Made by a program: the position numbers and the translations under genes
Part shown: piece after piece, positions 1 to 64,000 of the stretch
How the letters are laid out: the number at the start of each line of letters is the position of its first letter
Numbering within the stretch: the stretch's first letter is position 1
IMG/VR virus record: IMGVR_UViG_3300033077_000655
Strand: one strand, 5' to 3'
DNA: 64,000 nt
Source of the DNA: a virus
Taxonomy: Duplodnaviria; Heunggongvirae; Uroviricota; Caudoviricetes
The notes under the pieces: model-generated
Seen by the model: only the letters and a program-made list of their open reading frames with translations
What the model was told of the DNA's origin: nothing
Database searches by the model: none

Positions 1-33
1 GTCAAGAAGGATCTCACACAGTATCTGGACAAG

Positions 34-393
34 TTGGAACAAAAAGCCAAGCAAGAAATACAAGACAAGAATCCAGCCAAACCTGACAATCAAGATGACT
101 ACGAAGAAGCTGCACAAGAAGAGTCCCAAGAACCCATGCTGAGTGGTACTGCCATGATGACGCCTGTGAGTGTGGGTGAATGTGGCCCTGTGAAAATTAT
201 CACACTGGAAGATGGCACATGTTTAGAATGCTGGGGAGATCAACATCGTGGATTTGAGATACGCCATCAAGACCGTGTGTTGCCCAGCCGATTTGGTACA
301 TTAGATGAAGCCGAAATGGCAGTGGAGATGTTTAGAGCACATCGTCGTTCATTGCCGCAAGATCCCAGTGAAGATTACTTAGAAGAAGCATAA
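34..393 (+). CDS. hypothetical acidic protein
   Basis: Complete ORF; its stop overlaps the next start (TAATATG). No recognisable motifs. Confidence 0.4.
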   Translation: MEQKAKQEIQDKNPAKPDNQDDYEEAAQEESQEPMLSGTAMMTPVSVGECGPVKIITLEDGTCLECWGDQHRGFEIRHQDRVLPSRFGTLDEAEMAVEMFRAHRRSLPQDPSEDYLEEA

Positions 394-394
394 T

Positions 395-3100
395 ATGATC
401 ATAGACGATTTTTTCAAACCCAAACTCACAGTTGCCGAAGCATCTGCTGCCAATGATTATTTCACACGCCGCAAGAGTGAAGAAGATCGTATTGCTGGTG
501 TCAAGGCTCCGGCCAAGAACAAAAAGAATCCTGCCAACACTGACTACGCTAAAAAGCGTAAACAGCAAGATGTGACCGAAGCCGGGCATGATCACCGCAG
601 GCGTGCTGCTGCTTCGCACGATGATGAAGAATGTTCATCATGTGATGGAACTGGTGAAGGTCGGCATGAAGGACAAAGTTGCGGTGCTTGCGGAGGATCA
701 GGTGTGGCCCGCGGTCAATATGATCACGATGATTTTGATATTCCAGACAAAGACGATATGTATGAAGATGTTGCAAAAACTTTGCCAATGAGTGATGCTG
801 TAAAAGTATTGCGTCAGTATGGTGCAGATCATTTCAAAACAACCAGCAATGAATTGCATTTTTATAAGAACGGCCGACCATTCAGTGTTGACTTGATCTG
901 GAACGACGATGCAACTCGTAGTGTAAGTTTGAGCCAGCTGAATTCAGCCACTCGTCGATTAAAAGGGCAAGGTGTGGCGGAAGCAAAACAAGAGCAGACA
1001 TACAAAGTATACATTCAGGACACTGACGGTTCGGAAAGATTGGGTGGTACTTTTGTTGCCAAAAGCCCAGCACACACTAGAGAATTAGCCAAAAAACAAG
1101 GTGTAAAAAATATTACTAGCATTGAATTAAAGCAAGGTGTGAAGAAAGGTGTGGCGGAGGCGTTCCCTAATCCAGGCTCGGGTAACACTGGCAGCAGTAA
1201 AGAAGACAAGCGGATAGCAGCCGCTCTACGAAAAAAGCATATACCCACTACACCTAATGACAAGAAAGAGCAAGGTGTGGCGGAGGGCAAACCACAAAAA
1301 AAAGCAGACCGTTATCACATCAATAAAGATGGTAAGCCGGCGACACTAGCAAGTTACCCCGATAAAGACAGTGCTGTTAAAGACCGCGACAGCAAGTATC
1401 CTGACGCCAAAGTTCATCAAGTTGGACCAAGAGGTAAAGTCAAGGGTGAGTTTGAGGAAGGTGTGGCGGAAGGCAAGGATGAAAAGATTGCCCAACTAAA
1501 GAAAGATCACGACACCGCAGTACATTGGAGCAAGAATGAAACAAGCCCACAGAAGCGTGAGGCTGCTCGTCGAAAGGCTGAGAAGATTAAAAGTCACTTA
1601 GAGAAACAATACAAGCAAGGTGTGGCGGAAGGCAGAGTTGCCCAACTGCCAACTCACGGTGCAGATTACAGCAAGTATGACACCGACCATTTGAAAACAA
1701 TGTTGCGACCTGGTATCTTACATCGTGATGAAGCAAGATTCAAATCACTTATTCGCCAAGAATTAAAGAAGCGTGAACAGCAAAGTCAGCAAGGTGTGGC
1801 GGAGGCTGTTTGGGATCGTCCATCACAATCATATGTCCCACGTGATGGTAGAACATTTGGACAAACAAATCACCCTAGAGAAGAACATTGTGATTTCTGT
1901 GGTGCCGCAACAGGACACGCAGGTACTGGTGAAGATAGTATTGAAGATGACGAAGGTAATGTTTATTGCGATGATTGTTATGCCGATCAGCAAGGTGTGG
2001 CGGAAGGTGAGGAAGAAAATATTGATCAGTTTATTAGCGGAAATTCACCAAATTTTAATGGTGAGAGTAATAGAGTAAGTGCTGACACAGCCCAGTACAA
2101 TTTTATAAACTTTCTTGAAAAGAAAGGTTTCAATGTAGACTATATCAACGATCAAGCATATCCTGTACTTGTGGCAATATGTCAAGGCAAAATGTGTGCA
2201 TGGTATGATTTTAAAAATGCGCACGGGTATGTTTCCGAGCAAGGTGTGGCGGAAGGCTTATCCAAGCGTGATCAAAAGGATGTGGCTGCGATCAAGGCCG
2301 CGATTGAAAGATTAGAGTCACAACTTAAACAACCTAATGCTGATAAAGAATCTATTCAACAAAGTATTGCCCACGAGCGGAAGCGACTGGCATTGTATAA
2401 GCAAGGTGTGGCGGAATCCAACACACTGATGAAAAAACTGCATCAAGCCTTGTTAAAAGAAGGCCGTGTGAAAGAATTAGCCGATGATCTCAAAACTCTC
2501 AACGACACCGAGTTCATGAAGAAATACGGCAAGGCCAAAGCTGCTATCCGCAAGGACATGAAAAAATTACACGAGGCAGTATCAACATTATCTCCTGAAC
2601 AACTTGCATATAATCAACTTAGAGCACAAATAGATAGCGCAAACTTTTTGCGTGGTGGTAATACTGCAAATACAGTTGTGAATACCACTCCTGAAGTACA
2701 AGCGTCTCAGGCCAATATGAATAACAAATTAGCTCAAATGGCCGCTGCATTAAAAGCCAAAGGCATAGATGCAGCAGCTGAGTATGATGCGCCAGAACCA
2801 GGTGCTGCTCCTGCACAACCTGTTGATCTAAATCAAAAGTACAATAGCAAAAATAAAGTGCAACAACCAGTGATAGCACCAGCTCAACCAGGTGTGGCAG
2901 AAGCACGTATGAGTGCAGCACAACGATTGAGCACGGCCTGGGATCGACAACGTGCCAAGAGTGACGCCAGTTTGGCAAGAACTCCCGGCTCAATTCCCAA
3001 AAAGCAAGAACCTAAGAAAGCAGACACTAATACAAAGACCGTAAGCGAACATCGTGTGCAACGTCGGACACTAATGGCGCAGATGTTAAACGGCCATTGA
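395..3100 (+). CDS. 901-aa Lys/Glu-rich protein with at least 11 dispersed QGVAE[GAS] repeats and two Cys-rich zinc-ribbon-like segments
   Basis: Long ORF. The DNA motif caaggtgtggcggaag recurs about every 150-250 bp. The protein contains CSSCDG...CGACGG and CDFCG...CDDCY segments. Confidence 0.6.
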   Translation: MIIDDFFKPKLTVAEASAANDYFTRRKSEEDRIAGVKAPAKNKKNPANTDYAKKRKQQDVTEAGHDHRRRAAASHDDEECSSCDGTGEGRHEGQSCGACGGSGVARGQYDHDDFDIPDKDDMYEDVAKTLPMSDAVKVLRQYGADHFKTTSNELHFYKNGRPFSVDLIWNDDATRSVSLSQLNSATRRLKGQGVAEAKQEQTYKVYIQDTDGSERLGGTFVAKSPAHTRELAKKQGVKNITSIELKQGVKKGVAEAFPNPGSGNTGSSKEDKRIAAALRKKHIPTTPNDKKEQGVAEGKPQKKADRYHINKDGKPATLASYPDKDSAVKDRDSKYPDAKVHQVGPRGKVKGEFEEGVAEGKDEKIAQLKKDHDTAVHWSKNETSPQKREAARRKAEKIKSHLEKQYKQGVAEGRVAQLPTHGADYSKYDTDHLKTMLRPGILHRDEARFKSLIRQELKKREQQSQQGVAEAVWDRPSQSYVPRDGRTFGQTNHPREEHCDFCGAATGHAGTGEDSIEDDEGNVYCDDCYADQQGVAEGEEENIDQFISGNSPNFNGESNRVSADTAQYNFINFLEKKGFNVDYINDQAYPVLVAICQGKMCAWYDFKNAHGYVSEQGVAEGLSKRDQKDVAAIKAAIERLESQLKQPNADKESIQQSIAHERKRLALYKQGVAESNTLMKKLHQALLKEGRVKELADDLKTLNDTEFMKKYGKAKAAIRKDMKKLHEAVSTLSPEQLAYNQLRAQIDSANFLRGGNTANTVVNTTPEVQASQANMNNKLAQMAAALKAKGIDAAAEYDAPEPGAAPAQPVDLNQKYNSKNKVQQPVIAPAQPGVAEARMSAAQRLSTAWDRQRAKSDASLARTPGSIPKKQEPKKADTNTKTVSEHRVQRRTLMAQMLNGH

Positions 3101-3114
3101 GTTAACCAAACCAC

Positions 3115-3143
3115 TTGCATGTAGTCAACACAGTTGCTATAAT
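3115..3143 (+). promoter_or_regulatory. sigma70-like promoter TTGCAT-N17-TATAAT upstream of the 3165 ORF
   Basis: TTGCAT at 3115-3120, a 17-nt spacer, TATAAT at 3138-3143. Confidence 0.45.
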
Positions 3144-3164
3144 GTATTTTTACTGGAGAACTCT

Positions 3165-3428
3165 ATGGACAATCAAAAAACATTCAATGGCGATCAGAAA
3201 ATCAAGCTGATCCAAATCATCAACGAGGGCATGCAAGTCACCCAAGAAATTGAAACACTTACAGGCGGACTCAATGATACCATCAAGGCCATTGCTGAAG
3301 AATTGGAAATCAAACCCGGTGTGCTGAAACGAGCCATCAAGCTGGCACACAAAGCTGAATTTGGTCGAGCCAAACAAGATCACGAATTGCTAGAAACTAT
3401 CCTAGAAACTGTGGGCAAGACTCTTTGA
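3165..3428 (+). CDS. hypothetical protein
   Basis: ORF with an RBS-like sequence upstream; follows the promoter at 3115. Confidence 0.35.
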   Translation: MDNQKTFNGDQKIKLIQIINEGMQVTQEIETLTGGLNDTIKAIAEELEIKPGVLKRAIKLAHKAEFGRAKQDHELLETILETVGKTL

Positions 3429-3733
3429 CACAGACATTTGCCGATTGGCGCAGCAGCGTAGCACAATATGTGCAGGCAGATTTCCGAGCATACCCTCTTA
3501 GATTTTGCTTGGAACTGTTAGGATGGTTTATATCGTTAGGATGTAGTTTGACCTATGCTATTACTGTACCCAATGTTCCGTTTATACTGTTGTATTTTGC
3601 TTTTATCATTGGATGTTTGATCATGGCGTGGTGTGCATACACCCGTGGCAGCTTTGGCATCCTAGGCAACTACTTGATACTAAGTATAATTGACAGCGCA
3701 GGGCTGATAAAACTGTTGTTACAACACAGTTGA
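3425..3733 (+). CDS. hypothetical membrane protein
   Basis: Hydrophobic segments; start overlaps the upstream stop. Confidence 0.35.
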   Translation: MTQTFADWRSSVAQYVQADFRAYPLRFCLELLGWFISLGCSLTYAITVPNVPFILLYFAFIIGCLIMAWCAYTRGSFGILGNYLILSIIDSAGLIKLLLQHS

Positions 3734-3787
3734 GAATCGTTCACTACACGAACATGAAACACGGCCACCAGCCATAATTGGAGATAG

Positions 3788-6454
3788 ATGAGTTACATTG
3801 ATGCACTATATGATCGAGCACACGATCGAATTCACGTTGTAGAACGCCGAGATGGCCGACGGGTATATCAAGAATATCCAGCCAACTATGTGCTTTACTA
3901 TGACGACCCACGTGGCAAGTTTCGTAGCATCTACGACACGCCTGTAAGTAGATTTTCCTCACGCAACAACAAAGAATTCCGCAAGGAAGTGCGTATGCAC
4001 TCCAGTAAGAAAATCTACGAAAGTGATATCAATCCTATTTTTCGTTGTTTAGAGGACAACTACAAAGGCCAAGACGGACCAAAGTTACACACAGCATTTT
4101 ATGACATTGAAGTTGACTTTGATCCAGAACGTGGATTCTCACCGGTAACTGATCCATTCAACCCAATCACCGCTATTTCAGTATACATGGATTGGTTGGA
4201 TCAGATTGTGACCTTGGCAGTACCACCGCGACACATGAGTATGGCAACTGCTAAAGAAATTGCCGCAGAGTTCGACAACTGCTTTATGTTTGAAAAAGAA
4301 GCAGACATGTTGAACACATTTCTAGACTTGATTGAAGATGCGGATATTCTCACTGGATGGAATAGTGAAGGCTATGACATTCCTTACACTGTGAATCGTA
4401 TCACCAGAGTGCTCAGCAAAGATGACACTAGACGTATGTGTTTGTGGAATCAGTATCCCAAGCCACGTATATTTGAACGATTTGGTGCAGAGAACCAAAC
4501 TTACGATTTGGTAGGACGAGTGCATATGGACTATATGCAATTGTATCGCAAATACACTTATGAAGAACGTCACAGCTATGCACTAGATGCCATTGGTGAA
4601 TACGAAGAAATTGGCCGAAAGACTGCATTTGAAGGCACACTGGATCAGCTGTACAACCAGAACTTCAAAATCTTTATTGATTACAACCGCCAAGATACAA
4701 TGCTGATTGGCAAGCTGGACAAGAAACTGAAATTTCTTAGCTTGGCCAATACACTGGCACATGAAAATACCGTGCTGCTGCAAACCACAATGGGTGCAGT
4801 GGCTGTGACTGAGCAAGCAATTATTATTGAAGCTCACGAACGTGGTATGGTAGTTCCTAACCGTAAAGAAAGACTCTCAGATGAAGACACGCAAGCCGCA
4901 GGTGCCTATGTTGCTTATCCCAAAAAAGGAATCCACGACTGGATTGGTAGTATCGACATCAACTCGCTCTATCCCAGTGCTATTCGGGCCCTTAACATGG
5001 GTCCAGAAACCATTGTCGGCCAACTCCGTCCCATAATGACTGACCGGCTGATTCGAGACAACATGACCAAGGGAGATAGCTTTGCTGCTGCTTGGGAAGG
5101 ATTGTTTGCCAGCCTAGAATACACAGCCGTGATGGAACAACAACGCGGTACAGAAATCACAATAGATTGGCAAGATGGCAATGAAACTGTGCATTCTGCT
5201 GCTGAAATATGGAAGATGCTGTTTGATTCAAATCAACCTTGGGTACTCAGTGCTAATGGAACCATATTCACCTATGAGAAAGAAGGTATCATTCCCGGCT
5301 TGCTCAAACGTTGGTATGCTGAACGTAAAGACATGCAGAAAAAAGCCAAGGAATACGAAGGCAAAGATGATGTGCAATTTGAATACTGGGACAAGCGACA
5401 ACTGGTCAAGAAGATTAATCTAAACAGTTTGTATGGTGCTATTCTCAATGCAGGTTGTAGATTCTTTGACAAACGTATTGGACAATCAACCACCTTGGTA
5501 GGTCGCAGCATTGCTAAACATATGGATGCATACGTGAACGAATGTATCACTGGTGAATACGATCACACAGGTAAAAGCATTATCTATGGTGATACTGATT
5601 CATGTTATTTCACAGCATGGCCCATGGTCAAAACTGAAGTCGAGGACGGCAGGATGGATTGGTCTGCAGAGACTTGTATTGCACTGTACAACTCCATTGC
5701 TGATCAAGTGAATGATAGTTTTCCAGGATTCATGGAACAGGCATTCCATTGTCCACGAGAAATGGGATCAGTTATCCGTGGCGGGCGAGAAATTGTAGCA
5801 CGTACCGGACTGTTTATTACCAAGAAACGATATGCTGTATTGTACATTGACAAAGAAAACAAACGTGTGGATGTGAATGGCAAGCCAGGCAAGGTCAAGG
5901 CCATGGGGCTTGATCTCAAAAGGTCAGACACGCCTGTGGTTATTCAAGAGTTCCTTAGCGATCTTCTAAATAAGGTTCTAACAGGAACACAGAGAGAAGA
6001 TATAGTGGCACGAGTCAGAGAGTTCAAATACGTATTCACAGAGCGACCAGGGTGGGAAAAGGGTAGTCCCAAACGTGTGAATAATTTAACCAAATATGGC
6101 AAAGAAGAACAACGACTGGGCAAAGCCAACATGCCTGGGCATGTTCGTGCTGCATTAAACTGGAACAATCTGCGACGAATGAATTCTGACAATTACTCAA
6201 TGCAAATTGTTGATGGTATGAAGACCATTGTGTGCAAACTCAAAAGCAATGCACTTGGGTGGACATCAATTGGTTATCCTACCGATGAACAACATTTACC
6301 ACAGTGGTTCAAAGACTTGCCATTTGATCATGTTGAGATGGAAGCCACTGTGGTAGATCAAAAGATTGATAATCTCTTGGGTGTGTTGGGATGGGACTTA
6401 AAGTCCAGCACCAACACAGCAAATACATTTACCAGCTTGTTCTCATTTGAATGA
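3788..6454 (+). CDS. DNA polymerase, family B (T4 gp43-like)
   Basis: Motifs DINSLYPS (motif A) and YGDTDS (motif C). 888 aa, with an exonuclease-like N-terminal half. Confidence 0.9.
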   Translation: MSYIDALYDRAHDRIHVVERRDGRRVYQEYPANYVLYYDDPRGKFRSIYDTPVSRFSSRNNKEFRKEVRMHSSKKIYESDINPIFRCLEDNYKGQDGPKLHTAFYDIEVDFDPERGFSPVTDPFNPITAISVYMDWLDQIVTLAVPPRHMSMATAKEIAAEFDNCFMFEKEADMLNTFLDLIEDADILTGWNSEGYDIPYTVNRITRVLSKDDTRRMCLWNQYPKPRIFERFGAENQTYDLVGRVHMDYMQLYRKYTYEERHSYALDAIGEYEEIGRKTAFEGTLDQLYNQNFKIFIDYNRQDTMLIGKLDKKLKFLSLANTLAHENTVLLQTTMGAVAVTEQAIIIEAHERGMVVPNRKERLSDEDTQAAGAYVAYPKKGIHDWIGSIDINSLYPSAIRALNMGPETIVGQLRPIMTDRLIRDNMTKGDSFAAAWEGLFASLEYTAVMEQQRGTEITIDWQDGNETVHSAAEIWKMLFDSNQPWVLSANGTIFTYEKEGIIPGLLKRWYAERKDMQKKAKEYEGKDDVQFEYWDKRQLVKKINLNSLYGAILNAGCRFFDKRIGQSTTLVGRSIAKHMDAYVNECITGEYDHTGKSIIYGDTDSCYFTAWPMVKTEVEDGRMDWSAETCIALYNSIADQVNDSFPGFMEQAFHCPREMGSVIRGGREIVARTGLFITKKRYAVLYIDKENKRVDVNGKPGKVKAMGLDLKRSDTPVVIQEFLSDLLNKVLTGTQREDIVARVREFKYVFTERPGWEKGSPKRVNNLTKYGKEEQRLGKANMPGHVRAALNWNNLRRMNSDNYSMQIVDGMKTIVCKLKSNALGWTSIGYPTDEQHLPQWFKDLPFDHVEMEATVVDQKIDNLLGVLGWDLKSSTNTANTFTSLFSFE

Positions 6455-7617
6455 AACTCAGTAGCATAGTTGGATACCTAAATCACCTGGACAGTCTTGG
6501 GGTGGAGTCAGCTGTGACTCTGGGAGATTTAACCAACATCAGTCATGTTGTTCAAACTAGTCAGGTGCAGATCCCCGGCTTAACTGATGAATTGATTGCT
6601 GCACAAAGTCTTGTTGAACTATCTTTACAACAGTACCATCAGAAACTAAACAATATACGTCAAGCTGTGCAGAAATTGATTGAGCAGCACGAGCCAGAAT
6701 ATTTTGCCGCCAGTGAAGATCTTTATCAAAGTATGCAGACGGACACACCTGACTACATACGGAATCGAATCTTGCCCATTGATACTGATAAGAAATTGAT
6801 GTTGCTGAATAGATTGCAAGTGCATTCTAACTGGAAGTATCCTGGATTGATGATCAGACCGGCGCATGGTCTCTGGCTTGAAAATTTAGTGGCGCTGGAT
6901 CCTATGTATTTTGCAGACACACACTGGGAGTTGCTTGCTCCGGTCATTGATCAATATACTCCAGAATATCAACGTAGGATACGGCGACATGTGATTGAAG
7001 AATATACAGATCAACCAGTATTTAAAAATCTACCTCAACAGCAGTTTGGATTTGTGTATGCATTTGGTTATTTTAATTTCAAACCATTAACAATCATCAG
7101 GCAATATTTGCGTGAAGTTTTTGGATTGCTGCGCACCGGCGGCACATTTTTGTTTAGTTTCAACAATTGCGACCATCAACATGCAGTGGGACTAACTGAG
7201 CATCATTTCTGTTGCTATACTCCGGGTAGATTGGTATATGAATATGCTCTAGAGCTAGGCTATGAGATTGTGCATGAAGGATCAGTAGATGGTGCCAATA
7301 CCTGGGTAGAGTTAAAGAAGCCAGGTATCATGACCACGATTCGTGGTGGACAAGCACTGGCTGCAATTGTTAACAAACCAATACCAGTAACTGGTCCAGA
7401 AGTAGTTGACATTTCCATCAAACAAATTTATAATAGCTTAGACCTAGACAAGTTACTCGAACTGGCCAAAACACTGACCATTGACATTTCGGCTGCCACC
7501 AGCAAAGGTATGTACAGTATTAAAAAAGTTCGAACAACTATAGATAACTTTCTGGATGAACATAACTTTCCAGAAGAACAACTGCAACAATTATTTAACA
7601 AAAGGACCACAAAATGA
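6451..7617 (+). CDS. hypothetical protein
   Basis: ATGA overlap with the polymerase stop; 388 aa. Confidence 0.45.
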   Translation: MKLSSIVGYLNHLDSLGVESAVTLGDLTNISHVVQTSQVQIPGLTDELIAAQSLVELSLQQYHQKLNNIRQAVQKLIEQHEPEYFAASEDLYQSMQTDTPDYIRNRILPIDTDKKLMLLNRLQVHSNWKYPGLMIRPAHGLWLENLVALDPMYFADTHWELLAPVIDQYTPEYQRRIRRHVIEEYTDQPVFKNLPQQQFGFVYAFGYFNFKPLTIIRQYLREVFGLLRTGGTFLFSFNNCDHQHAVGLTEHHFCCYTPGRLVYEYALELGYEIVHEGSVDGANTWVELKKPGIMTTIRGGQALAAIVNKPIPVTGPEVVDISIKQIYNSLDLDKLLELAKTLTIDISAATSKGMYSIKKVRTTIDNFLDEHNFPEEQLQQLFNKRTTK

Positions 7618-8336
7618 AAGACCATCTCTTAGACCTAGTACAACACACATTTGATCTTGGATGTATTGACTTGATCAAAATCTCAGGCACCGATGCTGCC
7701 ACCGCAGTAAATGGTGTTGCTGCTGACAATTCAGTTATCTTGGAAGCACAATTTGCCAACCCTGTTGCTGAGTTTATTGGCACGTTTGGTATGCCCAATC
7801 TTGGTAAACTCAAGACCTTGCTTAACTTGCAAGAGTATCGTGAAGATGCCAAACTGGCCATCACACGCAGAACCACAGGTGAGCCTGATGGTATCAACTT
7901 TGAAAACAAAGATGGTGACTTCCGTAACAACTACAGATTCATGACCAGTGAAGTTGTGAATGACAAACTTAAAACTTTGAAATTCAAAGGTGTAAATTGG
8001 CACATCACTGTTGATCCCACAGTATCTGCTATTCAACGTTTGAAAATGCAGTTCCAGGCCAACTCCGAAGAAACAAACTTTCAAGTCAAAGTTGAAAACA
8101 AAAATCTAAAATTCTTCTTTGGAGATCATTCTACACACAGTGGTAATTTTGTGTTTCACCCTGACATTGTGGGAACACTTAAACGCACTTGGTCGTGGCC
8201 GGTGCAGCAAGTTATCAGCATATTGGGACTGGTTGGTGACAAGACCATGAAGATCAGTGATGACGGCTGTATGCAAATCACAGTGGATTCCGGCCTGGCC
8301 GTTTACAACTACATTTTACCTGCACAAACCAAGTGA
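7614..8336 (+). CDS. hypothetical protein
   Basis: ORF with overlapping start. Confidence 0.45.
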   Translation: MKDHLLDLVQHTFDLGCIDLIKISGTDAATAVNGVAADNSVILEAQFANPVAEFIGTFGMPNLGKLKTLLNLQEYREDAKLAITRRTTGEPDGINFENKDGDFRNNYRFMTSEVVNDKLKTLKFKGVNWHITVDPTVSAIQRLKMQFQANSEETNFQVKVENKNLKFFFGDHSTHSGNFVFHPDIVGTLKRTWSWPVQQVISILGLVGDKTMKISDDGCMQITVDSGLAVYNYILPAQTK

Positions 8337-9877
8337 TCAACCAAGACAATCTCACAGCCAAGCAACTGGACTATGCCGTTTTTCTTCCGGCCATCTCGGG
8401 ATTCTATGCCACGTTTGTGGGCAAGCAACGTAATGGACCTTATGTAGATCCTGCACGCATGCCAGCCGGACTGACTGACATGGAAATGATGAACTGGCTC
8501 AACAGTACCAAAGCATTGTTTCCGTACAAGTGGAGTTTGTATTCAGGTGGGCATGCCAATCTAGATCTTGCCAAGCAAGACTGGTCGGAAGACATGGTTC
8601 GCAATCGTGAACCTGGCACATTCATGCTAGGCGACTCGGGCGGATTCCAGATTGCCAAAGGCTTGTGGGAAGGTGATTGGAAAGCCAACTCAGGCTGTGC
8701 CAAAGCACAAAAGAAACGTGCTGCTGTGTTAACATGGCTGGACAGTGTGAGTGATTACGGAATGATCTTGGATATTCCTACCTGGGTTATTCATGACAAG
8801 AAAGCATCCAAGGCCTGTCAGATCACCACACTGCAAGAAGCAGTGGATGCTACCAAGTTCAACAATGAATACTTTATGGCCCATCGCCGGGGCAAAGAAA
8901 ACGGTGGTGCCAAGTTCTTGAATGTTTTGCAAGGTGACAATCATACTTCAGCAGAACAATGGTATCAGGAAATGAAAGACTTTTGCGATCCTATAAAGTA
9001 TCCCAACACACACTTTGATGGGTGGAGCATGGGTGGACAAAACATGTGCGATGTGCATCTGGTACTCAAACGACTGGTGGCTCTGCGACATGATAACTTA
9101 CTGCAACAGGGCAAGCACGATTGGATGCACTTCTTGGGCACATCAAAGCTGGAATGGGCAGTATTGCTTACGGTGATTCAGCGAGCCATTAGAAAATATG
9201 TTAACCCTGCCTTTACCATATCGTTTGATTGTGCCAGTCCATTTTTAGCCACTGCAAATGGACAAGTATATCATCACATTGATCTGGCACACAACGAAAA
9301 GTGGTGCTATAGAATGAGCCCTATTGCAGATGACAAGAAATACAGCACAGACACAAGACCTTATGGTACAGCAGTGGTAGCAGATGGCCTGGTCAATCAC
9401 TTTGATGAAAGCCCACTCAGTCGATTATTGACCATGAAGGATATATGCATCTACCGGCCCGGTGATCTAAACAAGATTGGTAAAGAAGGCAAAACAAGTT
9501 GGGATTCATTCTCGTATGCATTGTTGATGGGTCATAATGTTTGGATGCACCTGGAGGCAGTACAACGTGCCAATCGTACATTTGATTCTGGATCATGGCC
9601 TTACATGATGTGGGACGAAAAAGGTGATCACACTCACTTTGCAGACATTGTGGAGGCTATCTTTGCCACCGACGATCGTGCAGAGTCAGAAGCCATAATT
9701 GAATCCTACAACAGATACTGGATGGATATTATTGGTACTCGCGGATTCAAAGGCAAAAAGGCCATGAATGCCAATACACAGTTTTCGGCATTATTTGATG
9801 TGGTAGAGGTTGACTCAGACTCTGAAGATATGTTAAACTCTGAAGCATTACAACAACTTGAACAGGATCAAGTATGA
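8333..9877 (+). CDS. dpdA: tRNA-guanine transglycosylase-like protein, candidate DpdA-type 7-deazaguanine DNA transglycosylase
   Basis: Contains the LGDSGGFQIAKG motif matching the TGT-family catalytic DSGGFQ block. Lies in the same operon-like run as folE, queD and queE. Confidence 0.55.
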   Translation: MINQDNLTAKQLDYAVFLPAISGFYATFVGKQRNGPYVDPARMPAGLTDMEMMNWLNSTKALFPYKWSLYSGGHANLDLAKQDWSEDMVRNREPGTFMLGDSGGFQIAKGLWEGDWKANSGCAKAQKKRAAVLTWLDSVSDYGMILDIPTWVIHDKKASKACQITTLQEAVDATKFNNEYFMAHRRGKENGGAKFLNVLQGDNHTSAEQWYQEMKDFCDPIKYPNTHFDGWSMGGQNMCDVHLVLKRLVALRHDNLLQQGKHDWMHFLGTSKLEWAVLLTVIQRAIRKYVNPAFTISFDCASPFLATANGQVYHHIDLAHNEKWCYRMSPIADDKKYSTDTRPYGTAVVADGLVNHFDESPLSRLLTMKDICIYRPGDLNKIGKEGKTSWDSFSYALLMGHNVWMHLEAVQRANRTFDSGSWPYMMWDEKGDHTHFADIVEAIFATDDRAESEAIIESYNRYWMDIIGTRGFKGKKAMNANTQFSALFDVVEVDSDSEDMLNSEALQQLEQDQV

Positions 9878-10380
9878 TACGAGCAGGACACGACGATGTG
9901 GCATTCTTCACCGGCACAGAAGTAGAACACACACCCGCATTTGGTAAAAAGACATTGTTTGTAGTAGGCTTGCAGACAGCAGATGATATTGCTGCTCACA
10001 TGCAAGGTTGCGAACATATCTACTTTGGTGCCAATCACAGTTTTCCCAACATCAACACCGACGATTATGTCAAGTGGTCCCGATGGCAAGATATGATTTA
10101 TCCCTTGTTAGATCTTGGTTATCTATGTACATTGGATATCAATGTTGCTCAAGTGGAGGGAATGTTAGAAGGTTCATTCACCGAGTATCACAACTTCATC
10201 CCAATGATATCAGTCAAGCTACCATACATCAAACTGTTAGGCTATAACGCCACACTCAAGCTGGATGACAAGGATTTTGCTGCTACCAACCCAGGCGTTT
10301 GGTGTCACAGCATACATGAACTACAAAAACGAGACCACTTTACTGACTGGTCTAAATATACCAAGGATCAAGTATTATGA
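9874..10380 (+). CDS. hypothetical protein
   Basis: ORF with overlapping start, inside the deazaguanine module. Confidence 0.4.
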   Translation: MIRAGHDDVAFFTGTEVEHTPAFGKKTLFVVGLQTADDIAAHMQGCEHIYFGANHSFPNINTDDYVKWSRWQDMIYPLLDLGYLCTLDINVAQVEGMLEGSFTEYHNFIPMISVKLPYIKLLGYNATLKLDDKDFAATNPGVWCHSIHELQKRDHFTDWSKYTKDQVL

Positions 10381-10829
10381 ATGAACGCAATCAAGCCTTG
10401 GCTGACTCCCGCAAACAAATTAAAAATCATGCAACACGTACAATCTTTGTACGATTCCAAAAGGAAGGCATTCATTGCTATCCAGCAGCAGCTACAGATC
10501 CTGCACTGGCCACAGGTGATGAATACGATGTATCTTTCTTAGCAAGCCCACACCGTCACATATTTCACTTTGAAGTGACCATACAAGTATTCCACAACGA
10601 TCGTGATATTGAGTTTATTCAATTCAAACGCTGGTTAGAAAATCTCTATGCCGGTGGCACATTAGAACTCAACTACAAGAGTTGTGAAATGATCAGCGAT
10701 GATTTGTATGAACAAATTGCTGCTCGCTATCCGGAACGTGGCATCATTATCAGTGTAAGCGAAGATGGTGAAAACGGTGCAACAATCAGTTATAATCTAA
10801 CACAACCTTATCAATCAATCAAACTCTAA
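10377..10829 (+). CDS. hypothetical protein
   Basis: ORF with overlapping start. Confidence 0.4.
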   Translation: MNERNQALADSRKQIKNHATRTIFVRFQKEGIHCYPAAATDPALATGDEYDVSFLASPHRHIFHFEVTIQVFHNDRDIEFIQFKRWLENLYAGGTLELNYKSCEMISDDLYEQIAARYPERGIIISVSEDGENGATISYNLTQPYQSIKL

Positions 10830-10838
10830 GAGGAAACT

Positions 10839-11063
10839 ATGGCTAAAATTATTATCAAAAGCAATCCACGTACTGAACAAACCTGGGAGGAACTGGATCA
10901 ATATCGTGAGTTTTGCGTAGACTACGGATACAAGTTCAATGAGGCGGATCTGTATAACTTCCGCAGTTATGCATTCCAACAGTTCAACAAACATACTCAA
11001 GGCAAGCCTGCCAAGAACATGTGGGATGAAGACACTCGTCGACTGGCAGGATACCGCACATGA
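10839..11063 (+). CDS. hypothetical small protein
   Basis: RBS aggaaact precedes the ATG. Confidence 0.35.
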   Translation: MAKIIIKSNPRTEQTWEELDQYREFCVDYGYKFNEADLYNFRSYAFQQFNKHTQGKPAKNMWDEDTRRLAGYRT

Positions 11064-12229
11064 GAAAACTCTACTACATGGGACTAGAGCCCTATAAAGC
11101 ACGTTATACATTGCAATTGCAAGACTGGAATACTGCGGTGTTTGGTAAAAGAGGCATCAACTATGTTGTTGTGCCCGGTGAAACACTCAGCAACGACCAA
11201 GCAATTGTTACTGGGCAAGTGCTAGATGCCCACGGTCGAACATACTTTGGTATGAGTCAACTTATGAATCTAGTTAAGATGATGAAGGCCGGAGAACTCA
11301 ACAATGAAGATGTTATCTACTTTGAGGACATGTTTCAACCTGGCATTGAATCATTACCGTATATTCTTAAACAAATCGACCCAATTTTCAGGCCTAGGAT
11401 TTATGTTCGCTGTCTTGCTCAGTCCATTGATCCTGATGATTTTGTTCACGTTTGGGGTATGCAGCATTTTATGGCAGCATATGAGTACATGGTTGACTCG
11501 TTCGTAGATGGTATACTTGCTACCAATGAAGAAATGGTAATGCACATGAAGATTGCAGGGTGGGGTGCCCCAATCTATAATATCTCAGGATTGGCATTTG
11601 GCAAGAGTGAAGTACAAAGTCGTGTGGATAGTATCAAACCATTCAACGACCGTAAATTTCGTGTGGTATTTTCTGCACGTTGGGATCAAGAAAAGCAACC
11701 GGACTTTTACATGGATTTAGCAGAACGTGTGAAAGAAAAGAGTCCATTGATTGAGTTTTGTGTATGTAGTGGTAGTAAATTAAAATCCAATAATGATAGT
11801 TACATGGCACGTACTAGAGATTTGCAAGATCGAGGTATATTAACAATTTACGAAGATTTAGAAAAGAATGATTACTACAATATTGTTAATGACAGTCGTG
11901 TTGTGTTTAATTGTGCCCTTCAAGACTGGGTTTCAAACACGGTCTCGGAAGCAGATGCTCTTGGGTGTAATGTTCTATACCCTGCTTATCGTAGTTTCCC
12001 TGAGACTTTTAGTAATGATCATTCCAGACTTTATGTACCCTGGTCAATAGAAGACGCAGAAGCAAAATTGATTCCGTTATTGTATAATCCAAGTCCTAAC
12101 ATGGGCAAGATTAGTGACCGTAATGATAGCACTATAGACAGAATCTGTGATATACTTGAGGGCAAGGGCGAAGATATGCTGCGAATGGGCGTGGACTATC
12201 GCAAGCACACTCGAGAAAGCAAATACTAA
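11060..12229 (+). CDS. glycosyltransferase-like protein (GT-B C-terminal domain-like)
   Basis: C-terminal half has alternating beta-alpha character with acidic residues, typical of group-1 GTs. Weak. Confidence 0.4.
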   Translation: MRKLYYMGLEPYKARYTLQLQDWNTAVFGKRGINYVVVPGETLSNDQAIVTGQVLDAHGRTYFGMSQLMNLVKMMKAGELNNEDVIYFEDMFQPGIESLPYILKQIDPIFRPRIYVRCLAQSIDPDDFVHVWGMQHFMAAYEYMVDSFVDGILATNEEMVMHMKIAGWGAPIYNISGLAFGKSEVQSRVDSIKPFNDRKFRVVFSARWDQEKQPDFYMDLAERVKEKSPLIEFCVCSGSKLKSNNDSYMARTRDLQDRGILTIYEDLEKNDYYNIVNDSRVVFNCALQDWVSNTVSEADALGCNVLYPAYRSFPETFSNDHSRLYVPWSIEDAEAKLIPLLYNPSPNMGKISDRNDSTIDRICDILEGKGEDMLRMGVDYRKHTRESKY

Positions 12230-12230
12230 A

Positions 12231-13184
12231 ATGACTGTGGTAGTAACTGGTGCAGCAGGATATATTGGTGGGCAAATAGCATTGGCCTTGAAGGATTCTG
12301 GTCATGAGGTCATTGGCATTGATCGTCGACCGTGCCCCAAACACCTCGACGAAGCGTTTATTAAGTTTATTCAAGCTGACTTTGACAGTGATCAAGCCAA
12401 AACAAAAATGTTGCAAGTTGGTCCTGCCACAATCATCCACTGTGCCGGCACTAGTTTGGTAGGCCCTAGCGTTAAATATCCCGGTGACTACTATCACAAC
12501 AATGTGATTAAAACCATCCACTTGTTGGATTTTGTGGTCAATGCCTTGCCCAAGACCAGAATTATCTTTAGTTCAAGTGCATCTGTGTATGGCGAACCTA
12601 TCATGACTCCGTGTGCAGAAGTAGATCCGTGTGCGCCTATGAGTCCTTACGGTGAAAGCAAACACATGATTGAACAAGTGTTAGCTAGCTATCATCGTGC
12701 ATACCGTCTTGACTATGTGGCATTTCGTTACTTCAATGCTTGCGGTGCCGATCGACTGGGCCGACATGGACAGGAACCTGGTGCCACTCATGTGATTGCT
12801 AGAATCTTAGAAGCCACACGTGATAACAAACAGTTTTCCTTGTATGGTGATGATTACGAGACCCACGACGGAACTTGTATACGTGATTATGTGCATGTGG
12901 AAGATATTGCGCATGCTCATGTGTGTGCATTGGACGCTGCTGTGCCCTCTGGCGTTTACAATCTAGGCACAAACAATGGTACCAGTGTGAAAGAAATCTT
13001 GGCATGCGCTGCTGCAATTGCAGGCAAGGTGCCAGTATTGCTAGAGCCTCGACGTGAGGGTGATCCTGCTGTGCTTACTGCTAGTGCAGCAAAGTTTGGT
13101 ATGCTGATGCCAAATTGGCGTCAGTACACACTGGACGATATAATTCAACACGCATGGGCTTGGTATGTTCGAAAAAATCCTTGA
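12231..13184 (+). CDS. NAD-dependent epimerase, UDP-glucose 4-epimerase (GalE)-like
   Basis: Begins MTVVVTGAAGYIGG (Rossmann GxxGxxG); YFNACGA motif. Start moved to the ATG at 12231, directly after the upstream stop. Confidence 0.75.
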   Translation: MTVVVTGAAGYIGGQIALALKDSGHEVIGIDRRPCPKHLDEAFIKFIQADFDSDQAKTKMLQVGPATIIHCAGTSLVGPSVKYPGDYYHNNVIKTIHLLDFVVNALPKTRIIFSSSASVYGEPIMTPCAEVDPCAPMSPYGESKHMIEQVLASYHRAYRLDYVAFRYFNACGADRLGRHGQEPGATHVIARILEATRDNKQFSLYGDDYETHDGTCIRDYVHVEDIAHAHVCALDAAVPSGVYNLGTNNGTSVKEILACAAAIAGKVPVLLEPRREGDPAVLTASAAKFGMLMPNWRQYTLDDIIQHAWAWYVRKNP

Positions 13185-13761
13185 ATTTGAACGGGCACTA
13201 GCCCGGTTCACTGGTGCTCCTGCTGCAATCATGACCGATTGCTGCACACATGCCATTGAGATGTGTCTGCGATATGAGCAAGTGAAGGGTCTCAAGATGA
13301 CTCCTTACACTTACTTGAGTGTGCCTATGACCATGCACAAGTTAGGCATTGATTATGTGTATCTGGATGAACCTGAACAAACATGGTCGGGCGAATACAA
13401 TTTCATATACACTAGAGTTTGGGATAGTGCTAGAAGATTGGAACCTGACATGTATCGTACAGGACAGATGCAATGCTTGAGTTTTGGACATTCTAAGCCT
13501 TTACAAATAGGGCATGGTGGTGCTATACTGTTAGATAACAAGCAGGCCTACAACATGATAATAAAACAACGATATGATGGTCGTGACCTAAATATCTCAC
13601 CCTGGAACAAACAAAAAACATTCCAGGTGGGATATCACTACAAACCCTCAATCGAAGATGCTGAACGTGGACTAGAGTTACTTGAGCAGTACAAGTCTGC
13701 ACCTGAACACCCCAAGTTTGTACAGTATCCAGATTTGCGAAACATAACCATTAAGGAATAA
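13165..13761 (+). CDS. DegT/DnrJ/EryC1-like aminotransferase fragment (short)
   Basis: N-terminus FERALARFTGAPAAIMTDCCTHAIEMCL resembles sugar aminotransferases. Only 198 aa, so truncated or divergent. Confidence 0.4.
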   Translation: MFEKILEFERALARFTGAPAAIMTDCCTHAIEMCLRYEQVKGLKMTPYTYLSVPMTMHKLGIDYVYLDEPEQTWSGEYNFIYTRVWDSARRLEPDMYRTGQMQCLSFGHSKPLQIGHGGAILLDNKQAYNMIIKQRYDGRDLNISPWNKQKTFQVGYHYKPSIEDAERGLELLEQYKSAPEHPKFVQYPDLRNITIKE

Positions 13762-13762
13762 C

Positions 13763-14551
13763 ATGCCAGAATTTAAACTAGATCCAATCATACATCCAAG
13801 CACTGACGAGTTTGTTCCGCTAGAAGGACAAAACTTATATGTAAAGAAAACAGACACAGCACAAGGCCGGTATCTAAGCACAGCAATTCGCGAACGTATG
13901 CAAGCAGATGGCAAGAGATTCTGGGCCGGAGACAACATCAGCGACTACTTAACTAAATCTGATCGAGAACATTTGATCAATGAAGCTACTGTGGCATTTG
14001 AAGGTGTGTTGGACACATTGCTGATAGATAGACAAAACGATCCCAACTCAAAAGGCACAGCCAAACGATTGGCCAAAATGTATTTTACTGAAATCATGGA
14101 AGGTCGATATGAACCAGCACCGGACGCAACAGCTTTTCCAAATGATTCACAAGACCGGTATGAAGGCATGCTTGTGGTTAGAAGTGAACTACGTTCAATG
14201 TGTTCGCACCATCATCAACCTGTTAGCGGTGTTGCTTATATTGGTATTATTGCCGCCAACAAACTTATTGGTTTGTCTAAGTATACTCGTATTGCTCAAT
14301 GGTGTGCGCGACGCGGTACGCTACAAGAAGAACTGTGCAACGACATTGCAAGAGAGATTAGCAAAGCCACTGACAGTGAGAATGTTGGTGTGTACATTGA
14401 AATGACACACGGATGCGTAGAAAATAGAGGAGTAATGGCTCATAATAGTCTAACACAAACCACTGTGCTCAAAGGTGCTTTCTTAAAAGACCCAGGAACA
14501 AAGAAAGAGTTCTTTGACAATATTAAACTACAAGCAAGGAATGGCAACTAA
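13763..14551 (+). CDS. folE: GTP cyclohydrolase I (FolE)
   Basis: Motifs CSHHHQPVSGVAYIGI and IGLSKYTRI match the FolE active site. Confidence 0.85.
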   Translation: MPEFKLDPIIHPSTDEFVPLEGQNLYVKKTDTAQGRYLSTAIRERMQADGKRFWAGDNISDYLTKSDREHLINEATVAFEGVLDTLLIDRQNDPNSKGTAKRLAKMYFTEIMEGRYEPAPDATAFPNDSQDRYEGMLVVRSELRSMCSHHHQPVSGVAYIGIIAANKLIGLSKYTRIAQWCARRGTLQEELCNDIAREISKATDSENVGVYIEMTHGCVENRGVMAHNSLTQTTVLKGAFLKDPGTKKEFFDNIKLQARNGN

Positions 14552-14627
14552 CTCAAATTATGATAAAACTTAAAATTGGCTGCTGTAAAAACAGTGGTAT
14601 CAAACTACAACAAGAGTTTGCACCGCG

Positions 14628-15032
14628 ATGATCAATTACGAAACACTAGATGAAGCCCAAGCTGCCGGTGTGGCACCGTGGGACCAACAGGTACAAGAAC
14701 TGAGTGATTTTCATATCACTGTGTTTGAAGATCGCTATCCTGTCACACGTGGTCATTTGTTGTTTGTGCCCAACTACAATACTGATGCAGTGATTATTGA
14801 CTGCATGGAATCTGCCATGTTGTATGGTCGCCGCTTGGTAGAACAAGGCAACTGTGAAGGATTTAACATTGGTATCAACATGGGCACTGCTGCTGGACAA
14901 ACAGTTATGTATCCACATGTGCATTTGATTCCACGCCGGCTGGGTGACACTGCCAATCCTGTTGGCGGGGTGCGTGGAGTTATATTTGGACAAGCTGACT
15001 ATAAAGCCACAGGTTATCAACCACCGATATAA
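14628..15032 (+). CDS. HIT-like nucleotide hydrolase/transferase
   Basis: YPHVHLIPR histidine-triad-like motif. Confidence 0.4.
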   Translation: MINYETLDEAQAAGVAPWDQQVQELSDFHITVFEDRYPVTRGHLLFVPNYNTDAVIIDCMESAMLYGRRLVEQGNCEGFNIGINMGTAAGQTVMYPHVHLIPRRLGDTANPVGGVRGVIFGQADYKATGYQPPI

Positions 15033-15086
15033 ATACTCATACACCGGCCTTTGGCGTTCATCCCGGTATACAAACTCTGCTGCCTA

Positions 15087-15095
15087 TGCTATAAT
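15087..15095 (+). promoter_or_regulatory. extended -10 element TGcTATAAT upstream of queD
   Basis: TGCTATAAT at 15087-15095, about 20 nt before the queD start. Confidence 0.35.
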
Positions 15096-15112
15096 CAACA
15101 TAGGAGAAAATC

Positions 15113-15586
15113 ATGGCAAAATACATTTCCACAAAAACATACAAACAAATAGGTCCAGTGGCCTATCGTCAATGGCGGGCCGATAGTCATTGCAGACTGA
15201 TACACGGATATGCACTTTCATTCCATCTGGAGTTTGAATGTAATACACTGGATGCTCGAAATTGGTGCATGGACTTTGGAGGACTTAAACCTCTCAAAGG
15301 ATTATTGGAAGATTGGTTTGATCACACATTGCTAGTGGCACAAGATGACCCAATGCGTGAACATCTGTTAGAACTTGGTAGATTGAAACTGGCCAAGATT
15401 ACAGAAGTGGAACGCACAGGTTGCGAGGGTATTGCTGACTTTTTGTATGAATACATCAACACTATTTTTTTGCCAAACTGCGGAGAAAAAGAACGTGTTT
15501 GGTGCAGTAGGGTAGAAGTTCGAGAAACTGATGCCAATATGGCCATGCGTGTGGGGCACAGAGAAGATAACGAATTCCAAAACTAA
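15113..15586 (+). CDS. queD: 6-carboxytetrahydropterin synthase (QueD/PTPS-like)
   Basis: CRLIHGY motif of the Cx3HGH type; PTPS size; adjacent to folE and queE. Confidence 0.7.
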   Translation: MAKYISTKTYKQIGPVAYRQWRADSHCRLIHGYALSFHLEFECNTLDARNWCMDFGGLKPLKGLLEDWFDHTLLVAQDDPMREHLLELGRLKLAKITEVERTGCEGIADFLYEYINTIFLPNCGEKERVWCSRVEVRETDANMAMRVGHREDNEFQN

Positions 15587-16416
15587 TGGACATTAGTATT
15601 TTATTGCCCACCCGGGCTCGGTCTGATGCTCTCATGAGCAGCATTGAAAGTCTTTACAATCTTGCTGACAATCCAAATACCATTGAATTTTTGTTTGGTA
15701 TAGACAATGATGATGTAGCAGGCATGGAAAATATGCTGCATAATGTGATTCCCTGGATTGAAAAATACTCAGTAAATCACAAGATAGTCGTATCTGAACG
15801 ATTTGGGTATGTTAAACTACACAAGTATTTCAATGGCCTAGCAGAGCATAGTCAAGGATCTTGGTTGTTTATCTGGAATGATGATGCTGTGATGAAAACC
15901 AAATCATGGGATACCAAGATCCTTGAAAAGTCTGGACAGTTTAAACTACTAAGTGTGCATTCACACAATGACCATCCTTATAGCATATTCCCTATCATAC
16001 CAAGAGCATGGTTTGAGGTGTTAGGGCATCTAAGTCAACACAGTTTGAATGATGCTTATGTGAGTAACATTGCATATTATCTAGACATATTTGAACGTAT
16101 TGATGTACATTGTGATCACGATCGATTTGATATAACAGGTGCCAACAATGATGATACATACAATCAACGTGAAATCATGGAGGGCTATCCGGATCGGGCT
16201 GGAGACTTTAATCATCCTGATATGGTGCAACTACGTCTCAACGATTTAATAACCTTGGCAAATTGGATGCAAACTCAAGGCATGGATACTGAATTTTTCA
16301 CTGATTGTTGTAACAACACCCAGGATCCATGGGTTAAATTACGTGCCAATGATACAAACAATCAAGTCTCTATCTTTCAGGTTGGGCGGGGTCAAAACAA
16401 ATCAATCACTGAGTAA
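15586..16416 (+). CDS. GT-A-like glycosyltransferase candidate (paralog A)
   Basis: LLPTRAR...GIDNDD pattern resembles GT2 IPTYNR...DxD. Paralogous to 18471..19316. Confidence 0.4.
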   Translation: MDISILLPTRARSDALMSSIESLYNLADNPNTIEFLFGIDNDDVAGMENMLHNVIPWIEKYSVNHKIVVSERFGYVKLHKYFNGLAEHSQGSWLFIWNDDAVMKTKSWDTKILEKSGQFKLLSVHSHNDHPYSIFPIIPRAWFEVLGHLSQHSLNDAYVSNIAYYLDIFERIDVHCDHDRFDITGANNDDTYNQREIMEGYPDRAGDFNHPDMVQLRLNDLITLANWMQTQGMDTEFFTDCCNNTQDPWVKLRANDTNNQVSIFQVGRGQNKSITE

Positions 16417-16458
16417 TTAGTTTTATATAATTCAGAATCCAGATACAATAAGTATATA

Positions 16459-18465
16459 ATGAAGAACAAAATTGCCTGGGTTCAACCCAATTTCCAACAA
16501 GGGCCTGCAGAGTTTAATGCATATTACTTGCCCTACTCAGCCGGTGTGGTATGGAGTTACAGTCTAGCTGATCCTTGGATTCGAGAACGGTTTGAAGCCA
16601 CTGATTGGGTATGGCGTAGAGACGCTGTAGAACCATTGGCACAAAAACTGGCACAAAACGACATTGTGACTTTTAGTACCTATGTGTGGAATCATCGTTA
16701 CAATTATGCTGTGGCCAAACGCATCAAGGAAATCAATCCTGCTGTATTGACTGTATTTGGTGGCCCTGAAGTTGCTATAACCGACCCTGACCTGTTTGTT
16801 AAAGAATCTTTTATGGATCTTGTGATTTGCTACGAAGGCGAAATAACTTTCAAACGTGTGCTACAGCACTTTGAAACTAAAGATTGGGAAAATGTACCTG
16901 GACTGTTGATCAACAGAAATGGCCGCGCAATACAAACACAGGATTCTAAACGTATTGAGTCATTAGAGGAAGTGCCCAGCCCGTACTTGGCAGGCATCTT
17001 TGACCAGATGATTGCCGATCATCCTGACATAACATGGCAAGGCACATTAGAAACCAATCGTGGTTGTCCGTTTGCTTGTACATTCTGTGACTGGGGTAGT
17101 TTGACCTACAACAAAGTTAAAAAGTTTGAACTTGAACGTGTGTTTGAAGAACTAGAATGGATGGCCAAACGCAACTTTGATTGGATCTCAATTACCGATG
17201 CTAACTTTGGTATGTTCCCCGAACGTGATGGTATGATTGCTGACAAGATAATTGAGTGCCAAGAAAAATACGGTTCTCCACGCACGTTTAGTGTGGCCTG
17301 GGCTAAAAATCAAAAGAAAGAAGTGATCGACATTGTAAAGAAACTGTTGGATGCTCGTGGCTTCAATCAAGGATTAACACTCAGTGTACAAAGCCTTGAC
17401 CAGGATGTGTTGGAAAATATTCGCCGCAAAAATATGGAAATGAACAAACTGGAGGAAGTGTTTGAATTATGTGATCAGCGTAATATTCCTGCATACACAG
17501 AACTCATACTTGGGTTGCCTGGTGAGACATTGACCACCTGGAAGAAAAACTTTTATGCATTGTACGAGTTAAATCAGCACACTGGCATTACTGTGTTTCA
17601 AGCGCAGTTGTTGGAAAATGCCGAAATGAACTTGTTGCAAAAGAAACTGTTCAAGATCACCAGCCAACCTGTTACAGATTACTTTGCTGGCAGTTACAGC
17701 GTGGAACACATTGAAGAAAGCATTGACGTTATCACCGGCACCAAAGACATGCCCACACCAGTGATGTTGGATGCACAGATCTTTTCCTGGTTCCAGACCA
17801 CATTCCACATAAATGGATTTGCCACATTGATTGCTAGATTTATCAACAAATACACAGGTATAAGTTACAATGATTACTATGAAGAGTTGTTTGCATATTT
17901 TATGACCAATGAGTGGTTGAAGAAAGAACAAAACGAAGCAAGACAATACTTTTCTAATTGGATGACCACTGGCCGAATCAACCATCCCAAGATTGGTGTG
18001 GAAATACACGGGTGGAACATCATACACAGAACCAGCATGAACATGCATCAAGAAGATCGGGTAGATGAGTTGTATGATTTCTTGGAAATATTTTTGCAAC
18101 GATACAATCTACCCGAAGATTTATCAACCAGTCTGATGAAACTACAAAGAAGTTACTACATCAAGTACAATGATAGAAATCAATATCCTATGAATCTTAA
18201 GTTAGATTATAATATTTGGGATTACTTGAGTTTTAATCAACCCTTGACAAAGACTTCTACAACATATCGATTGGACTTTCCAGAGGATAAAACTATGAGT
18301 CTTAATCGATTCTTAGAACTGTTTTATTTTGCAAGACGCAGAAACTTTGGTAAAGCCACTGTGGATCTTGTGGGAGTCGAAAATGCCAATGGAACACAAC
18401 GTGGTGCTGGGAGTGCCAAAGCACAAGGCAGTTTTTCTGTGAAGAAAAAATTATTAACCATATAA
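16459..18465 (+). CDS. B12-binding-domain radical SAM protein
   Basis: NRGCPFACTFCDW (Cx3Cx2C) follows an N-terminal Rossmann-like B12-binding-like domain. Confidence 0.7.
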   Translation: MKNKIAWVQPNFQQGPAEFNAYYLPYSAGVVWSYSLADPWIRERFEATDWVWRRDAVEPLAQKLAQNDIVTFSTYVWNHRYNYAVAKRIKEINPAVLTVFGGPEVAITDPDLFVKESFMDLVICYEGEITFKRVLQHFETKDWENVPGLLINRNGRAIQTQDSKRIESLEEVPSPYLAGIFDQMIADHPDITWQGTLETNRGCPFACTFCDWGSLTYNKVKKFELERVFEELEWMAKRNFDWISITDANFGMFPERDGMIADKIIECQEKYGSPRTFSVAWAKNQKKEVIDIVKKLLDARGFNQGLTLSVQSLDQDVLENIRRKNMEMNKLEEVFELCDQRNIPAYTELILGLPGETLTTWKKNFYALYELNQHTGITVFQAQLLENAEMNLLQKKLFKITSQPVTDYFAGSYSVEHIEESIDVITGTKDMPTPVMLDAQIFSWFQTTFHINGFATLIARFINKYTGISYNDYYEELFAYFMTNEWLKKEQNEARQYFSNWMTTGRINHPKIGVEIHGWNIIHRTSMNMHQEDRVDELYDFLEIFLQRYNLPEDLSTSLMKLQRSYYIKYNDRNQYPMNLKLDYNIWDYLSFNQPLTKTSTTYRLDFPEDKTMSLNRFLELFYFARRRNFGKATVDLVGVENANGTQRGAGSAKAQGSFSVKKKLLTI

Positions 18466-18470
18466 AATAA

Positions 18471-19316
18471 TTGTTAAAAATTATGGATTTTAATTTCGAG
18501 TATGATATCGGGGTGTTGTTGCCTACCCGAGGAAGAACCACCGCACTAATGACCAGTGTGAAATCACTGTATGATCATGCAGCTGATCCCAAGTCAATGA
18601 GATTACTATTGGCATTTGATCAAGACGATTCAGTTGGACTGGAATATTTTAACACTGATTTAAAACCATGGTTAGATTTGATCGGTGCAGAATATTTGGC
18701 TTTGAATTTTGTTCCGTTAGGCTATATACGCCTGAATGAATATGTGAATTTCTTGGCAAAACACGTTGATGCTCGATGGTATCTAGTCTGGAACGATGAT
18801 GCAGTAATGACCACTCCCCATTGGGATAACGTGATTCGACAATACAACGATCAATTTGCATTGCTGCGAGCAGAAACCAATCATGATCATCCATATGCTA
18901 TTTTTCCTATCCTGCCAAAAAAATGGTTAGAACTTACCGGACACATATCACCACATCAACTCAATGATGCGTGGACCAGCCAGGTTGCATGGATGTTGGA
19001 CGTTGTGATTACTATACCTGTGATGATCGAACACCAACGATTTGATCTCACCGGCAAGAATGGTGACGATGTGTTTATGAATCGTCCTATGCTAGAAGGT
19101 AATCCTACACATACTAGAGATTTTAATCATATTTCATGGCGTATGCGCCGACAGGATGATGCTGCAAAGATTGCACATTATTTGGAAAAATTAGGATATG
19201 ACCTGACACATTTTAAATTGGGTATAGAAAACAAAATTGACATCTGGCATAAGATGTTGAAATTAGACACCAAGGGGCTAATGAAATCATGGAGCAGCAC
19301 TGATCTTGAAAAATGA
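18471..19316 (+). CDS. GT-A-like glycosyltransferase candidate (paralog B)
   Basis: VLLPTRGR...AFDQDD; clear paralog of 15586..16416, including shared HNDHPY, IFPI and HQRFD blocks. Confidence 0.4.
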   Translation: MLKIMDFNFEYDIGVLLPTRGRTTALMTSVKSLYDHAADPKSMRLLLAFDQDDSVGLEYFNTDLKPWLDLIGAEYLALNFVPLGYIRLNEYVNFLAKHVDARWYLVWNDDAVMTTPHWDNVIRQYNDQFALLRAETNHDHPYAIFPILPKKWLELTGHISPHQLNDAWTSQVAWMLDVVITIPVMIEHQRFDLTGKNGDDVFMNRPMLEGNPTHTRDFNHISWRMRRQDDAAKIAHYLEKLGYDLTHFKLGIENKIDIWHKMLKLDTKGLMKSWSSTDLEK

Positions 19317-20085
19317 ACTTGTAGACCGAATTAAACAGTATTGGAATACTCAGCCTTGCAACGTCAAGCACAGTCTTAGTGTTCCGGGCACAGAACAGTA
19401 TTGGAATGAAGTTTCCAAACGTAGATTCTTTGTAGAACCCCATCAATTTGACTTTGCTAGCTTTAATCTTTGGCACGGTAAACGTGTTTTAGAAATAGGA
19501 TCCGGAATCGGAACCCATGCTGTGGAGTTTGCACGTCACGGTGCTGACTATGTGGGGATCGATCTTTCAGCAGAGTCGGTGGCCATGAGTCAACAACGAT
19601 TTGAACTGTTTGGATTAACTGGCAAATTCCATGTGATGGATGGCGCCGACTCTGCTGCGGTTGCTGGTCTAGGAAAATTTGATCTAGTATACAGTTGCGG
19701 GGTATTGCACCACTATCCGGACATGACCGCTTGTTTGAATAACATCCATGCTGCATTAGTACCCAACGGAGAGTTCCGTATGTTGGTATACGCAAAGAAC
19801 TCATGGAAGTACGCCATGATCCAAAAAGGTCTAGATCAATTTGAAGCACAAGCAGATTGCCCGTATGCCAAGGCCTATAGCAAAGAAGAAATTTATGATC
19901 TCTTAAAAGGACAATTTGAGGTACAAAGCATTAGACAAGATCATTGTTTCATGTATAATGTAGTTAAGTATCGCACTGGCGAGTACGAATTGGAGCCTTG
20001 GTTTGCTGCCATGCCCGAAGACATGCGAGCAGCAGTTAAAGAATATCTAGGTTGGCATTTGTTAATTAAAGCACAAAAAATATGA
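19306..20085 (+). CDS. class I SAM-dependent methyltransferase
   Basis: VLEIGSGIGTHAVEF motif I and DLVYSCGVLHH. Confidence 0.65.
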   Translation: MKNELVDRIKQYWNTQPCNVKHSLSVPGTEQYWNEVSKRRFFVEPHQFDFASFNLWHGKRVLEIGSGIGTHAVEFARHGADYVGIDLSAESVAMSQQRFELFGLTGKFHVMDGADSAAVAGLGKFDLVYSCGVLHHYPDMTACLNNIHAALVPNGEFRMLVYAKNSWKYAMIQKGLDQFEAQADCPYAKAYSKEEIYDLLKGQFEVQSIRQDHCFMYNVVKYRTGEYELEPWFAAMPEDMRAAVKEYLGWHLLIKAQKI

Positions 20086-20945
20086 GCAAACTAAAAGTAG
20101 CAGAATTGTTTTACTCAATTCAAGGGGAAGGTAGATATATGGGGGTACCCAGCGTCTTCTTGAGAACTTTTGGCTGCAATTTTTCTTGCAAGGGCTTCGG
20201 CATGCCACGTGGCGAACTCAGCAAGGAAGCTGATGAAGTAGCAGTAATGAATGCCATGCATCGATTTGAGAAATATGAAGAACTTCCACTTGTTAGCACA
20301 GGATGTGACAGCTATGCTAGTTGGCATCCTGACTTCAAGAATCTAAGTCCCATGCTGACCAGTGATGCTATCGTAGATCGCATTATGGATATTATTCCGT
20401 ACAAAGAATGGCGTGACGAGCATCTTGTGATCACAGGTGGCGAGCCATTGCTAGGCTGGCAACGTGCATATCCTAGTTTATTAGACAATCCCAAGATGGC
20501 AAGTCTTAAAGAAATTACGTTTGAAACCAATGGTACTCAAGAACTCAGCACTGAGTTTAGAAAGTATTTGTTAAATTGGACACTAGGTAACAAGGCACGT
20601 GGCCGAGAAGCATTGACATTTAGTGTGAGTGCTAAACTGCCTTGTTCAGGTGAGAAGTGGTCGGATGCTATTTGTCCTGAGATTGTGTGTCAATATCAAG
20701 ATGTTGGGCACACATACTTGAAACTGGTAATTTCTACCAATGAAGATTTTGCAGATGCTCAACGTGCAGTGGCAGAATATCGTGCAGCTGGATTCAAGGG
20801 TCATGTGTATTTGATGCCTGTTGGTGGAGTTGAAAGTGTATATGCGTTGAACAATAAGAATGTAGCTATTTTGGCCATGAATCATGGTTGGCGTTACAGT
20901 GATCGACTTCAAGTACCATTGTTCAAGAACGAATGGGGCACCTGA
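20082..20945 (+). CDS. queE: 7-carboxy-7-deazaguanine synthase (QueE)-like radical SAM
   Basis: N-terminus AELFYSIQGEGRYMGVPSVFLRTFGCNFSC resembles QueE. Confidence 0.65.
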   Translation: MSKLKVAELFYSIQGEGRYMGVPSVFLRTFGCNFSCKGFGMPRGELSKEADEVAVMNAMHRFEKYEELPLVSTGCDSYASWHPDFKNLSPMLTSDAIVDRIMDIIPYKEWRDEHLVITGGEPLLGWQRAYPSLLDNPKMASLKEITFETNGTQELSTEFRKYLLNWTLGNKARGREALTFSVSAKLPCSGEKWSDAICPEIVCQYQDVGHTYLKLVISTNEDFADAQRAVAEYRAAGFKGHVYLMPVGGVESVYALNNKNVAILAMNHGWRYSDRLQVPLFKNEWGT

Positions 20946-21162
20946 TGCCCATGGATAGTTTTGCACCCGAACCTCGATCGAAAGATTATGGATTGAATAG
21001 AACACAGAGATGGGATTTGAAACTTTGTTGGCTTCCAAATAAATGTTTTATCAGCGGAAAATCATTATGGGGCAAGCGGGCCTATCATGGTATTAGATGG
21101 ATACATGGCCCCGGAGAGCCAGTTGAGCAAACTTATTGGGTTGATAAACATGAGTTTTTGAT

Positions 21163-21645
21163 TTGGCAATTGAAACGATGACTAAAAATTCAGCAAACGG
21201 TGTCAGCAGTTTTGACAGTGAATCAACTGGTACCCTAGTGCATTTCCTCAACAGAAATGTAACACCTTATGCTACATCCACGCTGGGTCCTAAGTTTGAT
21301 CTGGTGCCTGTTGAAAAGCAGAAGGACATCATGATCAATGTTGCCAGAATGCATTCTCAACAAGAATACAATCGCATCATGGATCTAGTTCGAGTGTTAG
21401 AATCACAAGCACAAGATATCAAACGACGACTGGAAATAACAGATGCAGTACATGCTGCCGAGTATCAGTTTCAAACACATCATGGGCAGACTTATTGGTT
21501 GGTTTTTGATAAAGACAAAAAGAAAACCATCTTGGCAAGATCGGGCCCCAATGACTGGAGCAGTAGTGCTCCTGAGCATTATGAATATATTGCCCAAGTC
21601 AAGTGGCTGGGTGATTATACCTGGATAGAAGTAAAAGAGGATTAA
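21163..21645 (+). CDS. hypothetical protein
   Basis: ORF. Confidence 0.35.
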   Translation: MAIETMTKNSANGVSSFDSESTGTLVHFLNRNVTPYATSTLGPKFDLVPVEKQKDIMINVARMHSQQEYNRIMDLVRVLESQAQDIKRRLEITDAVHAAEYQFQTHHGQTYWLVFDKDKKKTILARSGPNDWSSSAPEHYEYIAQVKWLGDYTWIEVKED

Positions 21646-21646
21646 C

Positions 21647-22069
21647 ATGGCATTTTTTGATTGGTTTCGAAAGAACCCCACACCTGTAGGACAAAAGTTA
21701 CCCGAACCCAAAGTAGCACCACCTGTGCCACGATCCAAGACTCCCAAAGAAGAATCCAAAACAGCCAAGCAATTGGCCACCGAGAACAATGCACCGTATG
21801 TGAATATTCTCAGTATGGATGTGGATTTGGACAACTTGCATCAAGGTGCATTTGAATTAGACTGGAATGAGATCTTTGTAGCACGACTGGTCAAAGCTGG
21901 CTACATGATCAAGAAAGACGATACTGATTCTGAAATAGTGGATCGTTGGTTCCAAAATGTATGCCGCCATGTTGTGATGGAAACTTGGGAACAAGAAGAA
22001 GCCATCAGCAAGAGTGGTGTATGGGTACGTAGCACAGATATTGGTGGCGGCCGTACTGAAGTATCGTGA
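21647..22069 (+). CDS. hypothetical protein
   Basis: ORF. Confidence 0.35.
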   Translation: MAFFDWFRKNPTPVGQKLPEPKVAPPVPRSKTPKEESKTAKQLATENNAPYVNILSMDVDLDNLHQGAFELDWNEIFVARLVKAGYMIKKDDTDSEIVDRWFQNVCRHVVMETWEQEEAISKSGVWVRSTDIGGGRTEVS

Positions 22070-22797
22070 GGCTGTACGTCAACGGCGATAGCCATACAGC
22101 AGGTGCAGAAGCAGTATCACCGGCAGCATTTGCCGAGGATGATGGCCATCCTGAACTGGGGCGCCGACCACATCCTGCTAATCTAGCAGTAAGCTGGGGA
22201 CAACAACTGGCTGACAAATTAGGCATTGAATTGGTATGTGATGCTGAATCTGCTGCATCTAACTACAGAATTCTTCGTACCACACGAAACTGGATGAATA
22301 GTTTACAGCCCTGGGAATCGGCGGTGGCAATCATACAGTGGAGCACTTGGGAGCGCGAAGAGTGGTTGCACAATGGTGAATACTTGCAAGTAGGCAGTTC
22401 GGGTCTGGATTTGGTTCCTGACGAACTAGCGGATCAGTACAAGCGATTTGTAGTTGGTGTAGATTGGACTTGGTGCCAACAATACTGGCACGATGAGATT
22501 TGGCAACTGCATCAGGACCTGGATGCAGCAAAGATCCCGCATGTGTTCTTTAACGGCAACAATTCATTTGATCGAATCCGTAATGGTGCCTGGCACCAAG
22601 TTGATTGGAACAACGCATACATCGCACCATATTCAGAATACACTTACGATCATATACTACGTGAAGCCAATTTTGTCACGGTGAATCCTGAGTCCTGGCA
22701 TTTCGGTAAAGATGCCCATTGCTTTTGGGCTGAATTTGTGTTACAATACTGTATAGAAAACAATATATTGGATCCCCATGCGATATCTCTTGATTGA
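22066..22797 (+). CDS. SGNH/GDSL-like hydrolase candidate
   Basis: N-terminus LYVNGDSHTAG resembles SGNH block I. Paralogous to the interrupted gene at 45596-46245. Confidence 0.45.
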   Translation: MRLYVNGDSHTAGAEAVSPAAFAEDDGHPELGRRPHPANLAVSWGQQLADKLGIELVCDAESAASNYRILRTTRNWMNSLQPWESAVAIIQWSTWEREEWLHNGEYLQVGSSGLDLVPDELADQYKRFVVGVDWTWCQQYWHDEIWQLHQDLDAAKIPHVFFNGNNSFDRIRNGAWHQVDWNNAYIAPYSEYTYDHILREANFVTVNPESWHFGKDAHCFWAEFVLQYCIENNILDPHAISLD

Positions 22798-23800
22798 TAC
22801 AGCTAACACTTTTTTCCGTGCTCGCCACTCTGTTTTCCGTGCTGCTGATGCTTGGGAAAAAGTAGGATATGCTTTACACATTGTGATGAGTAGTGTGAAC
22901 AAAGTACACAAACAGTTTCAAGCAGATCACGTGATTTTCGCACTAGAAGGGCGATCATGGCGCAAGGACTTTTATGGTCCCTACAAGAAAAACCGCGCTG
23001 TGGCTCGTGCTGCATTATCGGATACAGAACAAGAAGAGGATAAATTGTTTTGGGAAACCTATGATAGCCTCACTAAATACTTGGCTGAAGGTACTAACTG
23101 TAGCGTTATCCGACATCCTGAAGCCGAAGCAGACGACGTGATTGCTCGCTGGATAGCCTTGCATCCGCAGGACGAGCACTACGTGATTTCATCAGACACA
23201 GATTTTGTGCAATTACTAGCACCCAATGTTAGCCAATATAATGGCATTACCGATGAACTTCACACGGTAACAGGCATATTTGATGCCAAGGGCAAGCGTG
23301 TGAAAGACAAAAAGACCAAGACAGACAAAGTGATTCCTGATCCAGAATGGCTGTTGTTTGAAAAATGCATGCGTGGTGATACGTCTGATAACGTATTTTC
23401 GGCGTATCCTGGTGTGCGAACCAAAGGCACCAAAAACAAAGTTGGCTTGCAAGAAGCATTTGAAGACCGCAATAACAAAGGCTTCAATTGGAACAATCTC
23501 ATGTTACAACGTTGGTCTGACCACAATGGTGACGAACATCGTGTGAAAGACGACTACGAACGCAATCGTGTACTGATTGATCTCACTGCACAACCCAAAG
23601 AGATCAAAGACAAAGTGGATGGTGCGATACGTGAACAGATCAGCCACAAAGACATTGGCCAAGTTGGCGTGCGATTCATGAAGTTCTGCGGCAAGTACGA
23701 ACTCAACAAAATATCTGAGTCAGCGGAGCAGTATGCTCGCTGGCTTAACGAAACCTATAAAGGAACACTAGATGAGCATCATAGCCAAGCCCATAGTTAA
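22778..23800 (+). CDS. 5'-3' exonuclease / flap endonuclease (T4 RNase H-like)
   Basis: N-terminus MRYLLIDTANTFFRA (PIN-like); acidic clusters throughout. Confidence 0.6.
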   Translation: MRYLLIDTANTFFRARHSVFRAADAWEKVGYALHIVMSSVNKVHKQFQADHVIFALEGRSWRKDFYGPYKKNRAVARAALSDTEQEEDKLFWETYDSLTKYLAEGTNCSVIRHPEAEADDVIARWIALHPQDEHYVISSDTDFVQLLAPNVSQYNGITDELHTVTGIFDAKGKRVKDKKTKTDKVIPDPEWLLFEKCMRGDTSDNVFSAYPGVRTKGTKNKVGLQEAFEDRNNKGFNWNNLMLQRWSDHNGDEHRVKDDYERNRVLIDLTAQPKEIKDKVDGAIREQISHKDIGQVGVRFMKFCGKYELNKISESAEQYARWLNETYKGTLDEHHSQAHS

Positions 23801-24230
23801 AGATCAGTTTTACATCCTTACACAGGATGATAAAAAGGTCGGCAACATCGAAGCCACAGGAGATGGCTTTGCAGTCAGGATCAACAATCGGGTCATGCCA
23901 TTCAAGACCATTGCAATGATCCGCAAACAAGTTGATATTGAATTTCCAGCAGTGGGTAACAAACCCAATCGAGAACCTGCTAGTTTTCAAGTACAAGGTT
24001 ATCCATCAGGATCTCGAGTATACAATCCCATTTGGGATGTGCAACACAAACTGCCATTGTATACTAAGAATCGCAAGTCACGTTCGTGGTTTGCAGCCGG
24101 ATGGTATCAGGTCAAACAACGACGAACCTGGACTATTGTACAAAGCCCTAAACTCATTACCTTGGAACGTTATCAGTATCAAGGTCCATTTTATACCCGA
24201 GAAGAAGCCAATGTTAAATCCCTTCCGTGA
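23772..24230 (+). CDS. hypothetical protein
   Basis: ORF whose 3' end overlaps the MazG start. Confidence 0.35.
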   Translation: MSIIAKPIVKDQFYILTQDDKKVGNIEATGDGFAVRINNRVMPFKTIAMIRKQVDIEFPAVGNKPNREPASFQVQGYPSGSRVYNPIWDVQHKLPLYTKNRKSRSWFAAGWYQVKQRRTWTIVQSPKLITLERYQYQGPFYTREEANVKSLP

Positions 24231-24603
24231 TCAAGAAAAATTTATGCGAGCCTGTGACCAAAGTGTTGACGGGTTTGACGAAAAACAATTCGCGATGTAT
24301 GTTAATCTAATCAGTGAAGAATATCAAGAATTGTTAGAAGCAACACTATCAGATGATCAAGTTGAAACATTAGATGCGTTAATTGATATTCTAGTTGTGA
24401 CCATTGGCGCTATACATAGTGCAGGATGGGATGCAGAAGGCGCCTGGAAAGAAGTTATGGCCACAAACTTTGCTAAAATTGACAGTGACACTGGTAAAGT
24501 TCGCAAGCGTGAAGATGGCAAGGTACTTAAACCACAAGGTTGGGAACCGCCAAACTTGAAACCATTCTTGAAAAAGAAGGGTGCGTTTAATAAGTTCTCC
24601 TGA
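24211..24603 (+). CDS. mazG: MazG-like NTP pyrophosphohydrolase
   Basis: EEYQELLEA and DALIDIL motifs. Start set at the internal Met so the protein is 131 aa. Confidence 0.65.
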   Translation: MLNPFRDQEKFMRACDQSVDGFDEKQFAMYVNLISEEYQELLEATLSDDQVETLDALIDILVVTIGAIHSAGWDAEGAWKEVMATNFAKIDSDTGKVRKREDGKVLKPQGWEPPNLKPFLKKKGAFNKFS

Positions 24604-24854
24604 TGAGTATCCATATCAATCGATTTGTTGATTCAGTAAAGGCACATGAAGCACGTGGACAACGTGACTTCATAATGTCAATGAAGGATGCCAAAGACCT
24701 ACATGCTGACATAACCAAGATACTGTTGGCCATGATTGACATGCAAAATACCTTGCTACAGGTACAGAAAGAACAAGTTATTACGGTGGAACTGGACGGC
24801 AAAGACTTCTAAAACTACATATATTTCTGCTAAATAAATGTAGGAGTATAATGA

Positions 24855-25151
24855 ATGAGTCGTCCAAAACCGTCGGTATTAATTGAAAACACCAACAAGC
24901 AGACCTACAAAACTGAGCAAGTATTAGCCAGTGAAGGTATCTGGGCAGTGTTTTTTGATGGTCGGCCAATCAATCTCAAGACTTCTAACTTGCTCACACA
25001 GTATCCAGGTCCCAAGTATAAAAAGGTTTCGTTCTCAAACAGCGGACACGCAATCAATTTGGCACGTAAACTAAATGTTCAATTTAGAACTGACAAGTTT
25101 TCTGTAGTATTACTCAAGCAAGGGGATAAGATATATCCCAATGCGAAATAA
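24855..25151 (+). CDS. hypothetical protein
   Basis: ORF preceded by the RBS ggagtat. Confidence 0.35.
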   Translation: MSRPKPSVLIENTNKQTYKTEQVLASEGIWAVFFDGRPINLKTSNLLTQYPGPKYKKVSFSNSGHAINLARKLNVQFRTDKFSVVLLKQGDKIYPNAK

Positions 25152-25503
25152 GCAGGCCATTACTGAAGCACTGATCAGGCAGTATCCTGAATTGCAGCGC
25201 CCTGGATTAGATTGGGCCATGCAAACTTGGTGGCGTAATTCTCGTCAAGGTGCGGGCATGCGACTTAGTCCCCATGGTTATATTGTGATGCAACGAATGA
25301 ATATCGAGCATTATAATTTTGATATTCAACTGGAACAAATACGTCCTAAATTATTGATTATGTTGGATCAAAGATTACAAGATCCATATTATCTCAATCT
25401 AGATAGAAAGAATCCCAATATTAAATTCTACGGATCTAAGGAAGCATTTTTAGCAAATCTGTATGGGGATTTAGATCGTTTTCTTGAGCACTATACCCAG
25501 TAA
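25141..25503 (+). CDS. hypothetical protein
   Basis: ORF. Confidence 0.35.
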   Translation: MRNKQAITEALIRQYPELQRPGLDWAMQTWWRNSRQGAGMRLSPHGYIVMQRMNIEHYNFDIQLEQIRPKLLIMLDQRLQDPYYLNLDRKNPNIKFYGSKEAFLANLYGDLDRFLEHYTQ

Positions 25504-25533
25504 AAGTGTTGTAAAAAAGCCACAATATTTTGG

Positions 25534-25562
25534 TTGACCGGATTTGCTAGATCGGCTATAAT
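25534..25562 (+). promoter_or_regulatory. consensus-like sigma70 promoter TTGACC-N17-TATAAT
   Basis: TTGACC at 25534-25539 and TATAAT at 25557-25562, immediately upstream of the GIY-YIG gene. Confidence 0.55.
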
Positions 25563-25913
25563 ATGTGTATGGAAGCAACAAAAGCCACTCGTAAAAAGCG
25601 TGTTGATCGCACTCATATTGTGTATGCTCTGCACATTGGTACAGAGTTTTACATTGGTATCACTGCAAAGACTCAGCGCACAATCCCCATGAGCCTGCGT
25701 AGCCGTGTTAACAAACACATCTATCGTTCGCGTACTGAGGACAAATCTTGGTGCCTGTACGAAGCAATTCGCATCGCAGGTGCTGACAGCATCACTGCTG
25801 TGATTGTAGACATTGTGCGTGGCAAAGCTGCTGCACATAAACTCGAACGCGAGCTGATTGCTCAGTACACACCTGCACTGAACACTGATGTGCGTGTGAA
25901 GCAGAACGGTTGA
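25563..25913 (+). CDS. GIY-YIG domain nuclease
   Basis: [15 protein letters not shown] matches the GIY...YIG motif. Confidence 0.55.
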
Positions 25914-25938
25914 CCAGAAATTACCGTTCTGCTATAAT
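25910..25938 (+). promoter_or_regulatory. promoter TTGACC-N17-TATAAT with its -35 inside a 9-bp inverted repeat
   Basis: GCAGAACGG-ttgaccagaaatta-CCGTTCTGC followed by TATAAT at 25933-25938. Overlaps the upstream stop codon. Confidence 0.55.
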
Positions 25939-25958
25939 ACACTTATTGCAACAAGGAG

Positions 25959-26324
25959 TTGATTATGGCACGTAAGACAAAAGCAGAACTCACAGCTGAG
26001 AACGAAGCATTTATGGCTCAGCGTGAAGCAGAAGAAGTTGCTTCCTTTTTCGGCCTGTTGATGGCACAGTTGGAACGAGCAACAAATAGTCCTAACTTCT
26101 TTAGTCTCACAGTGCGTGACGCTAAGTTCCTTCTGGTTGAAGGTCGTGACACTTGGACATTGTCTCCGGTACACTCTATGCAGGCTCAAATAGACTTGGA
26201 AGGCCTAATGTGGGACCTGGATCAGCTGGATGAAGAACGGCGTGTGGTAGCGGAGCGCGAAGCAGCCAAGAAGGAAGCATTAGCCAAGTTGACTGCCTTT
26301 GAACGCGAACTGTTGGGACTGTAA
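25959..26324 (+). CDS. hypothetical protein
   Basis: ORF with the RBS aaggagt. Confidence 0.35.
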   Translation: MIMARKTKAELTAENEAFMAQREAEEVASFFGLLMAQLERATNSPNFFSLTVRDAKFLLVEGRDTWTLSPVHSMQAQIDLEGLMWDLDQLDEERRVVAEREAAKKEALAKLTAFERELLGL

Positions 26325-26704
26325 GGAATCACTATGACCAAACTAGAACAAATCCAAGCACTACTACCTACTGAGCTCTACAAAGACTCAAAGGACTGGC
26401 GTGAAGGCAGTGTAGTAGAACGTGTGGAGTGGTTGCTCTCCATGTACCAAAGTAGCCACGAGGATGTGCTACGCCTGGAACAAGATGTGGATGACCTGAA
26501 GATGGGTCGCTACTATCCAGCAGAAGAGTTTGACAAATGATCCGTAAAAAATTAATCACTGGGCATTACATCATCAAAGCCTCGGCCTACTACGGTAGAA
26601 AGAGCCCCGGATGGATTGCGGTACTGCATGGCTATCCTTGGCACCACACCGGACCCACGGGCAAGAGAGATGCCCAAACCGCAGCTGATCAAGCCAATAA
26701 AACG

Positions 26705-26734
26705 GTTGACCAGAATTGACAAATCGATTATAAT
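26705..26734 (+). promoter_or_regulatory. promoter TTGACC-N18-TATAAT
   Basis: ggTTGACCagaattgac...gatTATAAT; same family as the promoters at 25910 and 39235. Confidence 0.5.
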
Positions 26735-26960
26735 ACGCACATACACAGCAACACGCAGGAGAACGTTATGAAATTCTTTTGGAACAAAGCAAAAGGGCTC
26801 AATGCAGACGTTGAGCGCCACCGTGCAAAGGAACAAGAGTTAGAAGCAAAGATTGCCGAACTTGAAGGCAAGACAGATCCCATGAGCATTGCCTCATTGC
26901 GAGTATACCGTAGATTCCTGTACCAACTGCACTTGAGCAAGGCTAACGTAGTATCAAAGA

Positions 26961-27311
26961 TTGGAAAGAAGTAATATGACCTTGGATAGGTTGATTGCTG
27001 GTCAAGGTAACAAGTGTCATTATTGCAATTGCGAAATGAATCGTGAGAAGAAGTCACCACAATTGGCAACTGTTGAGCATCTTGTGGATAAGTGGTCGAG
27101 TCCAAAACACAGGAAAATCGAAGTTGCTTCCAATTTGGTGGCGGCTTGTTTTCAATGTAACAATAGTCGCGGTTCAACACGAAATCGTATTGCCCGCAAC
27201 TATTATAAAATAGTAGTGGCCAAGCGAGGAATCAAACTTGCGGTTGCTTCAACATCAAGTAAGGTTTTATATTCGATGTTTGGTCCAGTGCCACAACATC
27301 TCTTAACGTAA
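26961..27311 (+). CDS. HNH endonuclease
   Basis: CHYCNCEM...VEHLVDKW...CFQCNNSRG (CxxC...H...N...CxxCN). Confidence 0.55.
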   Translation: MERSNMTLDRLIAGQGNKCHYCNCEMNREKKSPQLATVEHLVDKWSSPKHRKIEVASNLVAACFQCNNSRGSTRNRIARNYYKIVVAKRGIKLAVASTSSKVLYSMFGPVPQHLLT

Positions 27312-27323
27312 AGGAAATTAAAA

Positions 27324-28337
27324 ATGCGTAAGATGGCAACTATTCGACAAATTGATGCACTGAATCCTATTGAGGGTGCAGATGCTATTGAGTGCGCTAC
27401 CATTGGTGGATGGAAGGTAGTGGTAAAGAAGGGTGAGTTTGCGGTAGGCGACCGTGCAGTGTATTGCGAGATTGACTCTTGGATTCCCACCGAGATTGCA
27501 TCATTCCTAAGCAAGGGCAAGGAGCCTCGCGAGTTTGAAGGTATCCGCGGCGAACGTCTGCGTACTGTAAAGCTACGAGGCCAACTGAGCCAAGGTCTGC
27601 TGCTGAATCTTGATGATGTTATTCCACAAACCAATTCATTCGTCGAAGGTGATGATGTATCAGAACTGCTGAACATTGTGAAGTGGGAAATGCCCATGAA
27701 TGCACAACTAGCCGGAATGGCCAAGGGTAATTTTCCTTCTGAGATTCCCAAGACTGACCAAGAACGTGCGCAGAATCTTGTTGGAGAAATCCAGGCTGCT
27801 GCCGAAACAGGCACTGAGTTCGAAGTGACTGAAAAGCTAGAAGGCTCTTCAATGACTGTGTACTTGATTGATGGCGAGTTTGGTGTTTGCTCTCGCAACC
27901 TGGACCTTAAGGAAACTGAAGGCAATACATTTTGGCAAGTGGCACGGCGTGATGACATTGAGGCAAAGATGCGTTCAGTTGTTGGTACTGATTTTGCAAT
28001 TCAAGGCGAATTGATTGGCCCTGGAATTCAAGGCAATATCTACAAACTACGTGAACCAGAGTTCCGTGTGTTTGATATTTACAGCATTACTACAGGTGCT
28101 TATCTGTCTCCTCAAAAGCGCAGAGAACTAATTCGAAATCTTGGTCTACTCCATGTTCCTTTTATCTCTGTTGACAAAGACCTTGGTGTTGGCTCTATTG
28201 ACGAAATTCTTCAATGGGCAGAGGACATATCAATTTTAAATCCTACTGTACAGCGTGAAGGCATCGTGTTCAAGGAAGTGAATGGCGGCATGAGCTTCAA
28301 GGCAATCTCTAACAAGTACCTGCTGGGAGAAAAGTAA
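27324..28337 (+). CDS. ATP-dependent RNA ligase, second type (Rnl2/DraRnl-like)
   Basis: N-terminal OB-like IRQIDALNPIEGADAIECATIGGWKVVVKKGEF; nucleotidyltransferase motif I-like KLEGSS; 337 aa. Confidence 0.5.
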   Translation: MRKMATIRQIDALNPIEGADAIECATIGGWKVVVKKGEFAVGDRAVYCEIDSWIPTEIASFLSKGKEPREFEGIRGERLRTVKLRGQLSQGLLLNLDDVIPQTNSFVEGDDVSELLNIVKWEMPMNAQLAGMAKGNFPSEIPKTDQERAQNLVGEIQAAAETGTEFEVTEKLEGSSMTVYLIDGEFGVCSRNLDLKETEGNTFWQVARRDDIEAKMRSVVGTDFAIQGELIGPGIQGNIYKLREPEFRVFDIYSITTGAYLSPQKRRELIRNLGLLHVPFISVDKDLGVGSIDEILQWAEDISILNPTVQREGIVFKEVNGGMSFKAISNKYLLGEK

Positions 28338-28609
28338 TGTCATTCTACATAAAAGATCTTGACAAGTGGATATCTTATTATCAATGGTTGATATTATTGA
28401 ATGTTGTAACTGTGGCACTGTTTGCTATAGCTGTGGCCTTGATCATTGATAGTGTATTCAATGGCAATTTAAATCAGAGTTTCAAACAACTAACTGATAC
28501 AATCGCACAGGCAATTCACAAAACTGGATCGCATGCTGAACTGATTGACACAGCTGGGTTTGTGGCTGTTTTTGCTTTGAGTGTGTATTGTTTATTTCAA
28601 ATTAAGTAA
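28337..28609 (+). CDS. small transmembrane protein
   Basis: Hydrophobic segment LILLNVVTVALFAIAVALII; ATGA overlap with the upstream stop. Confidence 0.35.
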   Translation: MSFYIKDLDKWISYYQWLILLNVVTVALFAIAVALIIDSVFNGNLNQSFKQLTDTIAQAIHKTGSHAELIDTAGFVAVFALSVYCLFQIK

Positions 28610-28614
28610 TAATT

Positions 28615-28956
28615 ATGTTAAAAAATCTTGTGTTATCTATTACAATATGTTTGGTTGCAAGCACTGCGAATGCACAGTGGAATTTTAATAATTCTGGTAG
28701 TCGTGTATTTGATATGAAAAAAAATAGCACCAACAAAACAACAGTAGAGATACAGTATGTCAAAGCGTCCGAAATTCAAGCAGCCTGTGATGCTCAAAGT
28801 CACAATTTTGGATTGGGGGGGTTTCCTAAAGGTGCATTGGCTTGTACTTGGCAATGGCCAGATCGATGCTTGATAATTTTGCCCGAAAAAGTAGATATGC
28901 GTACAGTAGGGCATGAATTTTTGCATTGTTTGCAAGGCAATTGGCATGCCGAATAA
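28615..28956 (+). CDS. secreted small HExxH zinc-metalloprotease-like protein
   Basis: Signal peptide MLKNLVLSITICLVASTANA; VGHEFLHCLQG (HExxH). Confidence 0.4.
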   Translation: MLKNLVLSITICLVASTANAQWNFNNSGSRVFDMKKNSTNKTTVEIQYVKASEIQAACDAQSHNFGLGGFPKGALACTWQWPDRCLIILPEKVDMRTVGHEFLHCLQGNWHAE

Positions 28957-30294
28957 TGGCAGGAGCAAGATTGAAACAACATTTTGGAGTTGAAGAATGA
29001 TTGAAGATGAAGATCCACAACGAGAAAAGATATTTGAACTTGAACAAGAGATTGTTCGGTTGCGTGGACAGATCACATATCTTCAAGAAGAACTGTCAAG
29101 CTCAGAGGATGAAGTGGCTCGAGTTACAAACCGTTTTGAATATCAAATTGACCGCTTGGAACAAGAACTAGGTGATGCATTGTATAGATCGGAATCCAAA
29201 TGACCGAAGAAGAATACCGAGCCAATATTAAACGACAGGCAGACAACTGCCGAGAGCAAATAGAAACATCAGAACGTTTTCGTGACGAAGCGTTTGGGTT
29301 GTTAGCATTAGCACATTTAAATTTGATGCAACACCTCAAGTATGGATTCAATCCTAAGACTGCACACAGCACCTTGATCAGTGTGGGGCAGCAGTATCCC
29401 TTGCTAAAAGCAAAGATGGACAAATTAGAATCGGAGTTGAACTATGAAACCGACATCAGCTGATGGTGTGGAAGGTGTGTTGATCCAGATAGGCGCTGGT
29501 GTTTACAAGTTCCGAGTGTATGATTCTGAACACAACTTTGTGGATTATGACTTGCATCATAGCGATTTGTGTGTTACAATAACGGATCCAGACGCATTCT
29601 TTTATTGTGAAGATGGTGTCGATCGACTGGATCACAGCCCTCAAACATTAGGACACGAAGAATGAACGAACGAATTCGAGAACTTGCTGAACAGGCTACC
29701 ACTATTGTAGAAATGGTAGGTCCACAAGGTTATGCCAGCAGTTATGCTAACTTTGATAGAGAAAAGTTCGCCGAGCTGATTGTGAAAGAATGTGCTGATA
29801 TTGCCACAAACAGATATCAGAGGCTCATGGATGGCGGAAAAGCAATCAAAGAACATTTTGAAGTTGAAGAATGAACGAACTTACTAGACCAATGCCACCA
29901 AGGGCAAGACTAAGATGTGACGCATGTGGCACTATCGGCGAGGATGGAAAGCACAATAGTATAATTTGCAGGTTCCTACATTGGGTCGACAAACATTTTG
30001 GAGTTGAAGAATGAAAAGCAACCTGGTTCACTCTTACATCACAGGATTTAAGTTTAAAAACATCTACGGTGGTGAGACTGATGACTATTCACGCAGTATC
30101 ATGCAGATAAAATATTTGGATCCTGTGACAGCACAGAAGTTTCCGATGATTAAAAATAAATGGAAACTAAGTGATCATGCTCGATCATACGGATACTTTG
30201 ACACGCTTGAAGAAGCAAAGACAGAAGCACAACGTATTTGGACAGGATGTGGATTTAAGACACCAGAAGAGTGTAGAACAGAAGAGGTTGAAGA

Positions 30295-30633
30295 ATGATT
30301 ACCTTACAACTACTTGAAAAAGATGATACTGTCCAGCCTGAAGATTGGTGTCGGCCATTGAGCATTGTATCAATGAGTGGTGGTCAATCTGACTACTACA
30401 GTTTTTCGAGCCAATACACAGGTGCTCCCGAGAACAATGTTAAATGGGTTAAAGTTAAGTATATTCTAGGCAGGCCATGGCACGGATGCACAGTTAAAGC
30501 AATTGACGACGGCCTTGGAAAGTATGTCAAATACGAGTTCGTTCGAGGGGATATTCCACAGCGTAGTAAGTTAAGTCTCAAGGACTATAAAATTACTGAC
30601 CATACTAAGAAGTTTGTAGGAGTTGAACTATGA
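30295..30633 (+). CDS. hypothetical protein
   Basis: One of a run of small ORFs at 28997-30633 that share start contexts. Confidence 0.35.
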   Translation: MITLQLLEKDDTVQPEDWCRPLSIVSMSGGQSDYYSFSSQYTGAPENNVKWVKVKYILGRPWHGCTVKAIDDGLGKYVKYEFVRGDIPQRSKLSLKDYKITDHTKKFVGVEL

Positions 30634-30742
30634 CATATATTACTAACCGTTACGAATCAGTCAAACTGCCTTGGGAGCCAGGGTTAGTCGAATGGCTGCA
30701 ACAACGTTATCCAATGAGCCTATATCGAATTGTAGAGAAATA

Positions 30743-31207
30743 ATGCCAAAAGTTTATGTATTAGTGGGAGTGCCAGGTTCAGGCAAAAGCACCTGGATAC
30801 GGGATCAAGACTGGGCCCTGGGGCTGACTATAGTTAGTACAGATGCGTTTGTGGAAGACTATGCTAGAGCACAAGGCAAAACTTACAATCAAGTGTTCAA
30901 GGAGTATATGCCTACGGCTGTCAACTTGATGACTGAACAAGTTGTATTTGCACGTGAGCACAATCACAGTATAATTTGGGATCAAACATCAACCACAATC
31001 AAAAGTCGTCTAAAGAAGTTCCGCATGTTGCCCGACTATGAACATGTTGCTGTGGTGTTTCGCACCCCCGAGGCTGAAGAATTGGCTCGTCGATTGTCCG
31101 GCCGAGCAGGAAAGAACATTCCTGATCATGTCATGCATAGCATGATTGCAGGTTGGGAAGAACCTACCGAACAAGAAGGATATGCGGAGATTTGGAATGC
31201 CAGCTGA
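30743..31207 (+). CDS. P-loop kinase (polynucleotide/nucleotide kinase-like)
   Basis: Walker A VLVGVPGSGKST directly after the Met at 30743. The longer upstream ORF start was rejected. Confidence 0.5.
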   Translation: MPKVYVLVGVPGSGKSTWIRDQDWALGLTIVSTDAFVEDYARAQGKTYNQVFKEYMPTAVNLMTEQVVFAREHNHSIIWDQTSTTIKSRLKKFRMLPDYEHVAVVFRTPEAEELARRLSGRAGKNIPDHVMHSMIAGWEEPTEQEGYAEIWNAS

Positions 31208-31610
31208 AATCATGTGGTTTTTAAAACAAAAGGAATAATATGAGCAAACTAAAACAACTAATTGAAGAGATCAGATCTCTACTTGAAGAAGGTTACCGAC
31301 CAGTGACCATTTCTGGTATGTTGGATGTGTCGGTGGACCTGGTGTATCAAGTGGCCGAGTTAACAGAAGTTGACAGCTATTCGTAATAGTGTTATAGTGT
31401 AATTTTTAACAAAGGGGTATTATGATTAAACTTTGGTTTGCGTTTGCTATCCTTGCTGTGTTAATACACGTTGGTATTAGTACATGGAGGAAAATGGACG
31501 GCAAGGAACAATTGGCCTTGACAAAAAGCATAGGTTATAGTATACTTGTATCACTGGCAGCAGTGATGTTGATGACAGTGCTTGTAATTTTATTTTAAGG
31601 AAACACGGAA

Positions 31611-32405
31611 ATGAAACGTATTTTGACTCTCTCTATTTTGGCTGCTGCTGTGTTGGCTGCAGGCTGTACTCGTATTGAAACTGGTGAAGTTGGTGTACGA
31701 GTTGGATTTGATAAACAAGTCCAATCAGGTGAACTGCTTCCCGGTTCTTTTAATCAATCACTAATTGGCGAGGTACTGACGTTCCCAATTAAAGATGTTA
31801 ATGTTCAGTTAAGTGATATGACCCCGGTTGCCAAAGACAACTCGACCATGAAGGACTTTGATGCTGTGGTTGTTTATAATATCAACCCACAACAAGTGTC
31901 TGAGCTGTACTCCACTAAGAACAAGAGTTTCCATGCCGAGTTCAAAGGCGACACATACGTGATGTACAACTACATTGTTCAAAATGCTCGTAATGCTATC
32001 TACAAAGCTGCTCGTAAGCACGAGGCTCTGGATATGGCAGACGCTCGTAGCGACATGGAAAACTTCATCAAGGAAGAAATTGTTCGCAATCTTGCCGAGG
32101 AAAAGCTGGACGGCAGCATCACTATTAGTCAAGTGTTGATTCGTAATATTGTTCCTGCAGATTCAGTTGTGGCCAGTGCCAATGAATTGGTCAAATCCAA
32201 GAACGAACTAAAGCAGAAGGAAATTGAAGTCAAAACTGCTGAAGCTGAAAGCCGTCGTATGGCAGCCCTGGCCAACAACAGCGGCAGCTCAATTGCATTT
32301 ATGCAAGCTCAGGCCATGTTGAATATCTCGGAAGGTATTAAGACAGGCAAGGTTCAGACCATTGTTGTTCCAAGTAACTTCAACGCACTAATGATGTCTA
32401 AGTAA
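31611..32405 (+). CDS. SPFH/band-7 domain lipoprotein
   Basis: Lipobox signal MKRILTLSILAAAVLAAGC; central prohibitin/stomatin-like region; coiled-coil C-terminus. Confidence 0.55.
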   Translation: MKRILTLSILAAAVLAAGCTRIETGEVGVRVGFDKQVQSGELLPGSFNQSLIGEVLTFPIKDVNVQLSDMTPVAKDNSTMKDFDAVVVYNINPQQVSELYSTKNKSFHAEFKGDTYVMYNYIVQNARNAIYKAARKHEALDMADARSDMENFIKEEIVRNLAEEKLDGSITISQVLIRNIVPADSVVASANELVKSKNELKQKEIEVKTAEAESRRMAALANNSGSSIAFMQAQAMLNISEGIKTGKVQTIVVPSNFNALMMSK

Positions 32406-32423
32406 TTACAATAGGAGTCGGAT

Positions 32424-32696
32424 ATGTTTGGATGGCGTAAACGGCAAATTGCCGACCGTGTTGATCGAGACAGCAATAATGCTGCACCATTGCCAGTTGA
32501 TGAAATCCCGGCAGTATCGACTCCTGTTGTTGAGAACAAAGATGCTTTGTACACGGTTGGAGTGAATGAAGTAGGTAACACACAGTTAGTGTTAAAGATC
32601 AATTACGGCACAACTACATTGACTATGGACCCGGGCTCGGTACGTCGATTGATTCGACAGCTGGAAGCTACGTTGGAAAAAGAAGAACAGCGGTAA
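32424..32696 (+). CDS. hypothetical protein
   Basis: ORF with the RBS aggagt. Confidence 0.35.
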   Translation: MFGWRKRQIADRVDRDSNNAAPLPVDEIPAVSTPVVENKDALYTVGVNEVGNTQLVLKINYGTTTLTMDPGSVRRLIRQLEATLEKEEQR

Positions 32697-32919
32697 CTGA
32701 TAAGTAAAAGTATGAAAGTTGACAGCGTCCACACACACAATAACGAAGTTTACAGGCTTCAAGAGATTCGCCGTGTGGATCGCCGTCACCTTGAACGTGT
32801 ACAGGATGAGGCCCGGATCAAACATCAACATGAAATTGACGAGGCTAAACATATAGAAATGAACAGGCGCATGAATCGCAATGGCCAAAACGTAGATCGT
32901 TTGGCGTAACAAATAACCA

Positions 32920-32994
32920 GGGACCTTAGCTCATGTTGGTTAGAGCAGCAGACTCATAATCTGTTGGTGCTGTGTTCGACTCACAGAGGTCCCA
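32920..32994 (+). tRNA. tRNA-Met (anticodon CAT)
   Basis: Perfect acceptor GGGACCT/AGGTCCC; D arm GCTC...GAGC; anticodon loop CTCATAA; T arm CTGTG-TTCGACT-CACAG; CCA encoded. Confidence 0.8.
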
Positions 32995-33216
32995 CCATTT
33001 TTCACAAGGATACATTATGAAAGTACAATTTGCACCTGGAGCATTTGATGATTTTGATGGCACTCAGGAAGAACTGGATGCCTTGATAGCAGAACTTGAA
33101 GAAATGTTCAAATCCATGACTTCCGAAGAACTTGCTGCACAAAGCACGGAAGTTGATTTTGCGGATCTTCCAGATCGTGTGCAAGCCGATCTCCAGGATG
33201 AACCACGTACTTTGCA

Positions 33217-33582
33217 ATGAGAGACGATCCGGACAATAATCTTGAAGAAGATATTGTTGCATGTGAATGGATGGTGAAGAAAGTAATTGACAGCGACACA
33301 TACGCCCAGAACCTCTATGCGTCCATGTGCAATAATACATTCCAAAAAAACGATGTTTGGCCCAGACTTGCAGATCTAACATGGTCATGCAGTTGGCGCT
33401 ATGCTGGTGGGATCATCGCCAATATACGCAAGCAAGGTGACTACATGGACTGGTACTGTAGCGGTATTGGTGGCGCTGTAGGCGCTTATGTGAACGAGAG
33501 TGTGGTCACAGATGAAATCCGTCAAGATTTGTTTTCTATCGGGTGGACAGTAGAACCCTATGATGAGGATATAGAATTTTAG
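33217..33582 (+). CDS. hypothetical protein
   Basis: ORF. Confidence 0.35.
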   Translation: MRDDPDNNLEEDIVACEWMVKKVIDSDTYAQNLYASMCNNTFQKNDVWPRLADLTWSCSWRYAGGIIANIRKQGDYMDWYCSGIGGAVGAYVNESVVTDEIRQDLFSIGWTVEPYDEDIEF

Positions 33583-33617
33583 AAGAATACCAAGAGCTGG
33601 CTGTGTAAGGCGTAAAT

Positions 33618-34289
33618 ATGGGTACGATGCCCATATCATCAAAACCTTTAATTGCCTTGTTCTCTCACCATCCAGAATGCAGCAATCAAAGCTGTAATGG
33701 GGTGGAGCAGAGCCTGGGCAGTCACTATCGTGTACAGAGATTCAACGAAAAAACCCTAAATTCAGACTTGTTGGCACAATCAGCAATGGTTGTGTTTCCG
33801 GGTGGGATTGGTGAGGCTGATCGCTACTACGATTTCTTCCTGCGCAAACGAGCCAACATGATAGCTGATTTTGTAGAATCGGGCGGCAGGTACTTGGGTA
33901 TTTGCATGGGAGCATACTGGGCCGGACATTGGTTTTTTGATATTCTGCAGGACGTAAAGTGCGAACAATACATCAAACGCCCAGGTGCCGATGTACGTAG
34001 AAGTTATGGCACTGTTACTCCAATCAACTGGCAAGGACAACAGCATAACATGTTCTTTTGGGACGGATGTGCCTTGATTGGTGATGAGACCAAATTTACC
34101 ACTGTGGGTCGCTATGCAAATGGTGACCCAATGGCCATAATCCAAAACAGAGTCGGAGTGATTGGTTGCCACTTGGAAAGTACCCGATTATGGTATCAAA
34201 AACCTTGGCAATATCTAGCACCACACTGGCATCACGGGCTGCATCATCAACTGTTGTTGCAATTTACCCACACACTGATGTCAACATAG
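33618..34289 (+). CDS. class-I glutamine amidotransferase-like fold protein (weak)
   Basis: VFPGGIGEAD...LGICMGAYWAG resembles the GATase1 nucleophile-elbow context. Confidence 0.3.
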   Translation: MGTMPISSKPLIALFSHHPECSNQSCNGVEQSLGSHYRVQRFNEKTLNSDLLAQSAMVVFPGGIGEADRYYDFFLRKRANMIADFVESGGRYLGICMGAYWAGHWFFDILQDVKCEQYIKRPGADVRRSYGTVTPINWQGQQHNMFFWDGCALIGDETKFTTVGRYANGDPMAIIQNRVGVIGCHLESTRLWYQKPWQYLAPHWHHGLHHQLLLQFTHTLMST

Positions 34290-34290
34290 C

Positions 34291-34319
34291 TTGACTATAA
34301 TAGTCCTATGCTATATAAT
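34291..34319 (+). promoter_or_regulatory. promoter TTGACT-N17-TATAAT
   Basis: TTGACT at 34291-34296 and TATAAT at 34314-34319, upstream of the 34308 ORF. Confidence 0.45.
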
Positions 34320-34554
34320 AGGGATATGTTTAAAATCTACTATACAGATCCGGTAACCAATTGGTCACACGCACGTGATGCTGACACATTGAACGAAGCA
34401 TTGAAGTATACCGAGGCCTTTCGCAAGTTAGGTATGATCTTTGTCACCGTGGTATCAGAAGATCCTAATCACGTGGGCAAGCCAGGTGTGGATGCAGTGG
34501 TAGATGGCCGGACTCCTGATGGAGTAGCATACACCTGGAACAAGGCCAGTCGTA

Positions 34555-35124
34555 TTGGCCAAACAAAACGGAAATAATATGAAAACTTGGGTAACATCAG
34601 ACTTACACTTTGGGCACAAAAATATCATGAGTTTTTGTCCTAACACCCGTGCGCGGTTTCGCAACGACGTTGCATACATGAACGAACAAATGGTGATCGA
34701 ATGGAATGCCATGATTGCTCCTGAAGATACTGTTTACATCCTAGGCGATGTGGCATTCTTGCCAGCGGCCAAAGCAGCAGAATACATGATGCGTTGCAAT
34801 GGCAACAAGATCCTGATTGAAGGCAATCACGATCGCAAGACCTTGCAGGATAATGGATTCCGTGCATGTTTTCGAGAAGTCCACAAGTATCTGGATGTGC
34901 AGTTCAACGAAATCAAAGTTGTGATGTTTCACTATCCTATTGCAGAATGGGATCAAATGCATCGCGGTGCTGTTCACTTGCACGGTCATTTGCACGGTGG
35001 TGTAAGTGGATTGGAGCGATATCGCGCTGTGGATGTGGGTATGGATTCCACTGGTGCAATTGCCATCTCCATGGACGAAGCAATTCGACTTGGCCTAAAG
35101 GGTGCAATCAAAGGACATCATTAA
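34555..35124 (+). CDS. calcineurin-like metallophosphoesterase
   Basis: DLHFGH, ILGDVAF and GNHD motifs. Confidence 0.7.
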   Translation: MAKQNGNNMKTWVTSDLHFGHKNIMSFCPNTRARFRNDVAYMNEQMVIEWNAMIAPEDTVYILGDVAFLPAAKAAEYMMRCNGNKILIEGNHDRKTLQDNGFRACFREVHKYLDVQFNEIKVVMFHYPIAEWDQMHRGAVHLHGHLHGGVSGLERYRAVDVGMDSTGAIAISMDEAIRLGLKGAIKGHH

Positions 35125-35971
35125 CATGATCACTGATATCATCGGCCGTGAAATTCAAGTGGATAACTTGACCGTATCAGCCTTGTCTTTTTATCAGACA
35201 CAATATGCTAATATAAAAACAGTGCGAGATTATTTTTCTTGGATGGACAACTATGAAAATCTCATAGACATTCTAGGTCCCGATGTATATAAAATTTCTA
35301 AGTTAGCAACCAGCATCACCATTAGAGAATACAAAATAGAGCATGTTGCCACAGTCACATCCCCAACTCTAATAGATCTAGCTAATAAAATCTCCAAAGA
35401 CAACAAGCATATTACTGCTTCAAATAGTTCTTTTGATACCAACTATCTAGGTGGTGAGCATGCTATGCAAAAAGCCGCAGGATTCAATTCGATAACACAC
35501 AGTATAATCAATCCTGTAGCGTATCCTGAATTATTAACCATAGCACAAGCATTTGATCTAGAGCATTGTGCCGTAGCAATACAATATCAACCAACTGCTT
35601 GTATTTTTCCAGCACATGTGGATACTATGTTGACCATGTGGCGGAACATAGCTGCTAGCGATCCTACAGTATTAGATTTGCCATTTGATGTGTCCACAAA
35701 GTCAATAAAAGGAATGACATCTATTAGGTTGTTGTTGGCACTGACTGATTATGTACCCGGGCATGTGTTAGGAGTAGATGATCAATATTGGACCAATTGG
35801 AAAATTGGAGATGCAGTGGTATTTGATAATTGTAATCGAATGCACTACACAGCAAATACTGCATGGGTTCCTAGGGTGTTTTTAAGAATCAGTGGCATGA
35901 TCAATAACTCATCAGACCATTGGATCATCAATAACATCAACCAACACTTGGTCAAGCAGATACAATTATAA
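35102..35971 (+). CDS. hypothetical protein, possible 2OG-Fe(II) oxygenase-like
   Basis: PAHVDT (HxD) and a later His. Weak. Confidence 0.3.
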   Translation: MQSKDIINMITDIIGREIQVDNLTVSALSFYQTQYANIKTVRDYFSWMDNYENLIDILGPDVYKISKLATSITIREYKIEHVATVTSPTLIDLANKISKDNKHITASNSSFDTNYLGGEHAMQKAAGFNSITHSIINPVAYPELLTIAQAFDLEHCAVAIQYQPTACIFPAHVDTMLTMWRNIAASDPTVLDLPFDVSTKSIKGMTSIRLLLALTDYVPGHVLGVDDQYWTNWKIGDAVVFDNCNRMHYTANTAWVPRVFLRISGMINNSSDHWIINNINQHLVKQIQL

Positions 35972-35977
35972 ATTGTC

Positions 35978-37282
35978 ATGGAATTTTTTATAATATTTCT
36001 TGCAATTCCAATAGGACTCTTGGTAGGAATGTTGCCAGCAATAGGAGACAGCGTGATGATGATCATGCTATATCCATTTGTAGCACATTTAGAATTCAAC
36101 ACTTTGATTGCATTTTATGCTACTATGATCACGTGTGGGCAGTTTAGCTCAAGTGTAGTTGGGCTGTGGCTTGGCCTTGCTGGTGATGTCACAGCCATTC
36201 CAGTTCTTAAAGAACGACGAGAAATCATCAACTCCAACTTGTTATGGACTGCATTGTATAGGACCGGGCAGGCTAGTGCTATTGCCACGTTAGCATCTGT
36301 AGCAATGCTGAGCTTGTTAATTCAGTTTGGTACTGAATTTCGATATTTTCTTCGCACAGATGTATTTTTTGTCATTATAGTTATGGTAGCAGTTTCTGCA
36401 CTGGCTTGGTCTGGAAATAAATTCAAAACAAATTTACTATTGTGCTTGATTGGTCTAGTAGGTAGCTTGATTGGATACAATCAGTTTTTAGGTAAATCTA
36501 TCCTGACCATGGGGGTAGAATTTTTGGTCAATGGCTTGCCTTTCCTTCCTATACTGTTAGGCATGTATGCCATCCCTATGTTGTTTGCTGCCATGGCAGA
36601 TATGTCCAATGCAAGTCCAGTGGATCACACCAAAATTGATACTAGTCAACCTATACAATTAGTACCTGCAGCAGTGATGGCCCGAGGTACTATCATTGGA
36701 TTTTTAACAGGGCTATTGCCGTTGATTGGAGTAACAGTAAGTGCTGCTACTGCACATTTTGTTGAATCCAAAATCAAATCTAGCACAGCACTGACAAGAA
36801 TAAGTTCAGCAGAAGCAGCTGACAATGCGGCTGTGATATCTGTGCTGTTTCCATTATTGGTATTTGGTGTGGCAATACAACCAAGTGAGGCCATAGTGGT
36901 CAATTTGCTGACTGATCGCGGATGGTCAATTAACCAACTCAAAGCAGACACTTATTTGAAAATGGGCGTGGGTATATCAGTTGGAGTGGTGGCATGTCTT
37001 GCATTTTGTGTGCATTATATTGTTCAGATGATCAACTGGTTTACCAGATATTACCAATATGTATTTTATTTTATTTTTGCATTGATAGCATGTGATGTTT
37101 GGTATTTGGGCATGGACTCAGACCGATCAGTCTTTTACATGATTGTTTTTGCAATTTCCACGGTGGTGGGATATTTTTTGTACAAGAAAAAAATTGATCC
37201 AGTTCCAATGATTTTTGTATGGATGCTGGGTCCGTATTTTTGGCCGACTGCATATAGACTTTTACAGCTATATGTTTTATAA
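35978..37282 (+). CDS. polytopic membrane protein, TctA-family-like transporter subunit
   Basis: At least 10 hydrophobic segments; N-terminal GLLVGMLPAIGDS resembles the TctA GxLPGxG signature. Confidence 0.5.
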   Translation: MEFFIIFLAIPIGLLVGMLPAIGDSVMMIMLYPFVAHLEFNTLIAFYATMITCGQFSSSVVGLWLGLAGDVTAIPVLKERREIINSNLLWTALYRTGQASAIATLASVAMLSLLIQFGTEFRYFLRTDVFFVIIVMVAVSALAWSGNKFKTNLLLCLIGLVGSLIGYNQFLGKSILTMGVEFLVNGLPFLPILLGMYAIPMLFAAMADMSNASPVDHTKIDTSQPIQLVPAAVMARGTIIGFLTGLLPLIGVTVSAATAHFVESKIKSSTALTRISSAEAADNAAVISVLFPLLVFGVAIQPSEAIVVNLLTDRGWSINQLKADTYLKMGVGISVGVVACLAFCVHYIVQMINWFTRYYQYVFYFIFALIACDVWYLGMDSDRSVFYMIVFAISTVVGYFLYKKKIDPVPMIFVWMLGPYFWPTAYRLLQLYVL

Positions 37283-37302
37283 TTAACTAGAAAGGATACT
37301 CT

Positions 37303-38166
37303 ATGATTAAAAAACTATTAACCGTCGTGACTGCAATGGTTATCGCTGCCGGTGCGTCCGCAGCTGACAAAACATTTACATTTTTAATTCCTTGGGGTGG
37401 CGGTTCAAATGATCAAAATATTGCCGAACTACTAACCCCCGGCCTTAAACAACTGGGATGGGATACATCGATTGTTTTGTACAATGGCAATTGTGCAGCT
37501 ATGGCACAGGATCTTAAAAATACCAAAAAACCAACAATAGCAGTGTGGTCTAATAGAGACCATTTGTTGCCTCTTGATCACGAATGCTATCTTGTGCCAC
37601 CTACTGCACAAAATATGATATCAATTTGGTATTATGCACCCGATTATCTTTGTGCTGTTGGTAAGACTGCACCTGATGCTATTTTTACCACGCCCGGTAC
37701 ATATCGTATTAGTGTACAGTCATTCCCGAGCACTTTGAATTGGGTCACTGATGCTATCAAATCTGTCAGCCCCGGCACAGTCAAAACTGTAATCTACAGC
37801 GGTAGTGGAGCGCAGATCCGTGCCGCTGCTGCACAAGAAACTGAGTATGTGTTAGGAACGTCAGGCAAGGTCATTGAACGCAATGGTCAAGCTGTATGTA
37901 CTCACAATACCGGCCCGACTGAGTCACTGGGCACACGCCCACTGGGAGAGATCAACCAAAGTGTAATGAATTATTACATGATGGTTTATGCTTCTTCCAA
38001 AAATATTCCTGCTAATCTTCAAACTGAACTACGTTCTGATATGGCTCGTTTGTTGCAAACCCAACTGCTACAAGATTATTTTAAGACCAGACAGTTTATA
38101 ACAAAAATGTCTACAGCATCAACCGACGAACAAGTTAACTTTTTGGTGAAATCAATTAAAAAATAA
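37303..38166 (+). CDS. periplasmic solute-binding protein, TctC/Bug-family-like
   Basis: Signal peptide MIKKLLTVVTAMVIAAGASA; FLIPWGGGSNDQNIAELLTPGLKQLG resembles the TctC PxxGGxxD...LG motif. Confidence 0.5.
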   Translation: MIKKLLTVVTAMVIAAGASAADKTFTFLIPWGGGSNDQNIAELLTPGLKQLGWDTSIVLYNGNCAAMAQDLKNTKKPTIAVWSNRDHLLPLDHECYLVPPTAQNMISIWYYAPDYLCAVGKTAPDAIFTTPGTYRISVQSFPSTLNWVTDAIKSVSPGTVKTVIYSGSGAQIRAAAAQETEYVLGTSGKVIERNGQAVCTHNTGPTESLGTRPLGEINQSVMNYYMMVYASSKNIPANLQTELRSDMARLLQTQLLQDYFKTRQFITKMSTASTDEQVNFLVKSIKK

Positions 38167-39218
38167 TGCACTACGTCAATGATACAAAAATTGTATATTC
38201 TCAATGGGATATCAACTACACTACTGATTATAAGTTTGTGTTAGGCAACGGGTTTGACAATTACAAATTCTCAATCAATCGGGCTATTAGTTTTGAACAT
38301 GCAGTTAGAGATCATCTGATTCAACTGAGAGATCAACATTCGTATTTGCGTTTTTGGTTTTCGGGTGGACCAGACTCGCGTATAGTTCTTGATACTGCCT
38401 ACAAATACAATATTGCGTTTGACGAAATTGTAATGATTCGATATACCCCGACTGATCCACTGGTTGTGTTTTGTAATTTGGCCGAAGTTGATCGATGTGC
38501 TATTCCAATTGCACACAACTACAAAGAAAAATTTGTGTCAACTAAGTTAACAGTAATCAATTGCGACAACAATTATTTTAATTGGTTTTACACTGCCCCT
38601 GAGTGGCACAAGAAGTTCATGCATTTTTGCTATGTAGAGCCGGGTATGATGAAAGGCATCTATGAATACAATCGATGTTATCCCATACTGGATGATGTAA
38701 ATCCGTTTGATTTATTTGGATTTCAACAGCCTACCATATGGTTTGACACAGATCAACAATGTTGGAAATTTTTATACATTGATAGAACATTTAATCAAAT
38801 CATGGATACTCCAGAATCAATTTGCACTGGTTCAGGATCTGCTGTTCTAAATGCATATCTGTCAGAACTTATACCAAAGTTTGAGTCACTGGGATACTTT
38901 CCAAAAAAATTCAAAGAGACTATCACTGGTAGAGAACAAAAAAATATGTTGTCTTTGTTTCAAAATTTAACATATCCTGCCGGGGCAATTCTTATGCCCA
39001 AGAAATCCCATCAACTACAAAAAACATATCCCACTGCTGATAAATTTTGGTATGCAACCGGTGATTTTTCTGACGAACTACACACATTGATATTTTATGG
39101 ACTAGATCAACGTCCAAGTTCTTTTGAAAACTGGGCGTTTAAATCCAACTGGGATGAAATTTTAATCAATCTCCGCAGAGGTGGAATTTTATCTCAAGAG
39201 TTTATATTTCAAACTTGA
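38166..39218 (+). CDS. PP-loop ATP pyrophosphatase-like protein (QueC/asparagine-synthase-like?)
   Basis: LRFWFSGGPDSRIVLD (SGGxDS PP-loop). Confidence 0.4.
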   Translation: MHYVNDTKIVYSQWDINYTTDYKFVLGNGFDNYKFSINRAISFEHAVRDHLIQLRDQHSYLRFWFSGGPDSRIVLDTAYKYNIAFDEIVMIRYTPTDPLVVFCNLAEVDRCAIPIAHNYKEKFVSTKLTVINCDNNYFNWFYTAPEWHKKFMHFCYVEPGMMKGIYEYNRCYPILDDVNPFDLFGFQQPTIWFDTDQQCWKFLYIDRTFNQIMDTPESICTGSGSAVLNAYLSELIPKFESLGYFPKKFKETITGREQKNMLSLFQNLTYPAGAILMPKKSHQLQKTYPTADKFWYATGDFSDELHTLIFYGLDQRPSSFENWAFKSNWDEILINLRRGGILSQEFIFQT

Positions 39219-39234
39219 TTGTAATGCAGCCCGG

Positions 39235-39263
39235 TTGACCAGAATTGCCCGTTCTGCTATAAT
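39235..39263 (+). promoter_or_regulatory. promoter TTGACC-N17-TATAAT (GTTGACCAGAATTGCCCGTTCTGCTATAAT family)
   Basis: TTGACC at 39235-39240 and TATAAT at 39258-39263. Confidence 0.55.
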
Positions 39264-39482
39264 ATACACATAAACAGAGATAGGAGCATATGATGACTGA
39301 AGACGACATCCGCAAAGTTTCCGCAGAACACGGGCTAACATCCAAGAGTTCAGCTGATGAAATCCGTCAAGTGTTTCCCAACCTGCCCGAACACGGTGCA
39401 TTTCCGGAGTTTCGTATCCTGCGATTGATCGACGGTATTCCTGGATTCCGGTTGGATCATTCGTTTCGTTAAGGAGTCAATT

Positions 39483-39986
39483 ATGACCATGGTAGAAAGA
39501 GCCCGAGTATTTGCCACCGCTGCCCACGCTGCGGTTGGACAAGTGCGTAAGTATACATTTGAGCCGTACATTATGCATCCTGCCGAAGTTGCAGGCATTG
39601 TTGCAACTGTGCCACATACAGATGTGATGTTGGCTGCTGCTTGGTTGCACGACACAGTGGAAGACACTGGTGTTAGCATTGTGGATATCCAAAAAGAATT
39701 TGGCAATGAGGTTGCATCCTTAGTCAGCTGGTTGACTGATGTCAGTGAGCCAGAACAAGGCAACAGGGCTGTTCGCAAAGCCATAGACCGTGAGCATACT
39801 GCAATGGCACCTGCCGCTGCACAAACTGTGAAGTTGGCTGACTTGATCGCCAACAGTCGCAGCATCTTGGCACACGACCCTGCATTTGCAAAAGTGTATT
39901 TGGAAGAAAAGCGCATGTTGTTGGAAGTATTAACCCGCGGTGACGCCACATTGATGGTTCAAGCCCGACAGATTGTAGGAGCATAA
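39483..39986 (+). CDS. HD-domain phosphohydrolase, SpoT/Mesh1-like (p)ppGpp hydrolase candidate
   Basis: RKYTFEPYIMHPAEVAGIV...AAWLHDTVEDT matches the SpoT N-terminal HD motif. Confidence 0.65.
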   Translation: MTMVERARVFATAAHAAVGQVRKYTFEPYIMHPAEVAGIVATVPHTDVMLAAAWLHDTVEDTGVSIVDIQKEFGNEVASLVSWLTDVSEPEQGNRAVRKAIDREHTAMAPAAAQTVKLADLIANSRSILAHDPAFAKVYLEEKRMLLEVLTRGDATLMVQARQIVGA

Positions 39987-40365
39987 AATGTCCGACAAAG
40001 AATTGTCTGTTCTGGAAAAAGCCCAGCGTGAGGTAGAGTTGTTGGAGTGGTCCATGAGCTCTGTCAAAATCGCTGGGCAGGCACACCAACGCATGTACCA
40101 CACTGCTCACATTCCGCTAAATTATCGATCTGCCATTGATGCACTAGAGACACAACTGTGCGGAGCACAGGCCTTGCTGAAACGAATTGAAACTTTAGTA
40201 CGCTAACATGAAACCTGAAAAGTTTGCTGAGTTGTTAGACGAGATTGAAGAATTCATTGGTGAACACAATCTCAGCAATCCACACTATTTATTTGATGAA
40301 GAAATTATCAAATATTTCTCACATTACAAAAAGAAGCATGTTAAACGAGCATTAGAGGAATTAAG

Positions 40366-41256
40366 ATGAACAAAGAACTATTGAAAGAGTTTGTGCTAGC
40401 CAACCCACGGTTGGTTAGTATGAAGCCTGCTGGCGATGGTATCTTTGTGCTCAAGTACAAGAAGGCTGTGTTCTACGACAACTTGTGGAATGACTTTTTG
40501 GAAGAATGTCGCGGTACAATTGTTGACATTGACTTTAATGTGGTGTCACGTCCATTCACAAAGATCTACAACTACGGTGTAGAAGCCAAGGCTCCTGTGC
40601 TGAGTGAAGATACTGTGGTAGAATGCTTTCGTAAGGTCAATGGCTTTATGGTTGCAGTGACTTGGCACGACGGTCGACTGCTGGTATCCACAACTGGATC
40701 CACATCTGGTGACTTTGTAGACATGGCCAACTCCTTCATTGACCGGCGTCGCGGCACCTTTGAACGGTATGTGAGTGGCTTCCCTGACTTGACTTTTATG
40801 TTTGAATGTGTGCATGCAAATGATCCACACATCATTGTAGAAAAGCCAGGACTGTACTTGCTGGGCTATCGTAAAAAGACTTGGGAAAGCCGTAGCGAAA
40901 ACGATGGACTCAGCCTGTATCACCAATATGCATTGTCAGACCACGTGGTAGAATGGAAGCGTTGTACTCTGGGCGAACTAGTACAGGAAGTGAAAACTGT
41001 TCGGCATGAAGGTTTTGTAGTATATGCTAACGACTATACTACATCCTTCAAGATCAAAAGCCCATACTACCTAACTGCAAAGTGGGTGGCACGTAACCCT
41101 CGCACCGACAAACTGATGACACAAGAATTCCGAGAACAATTGGATGAAGAGTATTACCCGCTGCTGGAGCACATCCGTGCTAACATAGAGGCTTATACTG
41201 TTATGGATGAACAAGCACGCCTGGCCTGGGTGCGTGAATATTTGGAGATGGTATGA
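40366..41256 (+). CDS. rnlA: RNA ligase 1 (T4 RnlA-like)
   Basis: LEECRGTIV...SRPFTKIYN aligns with T4 RnlA ALECRGIMF...SRPMEKFFN; KVNGFM matches motif I KxDG; EGFVVY matches motif IV. Confidence 0.7.
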   Translation: MNKELLKEFVLANPRLVSMKPAGDGIFVLKYKKAVFYDNLWNDFLEECRGTIVDIDFNVVSRPFTKIYNYGVEAKAPVLSEDTVVECFRKVNGFMVAVTWHDGRLLVSTTGSTSGDFVDMANSFIDRRRGTFERYVSGFPDLTFMFECVHANDPHIIVEKPGLYLLGYRKKTWESRSENDGLSLYHQYALSDHVVEWKRCTLGELVQEVKTVRHEGFVVYANDYTTSFKIKSPYYLTAKWVARNPRTDKLMTQEFREQLDEEYYPLLEHIRANIEAYTVMDEQARLAWVREYLEMV

Positions 41257-41468
41257 ACGAAGAATTTGACCGATTTGAAGAACACATGGCCAAGGACGAA
41301 AGTCACTTGCCCGTGAGTGAACAAAGTTTGATCTTTCGTTTGCGCAAGCGAGCAGAGATCCGTCGGCAGATCACTTCACGTAAAAGTGTGCAAGAAGGTG
41401 CGCCTGACCGTATTGCTGACCTCTTGGAAGAAGCTGCTGCTGCACTAGAAGCAGCCGAATCAAGATAA
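41253..41468 (+). CDS. hypothetical small protein
   Basis: ORF with overlapping start. Confidence 0.3.
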   Translation: MNEEFDRFEEHMAKDESHLPVSEQSLIFRLRKRAEIRRQITSRKSVQEGAPDRIADLLEEAAAALEAAESR

Positions 41469-41712
41469 AAATATCTTTAACTTTTTTGCCAAAATACTGT
41501 AAAAAAATCAATCTTAGAGGTTGACAAGGTATAAATAAACATATACAATACATGCTATGAGACACTCGATACATCATTTAACACTCAAATCACTGACACC
41601 AAGTCAGGGCACCTGCCCCGCCTTGTGGTTTGCGATTGAGATGAATTATGATCGCGGGGCCTGGGTCCAAGGAGACCGAGTATAACAAAATAGCATACTC
41701 AACTTCCAAGGA

Positions 41713-41747
41713 CCCTAGGACTAAAAACCCTGGGGTTTTTTGTTTTG
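41713..41747 (+). terminator. intrinsic terminator
   Basis: CCCTAGG-actaaaaac-CCTGGGG stem followed by TTTTTTGTTTTG. Confidence 0.6.
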
Positions 41748-41984
41748 TAGAGTAGGAAAATAGTGTGAAGTATCCCAGTAACGAGGACTGGGCCCTGCAC
41801 TTTAAACATGGGGCAAACGGGCGGTGACGAGGATGGCTTATCTTCTTGTAGATAAAAAAATTCGTCATATTTAAATACATTCATTGTCTTTCATGGTAGA
41901 ACATGTTTAACTTTGGGCTTTGCCGCCCGAGGGGATAGTAAATGTGTTTTAATATACGCATTCTAAAGAGTGCGTAAATAATCA

Positions 41985-42743
41985 ATGTCCGTATTCTTAG
42001 ACTCAGTGATAGAGTTCTACATCACCAATCAATGCAACCTAGCCTGCACCAACTGCAATAGGTTCAATGATCACGATTTCCGTGGTCACTACTATTGGGA
42101 GGATTCTGCACCTGCTGTCACAGCATGGAGTCAACGTATCAATGCATCAATGATAGTGATCATTGGCGGTGAACCCAGCTTGCATCCTGGGTTAGAAACT
42201 TGGGTGATGAATCTTCGCAGATTATGGCCGGACACCACAATCATGATTCAGAGTAATGGCACTAATGCAAAAATAGCAAAAGATCTCGACTCTTACAGCA
42301 AGTACCATGTGGGATGGGGTATAAGTGTACATCGTCCTGAGATGCGACCTGCATTAGAACGACAATGGGGCAACCTTATTGACAACACAGAATTTACCCC
42401 GGCTGCAATTATTCCGCAAGGTGATGCATTTGTTGTTCATCAGAGCAATCCGATAACTGCATTCAAAGCCTGCACCATGCGGCATAGTCACACTGTATTC
42501 AAAGGAAAACTGTACAAGTGTCCTGTGATGGCTGTGCTGCCAGAGTTCCGCACACAGCAATCAGTAATCATGGATACCAGGCAAGAACAGTTGTTGGCTC
42601 AGTATCAACCATTGAGTGCGGACTGTACTGAGCAACAGTTGACGGACTTTGTAGACACAAGAAATCAACCCATTGATCAATGTGAATTTTGCCCTGGTGA
42701 ATTTGATTTCCAGCCAGTGGTATTTCACAAAAGAAAAAAATAA
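41985..42743 (+). CDS. radical SAM protein (single Cx3Cx2C cluster)
   Basis: FYITNQCNLACTNCNRF...IIGGEPSLHPGL. Confidence 0.5.
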   Translation: MSVFLDSVIEFYITNQCNLACTNCNRFNDHDFRGHYYWEDSAPAVTAWSQRINASMIVIIGGEPSLHPGLETWVMNLRRLWPDTTIMIQSNGTNAKIAKDLDSYSKYHVGWGISVHRPEMRPALERQWGNLIDNTEFTPAAIIPQGDAFVVHQSNPITAFKACTMRHSHTVFKGKLYKCPVMAVLPEFRTQQSVIMDTRQEQLLAQYQPLSADCTEQQLTDFVDTRNQPIDQCEFCPGEFDFQPVVFHKRKK

Positions 42744-42744
42744 C

Positions 42745-42819
42745 GCCCTTGTGGACAAATTGGCAAAGTCGCTTCTCTCAAAAGGAAGAGTTCTCTCGGT
42801 TCGAGTCCGAGCAAGGGTA
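42745..42819 (+). tRNA. tRNA, anticodon CAA (Leu by anticodon) but without a long variable arm
   Basis: Acceptor GCCCTTG/CAAGGGT; anticodon arm CTTCT-CTCAAAA-GGAAG; T arm CTCGG-TTCGAGT-CCGAG; CCA encoded. Confidence 0.5.
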
Positions 42820-42830
42820 CCAAAATTTAT

Positions 42831-42901
42831 AGGCGTGTGGTGTAATGGTAACACAACAGACTTTGACTCTGTCGTTCTAGGTTCGAGCCCTGGCACGTCT
42901 G
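42831..42901 (+). tRNA. tRNA-Gln (TTG)
   Basis: Acceptor AGGCGTG/CACGTCT; anticodon arm ACAGA-CTTTGAC-TCTGT; T arm CTAGG-TTCGAGC-CCTGG. Confidence 0.7.
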
Positions 42902-42930
42902 CCATGTAACAAAGACCCTTCAAACAGGAA

Positions 42931-43090
42931 GGGCTTTACAAAACAAGTTGACCAGTATCGCACATGGTGTTATACTAGAGACTAGTTAGAAAGCAACAAG
43001 ATTTGCAAAGTCCTTCCAAGTTGTAGGGCTTTACAAAACAAGTTGACCAGTATCGCACATGGTGTTATACTAGAGACTAGTTAGAAAGCA
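42931..43090 (+). repeat. two copies of a 65-bp direct repeat, each carrying a TTGACC-N17-TATACT promoter
   Basis: Copy 1 at 42931-42995 and copy 2 at 43026-43090 are identical over 65 bp. Promoter hexamers at 42948-42953/42971-42976 and 43043-43048/43066-43071. Confidence 0.7.
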
Positions 43091-43406
43091 GCACAGTGCA
43101 TCGACACTGTGCAGCAAGGTTCATTAAAAATTCAATTTTGTATAGTGTACCCAGATTCAGTTCTGGGCACTATATGTAAACATATTAGGTTACCTACACC
43201 GTTAGGTAGTTTAAGAAAGGAGCAACAGGGGCACCTGACGCAATCTTAGACCACATGAAATAGGGTACTCTTGCGTAGCTGAGAGACCACCCGGAAAAGC
43301 GACGGACTATGTAGGAAGTAATGACCGCAACAGCCTGTGAGAGATGCGCTTACAAGTGGACATAGAGTTGCAATGGTTCCTTAATGTGTTTTCATATAGT
43401 GATTTT

Positions 43407-43478
43407 GCTGCATTCGTCTATCGGTTAGGACAGCGGGTTTTCAGTCCGCTAAGAGGAGTTCGACTCTCCTATGCAGTA
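43407..43478 (+). tRNA. tRNA-Glu (TTC)
   Basis: Acceptor GCTGCAT/ATGCAGT; anticodon arm GCGGG-TTTTCAG-TCCGC; T arm AGGAG-TTCGACT-CTCCT; CCA encoded. Confidence 0.7.
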
Positions 43479-43487
43479 CCAAATTTA

Positions 43488-43559
43488 GGTGCGTTCATAT
43501 AACGGTCATTATCCTGGATTGTCTATCCAGAGACGGGAGTTCGACTCTCCCACGCATCG
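43488..43559 (+). tRNA. tRNA-Asp (GTC)
   Basis: Acceptor GGTGCGT/ACGCATC; anticodon arm CTGGA-TTGTCTA-TCCAG; T arm GGGAG-TTCGACT-CTCCC. Confidence 0.7.
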
Positions 43560-43658
43560 CCAAGTTAATGGAGAAGCGGGTGCTGCGGCATCTGTTATCC
43601 ACCATACATTAACGTCCGCTTTCCTGGCGAGTGTTATAAATACTTGTAGGAGAACACT

Positions 43659-44060
43659 ATGAGTATATCGAATGAAAAGGGAGAAATAGGAGAAGCGGCA
43701 TTTGTGCTTGCTTCTGCTAAACAAGGATACTGGACTGGTAAAATGCCACAAGGGTGTCCTTATGATTATGTGTTAGATAGACATGATGGAAAACTTTTAA
43801 GAGTTCAAGTCAAATTTAGATCGTTAGAAAGTAACGGAGTAGTTACTATTAAGCTAACGCAAAACACATTCACAAACAGAGTTTCTTACAACAAAAGCAA
43901 CATTGATTATATAGCAGTTTATGTAAATGAATTAGATAAAGTATATCTTATACCTATTACAGAAATATGTGATGTGAAAGAAGTTAAACTTCGTTGTATA
44001 GAATCTATAAAAAGAAAAGATAATAACTCTCGTATAATAACAGAATACGCAGAGTGGTAA
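43659..44060 (+). CDS. small PD-(D/E)XK-like nuclease candidate
   Basis: GEIGE...PYDYVLD...LRVQVK resembles an E...PD...(E/Q)xK arrangement. Weak. Confidence 0.3.
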   Translation: MSISNEKGEIGEAAFVLASAKQGYWTGKMPQGCPYDYVLDRHDGKLLRVQVKFRSLESNGVVTIKLTQNTFTNRVSYNKSNIDYIAVYVNELDKVYLIPITEICDVKEVKLRCIESIKRKDNNSRIITEYAEW

Positions 44061-44063
44061 TTT

Positions 44064-44135
44064 GGCCGTGTAACTCAGAGGCAGAGTAATCCCTTGATAA
44101 GGGATAAGTCGACATTTCGAAATTGTCCATGGCTA
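44064..44135 (+). tRNA. tRNA-Ile (GAT)
   Basis: Anticodon arm ATCCC-TTGATAA-GGGAT; atypical T arm GACA-TTTCGAAAT-TGTC (9-nt loop, or a T·T closing pair). Confidence 0.6.
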
Positions 44136-44148
44136 CCAATTAAATAAT

Positions 44149-44232
44149 GGAGTAGACGCCTGAGAGGAAGGGCACCCGGCTGTAACCCGGAGGTCAGCAA
44201 GTTCTGTAGAGGTTCGAACCCTCTCTGCTCCA
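44149..44232 (+). tRNA. class-II tRNA, anticodon GTA (Tyr-like)
   Basis: Acceptor GGAGTAG/CTGCTCC; anticodon loop CTGTAAC on a CCGG/CCGG stem; variable-arm hairpin CAGcaagttCTG; T arm AGAGG-TTCGAAC-CCTCT. Confidence 0.6.
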
Positions 44233-44244
44233 CCAATATAATAC

Positions 44245-44315
44245 ATCCTCCTAGTGTAATGGCAGCACTACAGTCTCCAAAACTGTCAGTCAAGGTTCGA
44301 GTCCTTGGGTCGATG
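44245..44315 (+). tRNA. tRNA-Trp (CCA)-like with two acceptor-stem mismatches
   Basis: Anticodon arm ACAGT-CTCCAAA-ACTGT; T arm CAAGG-TTCGAGT-CCTTG; acceptor ATCCTCC/GGTCGAT has C·C and T·T mismatches. A better copy lies at 52169. Confidence 0.4.
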
Positions 44316-44326
44316 CCAAACAATAT

Positions 44327-44398
44327 GGGGGCAGCAGAGGGCTGCGGAGTTGCCTTGCAAGCATCTTGTCTAGAGGGGTTCGATACCCCCGGCCTCCA
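44327..44398 (+). tRNA. tRNA-Ala (TGC)
   Basis: G3·U70 wobble in the acceptor GGGGGCA/GGCCTCC; anticodon loop CTTGCAA; T loop TTCGATA. Confidence 0.65.
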
Positions 44399-44516
44399 CC
44401 AATTTTCGGAGACTGAAACTTGCTACTTGCATCCTCTTAGATCAGGGCAAAGGCAAGCGGATAAAGTGGACGGCACATGGGGCATGCCTGTGTGTAGGCT
44501 GTCTCCATCTTTTTAT

Positions 44517-44587
44517 GCGGGGTTCGTATAGTGGTAATACCTTAGCCTTCCAAGCTAAAGCGAGGAGTTCGATTCTCCTACCCCGCT
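44517..44587 (+). tRNA. tRNA-Gly (TCC)
   Basis: Perfect acceptor GCGGGGT/ACCCCGC; anticodon arm TTAGC-CTTCCAA-GCTAA; T arm GAGGAG-TTCGATT-CTCCT. Confidence 0.85.
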
Positions 44588-44598
44588 CCAAGTTTAAT

Positions 44599-44672
44599 CT
44601 GTGTTTAGCTCAGTCTGGTAGAGTTCTTGGCCTGGAACCAAGGGGTCGTAGGTTCGAATCCTACAGCGCAGA
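44599..44672 (+). tRNA. tRNA-Pro (TGG)-like
   Basis: Anticodon arm CTTGG-CCTGGAA-CCAAG (C at position 33 is unusual); T arm GTAGG-TTCGAAT-CCTAC. Confidence 0.6.
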
Positions 44673-44680
44673 CCAATTAA

Positions 44681-44767
44681 GGAACGGTCCCATAATGGCA
44701 TTGGAGAAGATTGCTAATCTTTCGATCGTAGTAATACGGTTTCTGAGTTCGAGTCTCAGTCGTTCCG
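44681..44767 (+). tRNA. tRNA-Ser (GCT), class II
   Basis: Acceptor GGAACGG/TCGTTCC; anticodon arm GAAGA-TTGCTAA-TCTTT; variable-arm hairpin CGTAgtaaTACG; T arm CTGAG-TTCGAGT-CTCAG. Confidence 0.8.
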
Positions 44768-44777
44768 CCAATACAAT

Positions 44778-44850
44778 GCCGCGGTAGCTCATCAGGTAGA
44801 GCAGCAGACTGAAAATCTGTGTGTGGCTGGTTCGAGTCCAGCTCGTGGTA
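44778..44850 (+). tRNA. tRNA-Phe (GAA)
   Basis: D arm GCTC-ATCAGGTA-GAGC; anticodon arm GCAGA-CTGAAAA-TCTGT; T arm GCTGG-TTCGAGT-CCAGC. Confidence 0.7.
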
Positions 44851-45325
44851 CCAAGTTTATCCCTGCGTGGTGTACAAGTAGCACGACGCCGTATACACGT
44901 AAGCAGTAAGCGCAATTCTTACTCGCAGGGGCCAAGTTTATGTGTGAGAGCCGGATTAGTGACGGTGCCGATGTAGTTCGGTGAAAGGGTGAGCGAACCC
45001 ACCCCCACACACCAAGTTTTGCACCTGGCGTAATGGAAGCGTTACAGGTTAGTATCGAAAGATATACCCGAGAGGCGATGCGGGGGGTGCAGGGTTCGAT
45101 TCCCTGCGGTGCATTCAAGTTTTGTAAGTGTCAGCAAGAGAAAGACTCGCTGGGAAGATTCTTCGAAGGTCAACCCAGTGTAAAAGTAGATCCGGTTCAA
45201 ATCCGGCTAGGCTACGGAGCGTCTATGTCAGAGTATCCCAAGTGACGGACCACCTACCGTCCGGACTAGTGCATTCGGTTAAAAGGTTGCGATAACAGTG
45301 GCGCAACTACTTGCAAATTCAATCT

Positions 45326-45406
45326 GGAGATGTGGCAGAGTGGCCGATTGCGACAGACTGTAAATCTGTTCTTAACAGCGCGGTGGTTCGAATCCATCCG
45401 TCTCCA
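45326..45406 (+). tRNA. tRNA-Tyr (GTA), class II
   Basis: Acceptor GGAGATG/CGTCTCC; anticodon arm ACAGA-CTGTAAA-TCTGT; 12-nt variable region; T arm GGTGG-TTCGAAT-CCATC. Confidence 0.7.
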
Positions 45407-45433
45407 CCACACAAGAGATATATAAAGTATTAT

Positions 45434-45506
45434 TCCGACGAAGCAAACACGGTGTGGGCAGAGGACTGTTAATCCTTGAAGGCTGGTTCGATTCCAGCGG
45501 TCGGAG
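45434..45506 (+). tRNA. tRNA-Asn (GTT)-like with a weak D arm and a 7:66 mismatch
   Basis: Anticodon arm GAGGA-CTGTTAA-TCCTT; T arm GCTGG-TTCGATT-CCAGC. Confidence 0.45.
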
Positions 45507-45516
45507 CCAAATTCAA

Positions 45517-45587
45517 GCCCTATTAGTATAATGGCATTATCACGGTTTTGTAATCCGTTGACGGGAGTTCGATTCTCTCATGGGGCA
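45517..45587 (+). tRNA. tRNA-Thr (TGT)
   Basis: Acceptor GCCCTAT/ATGGGGC; anticodon loop TTTGTAA; T arm GGGAG-TTCGATT-CTCTC. Confidence 0.65.
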
Positions 45588-45595
45588 CCATACAT

Positions 45596-46245
45596 ATGAA
45601 AAAAGCATTGATATTAGGATGTAGTCATTCAGTAGGAGAGGAGATGAGTAAAGAACCAGGATTGGTTTTTAATGATTTGGCTCAGGCCACAGACTACGAG
45701 ATAACCCACTGTTATCCTGCACAAATTGCCCGAAAGCTGGGATATACCGCGTCAATCGAGGTATATCCGGAGGCAGTAACGATGCCATGTTTAGATTGTT
45801 TTTAAATGGGACATTAACACCCAACGACATAGTAATTGCTTGTTGGTCCGGAGTAGATCGAAGTGAAGTCTATGATAAAACATGGTTGCAATTATGCCCG
45901 GGTGCTCCAATACCAAAAGAAATTACTTCCGACTACTTTAAACAATGGTTGTTGTATTCAGCTAATACCGAAGTAGGTATGTTAAATAAAACAAAAAACA
46001 TACTAGCACTTAATGCATTGGCTCACGCACAAGGCATACGAGTCATAAACATAGATAGTTTTTGGCCTGTTAATTTTTGGCCTATAGTAAATTACGTCTG
46101 GCCCAACACAGTAAAATGGGCTGTGGACATTGATTTTATGTCGTGGTGCCAACGACACAACTTTCCTCATACAGAAAGAGTTCATTTTTTTAAACCAGCA
46201 CATGATTCGTTTGCCGAACATGTGCTAGAGAATATCGCGGAGTAG
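45596..46245 (+). pseudogene. SGNH-like hydrolase gene split by a frameshift in a T5 run (ORFs 45596-45805 and 45787-46245)
   Basis: ILGCSHSVGEE N-terminus parallels NGDSHTAGAE of the 22066 ORF. The two frames abut at gtttttaaa (about 45798-45803). Confidence 0.4.
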
Positions 46246-46311
46246 GGGAGTCTAGCCGTCCCCGCCAGTCTCATAAGCTGGAGATCGCAGGTGCGAATCC
46301 TGCCTCCGCAA
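46236..46311 (+). tRNA. tRNA-Met (CAT) with a C1·A72 mismatch, initiator-like
   Basis: CGCGGAG...CTCCGCA-A acceptor with unpaired C1/A72; D stem GGGG/CCCC; anticodon loop CTCATAA; T arm GCAGG-TGCGAAT-CCTGC; CCA encoded. Confidence 0.65.
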
Positions 46312-46387
46312 CCAAGTCAAGTCCATGCGTCACTCACTTTGACTGAGTGTTTGTTCCGTTATTGGAGAGTCTCTGGACTGTTTTTTT

Positions 46388-46461
46388 ACCGCCTTGGCTC
46401 AATTGGATAGAGCACTGGATTACGAATCCGGGGGTTGGGAGTTCGAATCTCTCAGGTGGTA
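46388..46461 (+). tRNA. tRNA-Arg (ACG)
   Basis: D arm GCTC-AATTGGATA-GAGC; anticodon arm CTGGA-TTACGAA-TCCGG; T arm GGGAG-TTCGAAT-CTCTC. Preceded by a T7 run. Confidence 0.75.
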
Positions 46462-46474
46462 CCAAAAATAACGG

Positions 46475-46503
46475 TTGACAACTACCGCAAAAGGTTGTAT
46501 AAT
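46475..46503 (+). promoter_or_regulatory. perfect-consensus sigma70 promoter TTGACA-N17-TATAAT
   Basis: TTGACA at 46475-46480 and TATAAT at 46498-46503. Confidence 0.6.
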
Positions 46504-46617
46504 TAACACATAAACAAAAAGGAACTATATGAAGCCAACAGCTAAACTATAGTGTCAATCATAGATCCCGTATATGGTCTTGGGTTGGCACATTAAAGAC
46601 AATTTGATATGCACAAC

Positions 46618-46689
46618 CCATGCTAAACTTTAGTGGTGAAGTAACCGGCTCTTAACCGGAGGAACAGAGTTCGAGTCTCTGAGCATGGA
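46618..46689 (+). tRNA. tRNA-Lys (CTT)
   Basis: Acceptor CCATGCT/AGCATGG; anticodon loop CTCTTAA; T arm CAGAG-TTCGAGT-CTCTG. Confidence 0.65.
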
Positions 46690-46696
46690 CCATATA

Positions 46697-46768
46697 CGGG
46701 GTATAATTCAATGGTTAGAATAGCCGGCTTTTAACCGGTCTATCACGGTTCGAGTCCGTGTGCCCCGA
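46697..46768 (+). tRNA. tRNA-Lys (TTT)
   Basis: Acceptor CGGGGTA/TGCCCCG; anticodon arm GCCGG-CTTTTAA-CCGGT; T arm CACGG-TTCGAGT-CCGTG. Confidence 0.75.
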
Positions 46769-46927
46769 CCATATAAAAACATACTGTGAGGCGCTAGTTG
46801 CATGGCGAATTTAAACAGAATGCAACCCGTCATGTAATAAGTGTACATAAAGATGATGAGCAGTGTGTTTTTATATGGTAAAACAGGAGTAATTACCCTG
46901 CACCATAATCGGGAGTCATGACCCGAT

Positions 46928-47027
46928 GAACTCGTAGTGATGGAATGGTCAAACATAGGCCTCTTATCGGGCCGGTGGAGTTAAATGCCCACTTGCAGGT
47001 TTCGAAATCCTGCCTACAATGAGTTCG
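46928..47027 (+). ncRNA. 100-nt tRNA-like RNA of unclear identity
   Basis: GAACTCG...TGAGTTC-G-CCA acceptor-like pairing; T-arm-like GCAGG-TTTCGAAAT-CCTGC; internal hairpins; no canonical anticodon arm found. Confidence 0.35.
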
Positions 47028-47110
47028 CCATATAAAAACACATTTTTAACTAGGCATGCCCCTGCAAGGGTTTAACAGCAGTTTTGAGTGTGTTTCTATA
47101 TGGTTTTATG

Positions 47111-47181
47111 TTGGCCATGGTGTAATGGAAGCACCCGACTCTGTGAAAGTCGTAGCATGGGATCGTTACCCATTGGTCAAC
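47111..47181 (+). tRNA. tRNA-His (GTG)
   Basis: G-1 at 47110 and discriminator C; anticodon arm CGACT-CTGTGAA-AGTCG; T arm ATGGG-ATCGTTA-CCCAT (A at position 54). Confidence 0.7.
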
Positions 47182-47364
47182 CCAAATTAAAGATTGTTTA
47201 TAAAACGCAAAGCTAGATTCACGTTGGTAAAATAACGCAACTGAGCTTCGGCCGTAAACACATCATACACGATGATGCAGCAAACACCGATATCGCTTAG
47301 GCTTAGATGAAAATTCAAGCCCTGTGGTGTTAGGTTTTGATAGCGTCTCACACAAGTATTTATT

Positions 47365-47436
47365 GGTCATGTGGCGTAGATGGATGCGCACCGCCCTCAT
47401 AAGGCGAGGAGGTTGGATCGATACCAACCATGACCA
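47365..47436 (+). tRNA. tRNA-Met/Ile2 (CAT)
   Basis: Perfect acceptor GGTCATG/CATGACC; anticodon loop CTCATAA; T arm GTTGG-ATCGATA-CCAAC. Confidence 0.7.
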
Positions 47437-47440
47437 CCAT

Positions 47441-47513
47441 GCCCTGGTGACGGAATGGCATACGTACTGGTCTTAGAAACCAGGTTCTGTGGGTTCGAGT
47501 CCCACCTAGGGCA
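47441..47513 (+). tRNA. tRNA with anticodon TAG (Leu by anticodon) but class-I length
   Basis: Acceptor GCCCTGG/CTAGGGC; perfect anticodon arm CTGGT-CTTAGAA-ACCAG; T arm GTGGG-TTCGAGT-CCCAC. Confidence 0.6.
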
Positions 47514-47526
47514 CCATGATTAGTTT

Positions 47527-47598
47527 GGGGGATTGATATAGTTGGAAACATACTGTCATGGCATGGCAGCATCAGCAGTTCGAATCTGCTATCCTCCA
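47527..47598 (+). tRNA. tRNA-Ala (GGC)
   Basis: G3·U70 in the acceptor GGGGGAT/ATCCTCC; anticodon arm CTGTC-ATGGCAT-GGCAG; T arm AGCAG-TTCGAAT-CTGCT. Confidence 0.7.
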
Positions 47599-47668
47599 CC
47601 AACGCAGACTCTTGGTTCAATGGTAGAACGGTATTACTATAAATAGTATTCTACCATTGGAGAATAAG

Positions 47669-48055
47669 ATGCCAAAACCAAAAATCCATCCTCGCATATA
47701 TAATTGTATTCATTGTGGAACAGAGAATGAATGGACCACAAAAAAGAATAATAAGTTTTGTAACCATTCTTGTCAGCAAAATTATAGATGGATAAATGAA
47801 ACAAAACCATTGATAGAATCTGGGAAAAAAAATACAAACAATTTTAGAGCCTTACTAAAATATGTCAAAGAACGAGATGGCTATAAATGTAAAATTTGTG
47901 ATTTAACCAATTGGCAAGGAAACCCTATATCATTGGATTTAGATCACATAGATGGAAATAATAAAAACAATTTTCCAAGTAACCTACGATTGTTATGTCC
48001 TAACTGTCATAGGCAAACTCCTACTTGGGGTAATAAAACTCGTTCTGGTCTATAG
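47669..48055 (+). CDS. HNH homing endonuclease
   Basis: LDLDHIDGNNKNN...LRLLCPNCH. Start set at the ATG at 47669, which has a GGAG RBS. Confidence 0.7.
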   Translation: MPKPKIHPRIYNCIHCGTENEWTTKKNNKFCNHSCQQNYRWINETKPLIESGKKNTNNFRALLKYVKERDGYKCKICDLTNWQGNPISLDLDHIDGNNKNNFPSNLRLLCPNCHRQTPTWGNKTRSGL

Positions 48056-48117
48056 ATTAGCGGTAAATCGTTACGTTGACATCGTAAAGATCACTGGTTC
48101 GATTCCAGTTAGACCAA
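48046..48117 (+). tRNA. tRNA-Val (GAC)
   Basis: Perfect acceptor TGGTCTA/TAGACCA; anticodon arm TTACG-TTGACAT-CGTAA; T arm ACTGG-TTCGATT-CCAGT. Overlaps the HNH stop. Confidence 0.75.
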
Positions 48118-48121
48118 CCAG

Positions 48122-48150
48122 TTGACAAGTATCACAAGTGATGCTATAAT
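48122..48150 (+). promoter_or_regulatory. consensus promoter TTGACA-N17-TATAAT
   Basis: TTGACA at 48122-48127 and TATAAT at 48145-48150; the spacer contains the palindrome ATCACAAGTGAT. Confidence 0.55.
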
Positions 48151-48358
48151 TGCAGCATGTTAAGAAATTAACATACGCTCATTAAAAATTTATTGATATA
48201 AAGACTGGAAACAGTCCAAGTCTTTATATCCACATGCACAAATGCCTTGCGCAGGCAGATGTAGCGGATTACAGCTCTGGTCAATCCGGGGTAGGCAGGT
48301 TCAATTCCTGCAAGTGTATGTGGATATAGAGATTTTGATAATTCAAAATAAAAAATTT

Positions 48359-48431
48359 GCCTGGTTGCGTAGAGAGGTTATACGTCTCCTTTACACGGAG
48401 AGCGATGACAGTTCGAGTCTGTCACCAGGTA
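48359..48431 (+). tRNA. tRNA-Val (TAC)
   Basis: Acceptor GCCTGGT/ACCAGGT; anticodon arm TCTCC-TTTACAC-GGAGA; T arm GACAG-TTCGAGT-CTGTC. Confidence 0.75.
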
Positions 48432-48438
48432 CCAATAT

Positions 48439-48513
48439 GCAACGGTGGCAGAGCGGCCCAATGCAAGGGATTGCAAATCCCTAAAACCGGGGGTTCAAAT
48501 CCCTCCCGTTGCT
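48439..48513 (+). tRNA. tRNA-Cys (GCA)
   Basis: Perfect acceptor GCAACGG/CCGTTGC; anticodon arm AGGGA-TTGCAAA-TCCCT; T loop TTCAAAT. Confidence 0.8.
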
Positions 48514-48523
48514 CCACATAATC

Positions 48524-48594
48524 CTCGGTATAGTGAAATGGTATCACCCGTGCTTTGGGAGCATGAAGCGGAAGTTCGATTCTTCCTACCGAGA
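48524..48594 (+). tRNA. tRNA-Pro (TGG) with G37
   Basis: Perfect acceptor CTCGGTA/TACCGAG; anticodon arm CGTGC-TTTGGGA-GCATG; T arm GGAAG-TTCGATT-CTTCC. Confidence 0.7.
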
Positions 48595-48601
48595 CCAACA
48601 A

Positions 48602-48688
48602 GCGACTGTAGCCGAATTGGTCTAGGCATCAGATTTAAAATCTGACGATTCCGAAAGGGTCTTGTGGGTTCGAGTCCCACCAGTCGCA
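48602..48688 (+). tRNA. tRNA-Leu (TAA), class II
   Basis: Perfect acceptor GCGACTG/CAGTCGC; anticodon arm TCAGA-TTTAAAA-TCTGA; long variable arm; T arm GTGGG-TTCGAGT-CCCAC. Confidence 0.85.
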
Positions 48689-48692
48689 CCAG

Positions 48693-48767
48693 CTGGCGTT
48701 AGTATAATGGATAATACAGGGGATTTCTACTCCCTAAATGGCAGTTCGATTCCGGCCAGTTGCACCA
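48693..48767 (+). pseudogene. degenerate copy of tRNA-Arg (TCT): 5' two-thirds intact, 3' acceptor does not pair
   Basis: Identical to the 50320 tRNA through the anticodon arm (GGGGA-TTTCTAC-TCCCT), then diverges (AATGGCAGTTCGATTCCGGCCAGTTGCACCA). Confidence 0.5.
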
Positions 48768-48783
48768 CTCATAAATAAATTAC

Positions 48784-50310
48784 ATGTACAATGCTATACT
48801 TTTTACAGATCGAACCGACAACATATTTGGATCGGTCACTATTGGGGCATTTAAATGTGCTCATGTTTTAAGAAAACACGGATACTCGTGTTTGGTAGTC
48901 AATCATTATTCAGAATATACACATGAGGATCTGGTTGAACTTGTTGATTTAGCAGTGTCAGATCAAACTATCCTGATTGGGTTTAGTTCTACATATTTAA
49001 AAAATACTCAAATACAAAAACAAGTAGGAGAACCCACACCACCATATCCTGACATTGTTGATGACTCGGTATTCCCGCAAGGCAAAGATTTTGAAAATAA
49101 ATTTTTTGAATATTTGCATAAAACAAATAGCAAACTAAAAATCATAGTAGGTGGTACAAGGGTAACACAACAATATTCTAACAGGAATATTGACTATGCA
49201 TTTATTGGATATAGTGAAATATCTATAGTTAATCTAGCCAATCATCTGACCACCGGCGAACGCTTAGATAAAAGCAGTAAAAATATATACGGTGTGGTCA
49301 TCGTTGATGATCGATTTGCTCCTGCATATAATTTTAATAGTGAAGATATGAGTTGGGAAGCCACAGATATAGTGAATCATCACAGTCTTCCTATAGAAAT
49401 AGGTCGTGGATGTATTTTTAAATGCAAGTTTTGTGCCTTTCCGATGAATGGAAAACAAAATTTAGATTTTGTTAAAACTGCTGATATACTGGAAGCTGAG
49501 TTAAAAAACAACTACGATAGGTATGGTGTTCGACATTATCACATTGTGGATGATACCTTCAATGACCATATTGAAAAATTAGAATCTATACGTCGTGTGG
49601 TTGATCGTTTGAATTTTCAACCGGTATTTTGGGGGTATCACAGATTAGATCTACTGTGTACTAGACCAGAAACAGTAAAAATATTGCACGATATTGGTGT
49701 TAGATCAATGTATTTTGGCATTGAGACTTTGAATGAAAAAGCAGGAAAAATAATTGGTAAAGGATACAACAAATCACGTCAGATTGACATGATTCAAACC
49801 ATTCGCAATCAATATTCTGACATCTCAATGCACGGAAGTTTTATTCTAGGATTGCCCGAGGAGAGTATTGACAGCGTGTGGGAAACTCATAATAGTTTAA
49901 TAAGTCAACAGATTCCATTGCATAGTTGGATGTCAAATGGATTGCACATGTATAACAACGATAAATCTACATACGTCAGTGAGTTTGAAAAAAACTTTAC
50001 CAAATATGGGTATGTTGATATTGGCACTGATAATGAATCTAATTCAAGAAATTGGAAGAACAATTTTACTAACAGTGAAGAAGTCAGAGTATTGGCTGCA
50101 AAATTTACCAACGAATCTCGACGGTTACCAAATTTTATGCTGCCCGGGCATGATGCATTGGCTTTGTCAACATATGGCGTTGATTTTGATATATCACGAT
50201 TTACCCCATATCATCAATTTGATTTCCATGCTGTAGAGCACACTGTTAAACCAAATTTTGATAAAGAATATAAAAAACAATTGTTGAATCTTATTCAACA
50301 TTCTAAATAA
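48784..50310 (+). CDS. B12-binding-domain radical SAM protein (paralog 1)
   Basis: GRGCIFKCKFCAF (Cx3Cx2C); N-terminal Rossmann-like domain; paralog of 50508..52154. Confidence 0.7.
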   Translation: MYNAILFTDRTDNIFGSVTIGAFKCAHVLRKHGYSCLVVNHYSEYTHEDLVELVDLAVSDQTILIGFSSTYLKNTQIQKQVGEPTPPYPDIVDDSVFPQGKDFENKFFEYLHKTNSKLKIIVGGTRVTQQYSNRNIDYAFIGYSEISIVNLANHLTTGERLDKSSKNIYGVVIVDDRFAPAYNFNSEDMSWEATDIVNHHSLPIEIGRGCIFKCKFCAFPMNGKQNLDFVKTADILEAELKNNYDRYGVRHYHIVDDTFNDHIEKLESIRRVVDRLNFQPVFWGYHRLDLLCTRPETVKILHDIGVRSMYFGIETLNEKAGKIIGKGYNKSRQIDMIQTIRNQYSDISMHGSFILGLPEESIDSVWETHNSLISQQIPLHSWMSNGLHMYNNDKSTYVSEFEKNFTKYGYVDIGTDNESNSRNWKNNFTNSEEVRVLAAKFTNESRRLPNFMLPGHDALALSTYGVDFDISRFTPYHQFDFHAVEHTVKPNFDKEYKKQLLNLIQHSK

Positions 50311-50319
50311 CCCAAACAT

Positions 50320-50391
50320 CTGGCGTTAGTATAATGGATAATACAGGGGATTTCTACTCCCTAGATAGCAGTTCGATTCTGTTACGCCGGA
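50320..50391 (+). tRNA. tRNA-Arg (TCT)
   Basis: Acceptor CTGGCGT/ACGCCGG; D arm GTAT-AATGGAT-AATAC; anticodon arm GGGGA-TTTCTAC-TCCCT; T arm AGCAG-TTCGATT-CTGTT. Confidence 0.65.
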
Positions 50392-50401
50392 CCAGCCAAA
50401 T

Positions 50402-50490
50402 GCCAGCGAGACTTGGAAGTCAGAGAGGTCTTATACGCCTTTTAGCCCCAGATTAGGGTTCTTGAGAGAGTTCGATCCTCTCCGCTGGTA
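50402..50490 (+). tRNA. class-II-length tRNA of uncertain identity (possible anticodon TAT)
   Basis: Acceptor GCCAGCG/CGCTGGT; T arm GAGAG-TTCGATC-CTCTC; variable-arm hairpin AGCCCcagattaGGGTT; best anticodon arm GAGGT-CTTATAC-GCCTT (two G·U pairs). Confidence 0.45.
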
Positions 50491-50507
50491 CCACACATAA
50501 GTAATGA

Positions 50508-52154
50508 ATGTTTAATAATAAAAAACCTAATGTTATTTTAATTACAGATTCTACTGATATAATTTCTTTAAACATTCTACTTGGGCCATTTAAAGTAGCA
50601 CATGTTCTTAAAGAGCATGGAATAGAAGTTGCAATGATACATCATGCATCAGCATTGTCATTTAAAGAAATAACTACTATTCTCAAAGAGATAATATCTG
50701 ATCAAACTTTGTTGGTGGGTATAAACAATTTCTATTATTCTTCCATTGAACTTAATAAAGATAATGGCAGTGATGGCATGACATTAAAAGAAATTGACCC
50801 AGGTAGTTTTTTACCTCATGGAAAAAGCAAAAATATTGAGTTAAAAACACTGATTAAATCATTGAATCCCAAAACCAAAATAGTGCTTGGCGGTGTGACT
50901 GCATTAGATACCAAGTACAACAAAGATTTTGATTATCTTGTGTTAGGATACGCCGAAACTGCAATATTGGATCTGGTGGATCATCTTAGGTCATCGTCTC
51001 CTATAGAAAAAAGTTATAAAAGTATCTATGGGCCAATAGTGCTGACAGACAAGGTAGCGTCTAGATATGATTTTTCATCATCCCATATGCGGTATGATCC
51101 AGACTGGTCAATACTGCCTGGATCAACATTTCATCTAGAATTAGGTCGTGGATGCATTTTTAAATGTGCATTTTGCGCTTATCCTTTCAATGGAAAAAAG
51201 AAAACTGATTATATTAGATCAAAAGAATCTATTCAGGCTGAGATGATAGACAATTACAACAGATTTGGTGTCACACGTTATTTGATGGGTGACGATACGT
51301 TTAACGACAACGTTGATAAATGCCGAATGATTTATGAAATATCCCAAGAACTTCCATTTAAATTAGAGTACTGGGCGTATTTGAGATTAGACCTGCTGAC
51401 GGCACATCCTGAAACAATAGATTATTTGTTTGACAGCGGCTTAAAAGCGGCGTTTTTTGGTATTGAAACTCTGAACCCCAAGACTGCATCTATAATAGGC
51501 AAAGGTGGCAATCGAGATAAAATGTTTAAAACTATAGCTGATATTAAATCTAAGTGGGGTGATTTAGTTTCGTTAGCCGCTGGGTTTATTTATGGATTAC
51601 CCGAAGAAGATTTAGATAGCCTACAACGCACAACTGATTTTTTGATCAGTGACCAAAACAAACTAGATCAGTGGCTAGTTGAAGCTTTAAACATACGCCC
51701 TACCGTTGATTATGATAATAGCTTTATCAGCGATATAGAAAAAAATTATGAAAAATATGGTTATAGTAAAATAGACAACCACACTCGTCCAGGTGGGTCC
51801 AATATAGGCACTGATCGCCGACGACATGCTATAGTCTGGAAGAATAAACACACAGACTATTACTCTGTTTTAAACATTACCGAAGCACTGAATGCTAGAA
51901 TAAAACCACACTTGAAAATTCCCGGCGATGCGGCTCTCCTGTTGAGTGGGCTAGGCATAGATTTAGACCAACTATTAAACAAACAACATGACCAAGTGCC
52001 GTGGAATAAACTAGATCAACTACATTTAAAAAAAGTTTTTGAGTATAAAAAACTCTTAGCTAAGAATTTAAATTTTGATATTAATCTCATTGACATGAAA
52101 ATTTTGCATCACAAAACGTACGGTAATTATCTCAAAGCAATGTTTGAAAAATAA
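50508..52154 (+). CDS. B12-binding-domain radical SAM protein (paralog 2)
   Basis: GRGCIFKCAFCAY; domain order as in 48784..50310. Confidence 0.7.
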   Translation: MFNNKKPNVILITDSTDIISLNILLGPFKVAHVLKEHGIEVAMIHHASALSFKEITTILKEIISDQTLLVGINNFYYSSIELNKDNGSDGMTLKEIDPGSFLPHGKSKNIELKTLIKSLNPKTKIVLGGVTALDTKYNKDFDYLVLGYAETAILDLVDHLRSSSPIEKSYKSIYGPIVLTDKVASRYDFSSSHMRYDPDWSILPGSTFHLELGRGCIFKCAFCAYPFNGKKKTDYIRSKESIQAEMIDNYNRFGVTRYLMGDDTFNDNVDKCRMIYEISQELPFKLEYWAYLRLDLLTAHPETIDYLFDSGLKAAFFGIETLNPKTASIIGKGGNRDKMFKTIADIKSKWGDLVSLAAGFIYGLPEEDLDSLQRTTDFLISDQNKLDQWLVEALNIRPTVDYDNSFISDIEKNYEKYGYSKIDNHTRPGGSNIGTDRRRHAIVWKNKHTDYYSVLNITEALNARIKPHLKIPGDAALLLSGLGIDLDQLLNKQHDQVPWNKLDQLHLKKVFEYKKLLAKNLNFDINLIDMKILHHKTYGNYLKAMFEK

Positions 52155-52168
52155 CATTTTCCAAAAAT

Positions 52169-52239
52169 GTATCCATAGTGTAATGGCAGCATCGCGGTCT
52201 CCAAAACCGTCAGTCTAGGTTCGAGTCCTAGTGGGTACG
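52169..52239 (+). tRNA. tRNA-Trp (CCA)
   Basis: Acceptor GTATCCA/TGGGTAC; anticodon arm GCGGT-CTCCAAA-ACCGT; T arm CTAGG-TTCGAGT-CCTAG. Confidence 0.7.
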
Positions 52240-52259
52240 CCAATCAAAGAAAGTAAATT

Positions 52260-52742
52260 ATGAAAAAAATGGACATGACTCAGGTTAAAGAATACATTAC
52301 TGCTCAAAGTCCAGAAACTGCGGTATATCTGGGCTGCGACAGCGAACGAGTAAAGATCAATGGCGTATGGTACGCAGACTATGCTCTGGCTGTGGTTGTA
52401 CACATTGATAGCTGCCATGGTTGCAAAATCTTTGGTGAGGTACAACGTGAACGTGACTGGGATCAACGCAGCGACAAACCTGCCATGAGACTGATGAACG
52501 AAGTATACAAGGTTTCCGAACTGTTCCAAAAGATGAGTGATGTGCTGGAAGATCGTCTTGTGGAAGTACACTTGGACATCAACCCTGATCAGATGCACAA
52601 GAGCTCAGTGGTAGTAAATCAAGCCATTGGTTACATCAAAGGCACTTGCAACGTGATACCGATGGTCAAGCCTCGAGCCTTTGCTGCCAGCTATGCTGCT
52701 GACAGACTGGATTGGGTGTTGAGCAATCGCCGAGCAGCTTAA
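52260..52742 (+). CDS. hypothetical protein
   Basis: ORF with an RBS; 160 aa; no clear motif. Confidence 0.4.
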   Translation: MKKMDMTQVKEYITAQSPETAVYLGCDSERVKINGVWYADYALAVVVHIDSCHGCKIFGEVQRERDWDQRSDKPAMRLMNEVYKVSELFQKMSDVLEDRLVEVHLDINPDQMHKSSVVVNQAIGYIKGTCNVIPMVKPRAFAASYAADRLDWVLSNRRAA

Positions 52743-53048
52743 CCAAAACAGTTGATCTCTATTGCTGTTTTGCATATAATTAGTTTTTGTCAGCGAAAGC
52801 TGGCAGGCAAGAATCAAGTAGATTAGAACAGACAATAGTTGGATTATTCCGACTCAGCCTTAACAGCTGAAACTTAAAATGGCCTCCGGGGAAACCTGGA
52901 TCGTGCTTGTGTGACCCGGTCCTATTATAGACATCTGCACTTTGATAACCGGACATACGCAGGCCACTGTGGTTTGTATTTTGCATGTTGCATATTGCAC
53001 CTTGCTCAGTCTGCGACTTGACTTGGGTCTTGCCACCCTTATTGTTTA

Positions 53049-53633
53049 ATGAAAGAAATTATGAAAATTAATCTACGTAAAGCCAACGCATTGCAACTGA
53101 GTGTTCAGGAAGCAATCAAAGGTATCAAATTTGATACCGAAGTCAAGATCAACGAATTTCAAGTGGCAGAAGATGTGATTGCCAAGGCACGTGAAGACTT
53201 TGCCGTGAAGCAAGAACGGCACCGTGGGCTGCTAAACAGCCTGTACGATATCCGCAAGGCAGTGAGCCAGGCTAATAGTGCCCAAGGTGTAGATGTCAAG
53301 CTGGCCGATGTGGCCTTGATGGACAAGAAGATCCAGTACCTGGCTGATCTAGCCGGCAAAAGTACACGTGACAGCGCAGAGGTTGTGGCCGGTAAGATGG
53401 AAAAATTGCGTAATCGCAAGGAAAGCAACAGCTCTTTGTACTACGGGCACGATGCCACTGTGGACACTTCTATCTTTACTCAAGAAGATATCACAGGATT
53501 CCGTACAGCAGTGAGCCTGGGCAAGAAAGCCAAACAGAAGTTGCAAGACGAATTGTTGGAGATCAATGTTCGTACCGAGATTGAGCTTGGTGCTGATGCG
53601 GTTACTGTGTTGACTACAGAAGGTCTTCTATAG
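53049..53633 (+). CDS. hypothetical protein
   Basis: ORF; predicted helical. Confidence 0.4.
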   Translation: MKEIMKINLRKANALQLSVQEAIKGIKFDTEVKINEFQVAEDVIAKAREDFAVKQERHRGLLNSLYDIRKAVSQANSAQGVDVKLADVALMDKKIQYLADLAGKSTRDSAEVVAGKMEKLRNRKESNSSLYYGHDATVDTSIFTQEDITGFRTAVSLGKKAKQKLQDELLEINVRTEIELGADAVTVLTTEGLL

Positions 53634-53898
53634 GCCCAAGCCTGTGAAGAATGTTTGTTGCTCGAGTTCTAAGTCTCATTGAGAATTCGGCCTCGGTCAA
53701 CACACCTTTTGCTAGATTACACTTACGGCAAGTCACTTGTAGATTGTGGTAAGTGGTTGAGCCACCTTTTGATTCAGGAACCACATGATCCATATGGATC
53801 TCAGAATCAGACAGGTCCTCGTCACAGTACACACAACGCAAGCCATCGCGTTCAATGATTCTGCGACGAAGATTCAATGGGATACGTTGTTTTAGCAT
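53614..53898 (-). CDS. HNH endonuclease (McrA-like)
   Basis: CVYCDEDL...HMDHVVPESKGG...NLQVTCRKCNLAKG. Confidence 0.6.
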   Translation of the reverse strand: MLKQRIPLNLRRRIIERDGLRCVYCDEDLSDSEIHMDHVVPESKGGSTTYHNLQVTCRKCNLAKGVLTEAEFSMRLRTRATNILHRLGPIEDLL

Positions 53899-53951
53899 GA
53901 CAACTATTTATTAGTCAACAGATTACGTATTTGAATATATAGTAGCATAAG

Positions 53952-54023
53952 CGGGCATGGTGCTAGTGGTAACACATATCCTTGCCAAGGATAAGTTGCG
54001 GGTTCGATTCCCGCTGCCCGCTC
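53952..54023 (+). tRNA. tRNA-Gly (GCC)
   Basis: Perfect acceptor GCGGGCA/TGCCCGC; anticodon arm TATCC-TTGCCAA-GGATA; T arm GCGGG-TTCGATT-CCCGC. Confidence 0.85.
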
Positions 54024-54171
54024 CAAAGCAGCGGCGAAGTCTCATTCGCCAGTATGAGTCACTAAGGTAGTCAACTAATCCTTAGGGCAAGCAATAGTAC
54101 ACGAATGCAATGAGATAGGCGGTAGTGATCTACTCACCGGGACGGGCCTCAAAACCGCATCCCACTAATTT

Positions 54172-54260
54172 GGAGAGTAATGCAGCGGGGATGGTCCTGC
54201 GACTGGCCTTGAAAACCAGGTTCTCAGAAATGGGATGGGGTTCGACTCCTCTGCTCTCCG
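54172..54260 (+). tRNA. tRNA-Ser (TGA), class II
   Basis: Acceptor GGAGAGT/GCTCTCC; D stem GCAG/CTGC; anticodon loop CTTGAAA; long variable arm; T loop TTCGACT. Confidence 0.7.
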
Positions 54261-54334
54261 CCAGACAACACGGCCCTGCCCTCTGTGTAACTGCCACTCC
54301 CAGAAGTTGTTGCATACGGTAGGGTTTTTCTTTA

Positions 54335-54406
54335 GGGCTCTTAGTTCAACGGATAGAATACGAGTCTTCGAAACTCAAGATGCAAGTTCGATTCTTGCAG
54401 AGCCCA
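54335..54406 (+). tRNA. tRNA-Arg (TCG)
   Basis: Perfect acceptor GGGCTCT/AGAGCCC; anticodon loop CTTCGAA; T arm GCAAG-TTCGATT-CTTGC. Confidence 0.65.
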
Positions 54407-54409
54407 CCA

Positions 54410-55273
54410 TCAATGTTGATTCATAATGTACCACAGTGGAAGATCGGATCCGTATAACTTCCATAGTGTTGAATAATACTCGTAAGATTTCAAGTGACAA
54501 TATATCTCTTGCGGAACGTCTAAGGTTGAAGAAAAAGGTTTTTCCACCAATAACGGAATATTATAAACTGAATCAGTTAGTCTAGAGAATAGTACATTTT
54601 CAACTGTTGCAAATCTAAAAAGTTTAGGACTGGCTGGGTTGTCGTCTGGATTATCAAGTATTTCAAAATTAAAATTTAAAGAATCTATCCAGTGTCGATC
54701 TAGTATTTTTTTAACGTAGCCACGTTTAAATAATCCAGCACCACCAAAATCATCCCATCGTCTTTTTCGCAATTGCAGAGTTGGTATTTCAAATTTGCTT
54801 GGATCATGAGCCAATACAGAATTGTTGGTCAATCCTGCTGACCAATTGTTAATACGTACCAGTTGTATACATTCCCACTCTTGAGGTAAATTATCTAGTA
54901 ATTCTTGCCAGGTAAAACTCCAGTGATCAATGCTTTCAAAACTCATGTCGTCATCGCAAAATATTGCATATTCTTCATTGGTGTTGTCATACCAATGGCG
55001 CATTGCAGTCAAGTAACTGATAACTGTGCCCGGATGGCTGAATCCTTGAAACATAGCAGCATGCTGGTGTGTAATGTCAGGCCATGTAATATTAACGTTA
55101 TGTGCAAACACAGTGTACCTGTTATTCAACCATATCATGTAATATATACCATATCTAGTCAACTGCTCATTCATGAACTCCATTCGAGCCACGTTTTCGT
55201 AAAGAGTGATATAATTTACAGCAGGGAAGTTAGTTAGCTTGGTCATAATGTAAGCATATTTATTTCCGTGCAT
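54410..55273 (-). CDS. hypothetical protein (possible GT-A-like, CDDD motif)
   Basis: 287-aa ORF on the minus strand, between tRNA genes. Confidence 0.4.
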   Translation of the reverse strand: MHGNKYAYIMTKLTNFPAVNYITLYENVARMEFMNEQLTRYGIYYMIWLNNRYTVFAHNVNITWPDITHQHAAMFQGFSHPGTVISYLTAMRHWYDNTNEEYAIFCDDDMSFESIDHWSFTWQELLDNLPQEWECIQLVRINNWSAGLTNNSVLAHDPSKFEIPTLQLRKRRWDDFGGAGLFKRGYVKKILDRHWIDSLNFNFEILDNPDDNPASPKLFRFATVENVLFSRLTDSVYNIPLLVEKPFSSTLDVPQEIYCHLKSYEYYSTLWKLYGSDLPLWYIMNQH

Positions 55274-55293
55274 ATTTGATGTTTAAAATATAT

Positions 55294-55365
55294 CTCTGCA
55301 TAGTTCAATGGATAGAACAAGTCTTTCCTAAAGACAAAATATCAGTTCAATTCTGGTTGCAGAGA
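55294..55365 (+). tRNA. tRNA-Arg (CCT)
   Basis: Perfect acceptor CTCTGCA/TGCAGAG; D arm GTTC-AATGGATA-GAAC; anticodon loop TTCCTAA; T loop TTCAATT. Confidence 0.65.
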
Positions 55366-55370
55366 CCACA

Positions 55371-55441
55371 GCTCTTATAGTATAATGGCAATACACGTCC
55401 TTGGTAAGGACGAGTTACAAGTTCGATTCTTGTTAGGAGCA
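55371..55441 (+). tRNA. tRNA-Thr (GGT)
   Basis: Acceptor GCTCTTA/TAGGAGC; anticodon arm CGTCC-TTGGTAA-GGACG; T arm ACAAG-TTCGATT-CTTGT. Confidence 0.8.
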
Positions 55442-55480
55442 CCAGTGCACCACTAAGTACACACAATCAAGGAGATAGTT

Positions 55481-55585
55481 ATGCCAAGTCCACGTAGAGC
55501 AAGTCAAATCCTCAAAGGTAAAAAACCACCAAAACCCAAGACCATGAAAGCCATGGCCAAACGTGTGGTACGAAAGAAAAAGTAA
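55481..55585 (+). CDS. small basic protein (34 aa)
   Basis: RBS aaggagatagtt-ATG; sequence MPSPRRASQILKGKKPPKPKTMKAMAKRVVRKKK; its stop overlaps the next start (TAATG). Confidence 0.3.
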   Translation: MPSPRRASQILKGKKPPKPKTMKAMAKRVVRKKK

Positions 55586-56814
55586 TGAGCAAACTCCTAT
55601 TAGAAATGGGTGATCACTGCGTAAGTGATTTTATCAAGAATGATAGTGAAGGCCTAGGCCGTAAAAAATACAGTCTAGACCTATACCAAGATGATCGGTT
55701 TGGCGCTGTTCGTCTTCACGGTGTTGCACCAGCAGATACCATGTGGGGTCAATATTGGTATCGCAGCGGTATCAACGCCAGCATGACTAAAGAATTGCAA
55801 GGCATTGTTGCAGAAGTAACTTCAAGGGTAAAGACCAAAGCCGGTGATATTTGGCTGGACATTGCATGCAATGACGGTACACTATTAAAAAGTGTGCCCG
55901 ATAACATGATCAAAATTGGTATTGATCCAGCCGACGACAGCTTCCGTAGTGAAAGCACCCGGGTTGCGCATGAAGTTGTTCAAGAATATTTCAGCTATGA
56001 TGCCTGGCAGAAAACAGGGTATGGGCATGCCAAAGCCAAGATCATTACTTGCATTGCAATGTTCTATGACTTAGATGATCCAGTTCCATTCATACAGGAT
56101 TTGTACCGTGTGCTGGATGACAATGGAACGTTGGTATTACAGATGAGCCATACCCCATTGATGGTGAAGCAGCTGGCATTTGACAATATCTGCCACGAAC
56201 ACGTTTACTACTATGATCTCAAGAGTATCACTAGACTATTTGCTGAAAATGGATTCAGGGTAGTTGATTGCAGTCTCAATGACACCAACGGTGGCAGCTT
56301 CAGAGTATATCTTCAGAAGGATGTGGCAGAAGTTTCTAGCTTTGCCACAGCACCCTTGCGTGATGTATGCAACTTTAGAGTCAATAGCATTCTTGCATAT
56401 GAAAGAGTAGAGAACGATATCACTGATCCCAAAACATGGAAATTGTTCGGCGATCGACTTGTTGTGCTAAAGGAACAAGTTGTTTCTTTTGTTCATCAGG
56501 CTGTGAAACAAGGAAAAACAGTTTATGGTTATGGAGCAAGCACCAAGGGCAATACACTGCTGCAATACTTTGGGCTGGACCATAATTATATCACTGCTAT
56601 TGCAGAACGCAGCCCTTACAAATTTGGCATGAAGACCATTGGTACCAACATTCCAATCATCAGTGAAGAAGAAATGCGTGTGGCCAAGCCAGACTACATG
56701 TTGGTATTGCCTTGGCACTTTATCAACGAATTTGAACAGCGTGAACAAGATTACTTGAAATCTGGTGGTACATTCATTGTTCCTTGTCCTGCATTTAGAT
56801 TGGTCACTGCATAG
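55585..56814 (+). CDS. SAM-dependent C-methyltransferase (NDP-hexose C-methyltransferase, TylCIII-like)
   Basis: WLDIACNDGTLL (motif I), IAMFYDLDDP, and a C-terminal YGYGASTKGNTLLQYF block typical of the C-methyltransferase C-terminal domain. Confidence 0.6.
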   Translation: MSKLLLEMGDHCVSDFIKNDSEGLGRKKYSLDLYQDDRFGAVRLHGVAPADTMWGQYWYRSGINASMTKELQGIVAEVTSRVKTKAGDIWLDIACNDGTLLKSVPDNMIKIGIDPADDSFRSESTRVAHEVVQEYFSYDAWQKTGYGHAKAKIITCIAMFYDLDDPVPFIQDLYRVLDDNGTLVLQMSHTPLMVKQLAFDNICHEHVYYYDLKSITRLFAENGFRVVDCSLNDTNGGSFRVYLQKDVAEVSSFATAPLRDVCNFRVNSILAYERVENDITDPKTWKLFGDRLVVLKEQVVSFVHQAVKQGKTVYGYGASTKGNTLLQYFGLDHNYITAIAERSPYKFGMKTIGTNIPIISEEEMRVAKPDYMLVLPWHFINEFEQREQDYLKSGGTFIVPCPAFRLVTA

Positions 56815-56817
56815 TCT

Positions 56818-57771
56818 ATGAACAAGATAGTTTTTTTCAATTTCTTCCATAATGGCGATTGTTTTGTCACTAAAGAATATGTGAGAGATATAATTTCAAA
56901 GTTGCCTGAGATTGAATTTGAATATGCACACAACAATCATGACAACATAATATGTGATTTAGATTGCAAACATGTGCCAATAACCAGTATGCCAGATCGA
57001 TTTGATCTAACATATTATGGCATGCCTGATCAATCAGCGCCTATTCCGTATCACATGCCCATGTTGGTTGATACATTGACTGACACAGTTTACATCAATA
57101 CATGGGTTGGGAGTTTTCAGGATCTTCCCAAATGGGGCAGGCACGCCAATTTTACAACTTTTCCACATATGTGGAAGGAAATATATGACTACTTGAAAAT
57201 TCCAATGGTTGGTGACTATACCTGCTATCAGCCTGAGATACGATTTGACCAATGTAATATATCACATGCTCAAAAATATCTCTCGAACATAGGTCATGCA
57301 CCATTAGTTGTGTTCTGTAATAATAATGTTTTGAGCAGACAGAGTGATATGGGTGATATGGAGAAGATCATTGACAATATCTCTTCACAGTTTCCCGATC
57401 ACCAATTTTTGGTCACAGACAGAGTCAATGTACACAAATCAAATGTGAAATATTCTGAAGATGTGCTCAACGGGATTGTGGGAAACTTAAATCAAATTTC
57501 ATACATAACACATGCTGCCAAACTGATTGTTGGAAAGAACAGCGGACCATTCTCATATGCTCACACTAGATCAAATATGACCGATCCACACAAGACCTTC
57601 ATGTGTTTTAGCAAACAGATAGCTGAGTGTTTGATGGGCGGTGGCGAATACTTGGCAAATAGTTATTTTAGCAACAGTACAGATGATACAGTAGCCAGCG
57701 ATATTATCTCAAAATTAATCTCAAATCCAATCCGTAATCCTGTAGCCAAACCTACGCAATACATATCATGA
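56818..57771 (+). CDS. hypothetical protein
   Basis: ORF within the sugar-modification gene run. Confidence 0.4.
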   Translation: MNKIVFFNFFHNGDCFVTKEYVRDIISKLPEIEFEYAHNNHDNIICDLDCKHVPITSMPDRFDLTYYGMPDQSAPIPYHMPMLVDTLTDTVYINTWVGSFQDLPKWGRHANFTTFPHMWKEIYDYLKIPMVGDYTCYQPEIRFDQCNISHAQKYLSNIGHAPLVVFCNNNVLSRQSDMGDMEKIIDNISSQFPDHQFLVTDRVNVHKSNVKYSEDVLNGIVGNLNQISYITHAAKLIVGKNSGPFSYAHTRSNMTDPHKTFMCFSKQIAECLMGGGEYLANSYFSNSTDDTVASDIISKLISNPIRNPVAKPTQYIS

Positions 57772-58430
57772 AAATTATTTTGCAAAATTGTTATGCAGAC
57801 AATTATCTTTCTCTAGGAAATTTAACTTGGCACAAAAATAAAGTTGCATATGCAGCTAAACATGGATACGACACTAGATTAAACATCTACCAGAATGAAG
57901 CTGATACCCCACATCCACTATCATTTTATGGATTTAAAAAGATATATCATCTACAGAAAATTTTCATTGAGGACAATCCCGATTGGGTTTGGGTAACAGG
58001 TTGTGATTCTTTAATCACAAACTTTAATATAAAATTAGAATCAATCATTGATGAAAATTTTCATTTCATTATTGCAAAAGATGTGAATGGAATTAACATG
58101 GATAGTTTTCTAGTTAAAAATTCTCATGAGGGTAGATCTTTCATAGACCTCATTGCGTCAAGCTATGAAAAATATAAAGATCATTCTTTAGCCGAGCAAG
58201 GATGTGTGATTGATAATCTAAAAGAATTTAACAATATTATAAAAATAGTTCATCAAAAAACTTTTAATTCATATAATTATGAAATTATGTATAATCAAGG
58301 AATTATTCACCATCCTCCTCCATGGGAAGGGATGTGGGAACATGGGGATTTATTAATTCATTGGCCTGCAATGCAATTGTATAGAAGATTGCAATTGGCT
58401 GAAGAATATTCTCAACACGTCATATTATGA
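57768..58430 (+). CDS. hypothetical protein
   Basis: ORF with ATGA overlap. Confidence 0.4.
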   Translation: MKIILQNCYADNYLSLGNLTWHKNKVAYAAKHGYDTRLNIYQNEADTPHPLSFYGFKKIYHLQKIFIEDNPDWVWVTGCDSLITNFNIKLESIIDENFHFIIAKDVNGINMDSFLVKNSHEGRSFIDLIASSYEKYKDHSLAEQGCVIDNLKEFNNIIKIVHQKTFNSYNYEIMYNQGIIHHPPPWEGMWEHGDLLIHWPAMQLYRRLQLAEEYSQHVIL

Positions 58431-59251
58431 AAATCTTTATCACAGGATCAACTGGATTTATAGGCCTAAACTTAATTAGATTCTACAAAAAAACAAACAA
58501 TATCACTGAGTACAAACGTGGCGAATGTCTTTCGACTGCATTAAATAATTGTTGTCCAGATTTAATTTTTCATTGTGCAGGTGAGATTTATAAAGATGAT
58601 CTTATGATATCAACTAACGTCCTTATGACTAAAGATATTCTTGAGTACGTTAAATTAAATCCAAAAACTAAACTGATATACACAGGGTCAAGCAGTGAAT
58701 ATGGCAAAGTTCCTAGAGCAAGTGTAGAAACTGATAGGATAAATCCTGTAGATATGTATCAAGCAACCAAAGGCGCTGCTACACTATTGTGTCAAGGTTA
58801 TGCCAGACATTATGAGTTAGACATAAAGATTGCAAGACCATATAGTGTATACGGAAGATTTGAAAGAAATCACAGGCTATTTCCTACTATGTGGAGATCA
58901 TTTTTTAAAGATGAGCCGATGACACTTTGGCAAGGATATCATGATTTTATTTACATAGATGACTTTATTCGCGGCTTAGATATTATTGCTACCTCTGGAA
59001 AGAATCCTGGTGATATCATTAATTTAGGTTCAGGAATACAATCACCCAACTTTGGCGAAAACGGTGTCTATGATATCTTTAAAGAGTTGACCAATCGTCG
59101 AGGCAATGTTAAAATAATACACCATCTAAGTAAGAATTTTGAATCGGAAGTATGGCAATGCGATACTGCATATTCCAAAAGTGCATATGCGTTTGAAGCA
59201 GAATACACATTGAGAGATGGCATCAAAGAATTTTTAGAATACACAAAATAA
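58427..59251 (+). CDS. NAD-dependent epimerase/dehydratase (SDR family)
   Basis: MKIFITGSTGFIGLNL (GxxGxxG) and YQATK (YxxxK). Confidence 0.7.
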   Translation: MKIFITGSTGFIGLNLIRFYKKTNNITEYKRGECLSTALNNCCPDLIFHCAGEIYKDDLMISTNVLMTKDILEYVKLNPKTKLIYTGSSSEYGKVPRASVETDRINPVDMYQATKGAATLLCQGYARHYELDIKIARPYSVYGRFERNHRLFPTMWRSFFKDEPMTLWQGYHDFIYIDDFIRGLDIIATSGKNPGDIINLGSGIQSPNFGENGVYDIFKELTNRRGNVKIIHHLSKNFESEVWQCDTAYSKSAYAFEAEYTLRDGIKEFLEYTK

Positions 59252-59261
59252 GGAAAATAAC

Positions 59262-59834
59262 ATGACAAAATTTGGACAAAACGAAGCAGTGAAAATTGAT
59301 TGGGCACATGCAGGCCTCTTAGAGGGACTGGTATCATCTAGTAAACCTAAAAAAATTCTAGAACTCGGAGTTGGCGGTGGACGTAGTTTAGAAAGTATTC
59401 TGAAAGGGATAGAATACAATAGTCAACCTTATGAATATACATTAGTTGATAATTGGGGAGACTGGGGAGGTGTTATGCCGCCCGAGGTAACAGAGTTATA
59501 TCAAGAGAAAGTCCATAATATAATTACAAGCGACGAAAAAGATTTTGTGTTTTCTTGTCAAGAAAAATTTGATTTTATTATGAGCGATGCTGATCACTAT
59601 CGAGCAGATCAGTGGTTTGAATACGTATACAATAACTTATTAAACGATAATGGTATATTGATTTATCACGACGTGAATATGGATGACCATTGGCATGCTG
59701 GTAATTTCTTCAATTTAAGAAATATATACAAAGCTGTTAAAACTAAAAAAATTAGTCATCGGTTGTTTAATGTAAGCTCTTTACCAGAAGAACAATGCGA
59801 ACGCGGACTGTTAGTTATTTTTAAGAATAGCTGA
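59262..59834 (+). CDS. class I SAM methyltransferase (O-methyltransferase-like)
   Basis: ILELGVGGGRSL motif I; DADH. Confidence 0.5.
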   Translation: MTKFGQNEAVKIDWAHAGLLEGLVSSSKPKKILELGVGGGRSLESILKGIEYNSQPYEYTLVDNWGDWGGVMPPEVTELYQEKVHNIITSDEKDFVFSCQEKFDFIMSDADHYRADQWFEYVYNNLLNDNGILIYHDVNMDDHWHAGNFFNLRNIYKAVKTKKISHRLFNVSSLPEEQCERGLLVIFKNS

Positions 59835-59875
59835 TATGAGAAAAGTTTGTTCTTTAATGAAACAATAATGAAAGA

Positions 59876-60490
59876 TTGATCATGCATCAAATTGAAAAAA
59901 GAATCGTAGATATTACATATCAAGAGAAGTTATGTCATCTAAGTAGTTGTCTTAGTGCCTGGCCTATAATTCATGAAATTTACAATATCAAAAAAGACGA
60001 TGAAGTATTCATCCTTAGCAATGGTCATGCTGGTCTAGCACTATATTGTGAACTTGAATTTAGATATGGAATTGATCCTGTTATGCTTCTTCATAAGCAT
60101 GGAATTCACCCAGGAAAAGATTTAGAGAACAAACTATATTGCTCTACAGGAAGTTTAGGGTCCGGCCTTCCAATTGCGGTAGGCCATGCATTGGCTAATA
60201 AAGATAAATCCGTTTACTGTATAATTAGTGATGGCGAATGCGCCGAAGGCAGTATTTGGGAATCTCTTGCATTTATTAACAAACAAAAACTTAATAATAT
60301 TCATGTTTATGCAAATATCAATGGTATGGGTGCATATGAGTACATTGACGTTGAGAATCTGTCAGATAGACTTCGAGCGTTCTTGCCCACAATTACTTTA
60401 AGAATAAGTGTGCCAATTGATTTGGGATTCACAAAAGGTCTTGAATCTCATTACCACATAATTAAACCTGAAGAGTACAATACATTATGA
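59876..60490 (+). CDS. transketolase N-terminal (TPP-binding) subunit
   Basis: LSNGHAGLALY, GSLGSGLPIAVGHALA and ISDGECAEGS motifs. Confidence 0.7.
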   Translation: MIMHQIEKRIVDITYQEKLCHLSSCLSAWPIIHEIYNIKKDDEVFILSNGHAGLALYCELEFRYGIDPVMLLHKHGIHPGKDLENKLYCSTGSLGSGLPIAVGHALANKDKSVYCIISDGECAEGSIWESLAFINKQKLNNIHVYANINGMGAYEYIDVENLSDRLRAFLPTITLRISVPIDLGFTKGLESHYHIIKPEEYNTL

Positions 60491-60972
60491 GAAAAACATG
60501 CATGAATCTTCTGTCGCAAAAGATGACAGAAAACAAAGATGTGATTTTGCTTACCGCAGATTTAGGTTTTGGATTGCTAGACGTAGTGCGTGATGCACAT
60601 CCAGACAGATTCTATAATGTTGGTGCAGCAGAACAATTACTAATTGGTGCTGGTGTAGGACTTGCCGAACAAGGCAAGATTCCTGTTTGTTATAGCATGA
60701 GTAGTTTTGTTTTATATCGTCCATTTGAATTCTTACGCAACTATCTTAATGCAGAAAACATTCCAGTTAAACTTATTGGAAGTGGAAGAGATAAAGATTA
60801 CTCGCATGATGGACTATCACATTGGGCACATGATGCAGATGAAGTTCTGGCATGTTTACCAAACATTAAAATATACAAGCCACAATCTTTAGTAGAGTTA
60901 ACAGATCAATTTGACGACTTTATAAACAATAAAAGTCCATCGTTTCTAAGCCTAACTAGAAAAGTTTTTTAA
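60487..60972 (+). CDS. transketolase C-terminal (pyrimidine-binding) subunit
   Basis: GAGVGLAEQGKIPV...HDGLSHWAHDADEVLACLPNIKIYKP. Confidence 0.65.
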   Translation: MRKTCMNLLSQKMTENKDVILLTADLGFGLLDVVRDAHPDRFYNVGAAEQLLIGAGVGLAEQGKIPVCYSMSSFVLYRPFEFLRNYLNAENIPVKLIGSGRDKDYSHDGLSHWAHDADEVLACLPNIKIYKPQSLVELTDQFDDFINNKSPSFLSLTRKVF

Positions 60973-60978
60973 GAATCC

Positions 60979-61368
60979 ATGGAAAAACTATCAATTAAAA
61001 TTCCAGTCTCTCTTGGTGAACTTGTCGATAAAATCACTATTCTCAGAATCAAGCAAGCGTGTATGACCGACGCAGAAAAACTTTTCAATGTAACGCATGA
61101 GTATAATATGCTTGTTGCTATTCCAGAATACGTAGCAGTCAAAGACACAATCGCAGAACATGAAGAAGCTTTGCATAAAGTAAATCAGCGTCTTTGGTTT
61201 TACGAAGACGACATTCGAGACTTTGATAAGATGCAAAGCCCAAACACCACTTCATACATGCAAGTCGCAAGAGGCATTCATATCACAAATGATGAACGAA
61301 GCAGAATCAAAAAAGCAATCAACATTATGTGTAATTCAGAACTGGTTGAAGAAAAATCTTATGAGTAA
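60979..61368 (+). CDS. hypothetical protein
   Basis: ORF. Confidence 0.35.
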   Translation: MEKLSIKIPVSLGELVDKITILRIKQACMTDAEKLFNVTHEYNMLVAIPEYVAVKDTIAEHEEALHKVNQRLWFYEDDIRDFDKMQSPNTTSYMQVARGIHITNDERSRIKKAINIMCNSELVEEKSYE

Positions 61369-61418
61369 TGTCGACATATTATAAATATATGTAACATAAA
61401 TTAATACAAGGATTTAAA

Positions 61419-61988
61419 ATGACTTCACCCATACTTTTTACTGATCATATATTGGCATTTTTTAAAAATAATTTGCTCAATCTCAATTCAAACTATTTAG
61501 AGATTGGAGTTTACTTTGGCATAAGCATATCAGAATTGGCTAATGAATTCCCAAACAAGAAAATTTTTGCCATTGATCCTTTCATTGAAGATGGAAATAC
61601 ATCTTGGCACAGCGGGATCACACATACTGAACAATTGAACACACAACGTACACATGCCCTTAAATTAGCCGAATCTAAAACTAATCTTAAACTTTTTGAG
61701 ATGACCAGCCAAGAATTTTATAATACCTTGACTGAAGAACAAATTCAACTGATGAATGTAGGCGCTGTCTTTATTGACGGAGACCATCATTATGAACATG
61801 CTACCATTGATTACAAATTGGCTTTGGCATTAATTGGTAAAAAGCAAGGTCTTATTGTATTTGATGATGATAACATAGATTCCGTTAGAAGAGCTATGGA
61901 TGAGTTTGAACTAGCAGCTCGAGATATAATTACAGAAAAGATTCCCCTTCCTAGAACTTCTACTGCTTATAGATTAAACTCACTCTAA
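61419..61988 (+). CDS. class I SAM methyltransferase-like (CmcI/O-MT family 3-like)
   Basis: LEIGVYFGISI...IFAIDPF...FIDGDHHYEH. Confidence 0.5.
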   Translation: MTSPILFTDHILAFFKNNLLNLNSNYLEIGVYFGISISELANEFPNKKIFAIDPFIEDGNTSWHSGITHTEQLNTQRTHALKLAESKTNLKLFEMTSQEFYNTLTEEQIQLMNVGAVFIDGDHHYEHATIDYKLALALIGKKQGLIVFDDDNIDSVRRAMDEFELAARDIITEKIPLPRTSTAYRLNSL

Positions 61989-62085
61989 ACTTCCTATCTA
62001 TGGTGTGTGTTCAGATTATATAGAAACTATATTGTCTAAATAAATATATGAATAGTCGTAATCCCTTCAAAACAAAGGAATCCAA

Positions 62086-62366
62086 GACTCGGGGGCAGTG
62101 CCCGAATGGTCCACCAGAAGCATAATCGATTGGCTCAGAGCCAGTTGAGACATAAGAAACATGATTGTGCTTTTGATGGGCCATACACAGGATCGATTGG
62201 GTTAGATAGTGGCGACGGCGACTCGGTAGGCGATGACCGTTAATCAAGCGAAACCTATAAATGCCAACGACAGCGTTTATTCCTTAGCTGCCTAAACTCA
62301 GCTTAGGGTAGTTATACCTCGTAACAGAAAATAACAGAAGCCCGCTTCGGCGGGCTTTCTTTTGAC
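62086..62366 (+). ncRNA. ssrA: candidate tmRNA (ssrA)-like RNA with tag reading frame ANDSVYSLAA-stop; architecture unresolved
   Basis: Sits in a 380-bp non-coding gap. GCC AAC GAC AGC GTT TAT TCC TTA GCT GCC TAA at 62263-62295, preceded by CTATAAAT. Upstream ...GGTCCACCA at 62112-62120. Ends in a strong terminator. Confidence 0.5.
62338..62364 (+). terminator. intrinsic terminator
   Basis: AAGCCCGC-TTCG-GCGGGCTT followed by TCTTTTG. Confidence 0.8.
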
Positions 62367-62393
62367 TGTTATTTTTGATCACTATATACTAGC

Positions 62394-62636
62394 ATGGGTA
62401 AGCAAACTGAATACTTTGAACGCATTGGATATCAACCCAAATACTGGATTGGTGATCGAGTGTTCGGACACTGGAACAAGATACCATTTGTTGGCACTGT
62501 GGGCAACGACACAGTGATTGACAACACCGGGCCCAGGATCTCAATACACTTGGATCTTCCAATCAAACATGAAAACAAAATACACAACATCATCATAGTC
62601 AAGCATAAGGATATTACCAAATTGAAAGAGTTTTGA
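62394..62636 (+). CDS. hypothetical protein
   Basis: ORF after the terminator. Confidence 0.35.
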   Translation: MGKQTEYFERIGYQPKYWIGDRVFGHWNKIPFVGTVGNDTVIDNTGPRISIHLDLPIKHENKIHNIIIVKHKDITKLKEF

Positions 62637-62694
62637 CTTGACTTTGACCACATGATGCTGTATACTGTATAAATCATCAACACCGGAGAATAAC

Positions 62695-62928
62695 ATGGCA
62701 AGAATCACTAGTCAAGACGCAGCAGCAATGATTGGCAACCGTTACGAATTGGTGCTAATTGCATCACGTCGTGCTCGAGAACTATCCCGCGGGGACATGC
62801 CAAAAGTAACCAAAGTTTCTGGACATTTGGTCACTGCTTTGCGTGAAATTGAACAGGGCTTTGTGGATCGTAGTTGGCTGTACAAACCACAAGATGTGGT
62901 GTCAAAAAGCCATCACAGGAAATATTGA
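62695..62928 (+). CDS. rpoZ: RNA polymerase omega subunit (RpoZ) homologue
   Basis: MARITSQDAAAMIGNRYELVLIASRRARELS aligns with E. coli omega [31 protein letters not shown]; RBS ggagaataac-ATG. Confidence 0.7.
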   Translation: MARITSQDAAAMIGNRYELVLIASRRARELSRGDMPKVTKVSGHLVTALREIEQGFVDRSWLYKPQDVVSKSHHRKY

Positions 62929-62964
62929 TAAAGCGTGTGCTCATGAAAAAGGATAAATATCTGC

Positions 62965-64000
62965 ATGAGCACTAATCAATTCCGCCGGTACCTTGACCTC
63001 TTGAATGAGGCAGATCTAGTACCACCCAACACCAATGTGGCACTCCCGAGTTCGGGCACATTCAGCAATGATGATGCCATTGCCAACTTGAATCAGCAAA
63101 TGTCCGGAGGCACAGTGCCGCGCTGTGCAGTTTGTGGCACACCACAAAGTAAACATCAGCAGTTAAAACACCAGTTTGTGGCCGGTGGTGCAGCAGATCG
63201 ACCTGATCCAGTGCCGCAACCACAAACAGCAGGTGGTAGCGACGTTGGTCGTATCCGACAACTACAAGCAGAGCTCAAAGCTGCTGGTGCAAATTTAGGT
63301 GCAACAGGGCCAAATCATGATGGTATAGATGGTGACATAGGTCCGTTGACCCGTGCTGCCATGACTCAGTATCCAAACATTTCTGCCAAATATAAAGATC
63401 TTGGTGTTGAGCAAGGAGCCGCACCCGCAGGGACAACTGGTAATATTGCACAATTAAATACTGCACTTACTGCCATTGAAGGCATACTGGCCAAGTACAA
63501 AGTCAAACTCAGTGAAGGCCGCGAATACTCAACTCCTGCAAGTCAGATGAAACAGTGGAGTTTACTGTTGGAGGCAGGGCCAACTGCCCAACAACGTCAA
63601 GAGTATCTGGATGCTATACAACGTAATCAACTTCCAGATCCTGTAACACCCGCAGCTCAGCCAACAGCACAAAGGACAATGCCACGCTTGTCAGGAGCCA
63701 ATCCGACACCAGCGCAGCAAGCAGTACAAAGAGCAGGAATAGGGATGCCAAGGTTGGCAGGGGCTGGGCCTTATGCCGGACCGGCTGCTGCTGCTGCCAA
63801 AACAGGTGCATCAAAAGTTGCAGCTGGTGTAGCAGGTAAAACCCTAGGCAGACTAGTACCCGGAGTTGGACTGGCGTTAAGTGGGTATGATGCCATTGAT
63901 CGAACTAAACAAGGCGACTATGTAGGTGCTGGTATTTCTGGACTAGCTGGTATAGCTTCTTTGTTTCCAGGTCTGGGCACATGGATTTCAGCAGGCCTGT
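62965..64000 (+). CDS. peptidoglycan-binding-domain protein (structural or lysis-associated), partial at window end
   Basis: DGDIGPLTRAAM (PG_binding_1-like); Ala/Gly/Pro-rich C-terminal region. The ORF runs off the window. Confidence 0.5.
   Translation, partial: MSTNQFRRYLDLLNEADLVPPNTNVALPSSGTFSNDDAIANLNQQMSGGTVPRCAVCGTPQSKHQQLKHQFVAGGAADRPDPVPQPQTAGGSDVGRIRQLQAELKAAGANLGATGPNHDGIDGDIGPLTRAAMTQYPNISAKYKDLGVEQGAAPAGTTGNIAQLNTALTAIEGILAKYKVKLSEGREYSTPASQMKQWSLLLEAGPTAQQRQEYLDAIQRNQLPDPVTPAAQPTAQRTMPRLSGANPTPAQQAVQRAGIGMPRLAGAGPYAGPAAAAAKTGASKVAAGVAGKTLGRLVPGVGLALSGYDAIDRTKQGDYVGAGISGLAGIASLFPGLGTWISAGL

What the first reader, a model, noticed from the sequence alone, without database searches (positions are those of the whole stretch)
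46928..47027. 100-nt tRNA-like RNA with a TTTCGAAAT T-loop
It has an acceptor-like helix (GAACTCG/TGAGTTC, discriminator G, CCA) and a T-arm GCAGG-TTTCGAAAT-CCTGC, enclosing about 60 nt with several hairpins but no clear anticodon arm. It is too short for a group I intron and too long for a class-II tRNA. The same 9-nt TTTCGAAAT loop occurs in the Ile-GAT tRNA at 44064, which suggests a phage-specific T-loop variant.
Basis: seen in the sequence. Interest (0 to 1): 0.5.

Follow-up and report, generated by a model that had tools for sequence, protein, structure and literature searches.

The report
Conserved non-decoding tRNA-like phage RNA
Inside the tRNA gene array of an uncultured freshwater jumbo phage lies a conserved, roughly 145-base RNA gene that folds like a tRNA but has no anticodon and an interrupted acceptor stem, and that carries two conserved hairpins in front; it is a new family of tRNA mimic whose job is unknown.

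Summary
Positions 46928-47030 (+) contain the helix, T arm and CCA described. ARAGORN and Rfam do not call it as tRNA, tRNA-Sec or tmRNA.

It is not a chance fold or a decaying pseudogene. About 48 distinct homologues occur in tRNA arrays of related uncultured, mostly freshwater jumbo phages; no phage in the GenBank phage collection has it. In 33 aligned sequences, 98% of cells pair and 23 of 33 base pairs show compensatory changes. The tRNA 15-48 tertiary pair also covaries (A-U 26, G-C 6).

The unit is larger than reported:
- Two leader hairpins (46884-46900 and 46908-46927) have conserved loops AGUAAUUAC and AGUCAUGA.
- The second hairpin abuts a cloverleaf whose closing stem is 6 bp, then an invariant AAU bulge, then 4 bp.
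- The anticodon-position hairpin has a 3-8 nt loop of variable sequence.
- Only about a third of the relatives encode CCA, against more than 95% of true tRNAs in the same contigs.

It is therefore a non-decoding tRNA mimic, probably not an amino-acid acceptor. The closest known kinds are T4 RNAC/RNAD and bacterial YrlA, but it is a member of neither. Its function is inferred only. The "phage-specific T-loop" idea is not supported.

The parts
46769..46879 (+). Upstream flanking long hairpin. It starts at the CCA of tRNA-Lys-UUU with CCATATAAAAACA and ends with TGTTTTTATATGG.
   Evidence: The fold gives an 18-20 bp stem. The motif occurs only here and at 47028-47103 in the 64 kb. In relatives the two ends covary while the insert cannot be aligned.
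46884..46900 (+). Leader hairpin L1: stem CAGG/CCTG, loop AGTAATTAC.
   Evidence: The stem covaries at pairs 3-5 in 27 distinct leaders (CAGG/CCTG, AAGG/CCTT, CTGG/CCAG, GAAGG/CCTTC). The loop is conserved, including in loci found without using it.
46901..46907 (+). Single-stranded linker with the conserved sequence CCAUA.
   Evidence: CCA is nearly invariant in alignments A1 and A4. It is also present in the second leader type.
46908..46927 (+). Leader hairpin L2: stem ATCGGG/CCCGAT, loop AGTCATGA. It abuts the next helix with no spacer.
   Evidence: Four of its five pairs show compensatory changes (A-U 16, U-A 9, C-G 3; C-G 22, G-C 10).
46928..46933 (+). Outer closing helix P1a, 5' strand (GAACTC). 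It pairs with 47021-47026.
   Evidence: Six base pairs, four with compensatory changes, 100% of cells paired.
46934..46937 (+). Inner closing helix P1b, 5' strand (GTAG). It pairs with 47014-47017.
   Evidence: Three of four pairs have compensatory changes (TAG/CTA, CGG/CCG, TGG/CCA, TGT/ACA, TGA/TCA).
46940..46956 (+). D-arm-like hairpin. The stem is weak in this copy (ATG/CAT). The loop holds the AATGG motif.
   Evidence: In the family the D stem is 4 bp, and three of its pairs show compensatory changes. The two G residues of the loop are conserved. A46945 is the 15-48 partner of T46994.
46958..46973 (+). Hairpin in the anticodon position: GGCC(T) CTTATC (G)GGCC, with a 6- or 8-nt loop.
   Evidence: The stem covaries in all five pairs. 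The loop is 3-8 nt with variable sequence across the family. ARAGORN assigns contradictory anticodons to relatives (Ile-tat, Gln-ctg, '???').
46974..46993 (+). Variable-arm hairpin, present only in the long-arm subfamily.
   Evidence: Fold. Relatives show GUGG/CCAC against GAGG/CCUC. The arm is absent from the ~82-nt subfamily.
46995..47013 (+). T arm: GCAGG, TTTCGAAAT, CCTGC.
   Evidence: Five base pairs, four with compensatory changes. The loop is the canonical 7 nt in most relatives.
47014..47017 (+). P1b, 3' strand (CTAC).
47018..47020 (+). AAU bulge on the 3' strand of the closing stem, within the conserved sequence CAAUG.
   Evidence: C, A and G are invariant and the other A and the U nearly invariant in 33 sequences. 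The bulge is also present in the loci, although there it was part of the search pattern.
47021..47026 (+). P1a, 3' strand (GAGTTC).
47027..47030 (+). G plus CCA. The CCA is also the first three bases of the downstream hairpin motif CCATATAAAAACA.
   Evidence: CCA follows the discriminator-like base in only about 12 of 36 variants found through the leader, and in 4 of 12 found through the 3' part.
47028..47103 (+). Downstream flanking long hairpin (CCATATAAAAACACA ... TGTGTTTCTATATGG). It is followed by tRNA-His at 47111.

Best explanation
What it is (about 0.9 confidence): a gene for a structured non-coding RNA of about 145 nt (46884-47030, + strand). It lies in the same orientation as the 36 tRNA genes and is probably co-transcribed with them. 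Two leader hairpins carry conserved loops (AGUAAUUAC and AGUCAUGA). The second hairpin stacks directly on the closing stem of a true tRNA fold, which has D and T arms, the elbow and the 15-48 pair. That fold has no anticodon loop, and its acceptor stem is replaced by 6 bp, an invariant AAU bulge and 4 bp.

How it most likely works (inferred, not shown): it acts as a tRNA mimic and scaffold, not as a decoder or an amino-acid acceptor. The flanking long hairpins and the tRNA fold would let host tRNA- and rRNA-processing nucleases cut the unit out of the polycistronic transcript and would make it nuclease-resistant. The tRNA elbow would dock on a machine that recognises tRNA shape. The conserved hairpin loops and the AAU bulge would bind a specific phage or host partner. 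In this way the RNA would tether or titrate that partner, as bacterial Y RNAs (YrlA) do with Ro60.
For: Conservation:
- A covariance model built from the family scores members at 65-142 bits and genuine tRNAs at 35 bits or less. Most loci hold one copy; L225 holds two.
- The leader is 88-96% identical between phages whose flanking hairpin inserts are only 26-49% identical.

Structure:
- 98.2% of cells pair, and 23 of 33 pairs have compensatory changes. None of 500 shuffles reached this, and slid controls gave 33-50% pairing.
- The L1 stem covaries.
- The Levitt pair covaries: A-U 26, G-C 6.

Not a decoder or acceptor:
- The loop at the anticodon position is 3-8 nt and variable.
- ARAGORN gives contradictory anticodons for relatives.
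- CCA is encoded in about one third of units, against more than 95% of real tRNAs in the same contigs.

A modular interior with a constant frame:
- There are short, variable-arm and double-elbow versions. All share the same leader, closing stem, bulge and final T arm.
- Two paralogous units lie in tandem in L225.

Precedent: YrlA RNAs are tRNA mimics that were supported by the same Levitt-pair argument (PMC4201824).
Against: - There is no expression or end-mapping data, so transcription and processing are inferred from position and strand only.
- No partner protein was identified. No Ro60-like gene was seen among the roughly 30 window ORFs scanned.
- The apparent invariance of the leader loops is partly a result of how the first homologues were found, since those loops were in the search pattern. 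A search that did not use the leader found variants (CUUAAUUAC, and a second leader type).
- The alignment used for the pair counts was fitted to the model.
- A purely cis-acting role would also explain the conservation.
Confidence: 0.45

Rival explanations
1. It is a cis-acting processing (punctuation) element. The tRNA-like fold and the flanking long hairpins exist only to recruit RNase P, RNase III or RNase E, so that the long tRNA-array transcript is cut at this point. The released pieces have no function of their own. This would resemble mitochondrial t-elements or the tRNA-like mascRNA that sets the 3' end of MALAT1.
For: - The unit sits between tRNA-Lys-UUU and tRNA-His in conserved synteny.
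- It is always bracketed by long hairpins that start at the preceding 3' end.
- In L044/L201 a copy of the leader precedes an ordinary tRNA-Leu.
Against: - The other 36 tRNAs of the array are spaced only 1-10 nt apart in many places and need no such element.
- A mere cutting signal would not need invariant loops, an invariant bulge and a maintained 15-48 pair.
Confidence: 0.2
2. It is a decoy or sponge for a host factor that recognises tRNA shape, such as a tRNA-targeting defence nuclease or a tRNA-modifying or tRNA-repair enzyme. It would protect the phage's own tRNAs or soak up the factor.
For: - The elbow and tertiary pair are maintained while the anticodon loop is free to vary.
- Some variants have two elbows.
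- It lies immediately after the two tRNA-Lys genes in many relatives. From my own knowledge, tRNA-Lys is a frequent target of anticodon nucleases.
Against: - Known anticodon nucleases read the anticodon loop, which is not conserved here.
- This idea does not explain the conserved leader hairpins.
- No defence or counter-defence gene was recognised nearby.
Confidence: 0.15
3. It is a DNA-level element. On this view the hairpins are really DNA palindromes (GTAATTAC, GTCATGAC; CTGCAG or CGGCCG in the second leader type). They would be bound by a dimeric protein or used by the homing endonucleases scattered through the array.
For: - The loops are self-complementary through their centres in all leader types.
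- HNH and PD-(D/E)XK endonuclease genes lie in the array.
Against: - Stems change by compensatory substitutions, with G-U pairs on one strand only (G-U 4 of 33 in L2, several in the closing stem). This fits RNA and not duplex-DNA recognition.
- The tRNA-specific 15-48 covariation has no meaning at the DNA level.
Confidence: 0.08
4. It is a working tRNA with unusual geometry, for example selenocysteine-like, a suppressor or a frameshifting tRNA.
For: - The window copy has G plus CCA and a long variable arm.
- In L172 ARAGORN reads a 7-nt loop with anticodon UAU.
- A short relative just reaches the Rfam tRNA threshold, 29.8 against 29 bits.
Against: - Loop length and sequence are not conserved.
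- Rfam gives no tRNA, tRNA-Sec or tmRNA match for the window copy at E <= 10.
- The acceptor stem is interrupted by a bulge.
- CCA is missing in about two thirds of units although co-resident tRNAs encode it.
Confidence: 0.02
5. It is a decaying tRNA pseudogene with no function.
For: Other degenerate tRNA copies exist in the window, such as 48692-48764.
Against: Compensatory changes occur in six of the seven helices and in one tertiary pair, across about 48 distinct sequences from divergent phages. The neighbouring spacer sequence is unalignable.
Confidence: 0.02

Closest known systems
Phage T4 small stable RNAs RNAC (species 1, 139 nt) and RNAD (species 2, 119 nt)
   Same: They are encoded inside the phage tRNA gene cluster on the tRNA strand. 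RNAC has a canonical T arm (CCGGG UUCGAAU CCCGG) next to a closing helix and has no anticodon. Their function is still unknown (PMC3014915; PMC9697503).
   Different: There is no detectable homology: the family model finds nothing in the T4 locus at E <= 1. The T4 RNAs lack the two-hairpin leader, the full D/T cloverleaf, the AAU-bulged stem and the flanking CCATATAAAAACA hairpins.
Bacterial and phage Y RNAs of the YrlA type (tRNA-mimicking partners of Ro60/Rsr)
   Same: They are non-coding RNAs with a genuine tRNA-like D/T module joined to a second, protein-binding module. Compensatory G15:C48 / A15:U48 changes were reported for them too. A related Y RNA has a 6-nt 'anticodon' loop (PMC4201824). 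The inner module of the double-elbow variants here is likewise closed by a loop at its acceptor end.
   Different: Rfam gives no Y RNA or YrlA match. No Ro60-like gene was seen among the ORFs scanned. Here the RNA ends lie at the acceptor side and not in a Ro-binding stem. The conserved motifs also differ: AGUNAUNAC loops and CAAUG here, against GNCGAAN0-1G there.
tRNA-like domain of tmRNA
   Same: It is a tRNA mimic without an anticodon, and a tmRNA is encoded by this same phage.
   Different: tmRNA is a separate gene at 62007-62386. The unit has a full D arm, no mRNA-like part, no G3.U70 (A3-U70 in 31 of 33) and no conserved CCA.
tRNA-Sec and other long-armed or unusual-geometry tRNAs
   Same: The window copy is about 100 nt, with a long variable arm, an extended acceptor side and G73-CCA.
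   Different: There is no UCA or any other conserved anticodon. The closing stem is 6 + 4 bp with a bulge, not 8/5. Rfam's tRNA-Sec model gives no match. Most relatives lack the variable arm.
'tRNA-OTHER' (119 nt) annotated in the KVP40-like Vibrio phage 1.081.O
   Same: It is an over-long tRNA-like gene in a phage tRNA array, with extra sequence in the anticodon region and flanks that pair to extend the acceptor stem.
   Different: It is not homologous by the family model; the best hit in that locus is 24 bits, on tRNA-His. It has a normal 7-bp acceptor stem and no leader hairpins.

Membership tests
tRNA (Rfam RF00005) | A score at or above the curated threshold of the tRNA covariance model, or detection by ARAGORN. 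| tested here: not met
   ARAGORN does not report the window copy. Rfam does not report it at the gathering score or at E <= 10. A short relative scores 29.8 bits against a threshold of 29 only when a 181-nt stretch is searched on its own.
tRNA (Rfam RF00005) | A 7-bp acceptor stem directly continuous with the T stem. | tested here: not met
   The stem is 6 bp, an AAU bulge and 4 bp, conserved and covarying.
tRNA (Rfam RF00005) | A 7-nt anticodon loop with a conserved anticodon within the gene family. | tested here: not met
   The loops are 3-8 nt with unrelated sequences. ARAGORN's calls on relatives are Ile-tat, Gln-ctg and '???'.
tRNA (Rfam RF00005) | D/T elbow and tertiary 15-48 pair. | tested here: met
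   The two G residues of the D loop and the UUCRA of the T loop are conserved. The 15-48 pair is A-U in 26, G-C in 6 and other in 1.
tRNA (Rfam RF00005) | An encoded 3' CCA, as in the other tRNAs of these phages. | tested here: not met
   It is met in the window copy but not in the family. About one third of units have it, against more than 95% of co-resident tRNAs.
tRNA-Sec (Rfam RF01852) | UCA anticodon, 8/5 (13-bp) acceptor/T helix, and a model match. | tested here: not met
   No match at E <= 10, no UCA loop and a bulged 6 + 4 stem.
tmRNA tRNA-like domain | G3.U70 acceptor, no D stem, joined to a tag-encoding domain, and a model match. | tested here: not met
   No match at this position. 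The third pair is A-U in 31 of 33. A D stem is present. The phage's tmRNA is elsewhere, at 62007-62386.
YrlA / bacterial Y RNA | Encoded next to a Ro60 (Rsr) gene, with a Ro-binding stem formed by the RNA ends. | tested here: not met
   Pfam and PHROGs scans of about 30 window ORFs, 18 of them in the array at 40-62 kb, gave no Ro60-type hit. The RNA ends lie in the acceptor-like stem. The rest of the genome could not be examined.
YrlA / bacterial Y RNA | A match to an Rfam Y RNA model. | tested here: not met
   No match in the window region at E <= 10, and none at the gathering score in the loci holding the long variants.
T4 RNAC/RNAD | Homology in sequence and structure to the T4 genes. | tested here: not met
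   Family model R1 finds nothing in the T4 tRNA region at E <= 1.
T4 RNAC/RNAD | Accumulates as a small stable RNA processed from the tRNA-cluster transcript. | not testable with these tools
   No transcript data are available for this uncultured phage. Only position and strand agree.

The most novel reading that the evidence does not exclude
The unit is the RNA subunit of a previously unknown phage ribonucleoprotein. The AGUNAUNAC-loop hairpins, which also occur in neighbouring modules of related phages, would bind a dedicated protein. The coaxially attached tRNA fold would deliver that protein to a tRNA-elbow-recognising machine such as the ribosome, RNase P or an exoribonuclease. It would be a phage counterpart of the Ro60-Y RNA tether, evolved independently inside tRNA arrays.
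Probability: 0.2. Interest if true: 0.75.

Novelty: new variant of a known kind. Interest (0 to 1): 0.55.

Why it matters
Large phages carry tRNA arrays whose contents are usually read simply as lists of tRNAs. This result shows that one clade of uncultured jumbo phages also maintains, under clear purifying selection, a tRNA-shaped RNA that cannot decode. That RNA is fused to conserved hairpins that look like recognition sites.

The role of T4's RNAC and RNAD has been open for about 50 years. This family offers a second, independently evolved and much better-sampled example of a tRNA-cluster small RNA. Its defined structure, with invariant loops, a bulge and an elbow, can be mutated and used as bait.

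It also matters for annotation. tRNA finders either miss this gene or give it contradictory anticodons.

Tried and rejected
- Rfam at gathering and at permissive thresholds gave no tRNA, tRNA-Sec, tmRNA, Y RNA, ribozyme or intron match for the window copy.
- Phage-collection BLAST with the array or the unit, in near and distant modes, found no homologue.
- Pseudogene of a neighbouring tRNA: rejected, because alignment scores are low. The model's best tRNA cross-hits are to tRNA-Arg-UCU at about 34 bits. This suggests a remote origin but not a copy.
- A short ORF starting at the ATG in the L2 loop: rejected, because reading frame and length are not conserved between relatives (read).
- A sigma-70 promoter or intrinsic terminator in 46500-47400: none found.
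- A long-range helix between the upstream TGTTTTTATATGG and the downstream CCATATAAAAACA that would enclose the unit: rejected in favour of two local hairpins. In L003, L005, L133, L139 and L149 each motif matches its local partner better.
- The bare 14-mer GGAGTAATTACCCT was too unspecific as a search pattern; most of its 120 hits were chance. About a dozen hits of the gapped pattern are also chance (L165, L177, L183, L188, L189 and others).
- An all-against-all scan for further covarying column pairs was too noisy once G-U was allowed. Only the 15-48 pair stood out.
- L044/L201, where the leader is detached from the body, could not be resolved.
- Ro60-like or RtcB-like neighbours: none found.

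Full report
CONTEXT

The window comes from a jumbo myovirus-like phage. Its family-B DNA polymerase is 42-49% identical to those of Sinorhizobium phage Phosso, Agrobacterium phage Atu_ph07 and the Rak2-like phages. No phage in the GenBank phage collection searched matches the array or the unit at the DNA level. Between about 42.7 and 55.4 kb, all on the + strand, lie 35 tRNA genes found by ARAGORN and one more found only by Rfam. A further tRNA-Met lies at 32.9 kb, and a two-piece tmRNA of the beta-proteobacterial type lies at 62.0 kb.

CHECKING THE OBSERVATION

The bases described are all there:
- GAACTCG at 46928-46934 and TGAGTTC at 47020-47026.
- G at 47027 and CCA at 47028-47030.
- T arm GCAGG / TTTCGAAAT / CCTGC at 46995-47013.

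The 9-mer recurs in tRNA-Ile-GAT at 44115-44123. Neither ARAGORN nor Rfam detects anything here, either at gathering scores or at E <= 10 on a 361-nt stretch. Taken alone, the 103-nt sequence folds only slightly better than shuffles (z = -2.45). A single-sequence argument would therefore be weak.

HOMOLOGUES

- An exact search with the T-arm 19-mer found five related viral contigs. All have the same upstream sequence.
- A gapped pattern taken from that upstream sequence found 29 viral, 62 metagenomic and 3 MAG loci, mostly freshwater. About a dozen of these are chance hits.
- That search fixed the leader sequence, so I repeated it with a pattern from the 3' part only. This gave 19 further loci with variant leaders.
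- In total there are about 48 distinct sequences.
- A covariance model built from 33 of them scores family members at 65-142 bits and genuine tRNAs at 35 bits or less. Most loci hold one copy; L225 holds two in tandem.

STRUCTURE

RNAalifold predicts 29 pairs, 18 of them with compensatory changes. I used a structure that also includes the D stem and a model-fitted alignment, which favours the structure somewhat. On that basis:
- 98.2% of cells pair.
- 23 of 33 pairs change on both sides.
- No shuffle of 500 reaches the observed values.
- Sliding the partner columns by 1-3 positions drops pairing to 33-50%.

The anatomy in window coordinates is as follows.
- Leader hairpin L1, 46884-46900. The stem covaries at its outer pairs and the loop is AGUAAUUAC.
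- A CCAUA linker.
- Leader hairpin L2, 46908-46927. The stem covaries strongly and the loop is AGUCAUGA.
- With no spacer after L2, a 6-bp helix, 46928-46933 with 47021-47026.
- A 3-nt AAU bulge on the 3' strand (47018-47020).
- A 4-bp helix, GTAG 46934-46937 with CTAC 47014-47017.
- Two linker bases, then a D arm (46940-56).
- A hairpin at the anticodon position (46958-73).
- A variable-arm hairpin (46974-93).
- The T arm (46995-47013).

The tRNA tertiary 15-48 pair covaries: A-U in 26 sequences, G-C in 6 and other in 1. The core is therefore a real tRNA fold, not merely a cloverleaf drawing.

WHY IT IS NOT A tRNA

- The loop at the anticodon position is 3-8 nt long and unrelated in sequence between members.
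- ARAGORN, when it calls a relative at all, gives Ile-tat, Gln-ctg or an undefined anticodon.
- The acceptor stem is interrupted.
- More than 95% of the real tRNAs on the same contigs encode CCA, including 35 of 36 in this window. The unit has CCA after its discriminator-like base in only about 12 of 36 leader-selected variants and 4 of 12 variants selected through the 3' part.
- In the window copy the CCA doubles as the start of the downstream hairpin motif CCATATAAAAACA.
- It is not a copy of a neighbouring tRNA.

VARIANTS

There are three body types:
- a short type of about 82 nt;
- a type with a variable arm of about 100 nt, which includes the window copy;
- a type of about 135 nt in which the anticodon-position hairpin is replaced by a second T arm, a 7-bp helix closed by a small loop, and a second D arm.

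Short and variable-arm types can sit in tandem in one genome (L225).

There are two leader types:
- the type seen in the window;
- a type in which the hairpin abutting the closing stem carries the AGUAAUUAC loop and is preceded by a perfect palindrome, ATGYTATC-TGCA-GRTARCAT.

The constant frame is therefore a hairpin with an A-GU-NAUN-AC loop stacked on the 6 + 4 bp bulged stem, plus a T arm and elbow. The interior only needs to be tRNA-shaped.

SURROUNDINGS

- The unit is bracketed by two long hairpins, 46769-46879 and 47028-47103. These are the only two elements of this kind in the 64 kb.
- In relatives their ends covary locally while their inserts are unalignable.
- The whole 345-nt stretch is very strongly structured (z = -7.3).
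- The leader is 88-96% identical between phages in which those inserts are only 26-49% identical.
- The order tRNA-Lys-CUU, tRNA-Lys-UUU, unit, tRNA-His is shared by many relatives.
- No sigma-70 promoter or intrinsic terminator is predicted nearby.
- Protein genes within the array encode radical SAM enzymes, HNH and PD-(D/E)XK endonucleases and an RNase H-like DUF458 protein. The last of these is conserved near the array in nine related loci. No Ro60-like or RtcB-like protein was seen.

INTERPRETATION

Shown:
- It is a conserved, structured, tRNA-shaped RNA gene with a conserved two-hairpin leader.
- It lacks the features needed for decoding.
- As a family it lacks an encoded CCA.

Inferred:
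- It is transcribed with the tRNAs and released by host processing nucleases.
- It acts as a tRNA mimic or scaffold whose conserved loops and bulge bind a partner.

A purely cis-acting processing role, a decoy role and a DNA-level role remain possible and are ranked among the rival explanations. A working tRNA and a dead pseudogene are effectively excluded.

COMPARISON WITH KNOWN SYSTEMS

- T4 RNAC/RNAD are the closest in genomic setting, and their function is still unknown. They are not homologous by the model.
- YrlA-type Y RNAs are the closest in logic: a tRNA-like module with Levitt-pair covariation joined to a protein-binding module. None of their defining features other than the tRNA-like module was met.
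- A 119-nt 'tRNA-OTHER' in a KVP40-like Vibrio phage shows that over-long tRNA-like genes with extended closing stems occur in other phage arrays. It is unrelated.

I therefore rate this as a new variant of a known kind, namely tRNA-mimicking small RNAs. It is absent from Rfam 15 and from phages in the GenBank phage collection.

Noticed in passing
window 46769-46879 and 47028-47103: Two long hairpin elements start exactly at the CCA of the preceding gene (CCATATAAAAACA) and end in TGTTT(T/C)TATATGG. They are the only two in the window. Relatives have several per array, with covarying ends and unalignable inserts. They could be processing stems or small mobile elements.
   Followed up: partly
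window 50402-50493: ARAGORN reports a 92-nt 'tRNA-Ile(tat)' with a long variable arm and CCA. It is conserved at similar length in L005, L067, L124, L128, L133 and L149. This is an unusual class-II-like tRNA that deserves its own look.
   Followed up: no
window 48692-48764: A tRNA found only by Rfam (31.8 bits) is a near-copy of tRNA-Arg-UCU (50320-50394). It has a different acceptor end and no CCA, so it is probably a degenerate paralogue.
   Followed up: no
window 48234-48320: ARAGORN reports an 87-nt 'tRNA-Cys(aca)' without CCA. Rfam does not call it, so it is doubtful.
   Followed up: no
window 62007-62386: A two-piece (circularly permuted) tmRNA of the beta-proteobacterial type, with tag ANDSVYSLAA. 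It hints at a beta-proteobacterial host.
   Followed up: no
window 41985-42743, 48784-50310, 50508-52154: Three radical SAM genes, one with a B12-binding domain, are interleaved with the tRNA genes. A C-methyltransferase lies at 55585-56814.
   Followed up: no
window 52260-52742: A 160-aa RNase H-like protein (Pfam PF04308, formerly DUF458) is conserved at 63-98% identity close to the tRNA array in at least nine related loci. It is a candidate RNA-processing partner.
   Followed up: partly
window 43659-44060 and 47657-48055: PD-(D/E)XK and HNH endonuclease genes lie inside the array. They are probably homing endonucleases, like segB in the T4 tRNA cluster.
   Followed up: no
window 35978-37282: A TctA-family tricarboxylate transporter subunit homologue (E = 1.5e-39) is encoded by the phage.
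   Followed up: no
L124 5780-5885 (-) and L067 6760-6840 (-): Further 80-110-nt modules lie between the CCATATAAAAACA-type hairpins. They contain hairpins with loops GUCAUUA, AGUCAUAC and CUAAUUAC, which resemble the leader loops. The loop motif may mark a wider set of small RNAs.
   Followed up: no
L044 8790-9020 (-) and L201 1540-1760: A copy of the leader is detached from the usual body. It is preceded by a sequence with two T arms and followed, after 37 nt, by an ordinary tRNA-Leu-UAG. This arrangement was not resolved.
   Followed up: partly
L129 1213-1297: A match to the Rfam tRNA-Sec model just above threshold (48.6 against 47 bits) in a related phage contig.
   Followed up: no
L229 14901-15019 and 15266-15386 (Vibrio phage 1.081.O): Two tRNA genes of about 120 nt, annotated tRNA-OTHER and tRNA-Asn, have roughly 45-nt insertions in the anticodon region. 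The first is flanked by a 13-bp leader-trailer helix.
   Followed up: no

Follow-up and report, generated by a model that had tools for sequence, protein, structure and literature searches.

Two closely similar tRNA-Arg(UCU) sequences, each followed on the same strand by a radical-SAM gene, lie in a 64,000-nt stretch of viral DNA (hereafter the window), raising the question of whether one unit of tRNA and gene was duplicated in tandem or whether the tRNA and the genes have separate histories. The earlier note on this DNA described a single tRNA-Arg plus radical-SAM duplication caught while diverging. High identity of a tRNA fragment beside paralogous genes does not by itself make a duplicated unit, and the present analysis corrects this tempting misreading: it is very probable that the first tRNA-Arg piece is a recent recombination scar and that the two genes (rSAM1 and rSAM2) are much older paralogs in separate slots. 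The region, detailed in Table 1, belongs to the tRNA gene array of a large phage; 36 tRNAs, a tmRNA and a family-B DNA polymerase are present in the window.

Table 1. Features of the tRNA array around the two radical-SAM genes, with positions in the window.
Feature	Position	Strand	Basis
HNH homing-endonuclease ORF, 132 aa, within the tRNA array	47657..48055	+	PHROGs HNH endonuclease, E 2.7e-25
Intact tRNA-Leu(UAA), apparently foreign allele (Leu′) in place of the resident allele	48602..48691	+	ARAGORN; Rfam 64.4 bits
Arg-derived part of the chimeric pseudo-tRNA, 5′ 60 nt of tRNA-Arg(UCU)	48693..48752	+	58/60 vs 50320-50379
3′ remnant of the displaced resident tRNA-Leu(UAA) (CGGCCAGTTGCACCA) with the 16-nt Leu-to-rSAM1 spacer	48753..48783	+	L001 alignment
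rSAM1, predicted cobalamin-type (class B-like) radical-SAM, 508 aa (GRGCIFKCKFCAF), slot Leu/Arg	48784..50310	+	ORF; GC 0.341
Intact resident tRNA-Arg(UCU)	50320..50394	+	ARAGORN; Rfam 58.1 bits; cloverleaf minimum-energy fold
tRNA of 92 nt (89 + CCA), anticodon UAU, long extra arm, called tRNA-Ile(tat)	50402..50493	+	ARAGORN
rSAM2, rSAM1 paralog of a different subfamily, 548 aa (GRGCIFKCAFCAY), slot UAU/Trp	50508..52154	+	ORF; GC 0.345
tRNA-Trp(CCA), next backbone tRNA, closes cargo slot 2	52169..52242	+	ARAGORN

The first tRNA-Arg sequence (copy 1) and the resident gene are identical over their first 44 nt, with the first mismatch at position 45 (pairwise blastn E 4e-19), so that the repeat reported earlier is real and its reported length of 45 nt is one too many. 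Agreement reaches 58 of 60 positions (96.7%) through the T-loop and falls to 7 of 15 thereafter. The Arg-derived part spans the acceptor 5′ strand, D arm, anticodon arm, T-stem 5′ strand and T-loop, and the sequence behind it aligns base for base with the tRNA-Leu(UAA) 3′ end and spacer of a closely related contig, L001 (CCGGCCAGTcGCACCA-CTCATAAATAAATcAC-ATG). Since the 15 nt that end copy 1 match an L001-type tRNA-Leu 3′ end, and the 16 nt behind them its spacer, copy 1 is chimeric, with positions 1-60 from Arg(UCU) and positions 61-75 from Leu(UAA), and the switch lies within the T-loop box GTTCGA(T/G)TC common to both. A 3′ end taken from Leu, and not from a decayed Arg, speaks against the tandem duplication, in which tRNA-Arg(UCU) and a B12 radical-SAM gene, perhaps together with the class-II tRNA, were copied once as a unit, the upstream unit then losing its second tRNA while its tRNA-Arg decayed.

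Copy 1 was not called by ARAGORN. Its Rfam tRNA score was 31.8 bits, the gathering score being 29, and the Rfam alignment contains three non-standard acceptor pairs and two broken T-stem pairs; a larger search matched the tRNA model at positions 8-63 only. The canonical 7-bp acceptor and 5-bp T stem are absent, and no cloverleaf forms in the minimum-energy fold (z = -0.2). Given three bad acceptor pairs and two bad T-stem pairs, the hybrid is most likely a dead pseudo-tRNA, without function as far as its structure tells, in agreement with the earlier note, which had remarked on the lost acceptor pairing and had taken the first tRNA for a non-functional relative of tRNA-Arg(UCU). It is very unlikely that the hybrid acts as a tRNA-like element, whether as processing punctuation releasing the rSAM1 mRNA or, just as doubtfully, as an uncharged decoy for host anticodon nucleases, to which it would present the intact anticodon arm of a tRNA-Arg(UCU). 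Its D and anticodon arms are indeed intact, the sequence is unchanged in five samples, and it occupies the exact place of the tRNA 3′ end before rSAM1 in relatives, but no conservation was found beyond one genotype, the fold gains no stability over shuffled sequence, and the hybrid is missing from the closest relatives and is therefore not needed for rSAM1 expression.

A comparison with these relatives revealed a sliding identity of 94-100% between the window and L001 across 47093-53000, except at the HNH insertion and at a patch covering 48610-48752. L001 carries both radical-SAM genes and a single tRNA-Arg, and its tRNA-Leu(UAA) stands 16 nt before rSAM1 with no first Arg copy; likewise, L030, with an rSAM1 of 81% identity, has tRNA-Leu, a 16-nt spacer and rSAM1, and no first Arg copy. 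That rSAM1 directly follows an intact tRNA-Leu in both contigs argues against a tandem duplication, and the hybrid, which close relatives sharing these flanks lack, is the derived state.

We also considered whether a mis-join at the 44-nt repeat could have created the hybrid during assembly. Short-read graphs do break at this repeat, and all five Logan contigs, from five SRA runs, end inside it at both ends. However, the diagnostic junction between the Arg part (A45/G48) and the Leu 3′ end lies outside the repeat and runs contiguously into rSAM1 (...CCCTAAATGGCAGTTCGATTCCGGCCAGTTGCACCACTCATAAAT-rSAM1) in these five independent runs, and with single-copy edges the window path is the sole linear path that includes rSAM1. 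Assembly of the window did not create the Arg::Leu joint; the chance of such a mis-join is close to negligible. The left side (Leu′-G-Arg 5′) is read from the window assembly only, because the independent contigs stop inside the repeat.

In the wider array the two genes occupy separate places. A backbone of ...Val-Cys-Pro-Leu(UAA)-Arg(UCU)-Ile-like(UAU)-Trp is kept in related phages, with protein-coding cargo in the slots between tRNAs; in the window lineage, rSAM1 fills the slot Leu|Arg and rSAM2 the slot UAU|Trp. The order Leu-Arg-UAU-Trp occurs without any radical-SAM gene in L006, where slot 2 is empty, and a backbone lacking both genes is a further point against the tandem duplication. 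The same order is kept in L010, where slot 2 holds three other ORFs, and in L030, where it holds an Asp/Arg hydroxylase, and Arg-UAU-Trp is found in L006, L010, L030 and L043. Leu and Arg adjoin without rSAM1 between them in L006 and L010, with a spacer of 41 nt as against 1 nt in the window. In L031, rSAM1 follows tRNA-Pro, and in L151 an rSAM2-type gene follows a different tRNA. The radical-SAM genes have a GC content of 0.34, compared with an ORF mean of 0.41. The similar spacers upstream of rSAM1 and rSAM2 (ACCAC-CATAA-TAA) were considered as a relic of a duplicated class-II-tRNA and radical-SAM unit; this was rejected, and counts against the duplication, since AAGTAAAT-like leaders are general, standing upstream of many genes that follow tRNAs in the window and its relatives. 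In INPHARED no close relative was found by DNA, an 8-kb query matching only an 81-nt tRNA stretch of Yersinia phages. The tRNA arrays of T4-like, T5-like and jumbo phages are interspersed with small ORFs and homing endonucleases. The window resembles them in its dense same-strand tRNAs, occasional cargo and HNH ORFs and an order that is mosaic between relatives, whereas its cargo of two radical-SAM genes of 500-550 aa and a Leu(UAA)-Arg(UCU)-UAU-Trp backbone traceable across relatives with differing slot contents set it apart.

The paralogy of the genes following the two tRNA copies, as claimed earlier, was borne out, the proteins being colinear over the full length and sharing 35% identity across about 517 aa (E 7e-113). 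All of the best 120 database matches of rSAM1 are nearer to rSAM1 (45-92%) than to rSAM2 (30-39%), and all of the best 120 matches of rSAM2 are nearer to rSAM2. Because these matches sort into two subfamilies, each paralog having many nearer homologs in other phages, the paralogy predates a wide diversification; the genes are long-diverged members of one uncharacterised radical-SAM family, putatively of the cobalamin type. Colinearity beyond the tRNA, the check proposed in the earlier note, is thus present, and it cannot separate the competing histories: the colinear order and orientation, the 58/60 match of the tRNA pieces and the full-length protein alignment are also what a tandem duplication would give. 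The divergence is discordant, though, the tRNA pieces being 97% identical and the genes about 60% identical at the DNA level (over 600 nt), and the paralogs belong to separate deep subfamilies. With these discordant ages, the lack of copy 1 in L001 and L030 and the Leu-derived 3′ end, the claim of a single duplication does not hold up, and we regard it as highly improbable.

The tRNA-Leu adjoining the hybrid offers a clue to the origin of the scar. Leu′ is only 74-78% identical to the Leu(UAA) genes of L001, L030, L006 and L010 (78% to L001), and 97% identical to an allele on L153, a contig otherwise organised differently. The two differences of the Arg-derived part from the resident gene (A45 and G48) co-occur in an intact Arg(UCU) allele of L024, and the allele-specific 23-mer CTCCCTAAATGGCAGTTCGATTC, lying wholly within this part, had that intact tRNA as its sole match in IMG/VR. 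Together with the Leu-Arg adjacency in L006 and L010, the L153 and L024 alleles count for a foreign origin, and we infer that the donor was another phage. Counting against the scar are the IMG/VR and JGI scans, which yielded no donor with the exact Leu′-G-Arg arrangement (the exact Leu′ 3′ half had no match in IMG/VR, and the Leu′+Arg junction pattern none in JGI metagenomes), the non-tRNA sequence that follows Leu′ in L153, the only other carrier found with a shorter Leu′ pattern, and the spacer of 41 nt in the Leu-Arg relatives as against 1 nt here.

In the proposed history, a patch of about 140 nt (roughly 48610-48752), holding a foreign tRNA-Leu(UAA) allele and, directly behind it, 60 nt from the start of a tRNA-Arg(UCU) allele, would have been copied into an L001-like genome. 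The left crossover would lie in or just upstream of the shared tRNA-Leu 5′ end and the right one in the T-loop box GTTCGAnTC common to tRNA genes, so that the 5′ two-thirds of the resident tRNA-Leu would be overwritten and its last 15 nt left joined to the Arg fragment. Leu(UAA) function would then come from the incoming allele and Arg(UCU) function from the resident gene. Repair of a homing-endonuclease break may have started the patch: the HNH ORF, 550 nt upstream and with a GC content of 0.313, is missing from the approximately 95%-identical L001, and 47643-48090 is a pure gap in the alignment of the two, a link that is circumstantial. The event itself is ordinary phage mosaicism.

An ectopic event within one genome or concatemer, by template switch or unequal crossover and with no foreign phage, is unlikely, and so is the particular form it would take, in which the T-loops of the resident tRNA-Arg, or of a copy outside the window, and of the resident tRNA-Leu were joined. 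Phage concatemers recombine freely, T-loop microhomology is available in cis, and the hybrid does not differ from the resident gene over its first 44 nt. This 5′ half is, however, extremely conserved across phages (18 IMG/VR contigs, in many different contexts), and therefore the identity gives no date for the event and is compatible with an intragenomic source as well. A simple Arg x Leu crossover in the T-loop would place rSAM1 on both sides of the hybrid, whereas a single copy is present; it would also leave unexplained the adjoining divergent tRNA-Leu allele and the A45/G48 match to a natural allele elsewhere, and the base preceding the Arg piece is G at copy 1 and T at the resident gene.

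The recombination scar has partial counterparts in known systems. According to the summary in PMC12371153, chimeric tRNA pseudogenes arose by illegitimate recombination at an inversion endpoint of the rice plastid genome (Hiratsuka 1989). As far as that summary describes it, the plastid case and the window have in common a hybrid of two tRNAs at a rearrangement breakpoint, a crossover in sequence conserved among tRNAs and a non-functional product, and the window differs in being a phage tRNA array, in having a short replacement patch and not an inversion, and in the swap of the partner tRNA for an apparently foreign allele. SegB of T4 is a homing endonuclease in the tRNA cluster of T-even phages (PMC2330249), and in T6 a SegB-dependent segmental amplification of the tRNA locus was proposed to proceed via microhomology (PMC13096335). 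The window shares with these systems a free-standing endonuclease gene in a tRNA cluster and rearrangement junctions in short homologies involving tRNA genes; in contrast, its endonuclease is of the HNH and not the GIY-YIG type and has a putative role, and what arose is a patch carrying a hybrid tRNA, not a tandem amplification. The scar would be a clean footprint of reshuffling in a phage tRNA array, with a T-loop-box crossover, an allele swap and a hybrid beside a cargo gene. Should such events be general, the T-loop box might serve as a portable recombination site that moves cargo genes and tRNA alleles between the arrays of co-infecting phages.

The radical-SAM genes draw attention to a large family, putatively of the cobalamin type, with over 1,400 database matches for rSAM1 and over 590 for rSAM2, mostly on phage-like metagenomic contigs, some of them very large. 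Orthologs of rSAM1 are 96% (L001), 81% (L030) and 79% (L031) identical, and that of rSAM2 in L001 is 96% identical. Intermediate relatives include P0001 (92%) and P0005 (69%), the latter with three tandem radical-SAM genes. The earlier description as B12-binding radical-SAM proteins stands for the Radical_SAM domain (PF04055; 70.8 and 60.1 bits, cut-off 29.5), while the Pfam B12-binding match is below threshold (18.5 and 22.4 bits against 32.1). The CX3CX2C cluster motif (C210, C214 and C217) is invariant in 67 homologs. An AlphaFold2 model of rSAM1 (pLDDT 93.6) had TsrM, OxsB, MgmA and CysS as its best PDB folds (Foldseek E 3e-18 to 1e-13, TM about 0.55-0.63), followed, after these cobalamin enzymes, by the RNA and protein modifiers MiaB, RimO and MtaB. 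With the four class B enzymes the family shares the CX3CX2C motif and, in the model, a predicted N-terminal Rossmann-like domain, a radical-SAM barrel and a C-terminal domain, but it is no more than 11-15% identical to them in sequence and passes no curated family threshold, and its use of cobalamin is predicted. The rSAM1 sequence searched directly against the PDB had no match, and the family profile retrieved only AprD4, MgmA, TM_1862, RimO and TokK, weakly; NCBIfam and PHROGs gave no family-level assignment, and tblastn with rSAM2 against INPHARED gave no match. Another B12-type radical-SAM gene in the window (16459-18465) was rejected as a close paralog, as the cluster motif alone aligns.

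There is a slim chance that the pair modifies the phage tRNAs of its own array, for example by methylating the Leu(UAA), Arg(UCU) and UAU tRNAs. In several independent lineages (L001, L002, L030, L031 and L151) family members are located within or next to tRNA arrays, as are more distant members in L039, L050 and L052, and these array-associated members, with MiaB, RimO and MtaB as next-best folds, count in favour. Against it stand a member on L149 that neighbours Asp/Arg hydroxylases, TauD and Clp, with no tRNA gene among its called neighbours (ORF calls only), the contigs L003-L005, which have no tRNA within 6 kb, and the differing slot contents of close relatives. No literature specific to radical-SAM genes in phage tRNA arrays was found. 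If the reading were true, the pair would represent a cobalamin-type radical-SAM enzyme class acting on tRNA, which might tune decoding or shield tRNAs from host anticodon nucleases.

The class-II-like tRNA that the earlier note placed after the second copy, at 89 nt, was likewise recovered, by ARAGORN and by covariation, as 92 nt with the CCA. It had no Rfam tRNA match at E<=1, and no literature specific to a long-arm UAU phage tRNA was found, but across 60 distinct homologs 100% of cells pair, with compensatory change at 11 pairs. Allo-tRNAs and tRNA-Sec-like molecules have an acceptor/T-stem geometry of 8/4 or 9/3 (PMC5389517). An assignment to the allo-tRNAs was rejected, as the covariation-supported geometry is 7/5; a long extra arm, a 4-nt D-loop and a UAU anticodon are all that the UAU tRNA has in common with them.

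The repeat of tRNA-Arg(UCU) sequence at 48693 and 50320, which the earlier note had read as part of a duplicated unit, was found to be real, with the first 44 nt identical rather than 45 as claimed; the first copy matches the intact gene at 58 of its first 60 positions, while its last 15 nt agree at only seven. This first copy was not called as a tRNA by ARAGORN and reached 31.8 bits in Rfam, with two broken T-stem pairs and three non-standard acceptor pairs, in agreement with the loss of acceptor pairing described before, and in a wider search its match was confined to the core (model positions 8–63).

Features of the window, with coordinates
Feature	Position	Details
Family-B DNA polymerase	3788-6454	
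Radical-SAM gene	16459-18465	668 aa; B12-binding domain above threshold; distant from rSAM1 and rSAM2
Radical-SAM gene	41985-42743	252 aa; head of tRNA array
Gap between tRNA-Phe and tRNA-Tyr	44854-45325	470 nt; no tRNA call
HNH homing-endonuclease ORF	47657-48055	PHROGs E 2.7e-25
'tRNA-Cys(aca)'	48234-48320	87 nt; ARAGORN; anticodon at position 38; no Rfam match
tRNA-Leu(UAA), Leu' allele	48602-48691	intact
rSAM1	48784-50310	508 aa; ORF after first tRNA-Arg copy
Intact tRNA-Arg(UCU)	50320-50394	ARAGORN; Rfam 58.1 bits; cloverleaf fold
92-nt UAU tRNA	50402-50493	homologs in contigs L033-L148
rSAM2	50508-52154	548 aa; ORF after intact Arg copy
Second HNH gene	53614-53898	minus strand
Weak tRNA-Sec-model match	54172-54259	34.9 bits vs gathering score 47; no ARAGORN call
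tmRNA, phage-encoded	62024-62386	tag peptide ANDSVYSLAA; downstream of tRNA array

Comparison with two related viral contigs decides the history of this copy. Across 47093–53000, L001 (IMGVR_UViG_3300009068_000061) is 94–100% identical to the window in each 50-nt bin with two exceptions, namely a 440-nt block with an HNH endonuclease ORF, present in the window only, and a patch at ~48610–48752. L001 encodes both radical-SAM genes (96% each) and a single tRNA-Arg, and its intact tRNA-Leu(UAA) ends 16 nt upstream of the rSAM1 start codon; the same order of Leu, 16-nt spacer and rSAM1 was observed in L030, whose rSAM1 ortholog is 81% identical. Placed against the tRNA-Leu 3' end and spacer of L001, the last 15 nt of the first copy and the 16-nt spacer after it line up base for base, the window reading TTCGAtTCCGGCCAGTtGCACCA-CTCATAAATAAATtAC-ATG and L001 TTCGAgTCCGGCCAGTcGCACCA-CTCATAAATAAATcAC-ATG. 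Since both relatives have this order and the 3' end aligns to the L001 Leu, the first copy is a chimera: positions 1–60 derive from a tRNA-Arg(UCU) and 61–75 from the resident tRNA-Leu(UAA), with the switch inside the T-loop box GTTCGA(T/G)TC, common to both genes. The hybrid tRNA is most likely dead, with both decoding functions in other hands: Leu in those of the incoming allele, Arg in those of the resident gene. The Arg::Leu joint is not an artefact, because five Logan contigs, which encode an rSAM1 identical to that of the window, span the diagnostic joint from Arg A45/G48 through the T-loop to the Leu 3' end and spacer. They come from five SRA runs, SRR8942316, SRR8942307, SRR8942313, SRR31615961 and SRR15557812. 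At both ends the contigs break off within the 44-nt repeat, as is typical of short-read graphs, and the left side (Leu'-G-Arg) is read from the window assembly alone.

Directly upstream of the chimera is an allele of tRNA-Leu(UAA) other than that of L001, with 74–78% identity to Leu(UAA) of L001, L030 and the comparison contigs L006 and L010, and 97% to the allele of L153, a contig of different gene content. The Arg piece differs from the resident Arg at two positions, A45 and G48, and the same pair was detected in the intact tRNA-Arg(UCU) of viral contig L024; in L006 and L010, Leu(UAA) is directly followed by Arg(UCU), with no rSAM1 between. In the simplest history, one short conversion or recombination tract from another phage would have copied the Leu' allele and the first 60 nt of Arg into an L001-like genome; its entry point would lie within or slightly ahead of the 5' end that the tRNA-Leu alleles share, and its exit at a crossover through microhomology of the two T-loops. 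The exact donor arrangement was searched for and not found. In a mirror version, a T-loop crossover would have brought the rSAM1 cassette of an L001-like phage into a Leu'-Arg array; the mechanism would be the same, but the upstream flank, likewise L001-like, makes this version less parsimonious. For the short tract, break-induced repair set off by the HNH gene is a plausible trigger, since this gene, window-specific relative to L001, sits 550 nt upstream of the patch. Compared with the ~95%-identical L001 it is a clean 440-nt insertion, flanked by tRNA-Ala(ggc) and tRNA-Val(gac), and its GC content (0.31) is the second lowest among 45 ORFs checked.

Plastids offer a known precedent, in which illegitimate recombination between tRNA genes left a chimeric tRNA pseudogene behind (PMC12371153). 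In T-even phages, the free-standing homing endonuclease gene segB lies within a tRNA cluster and the region is preferentially inherited through it (PMC2330249), while in T6 segB drives segmental amplification of the tRNA locus, for which the authors propose microhomology recombination (PMC13096335). The locus adds a new case to processes already known, phage mosaicism and the hybrid pseudo-tRNA left where recombination has joined two genes; the hybrid stands beside uncharacterised cobalamin-type radical-SAM genes. Its value lies in the clean footprint of T-loop-mediated exchange and in the corrected interpretation of the unit duplication. L153, the sole other carrier of the window-type Leu allele found, has CTGGCTTTG just past its tRNA-Leu(taa) (2134–2142, minus strand), which is like the first 8–9 nt of tRNA-Arg(UCU), CTGGCGTTA, and might reflect an earlier adjacency of Leu' and Arg, or chance.

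A paralogous radical-SAM gene does follow each tRNA copy, as the earlier note had stated, the rSAM1 and rSAM2 proteins being colinear end to end at 35% identity (E 7e-113). Both contain the CX3CX2C motif and a Radical_SAM domain, and the AlphaFold2 model of rSAM1 (pLDDT 93.6) has as its nearest folds the cobalamin-dependent TsrM, OxsB, MgmA and CysS, followed by MiaB, RimO and AprD4. The former label of B12-type radical SAM is fair for the architecture; cofactor use is only predicted, with the Pfam B12-binding match below threshold in both proteins. DNA identity is 96.7% for the tRNA piece against ~60% over a 600-nt core for the radical-SAM genes, and the two SIMILARITIES differ in age. Each protein has hundreds of homologs closer to it than rSAM1 is to rSAM2: all 120 matches listed for rSAM1 are 45–92% identical to it and 30–39% to rSAM2, and those listed for rSAM2 show the mirror pattern. 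Because the listed homologs of each sort closer to their own subfamily, the paralogy is older than the wide radiation of both subfamilies across phages. The region is not the snapshot of unit duplication proposed before, which is opposed by these unequal DNA identities, by the state of L001 and L030, and by the Leu-derived 3' end.

The order Pro-Leu(UAA)-Arg(UCU)-UAU-Trp is repeated in relatives, with variable inter-tRNA slots. Both the Leu|Arg gap (slot 1) and the gap from the UAU tRNA to Trp (slot 2) are without cargo in L006; L010 has an empty slot 1 and three unrelated ORFs in slot 2, in L030 rSAM1 occupies slot 1 while slot 2 is taken by an Asp/Arg hydroxylase, and L001 and the window carry rSAM1 and rSAM2. 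On two other contigs, the rSAM1 ortholog is placed after tRNA-Pro (L031) and an rSAM2-type gene after yet another tRNA (L151). The GC content of rSAM1 and rSAM2 is 0.34 against an ORF mean of 0.41 (sd 0.045), and ATA accounts for 41–51% of their Ile codons against 25% overall, which fits foreign cargo needing the adjacent AUA-, AGA- and UUA-reading tRNAs. Because slot contents vary among relatives, placements differ, and GC and codon use deviate, the view favoured is that two family members came to occupy the two cargo slots independently, not that a gene was duplicated in place; both subfamilies must nevertheless go back to an old tandem duplication at some point in phage history. The family is uncharacterised, of cobalamin type and mostly found on phage-like contigs, one relative contig harboring three members in tandem. 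On other large phage contigs, namely L149/L150, L151 and the contig of the protein homolog P0005, family members stand beside Asp/Arg hydroxylases, TauD dioxygenases, ClpS/ClpP and metallophosphatases, neighbours that hint at a macromolecule-modifying module.

The like upstream spacers of rSAM1 and rSAM2 were rejected as a relic; AAGTAAAT-like leaders precede many post-tRNA genes. This A-rich leader, with no obvious Shine-Dalgarno, was observed before the start codons of several genes directly after tRNAs (48768–48783, 50494–50507 and 52243–52259 in the window; also in L006, L030 and L151) and twice within the Leu-Arg spacer of L006 and L010, and may be a common initiation or processing signal.

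The UAU tRNA was not matched by the Rfam tRNA model at E ≤ 1. The fold tested has a 7-bp acceptor, a 4-bp D stem with a 4-nt loop, a 7-bp (apparent) anticodon stem with the anticodon loop CUUAUAM, a long extra arm of 5 bp and a 5-bp T stem. Across 60 distinct sequences all cells pair, with compensatory change in 11 pairs, a covariation that lends support to the predicted fold. The extra-arm loop CAGAUUA is nearly invariant (second base C for A in one of the 60, L001), G1.U72 occurs in 56 and A73 in all 60, and the neighbours of the gene differ widely between arrays. Its 18-nt core was detected in >119 IMG/VR contigs and in only six contigs, five of which carry a MAG label, among 185,579 species genomes, and a homolog in the cultured jumbo phage Phosso of Sinorhizobium is annotated as tRNA-Ile(tat). 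An allo-tRNA was rejected on geometry.

The window also contains sugar-modification genes and 36 tRNA genes, mostly packed at 42.7–55.5 kb on the + strand, plus a tmRNA. Given this gene set, the lack of a close relative among the cultured phages searched and the close relatives present among IMG/VR viral contigs, the window is part of a large uncultured phage, probably of jumbo type. The weak tRNA-Sec-model match lies between tRNA-Gly(gcc) and tRNA-Arg(tcg), at about the place where L001 has a tRNA-Ser(tga), and could represent one more class-II tRNA that is unusual or has decayed. The tRNA-Phe/tRNA-Tyr gap contains two orphan hairpins resembling T-arms, TGCAGGGTTCGATTCCCTGCG and CCGGTTCAAATCCGG, with their boxes at 45094 and 45195; they may be what is left of further tRNAs, or tRNAs of a non-canonical kind. 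The 238-nt spacer around the 'tRNA-Cys(aca)' is roughly 83–100% identical to L001 in 50-nt bins.

Follow-up and report, generated by a model that had tools for sequence, protein, structure and literature searches.

Described sugar systems that pair a ThDP enzyme with an SDR reductase include YerE/YerF (yersiniose) and Pau11/Pau12 plus Pau7. YerE is a flavoenzyme of the acetolactate-synthase (ALS) type, and the Pau/Avi enzymes are homologous to the E1 alpha and beta subunits of pyruvate dehydrogenase. Enzymes of both the ALS type (YerE) and the E1 type are known to carry out ThDP-dependent addition to a ketone; to our knowledge, no transketolase performs it. For paulomycin, an octose with a C4-hydroxyethyl branch is described.

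Truncated transketolase genes occur in a hypervariable glycan island of SAR11/Fonsibacter (PMC6811365) and in the prasinovirus MpV-SP1 (PMC5454428); the authors judged a pentose-phosphate role uncertain. By their descriptions, these one- or two-domain transketolases are surrounded by genes for glycosyltransferases, methyltransferases, and epimerases, much as in the locus considered here. However, these reports neither define an SDR-methyltransferase-transketolase cassette nor propose a reaction.

The window is a 64,000-nucleotide stretch of Caudoviricetes DNA (IMG/VR record IMGVR_UViG_3300033077_000655). ORF calling identifies nine tightly packed ORFs, all on the plus strand, running from 55585 (the start of the first) to 61988 (the end of the last), with intergenic distances of -4 to +50 nt and three ATGA-type overlaps (57768/57771, 58427/58430, and 60487/60490). 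Two tRNA genes mark the left boundary of this block; the right is marked by a tmRNA and a strong terminator hairpin (62337-62358, terminator scan). The divergent gene on the left flank shares 25-29% identity (tblastn) with cyanomyovirus genes annotated as glycosyltransferase family 25. 7-Deazaguanine chemistry is suggested by three further genes of the window: FolE, a QueD-like gene, and a radical-SAM gene. An earlier note on this DNA had described one co-oriented block with exactly these limits. The enzymes it named are present, including the TylCIII-like C-methyltransferase and the two-gene transketolase, with domain matches well above what chance would give, but it missed the GT9-like, GT34-like, and DUF6165 genes (Table 1).

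Table 1. Features of the nine-gene block and its flanks.
Feature	Coordinates	Strand	Evidence or remark
GT25-like glycosyltransferase, left flank, divergent	54410..55273	-	phrog_2835 'glucosyltransferase' 2e-21; possibly associated
tRNA-Arg(CCT) and tRNA-Thr(GGT), left block boundary	55294..55444	+	ARAGORN, Rfam
NDP-hexose C-methyltransferase, TylCIII/TcaB9 type	55585..56814	+	PF08484 1.7e-42; PF13489 5.5e-15
GT-B fold glycosyltransferase, GT9-heptosyltransferase-like	56818..57771	+	by fold
GT34-like GT-A glycosyltransferase	57768..58430	+	PF05637 2.8e-15
SDR273, short extended SDR	58427..59251	+	PF01370 1.4e-30
MT24a, Methyltransf_24 class I SAM methyltransferase	59262..59834	+	PF13578 4.4e-9
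Mini-transketolase ThDP/PP-domain subunit	59876..60490	+	NF004559 8.6e-23; PF00456
Mini-transketolase Pyr-domain subunit	60487..60972	+	PF02779 1.2e-16; split transketolase 6yaj 1.4e-15
DUF6165 helical protein, partner of GT9-type transferases	60979..61368	+	module A remnant
MT24b, second Methyltransf_24 methyltransferase	61419..61988	+	PF13578 2.5e-11; weak PF01596 O-methyltransferase 0.008
tmRNA, right block boundary	62007..62386	+	ARAGORN tag ANDSVYSLAA; Rfam beta_tmRNA 125 bits

The block consists of two joined modules, A and B, and not of one pathway for one sugar. Base composition and a comparison between loci indicate a mosaic origin. Module B is GC-poor, and GC content is 29-38% across 57.7-62.0 kb, versus 42-50% in the flanks. 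Another locus (L007) shares about 90% nucleotide identity with the window over 57767-59269 and again over 59853-60972, and its genes between the counterparts of these two segments differ from those of the window. The earlier prediction of unusual-sugar synthesis holds in part: the evidence supports a block that serves a sugar pathway, as opposed to nucleic-acid methylation or central metabolism, but the single pathway gives way to two modules.

Module A comprises the C-methyltransferase, the GT9-like transferase, and DUF6165. The C-methyltransferase matches D-mycarose 3-C-methyltransferase (PDB 4rv9, 7.6e-38) and TcaB9 (6e-28). Compared with TcaB9, it keeps the Glu-His pair (CHEH aligned to YDEH), carries Asp at the H181 position and Cys at the Y222 position, and lacks the N-terminal zinc ribbon, neither CxxC pair being present. 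The GT9-like protein does not match PF01075 in a Pfam search, and structural alignments with the GT9 heptosyltransferases WaaC, WaaF, and TibC give 7-12% identity. In Cellvibrio, DUF6165 is paired with an LPS-core GT9 gene. The order in relatives is Gmd, DUF6165, C-methyltransferase, GT9-like; Gmd, a GDP-mannose 4,6-dehydratase (PDB 6gpj, 1.6e-127), lies just upstream of module A. Homologues of the C-methyltransferase (58% identical) and of the GT9-like protein are found in the 735-kb phage LR756501. Only three of the 71 loci that carry module B have a C-methyltransferase of the window type, so the combination of the two modules is rare.

Module B is a cassette conserved among viruses; it comprises GT34, an SDR, a methyltransferase, and both halves of the transketolase. 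The GT34-like protein has the motif G-C-D (E/G-x-D family-wide), in which the Asp is invariant. SDR273 is an SDR, as the earlier note proposed, and is predicted to be a reductase or epimerase, not a 4,6-dehydratase. GxxGxxG, Ser, and YxxxK are invariant in 66 homologues; SDR273 has SSSEYG where the dehydratases carry STDEVYG, and their Asp-Glu pair is missing. Its weak PDB matches are to UDP-GlcA 4-epimerase (6zl6, 2e-18) and dTDP-glucose dehydratases. Because the C-terminal substrate domain matches NDP-sugar enzymes, at least one step probably acts on a nucleotide-sugar.

The "two or three methyltransferases" of the earlier note resolve into the C-methyltransferase and two Methyltransf_24 proteins, neither of which matched the CmcI or TylF family of Pfam. 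MT24a sits between SDR273 and the transketolase, in a slot whose methyltransferase varies; the MT24b family includes 22 ORFs adjoining the transketolase in related loci. Their respective motifs, DADH and DGDH, are presumably similar to the DADK motif of cation-dependent O-methyltransferases. The DNA-methylase motifs DPPY and PCQ/ENV were found in neither protein, which argues against DNA methyltransferases.

The mini-transketolase subunits are about 202 and 160 amino acids long. The PP gene more likely starts at ATG 59882 than at TTG 59876, because its homologues have 202 residues. The PP family profile matches the split transketolase (6yak, 3e-25) and human TKT (5e-22), whereas the ALS and E1 families match only near the ThDP motif, with E values of about 1e-3 to 1e-5. 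In the PP subunit, H21, H51, H78, GSLG, D119-G120, N149, and H192 are invariant or nearly so; in the Pyr subunit, R2, E49, D108, H112, and R158 are kept in 75-79 of 79 sequences. Canonical motifs of both the split and the human transketolase line up with these residues. The Transketolase_C domain is missing, the Pyr subunit stopping where the canonical C-terminal domain would start, and the NCBIfam scores of the two halves, 80 and 50 bits, fall far short of the equivalog cut-off, 488. Judged by sequence, the pair is thus a distinct truncated family with its catalytic residues kept, and not a housekeeping, primary-metabolism Tkt.

More than 3000 clusters of the mini-transketolase (~202 aa) were found, with about 71-78% identity among the 120 matches listed, and 105 representatives remain at 50% identity (E<1e-30). 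Genomes of 185,579 species, searched with clade-specific patterns, yielded only six MAG loci. Among uncultured viruses, module B was met in 71 non-redundant contigs, its gene order varying little. The Pyr subunit directly follows the PP subunit in all 71; SDR273 lies no more than four genes upstream of the transketolase in 57 of 58 loci, with a methyltransferase in between in 51 of those 57; and GT34 lies no more than four genes upstream in 45 of 58. A dTDP-glucose 4,6-dehydratase (PDB 2hun, 3.4e-59) is found no more than three genes downstream in 46 of 64 loci. It is missing from the most distant loci (L089-L094, L099, and L100), which places it outside the invariant core. Distant MAG loci, at 40-50% identity, retain the SDR-transketolase trio with or without an FkbM methyltransferase. 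Moreover, the PP subunit occurs fused to Methyltransf_23 and Methyltransf_24 domains. In L100 the trio is embedded among structural genes, with a Laminin_G_3 protein encoded ahead of it and a protein of at least 1791 amino acids behind it; this setting hints at virion glycosylation.

These observations suggest a tentative model, to which we give slightly less than an even chance as a whole: the block would be an island for glycan building in a huge phage, put together from two mobile modules, one of which would perform ThDP-dependent branching of a nucleotide-sugar. Module A most likely C-methylates an NDP-4-keto-6-deoxyhexose and then transfers the product. Its substrate is probably GDP-4-keto-6-deoxymannose, because relatives have GDP-mannose 4,6-dehydratase just upstream. 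In module B, the ThDP enzyme would be committed to a sugar pathway and not to pentose-phosphate metabolism. For this module we infer substrates, a branching step, and a reaction order as follows. The mini-transketolase would generate a ThDP-bound two-carbon carbanion and add it to the carbonyl of a nucleotide-sugar intermediate, which in most relatives may be dTDP-4-keto-6-deoxyglucose from the adjacent dehydratase. SDR273 would reduce the resulting keto group, the methyltransferase would methylate a hydroxyl, and GT34 would place the branched or extended, methylated sugar onto an acceptor. A two-carbon branch or extension is thus a plausible product, as far as sequence can indicate. As the acceptor, we lean slightly toward a virion protein over the host envelope. 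The window holds neither a 4,6-dehydratase nor a nucleotidyltransferase to serve module A or module B, so the block cannot build its sugars from scratch with the genes visible here; another part of the phage genome, or the host, must supply the keto-sugars.

The conserved residues are as compatible with ketol transfer between sugar phosphates as with action on NDP-keto-sugars. In this second explanation, which we consider unlikely but still a serious competitor, the transketolase would carry out ordinary ketol transfer and yield the phosphate of a ketose or of a higher-carbon sugar (xylulose-5-P, sedoheptulose-7-P, or an octulose phosphate), to be nucleotide-activated, reduced by SDR273, and methylated. 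The end product would be an NDP-alditol, heptose, or octose, comparable to the CDP-xylulose to CDP-arabinitol route and to heptose pathways. The full canonical residue set is present, including equivalents of D469 and of the substrate-phosphate-binding R358 and R520, although by inspection of the alignment the phosphate-site Ser385 and His461 equivalents are not conserved. Only SDR, transketolase, and methyltransferase make up the invariant core, the dehydratase lying outside it; GT9-like (heptosyltransferase-like) genes are common in these islands, as is their partner DUF6165; and SDR273 has a weaker NCBIfam match to ADP-heptose 6-epimerase (1.6e-11). A CTP_transf_like nucleotidyltransferase right after the transketolase in L100, and an APH-kinase/NTP-transferase fusion with a cupin isomerase near the cassette in L096, favor activation of a transketolase-made sugar phosphate. 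However, in most loci, that of the window among them, the vicinity of the cassette holds no nucleotidyltransferase, kinase, or GmhA-type isomerase. Moreover, the host has its own housekeeping transketolase, leaving no clear reason for the strict coupling of the viral copy to SDR and methyltransferase, and methyltransferase fusions would be odd for an enzyme of central sugar phosphates.

It is improbable that the transketolase pair consists of auxiliary metabolic genes that boost the host pentose-phosphate pathway beside unrelated sugar genes. Transketolases are the best database matches, with catalytic residues intact, and similar viral genes have been annotated as pentose-phosphate or Calvin-cycle enzymes (PMC5454428). 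Nevertheless, SDR273 and a methyltransferase accompany the pair almost without exception, even at 40-50% identity; PP-methyltransferase fusions exist; the pair has no C-terminal domain and a shortened PP domain, and it scores far under the equivalog cut-offs; and the neighborhoods inspected hold no other pentose-phosphate genes. Chen et al. likewise doubted such a role for the truncated transketolases of the SAR11 glycan island (PMC6811365).

DNA modification is frequent in large phages, and the FolE, QueD-like, and radical-SAM genes, with a weak partial match of MT24b to a PHROG labeled DNA methyltransferase (5.9e-8), could be read as hypermodification of phage DNA bases with the block's sugars, rather than their attachment to protein or lipopolysaccharide; but this is very improbable, and nothing points to the DNA bases that the earlier note listed as a target, given that the GT9-like, GT34-like, and GT25-like transferases resemble polysaccharide or protein glycosyltransferases, that the larger window ORFs scanned include no Pfam-identifiable hydroxymethylase, and that DUF6165 pairing in Cellvibrio, the L100 setting, and the methyltransferase motifs all point elsewhere.

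The model of a two-module glycan island can be set against better-known enzymes. Like the mini-transketolase, the split-chain transketolase of Carboxydothermus hydrogenoformans (6YAJ/6YAK) is encoded by two genes, PP then Pyr, and both it and human TKT share the ThDP/Mg motif, the activating Glu, the catalytic His set, and two substrate-phosphate Arg. The solved split-chain enzyme is much longer (309 + 341 amino acids), and the mini-transketolase has SDG in place of GDG, lacks a Transketolase_C domain, and is set in a viral glycan cassette, not in a central-metabolism context. The window's C-methyltransferase shares with the TylCIII, TcaB9, and KijD1 3-C-methyltransferases the SAM-binding domain and the C-terminal Methyltransf_14 domain, aligns almost end to end with the solved structures (4rv9 and TcaB9), and retains their catalytic Glu-His residues as well as the YPY-type motif's Tyr. 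It differs in the zinc ribbon and at the TcaB9 positions H181 and Y222; in relatives its gene is linked to GDP-mannose dehydratase, not to a dTDP pathway, and always has DUF6165 and a GT9-like transferase alongside.

In pathway logic, the cassette resembles the YerE/YerF and Pau systems, each with an adjoining 4,6-dehydratase, methyltransferases, and glycosyltransferases. Its ThDP enzyme, however, is transketolase-type, not ALS-type like YerE or (by description) E1-type like Pau/Avi, so the yersiniose parallel is offered as an analogy only. A close mini-transketolase homologue is absent from all 50,697 deposited phage records, which sets the glycan islands of those phages apart from this block. 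Nonetheless, like the glycan or LPS-like islands of cyanomyoviruses, giant viruses, and huge phages, the block brings together nucleotide-sugar tailoring enzymes and glycosyltransferases of the kind carried by lytic viruses.

The sugar-tailoring enzymes that the earlier note read from the window (a C-methyltransferase, an SDR, further methyltransferases and both halves of a transketolase) are borne out by Pfam, NCBIfam and PDB sequence searches, with E-values far beyond chance; the further methyltransferases are two Methyltransf_24 proteins. Two, perhaps three, transferases had gone without mention; GT34-like, DUF6165 and divergent GT25-like genes are found besides the tailoring enzymes, so the block's products both make sugars and attach them. 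The DNA comes from a very large phage: jumbo phages of 350-490 kb (Phosso, Atu_ph07, others) have family-B DNA polymerases 42-49% identical to the one encoded here, and the window holds 36 tRNA genes along with one tmRNA. Promoter and terminator scans inside the block gave counts within shuffle expectation, so the operon structure is read from gene spacing only. Megablast with the entire block found no match among deposited phages.

Features of the block, its borders and the remainder of the window
Feature	Coordinates	Strand	Remark
Block of nine ORFs	55585-61988	+	inter-gene gaps -4 to +50 nt
GT25-like transferase, left flank			divergent from block
tRNA-Arg/tRNA-Thr	55294-55444		left border of block
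C-methyltransferase	55585-56814	+	module A
GT9-like transferase	56818-57771	+	module A
GT34-like transferase	57768-58430	+	module B
SDR273, short extended SDR	58427-59251	+	module B
MT24a, Methyltransf_24	59262-59834	+	module B
Mini-transketolase PP subunit	59876 (or, probably, 59882)-60490	+	module B
Mini-transketolase Pyr subunit	60487-60972	+	module B
DUF6165	60979-61368	+	module A; Pfam
MT24b, Methyltransf_24	61419-61988	+	
tmRNA	62007-62386		right border of block
"First" sugar cluster	11060-13761		
SDR of first sugar cluster	12228-13184		true start probably Met28, ~12228
GTP cyclohydrolase I	13763-14551		
QueD-like PTPS	15113-15586		
Third radical-SAM protein	16459-18465		B12-binding domain significant
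Radical-SAM protein near QueD-like PTPS	20082-20945		
RNA ligase	27324-28337		PF09414, PHA02142 OB domain
tRNA genes	32920-55444		
TctA-family subunit	35978-37282		1.5e-39
Radical-SAM paralogues	48784-50310; 50508-52154		second: B12-binding match sub-threshold
Small HNH endonuclease	53614-53898		

The tRNA genes lie mostly in ORF-interleaved arrays (42.7-55.4 kb), and near this region are genes for an RNA ligase and a small HNH endonuclease. The tmRNA carries the tag ANDSVYSLAA; its top score, 125 bits, is with the model for Betaproteobacteria, which may hint at the host. The tRNA array encloses two radical-SAM paralogues (35% identical); these and the third radical-SAM protein could be RNA or sugar methylases. 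A 7-deazaguanine pathway of preQ0 type, which may serve to modify DNA or tRNA, is suggested by three more genes: those for GTP cyclohydrolase I, a QueD-like PTPS and another radical-SAM protein. The phage also encodes the membrane subunit of a TctA-family tripartite tricarboxylate transporter.

Two genes encode the mini-transketolase: a PP subunit of ~202 aa and a Pyr subunit of 161 aa. At residue 161, just past an LTRKVF motif and where the canonical third domain would start, the Pyr subunit stops; the next gene is that for DUF6165, and Transketolase_C (PF02780) was absent in the Pfam search. Curated transketolase models score 80.4 and 50.5 bits against an NF004559 equivalog cut-off of 488, other transketolase models lower. 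The family profile nevertheless finds the split-chain transketolase 6yak (3e-25) and human TKT (5e-22), but DXS only at ~1e-5; the ALS and benzoylformate-decarboxylase families match over only ~35-75 residues at the ThDP motif (E 4e-5 or weaker). Judged by these profile comparisons, the protein is clearly of transketolase type.

In the PP subunit, the ThDP/Mg motif S118-D119-G120...N149 is invariant in 74 homologues and stands opposite GDGE...NG of 6yak and human TKT. In the Pyr subunit, the activating Glu (E49, 79/79) and the DGxxH motif (D108, 75/79; H112, 79/79) stand opposite GIAEQ and EDGASHQ of 6yaj. The catalytic histidines of the PP domain we take to be H26, H66, H100 and H261 (E. coli numbering): residues H21, H51 and H78 align with the sGH, skGH and gHP motifs, and H192 is invariant, its presumed equivalence to H261 falling outside the aligned stretch. 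The substrate-phosphate site presumably comprises R358, S385, H461 and R520 in the same numbering; phosphate-binding Arg is kept in the Pyr subunit (R2, 78/79; R158, 76/79), and inspection of the 6yaj alignment places Gly opposite the Ser and His positions. Because the residues aligning with the catalytic His, SDG...N, the activating Glu, DGxxH and the two phosphate Arg are invariant or nearly so across 74-79 homologues, the mini-transketolase is in all likelihood active, performing ThDP-dependent carbanion chemistry.

Homologues of the PP subunit fill more than 3000 protein clusters, nearly all of ~202 aa, with uninformative annotation except that now and then one bears the generic label "transketolase". 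After clustering at 50% identity, 105 representatives match with E <1e-30. The mini-transketolase is absent from 50,697 deposited phage records searched by tblastn with the PP half: all matches are <37% identical, and most fall on short unannotated records or on genes annotated as ordinary transketolase. Six loci, all in MAGs, came from a scan of one genome per species (185,579 species), whose clade-specific search patterns would miss more distant cellular relatives. IMG/VR yielded 136 confirmed matches, the best 80 of which were fetched as loci; this search used the closer of two alignments (A3), the diverse one (A2) having too few conserved stretches.

ORFs were called and clustered in 71 non-redundant viral loci, and these define a conserved cassette. 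The Pyr subunit directly follows the PP subunit in all 71; SDR273 lies within four genes upstream of the pair in 57/58 loci, and in 51/57 the space between holds a methyltransferase, either of FkbM type or, as in the window, Methyltransf_24. GT34 precedes the pair in 45/58, and in 46/64 one of the three genes after it encodes a dTDP-glucose 4,6-dehydratase (PDB 2hun, 3.4e-59). The MAG loci, 40-50% identical, keep the SDR-transketolase trio, in some cases joined by an FkbM methyltransferase, as does L100, a 39-kb contig bearing terminase and portal genes. There (6897-14773) the gene order is a Laminin_G_3 protein; a set of SDR, mini-transketolase, CTP_transf_like nucleotidyltransferase, FkbM methyltransferase and GT1; and a protein of at least 1791 aa. 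Occasionally the PP half is fused to a methyltransferase domain. (Some PP genes, P0261, P0288 and P0298, were called as fusions with HNH/NUMOD4 homing-endonuclease domains, which suggests endonuclease insertions beside the cassette.) The mini-transketolase proteins form a large and coherent family of truncated enzymes, tied firmly to a reductase and a methyltransferase. The conserved gene order, the distant trio and the PP-methyltransferase fusions argue strongly against a housekeeping or pentose-phosphate role for the transketolase halves, the finding by which the earlier note would have been refuted. The same gene-context evidence argues that the pentose-phosphate auxiliary-metabolic-gene label applied by automated pipelines is wrong.

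The earlier note took the block for one pathway to one sugar, a reading rejected here in favor of two modules. Just 3/71 cassette loci carry the window-type C-methyltransferase; in relatives it belongs to a unit of GDP-mannose 4,6-dehydratase (PDB 6gpj, 1.6e-127), DUF6165, C-methyltransferase and one or two GT9-like genes, and this unit stands alone in T4-like contigs. GC content is 29-38% over 57.7-62.0 kb (GT34 to MT24b: module B, DUF6165 and MT24b) versus 42-50% in the flanks, a drop consistent with recent acquisition. Moreover, 57767-59269 and 59853-60972 are ~90% nucleotide-identical to contig L007, which carries different genes between the two stretches. From the rare co-occurrence, the separate unit in relatives, the GC drop and the mosaic, module B appears to have joined a module A by insertion or recombination. 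Neither a GDP-mannose nor a dTDP-glucose 4,6-dehydratase was found within the 64-kb window. The window's other SDR was considered for this role and rejected: its motifs are SSSASVYG and YGESK, it is 23% identical to the dTDP-glucose 4,6-dehydratase family downstream of the cassette, and it looks like a GalE-type epimerase. It belongs to the first sugar cluster, whose other members are a GT1-like transferase and a DegT/EryC1-like fragment; at 198 aa the fragment is well below the length of a normal aminotransferase.

The C-methyltransferase matches Methyltransf_14 (PF08484, 1.7e-42, residues 234-402) and the class I SAM-binding family PF13489 (5.5e-15), and aligns over nearly its full length with 4rv9 and 3ndi (MycC- and TcaB9-type enzymes). 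It starts at the equivalent of TcaB9 residue 26, with D..F aligned to the second CxxC; a search with PF08421 found no N-terminal four-Cys zinc-binding domain. The active-site residues of TcaB9 we take to be Tyr76, His181, Tyr222, Glu224 and His225. The window protein keeps the Glu-His pair (CHEH opposite YDEH) and the YxY-motif Tyr, with Asp at the His181 position and Cys at that of Tyr222; it is best called a putative divergent member of the TylCIII/TcaB9 type. The GDP-mannose 4,6-dehydratase upstream of it in relatives is context that bears on an NDP-4-keto sugar substrate.

SDR273 has a GxxGxxG motif, Y111 and K115, all invariant among homologues, and reads S88-S89-S90-E91-Y92 versus S-T-D-E-V-Y of dehydratases (STDEVYG in the family downstream of the cassette). 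It is predicted to be an NDP-sugar-type SDR and not a 4,6-dehydratase, since it is without the Thr-Asp-Glu catalytic triplet. MT24a, MT24b and the C-methyltransferase do not look like DNA or RNA methyltransferases, the assignment that the earlier note named as refuting its reading: the motifs (D/N/S)PP(Y/F/W), PCQ and ENV are absent from all three, the one contrary hint being a single partial PHROG match labelled DNA methyltransferase (5.9e-8). MT24a and MT24b share a DADH/DGDH motif, which presumably resembles DADK of cation-dependent O-methyltransferases; PDB sequence searches with both found no match. The GT34-like protein scores 57.2 bits with PF05637 (gathering cut-off 23); its DxD position reads G-C-D, and E/G-x-D in 52 homologues, only the last Asp being invariant. 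The GT9-like product has a GT-B fold closest to heptosyltransferases, with no Pfam or NCBIfam match at E <=0.01 for GT9 membership (PF01075). In an LPS-core locus of Cellvibrio (CP101662.1; L097, 10001-11466), DUF6165 is encoded directly upstream of a true GT9 heptosyltransferase. From this adjacency a GT9-type transferase seems to be the real partner of DUF6165, a family that may accompany GT9 enzymes more widely.

The block supplies a ThDP carbanion enzyme, a non-dehydratase SDR of the NDP-sugar type, methyltransferases and transferases, for which we infer the substrates. In the preferred model, an NDP-4-keto-6-deoxyhexose would gain a two-carbon unit and then be ketoreduced, methylated and transferred; this would explain the frequent dehydratase neighbor, the methyltransferase fusions and the presence of the SDR. 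Its main rival has the mini-transketolase perform ordinary ketol transfer to give a sugar phosphate, with nucleotide activation and reduction to follow, as favored by the untouched canonical transketolase active site and by nucleotidyltransferase neighbors of the cassette in L100 and in a further locus, L096. A broader proposal is tentative and as a whole rather doubtful: that SDR273, methyltransferase and mini-transketolase form a previously undescribed, mainly viral pathway, in many uncultured phages, in which a reduced transketolase acts on a nucleotide-sugar to yield a two-carbon-branched or chain-extended methylated sugar on virions or infected hosts. If this is true, much of what is called "transketolase" among auxiliary metabolic genes in viromes encodes glycan, not pentose-phosphate, enzymes. 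Enzyme assays on the mini-transketolase could uncover new sugar chemistry.

Of the targets raised by the earlier note, DNA bases find no backing, as nothing points to DNA. The L100 cassette inside a structural-gene region, together with TibC-like folds, suggests protein or virion glycosylation as the destination; the Cellvibrio LPS link and a SAR11 report suggest envelope glycans. That report noted, unexplained, a truncated transketolase in a cell-surface hypervariable glycan island of freshwater SAR11 (PMC6811365). With the same kind of enzyme in such an island, the cassette product may have a bearing on how phages and their hosts recognize each other among abundant aquatic bacteria. Similar truncated transketolases have been read as Calvin-cycle or pentose-phosphate genes (PMC5454428). 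Literature searches for transketolase genes within O-antigen clusters, or accompanied in phages by a C-methyltransferase, found nothing relevant.

What is new is the definition of a conserved cassette, the evidence for a dedicated sugar-pathway role and the modular history of the block; sugar-tailoring and glycan islands of large phages and giant viruses are already familiar, so the block taken as a whole is unsurprising. The comparison with yersiniose, drawn in the earlier note, holds for pathway logic, which yersiniose and paulomycose branching share with the proposed model. The ThDP scaffold differs, and the likeness to YerE fails: YerE-type enzymes are single ALS/POX-family chains of Pyr, middle (FAD) and PP domains, whereas the mini-transketolase comprises two chains, with PP encoded first.
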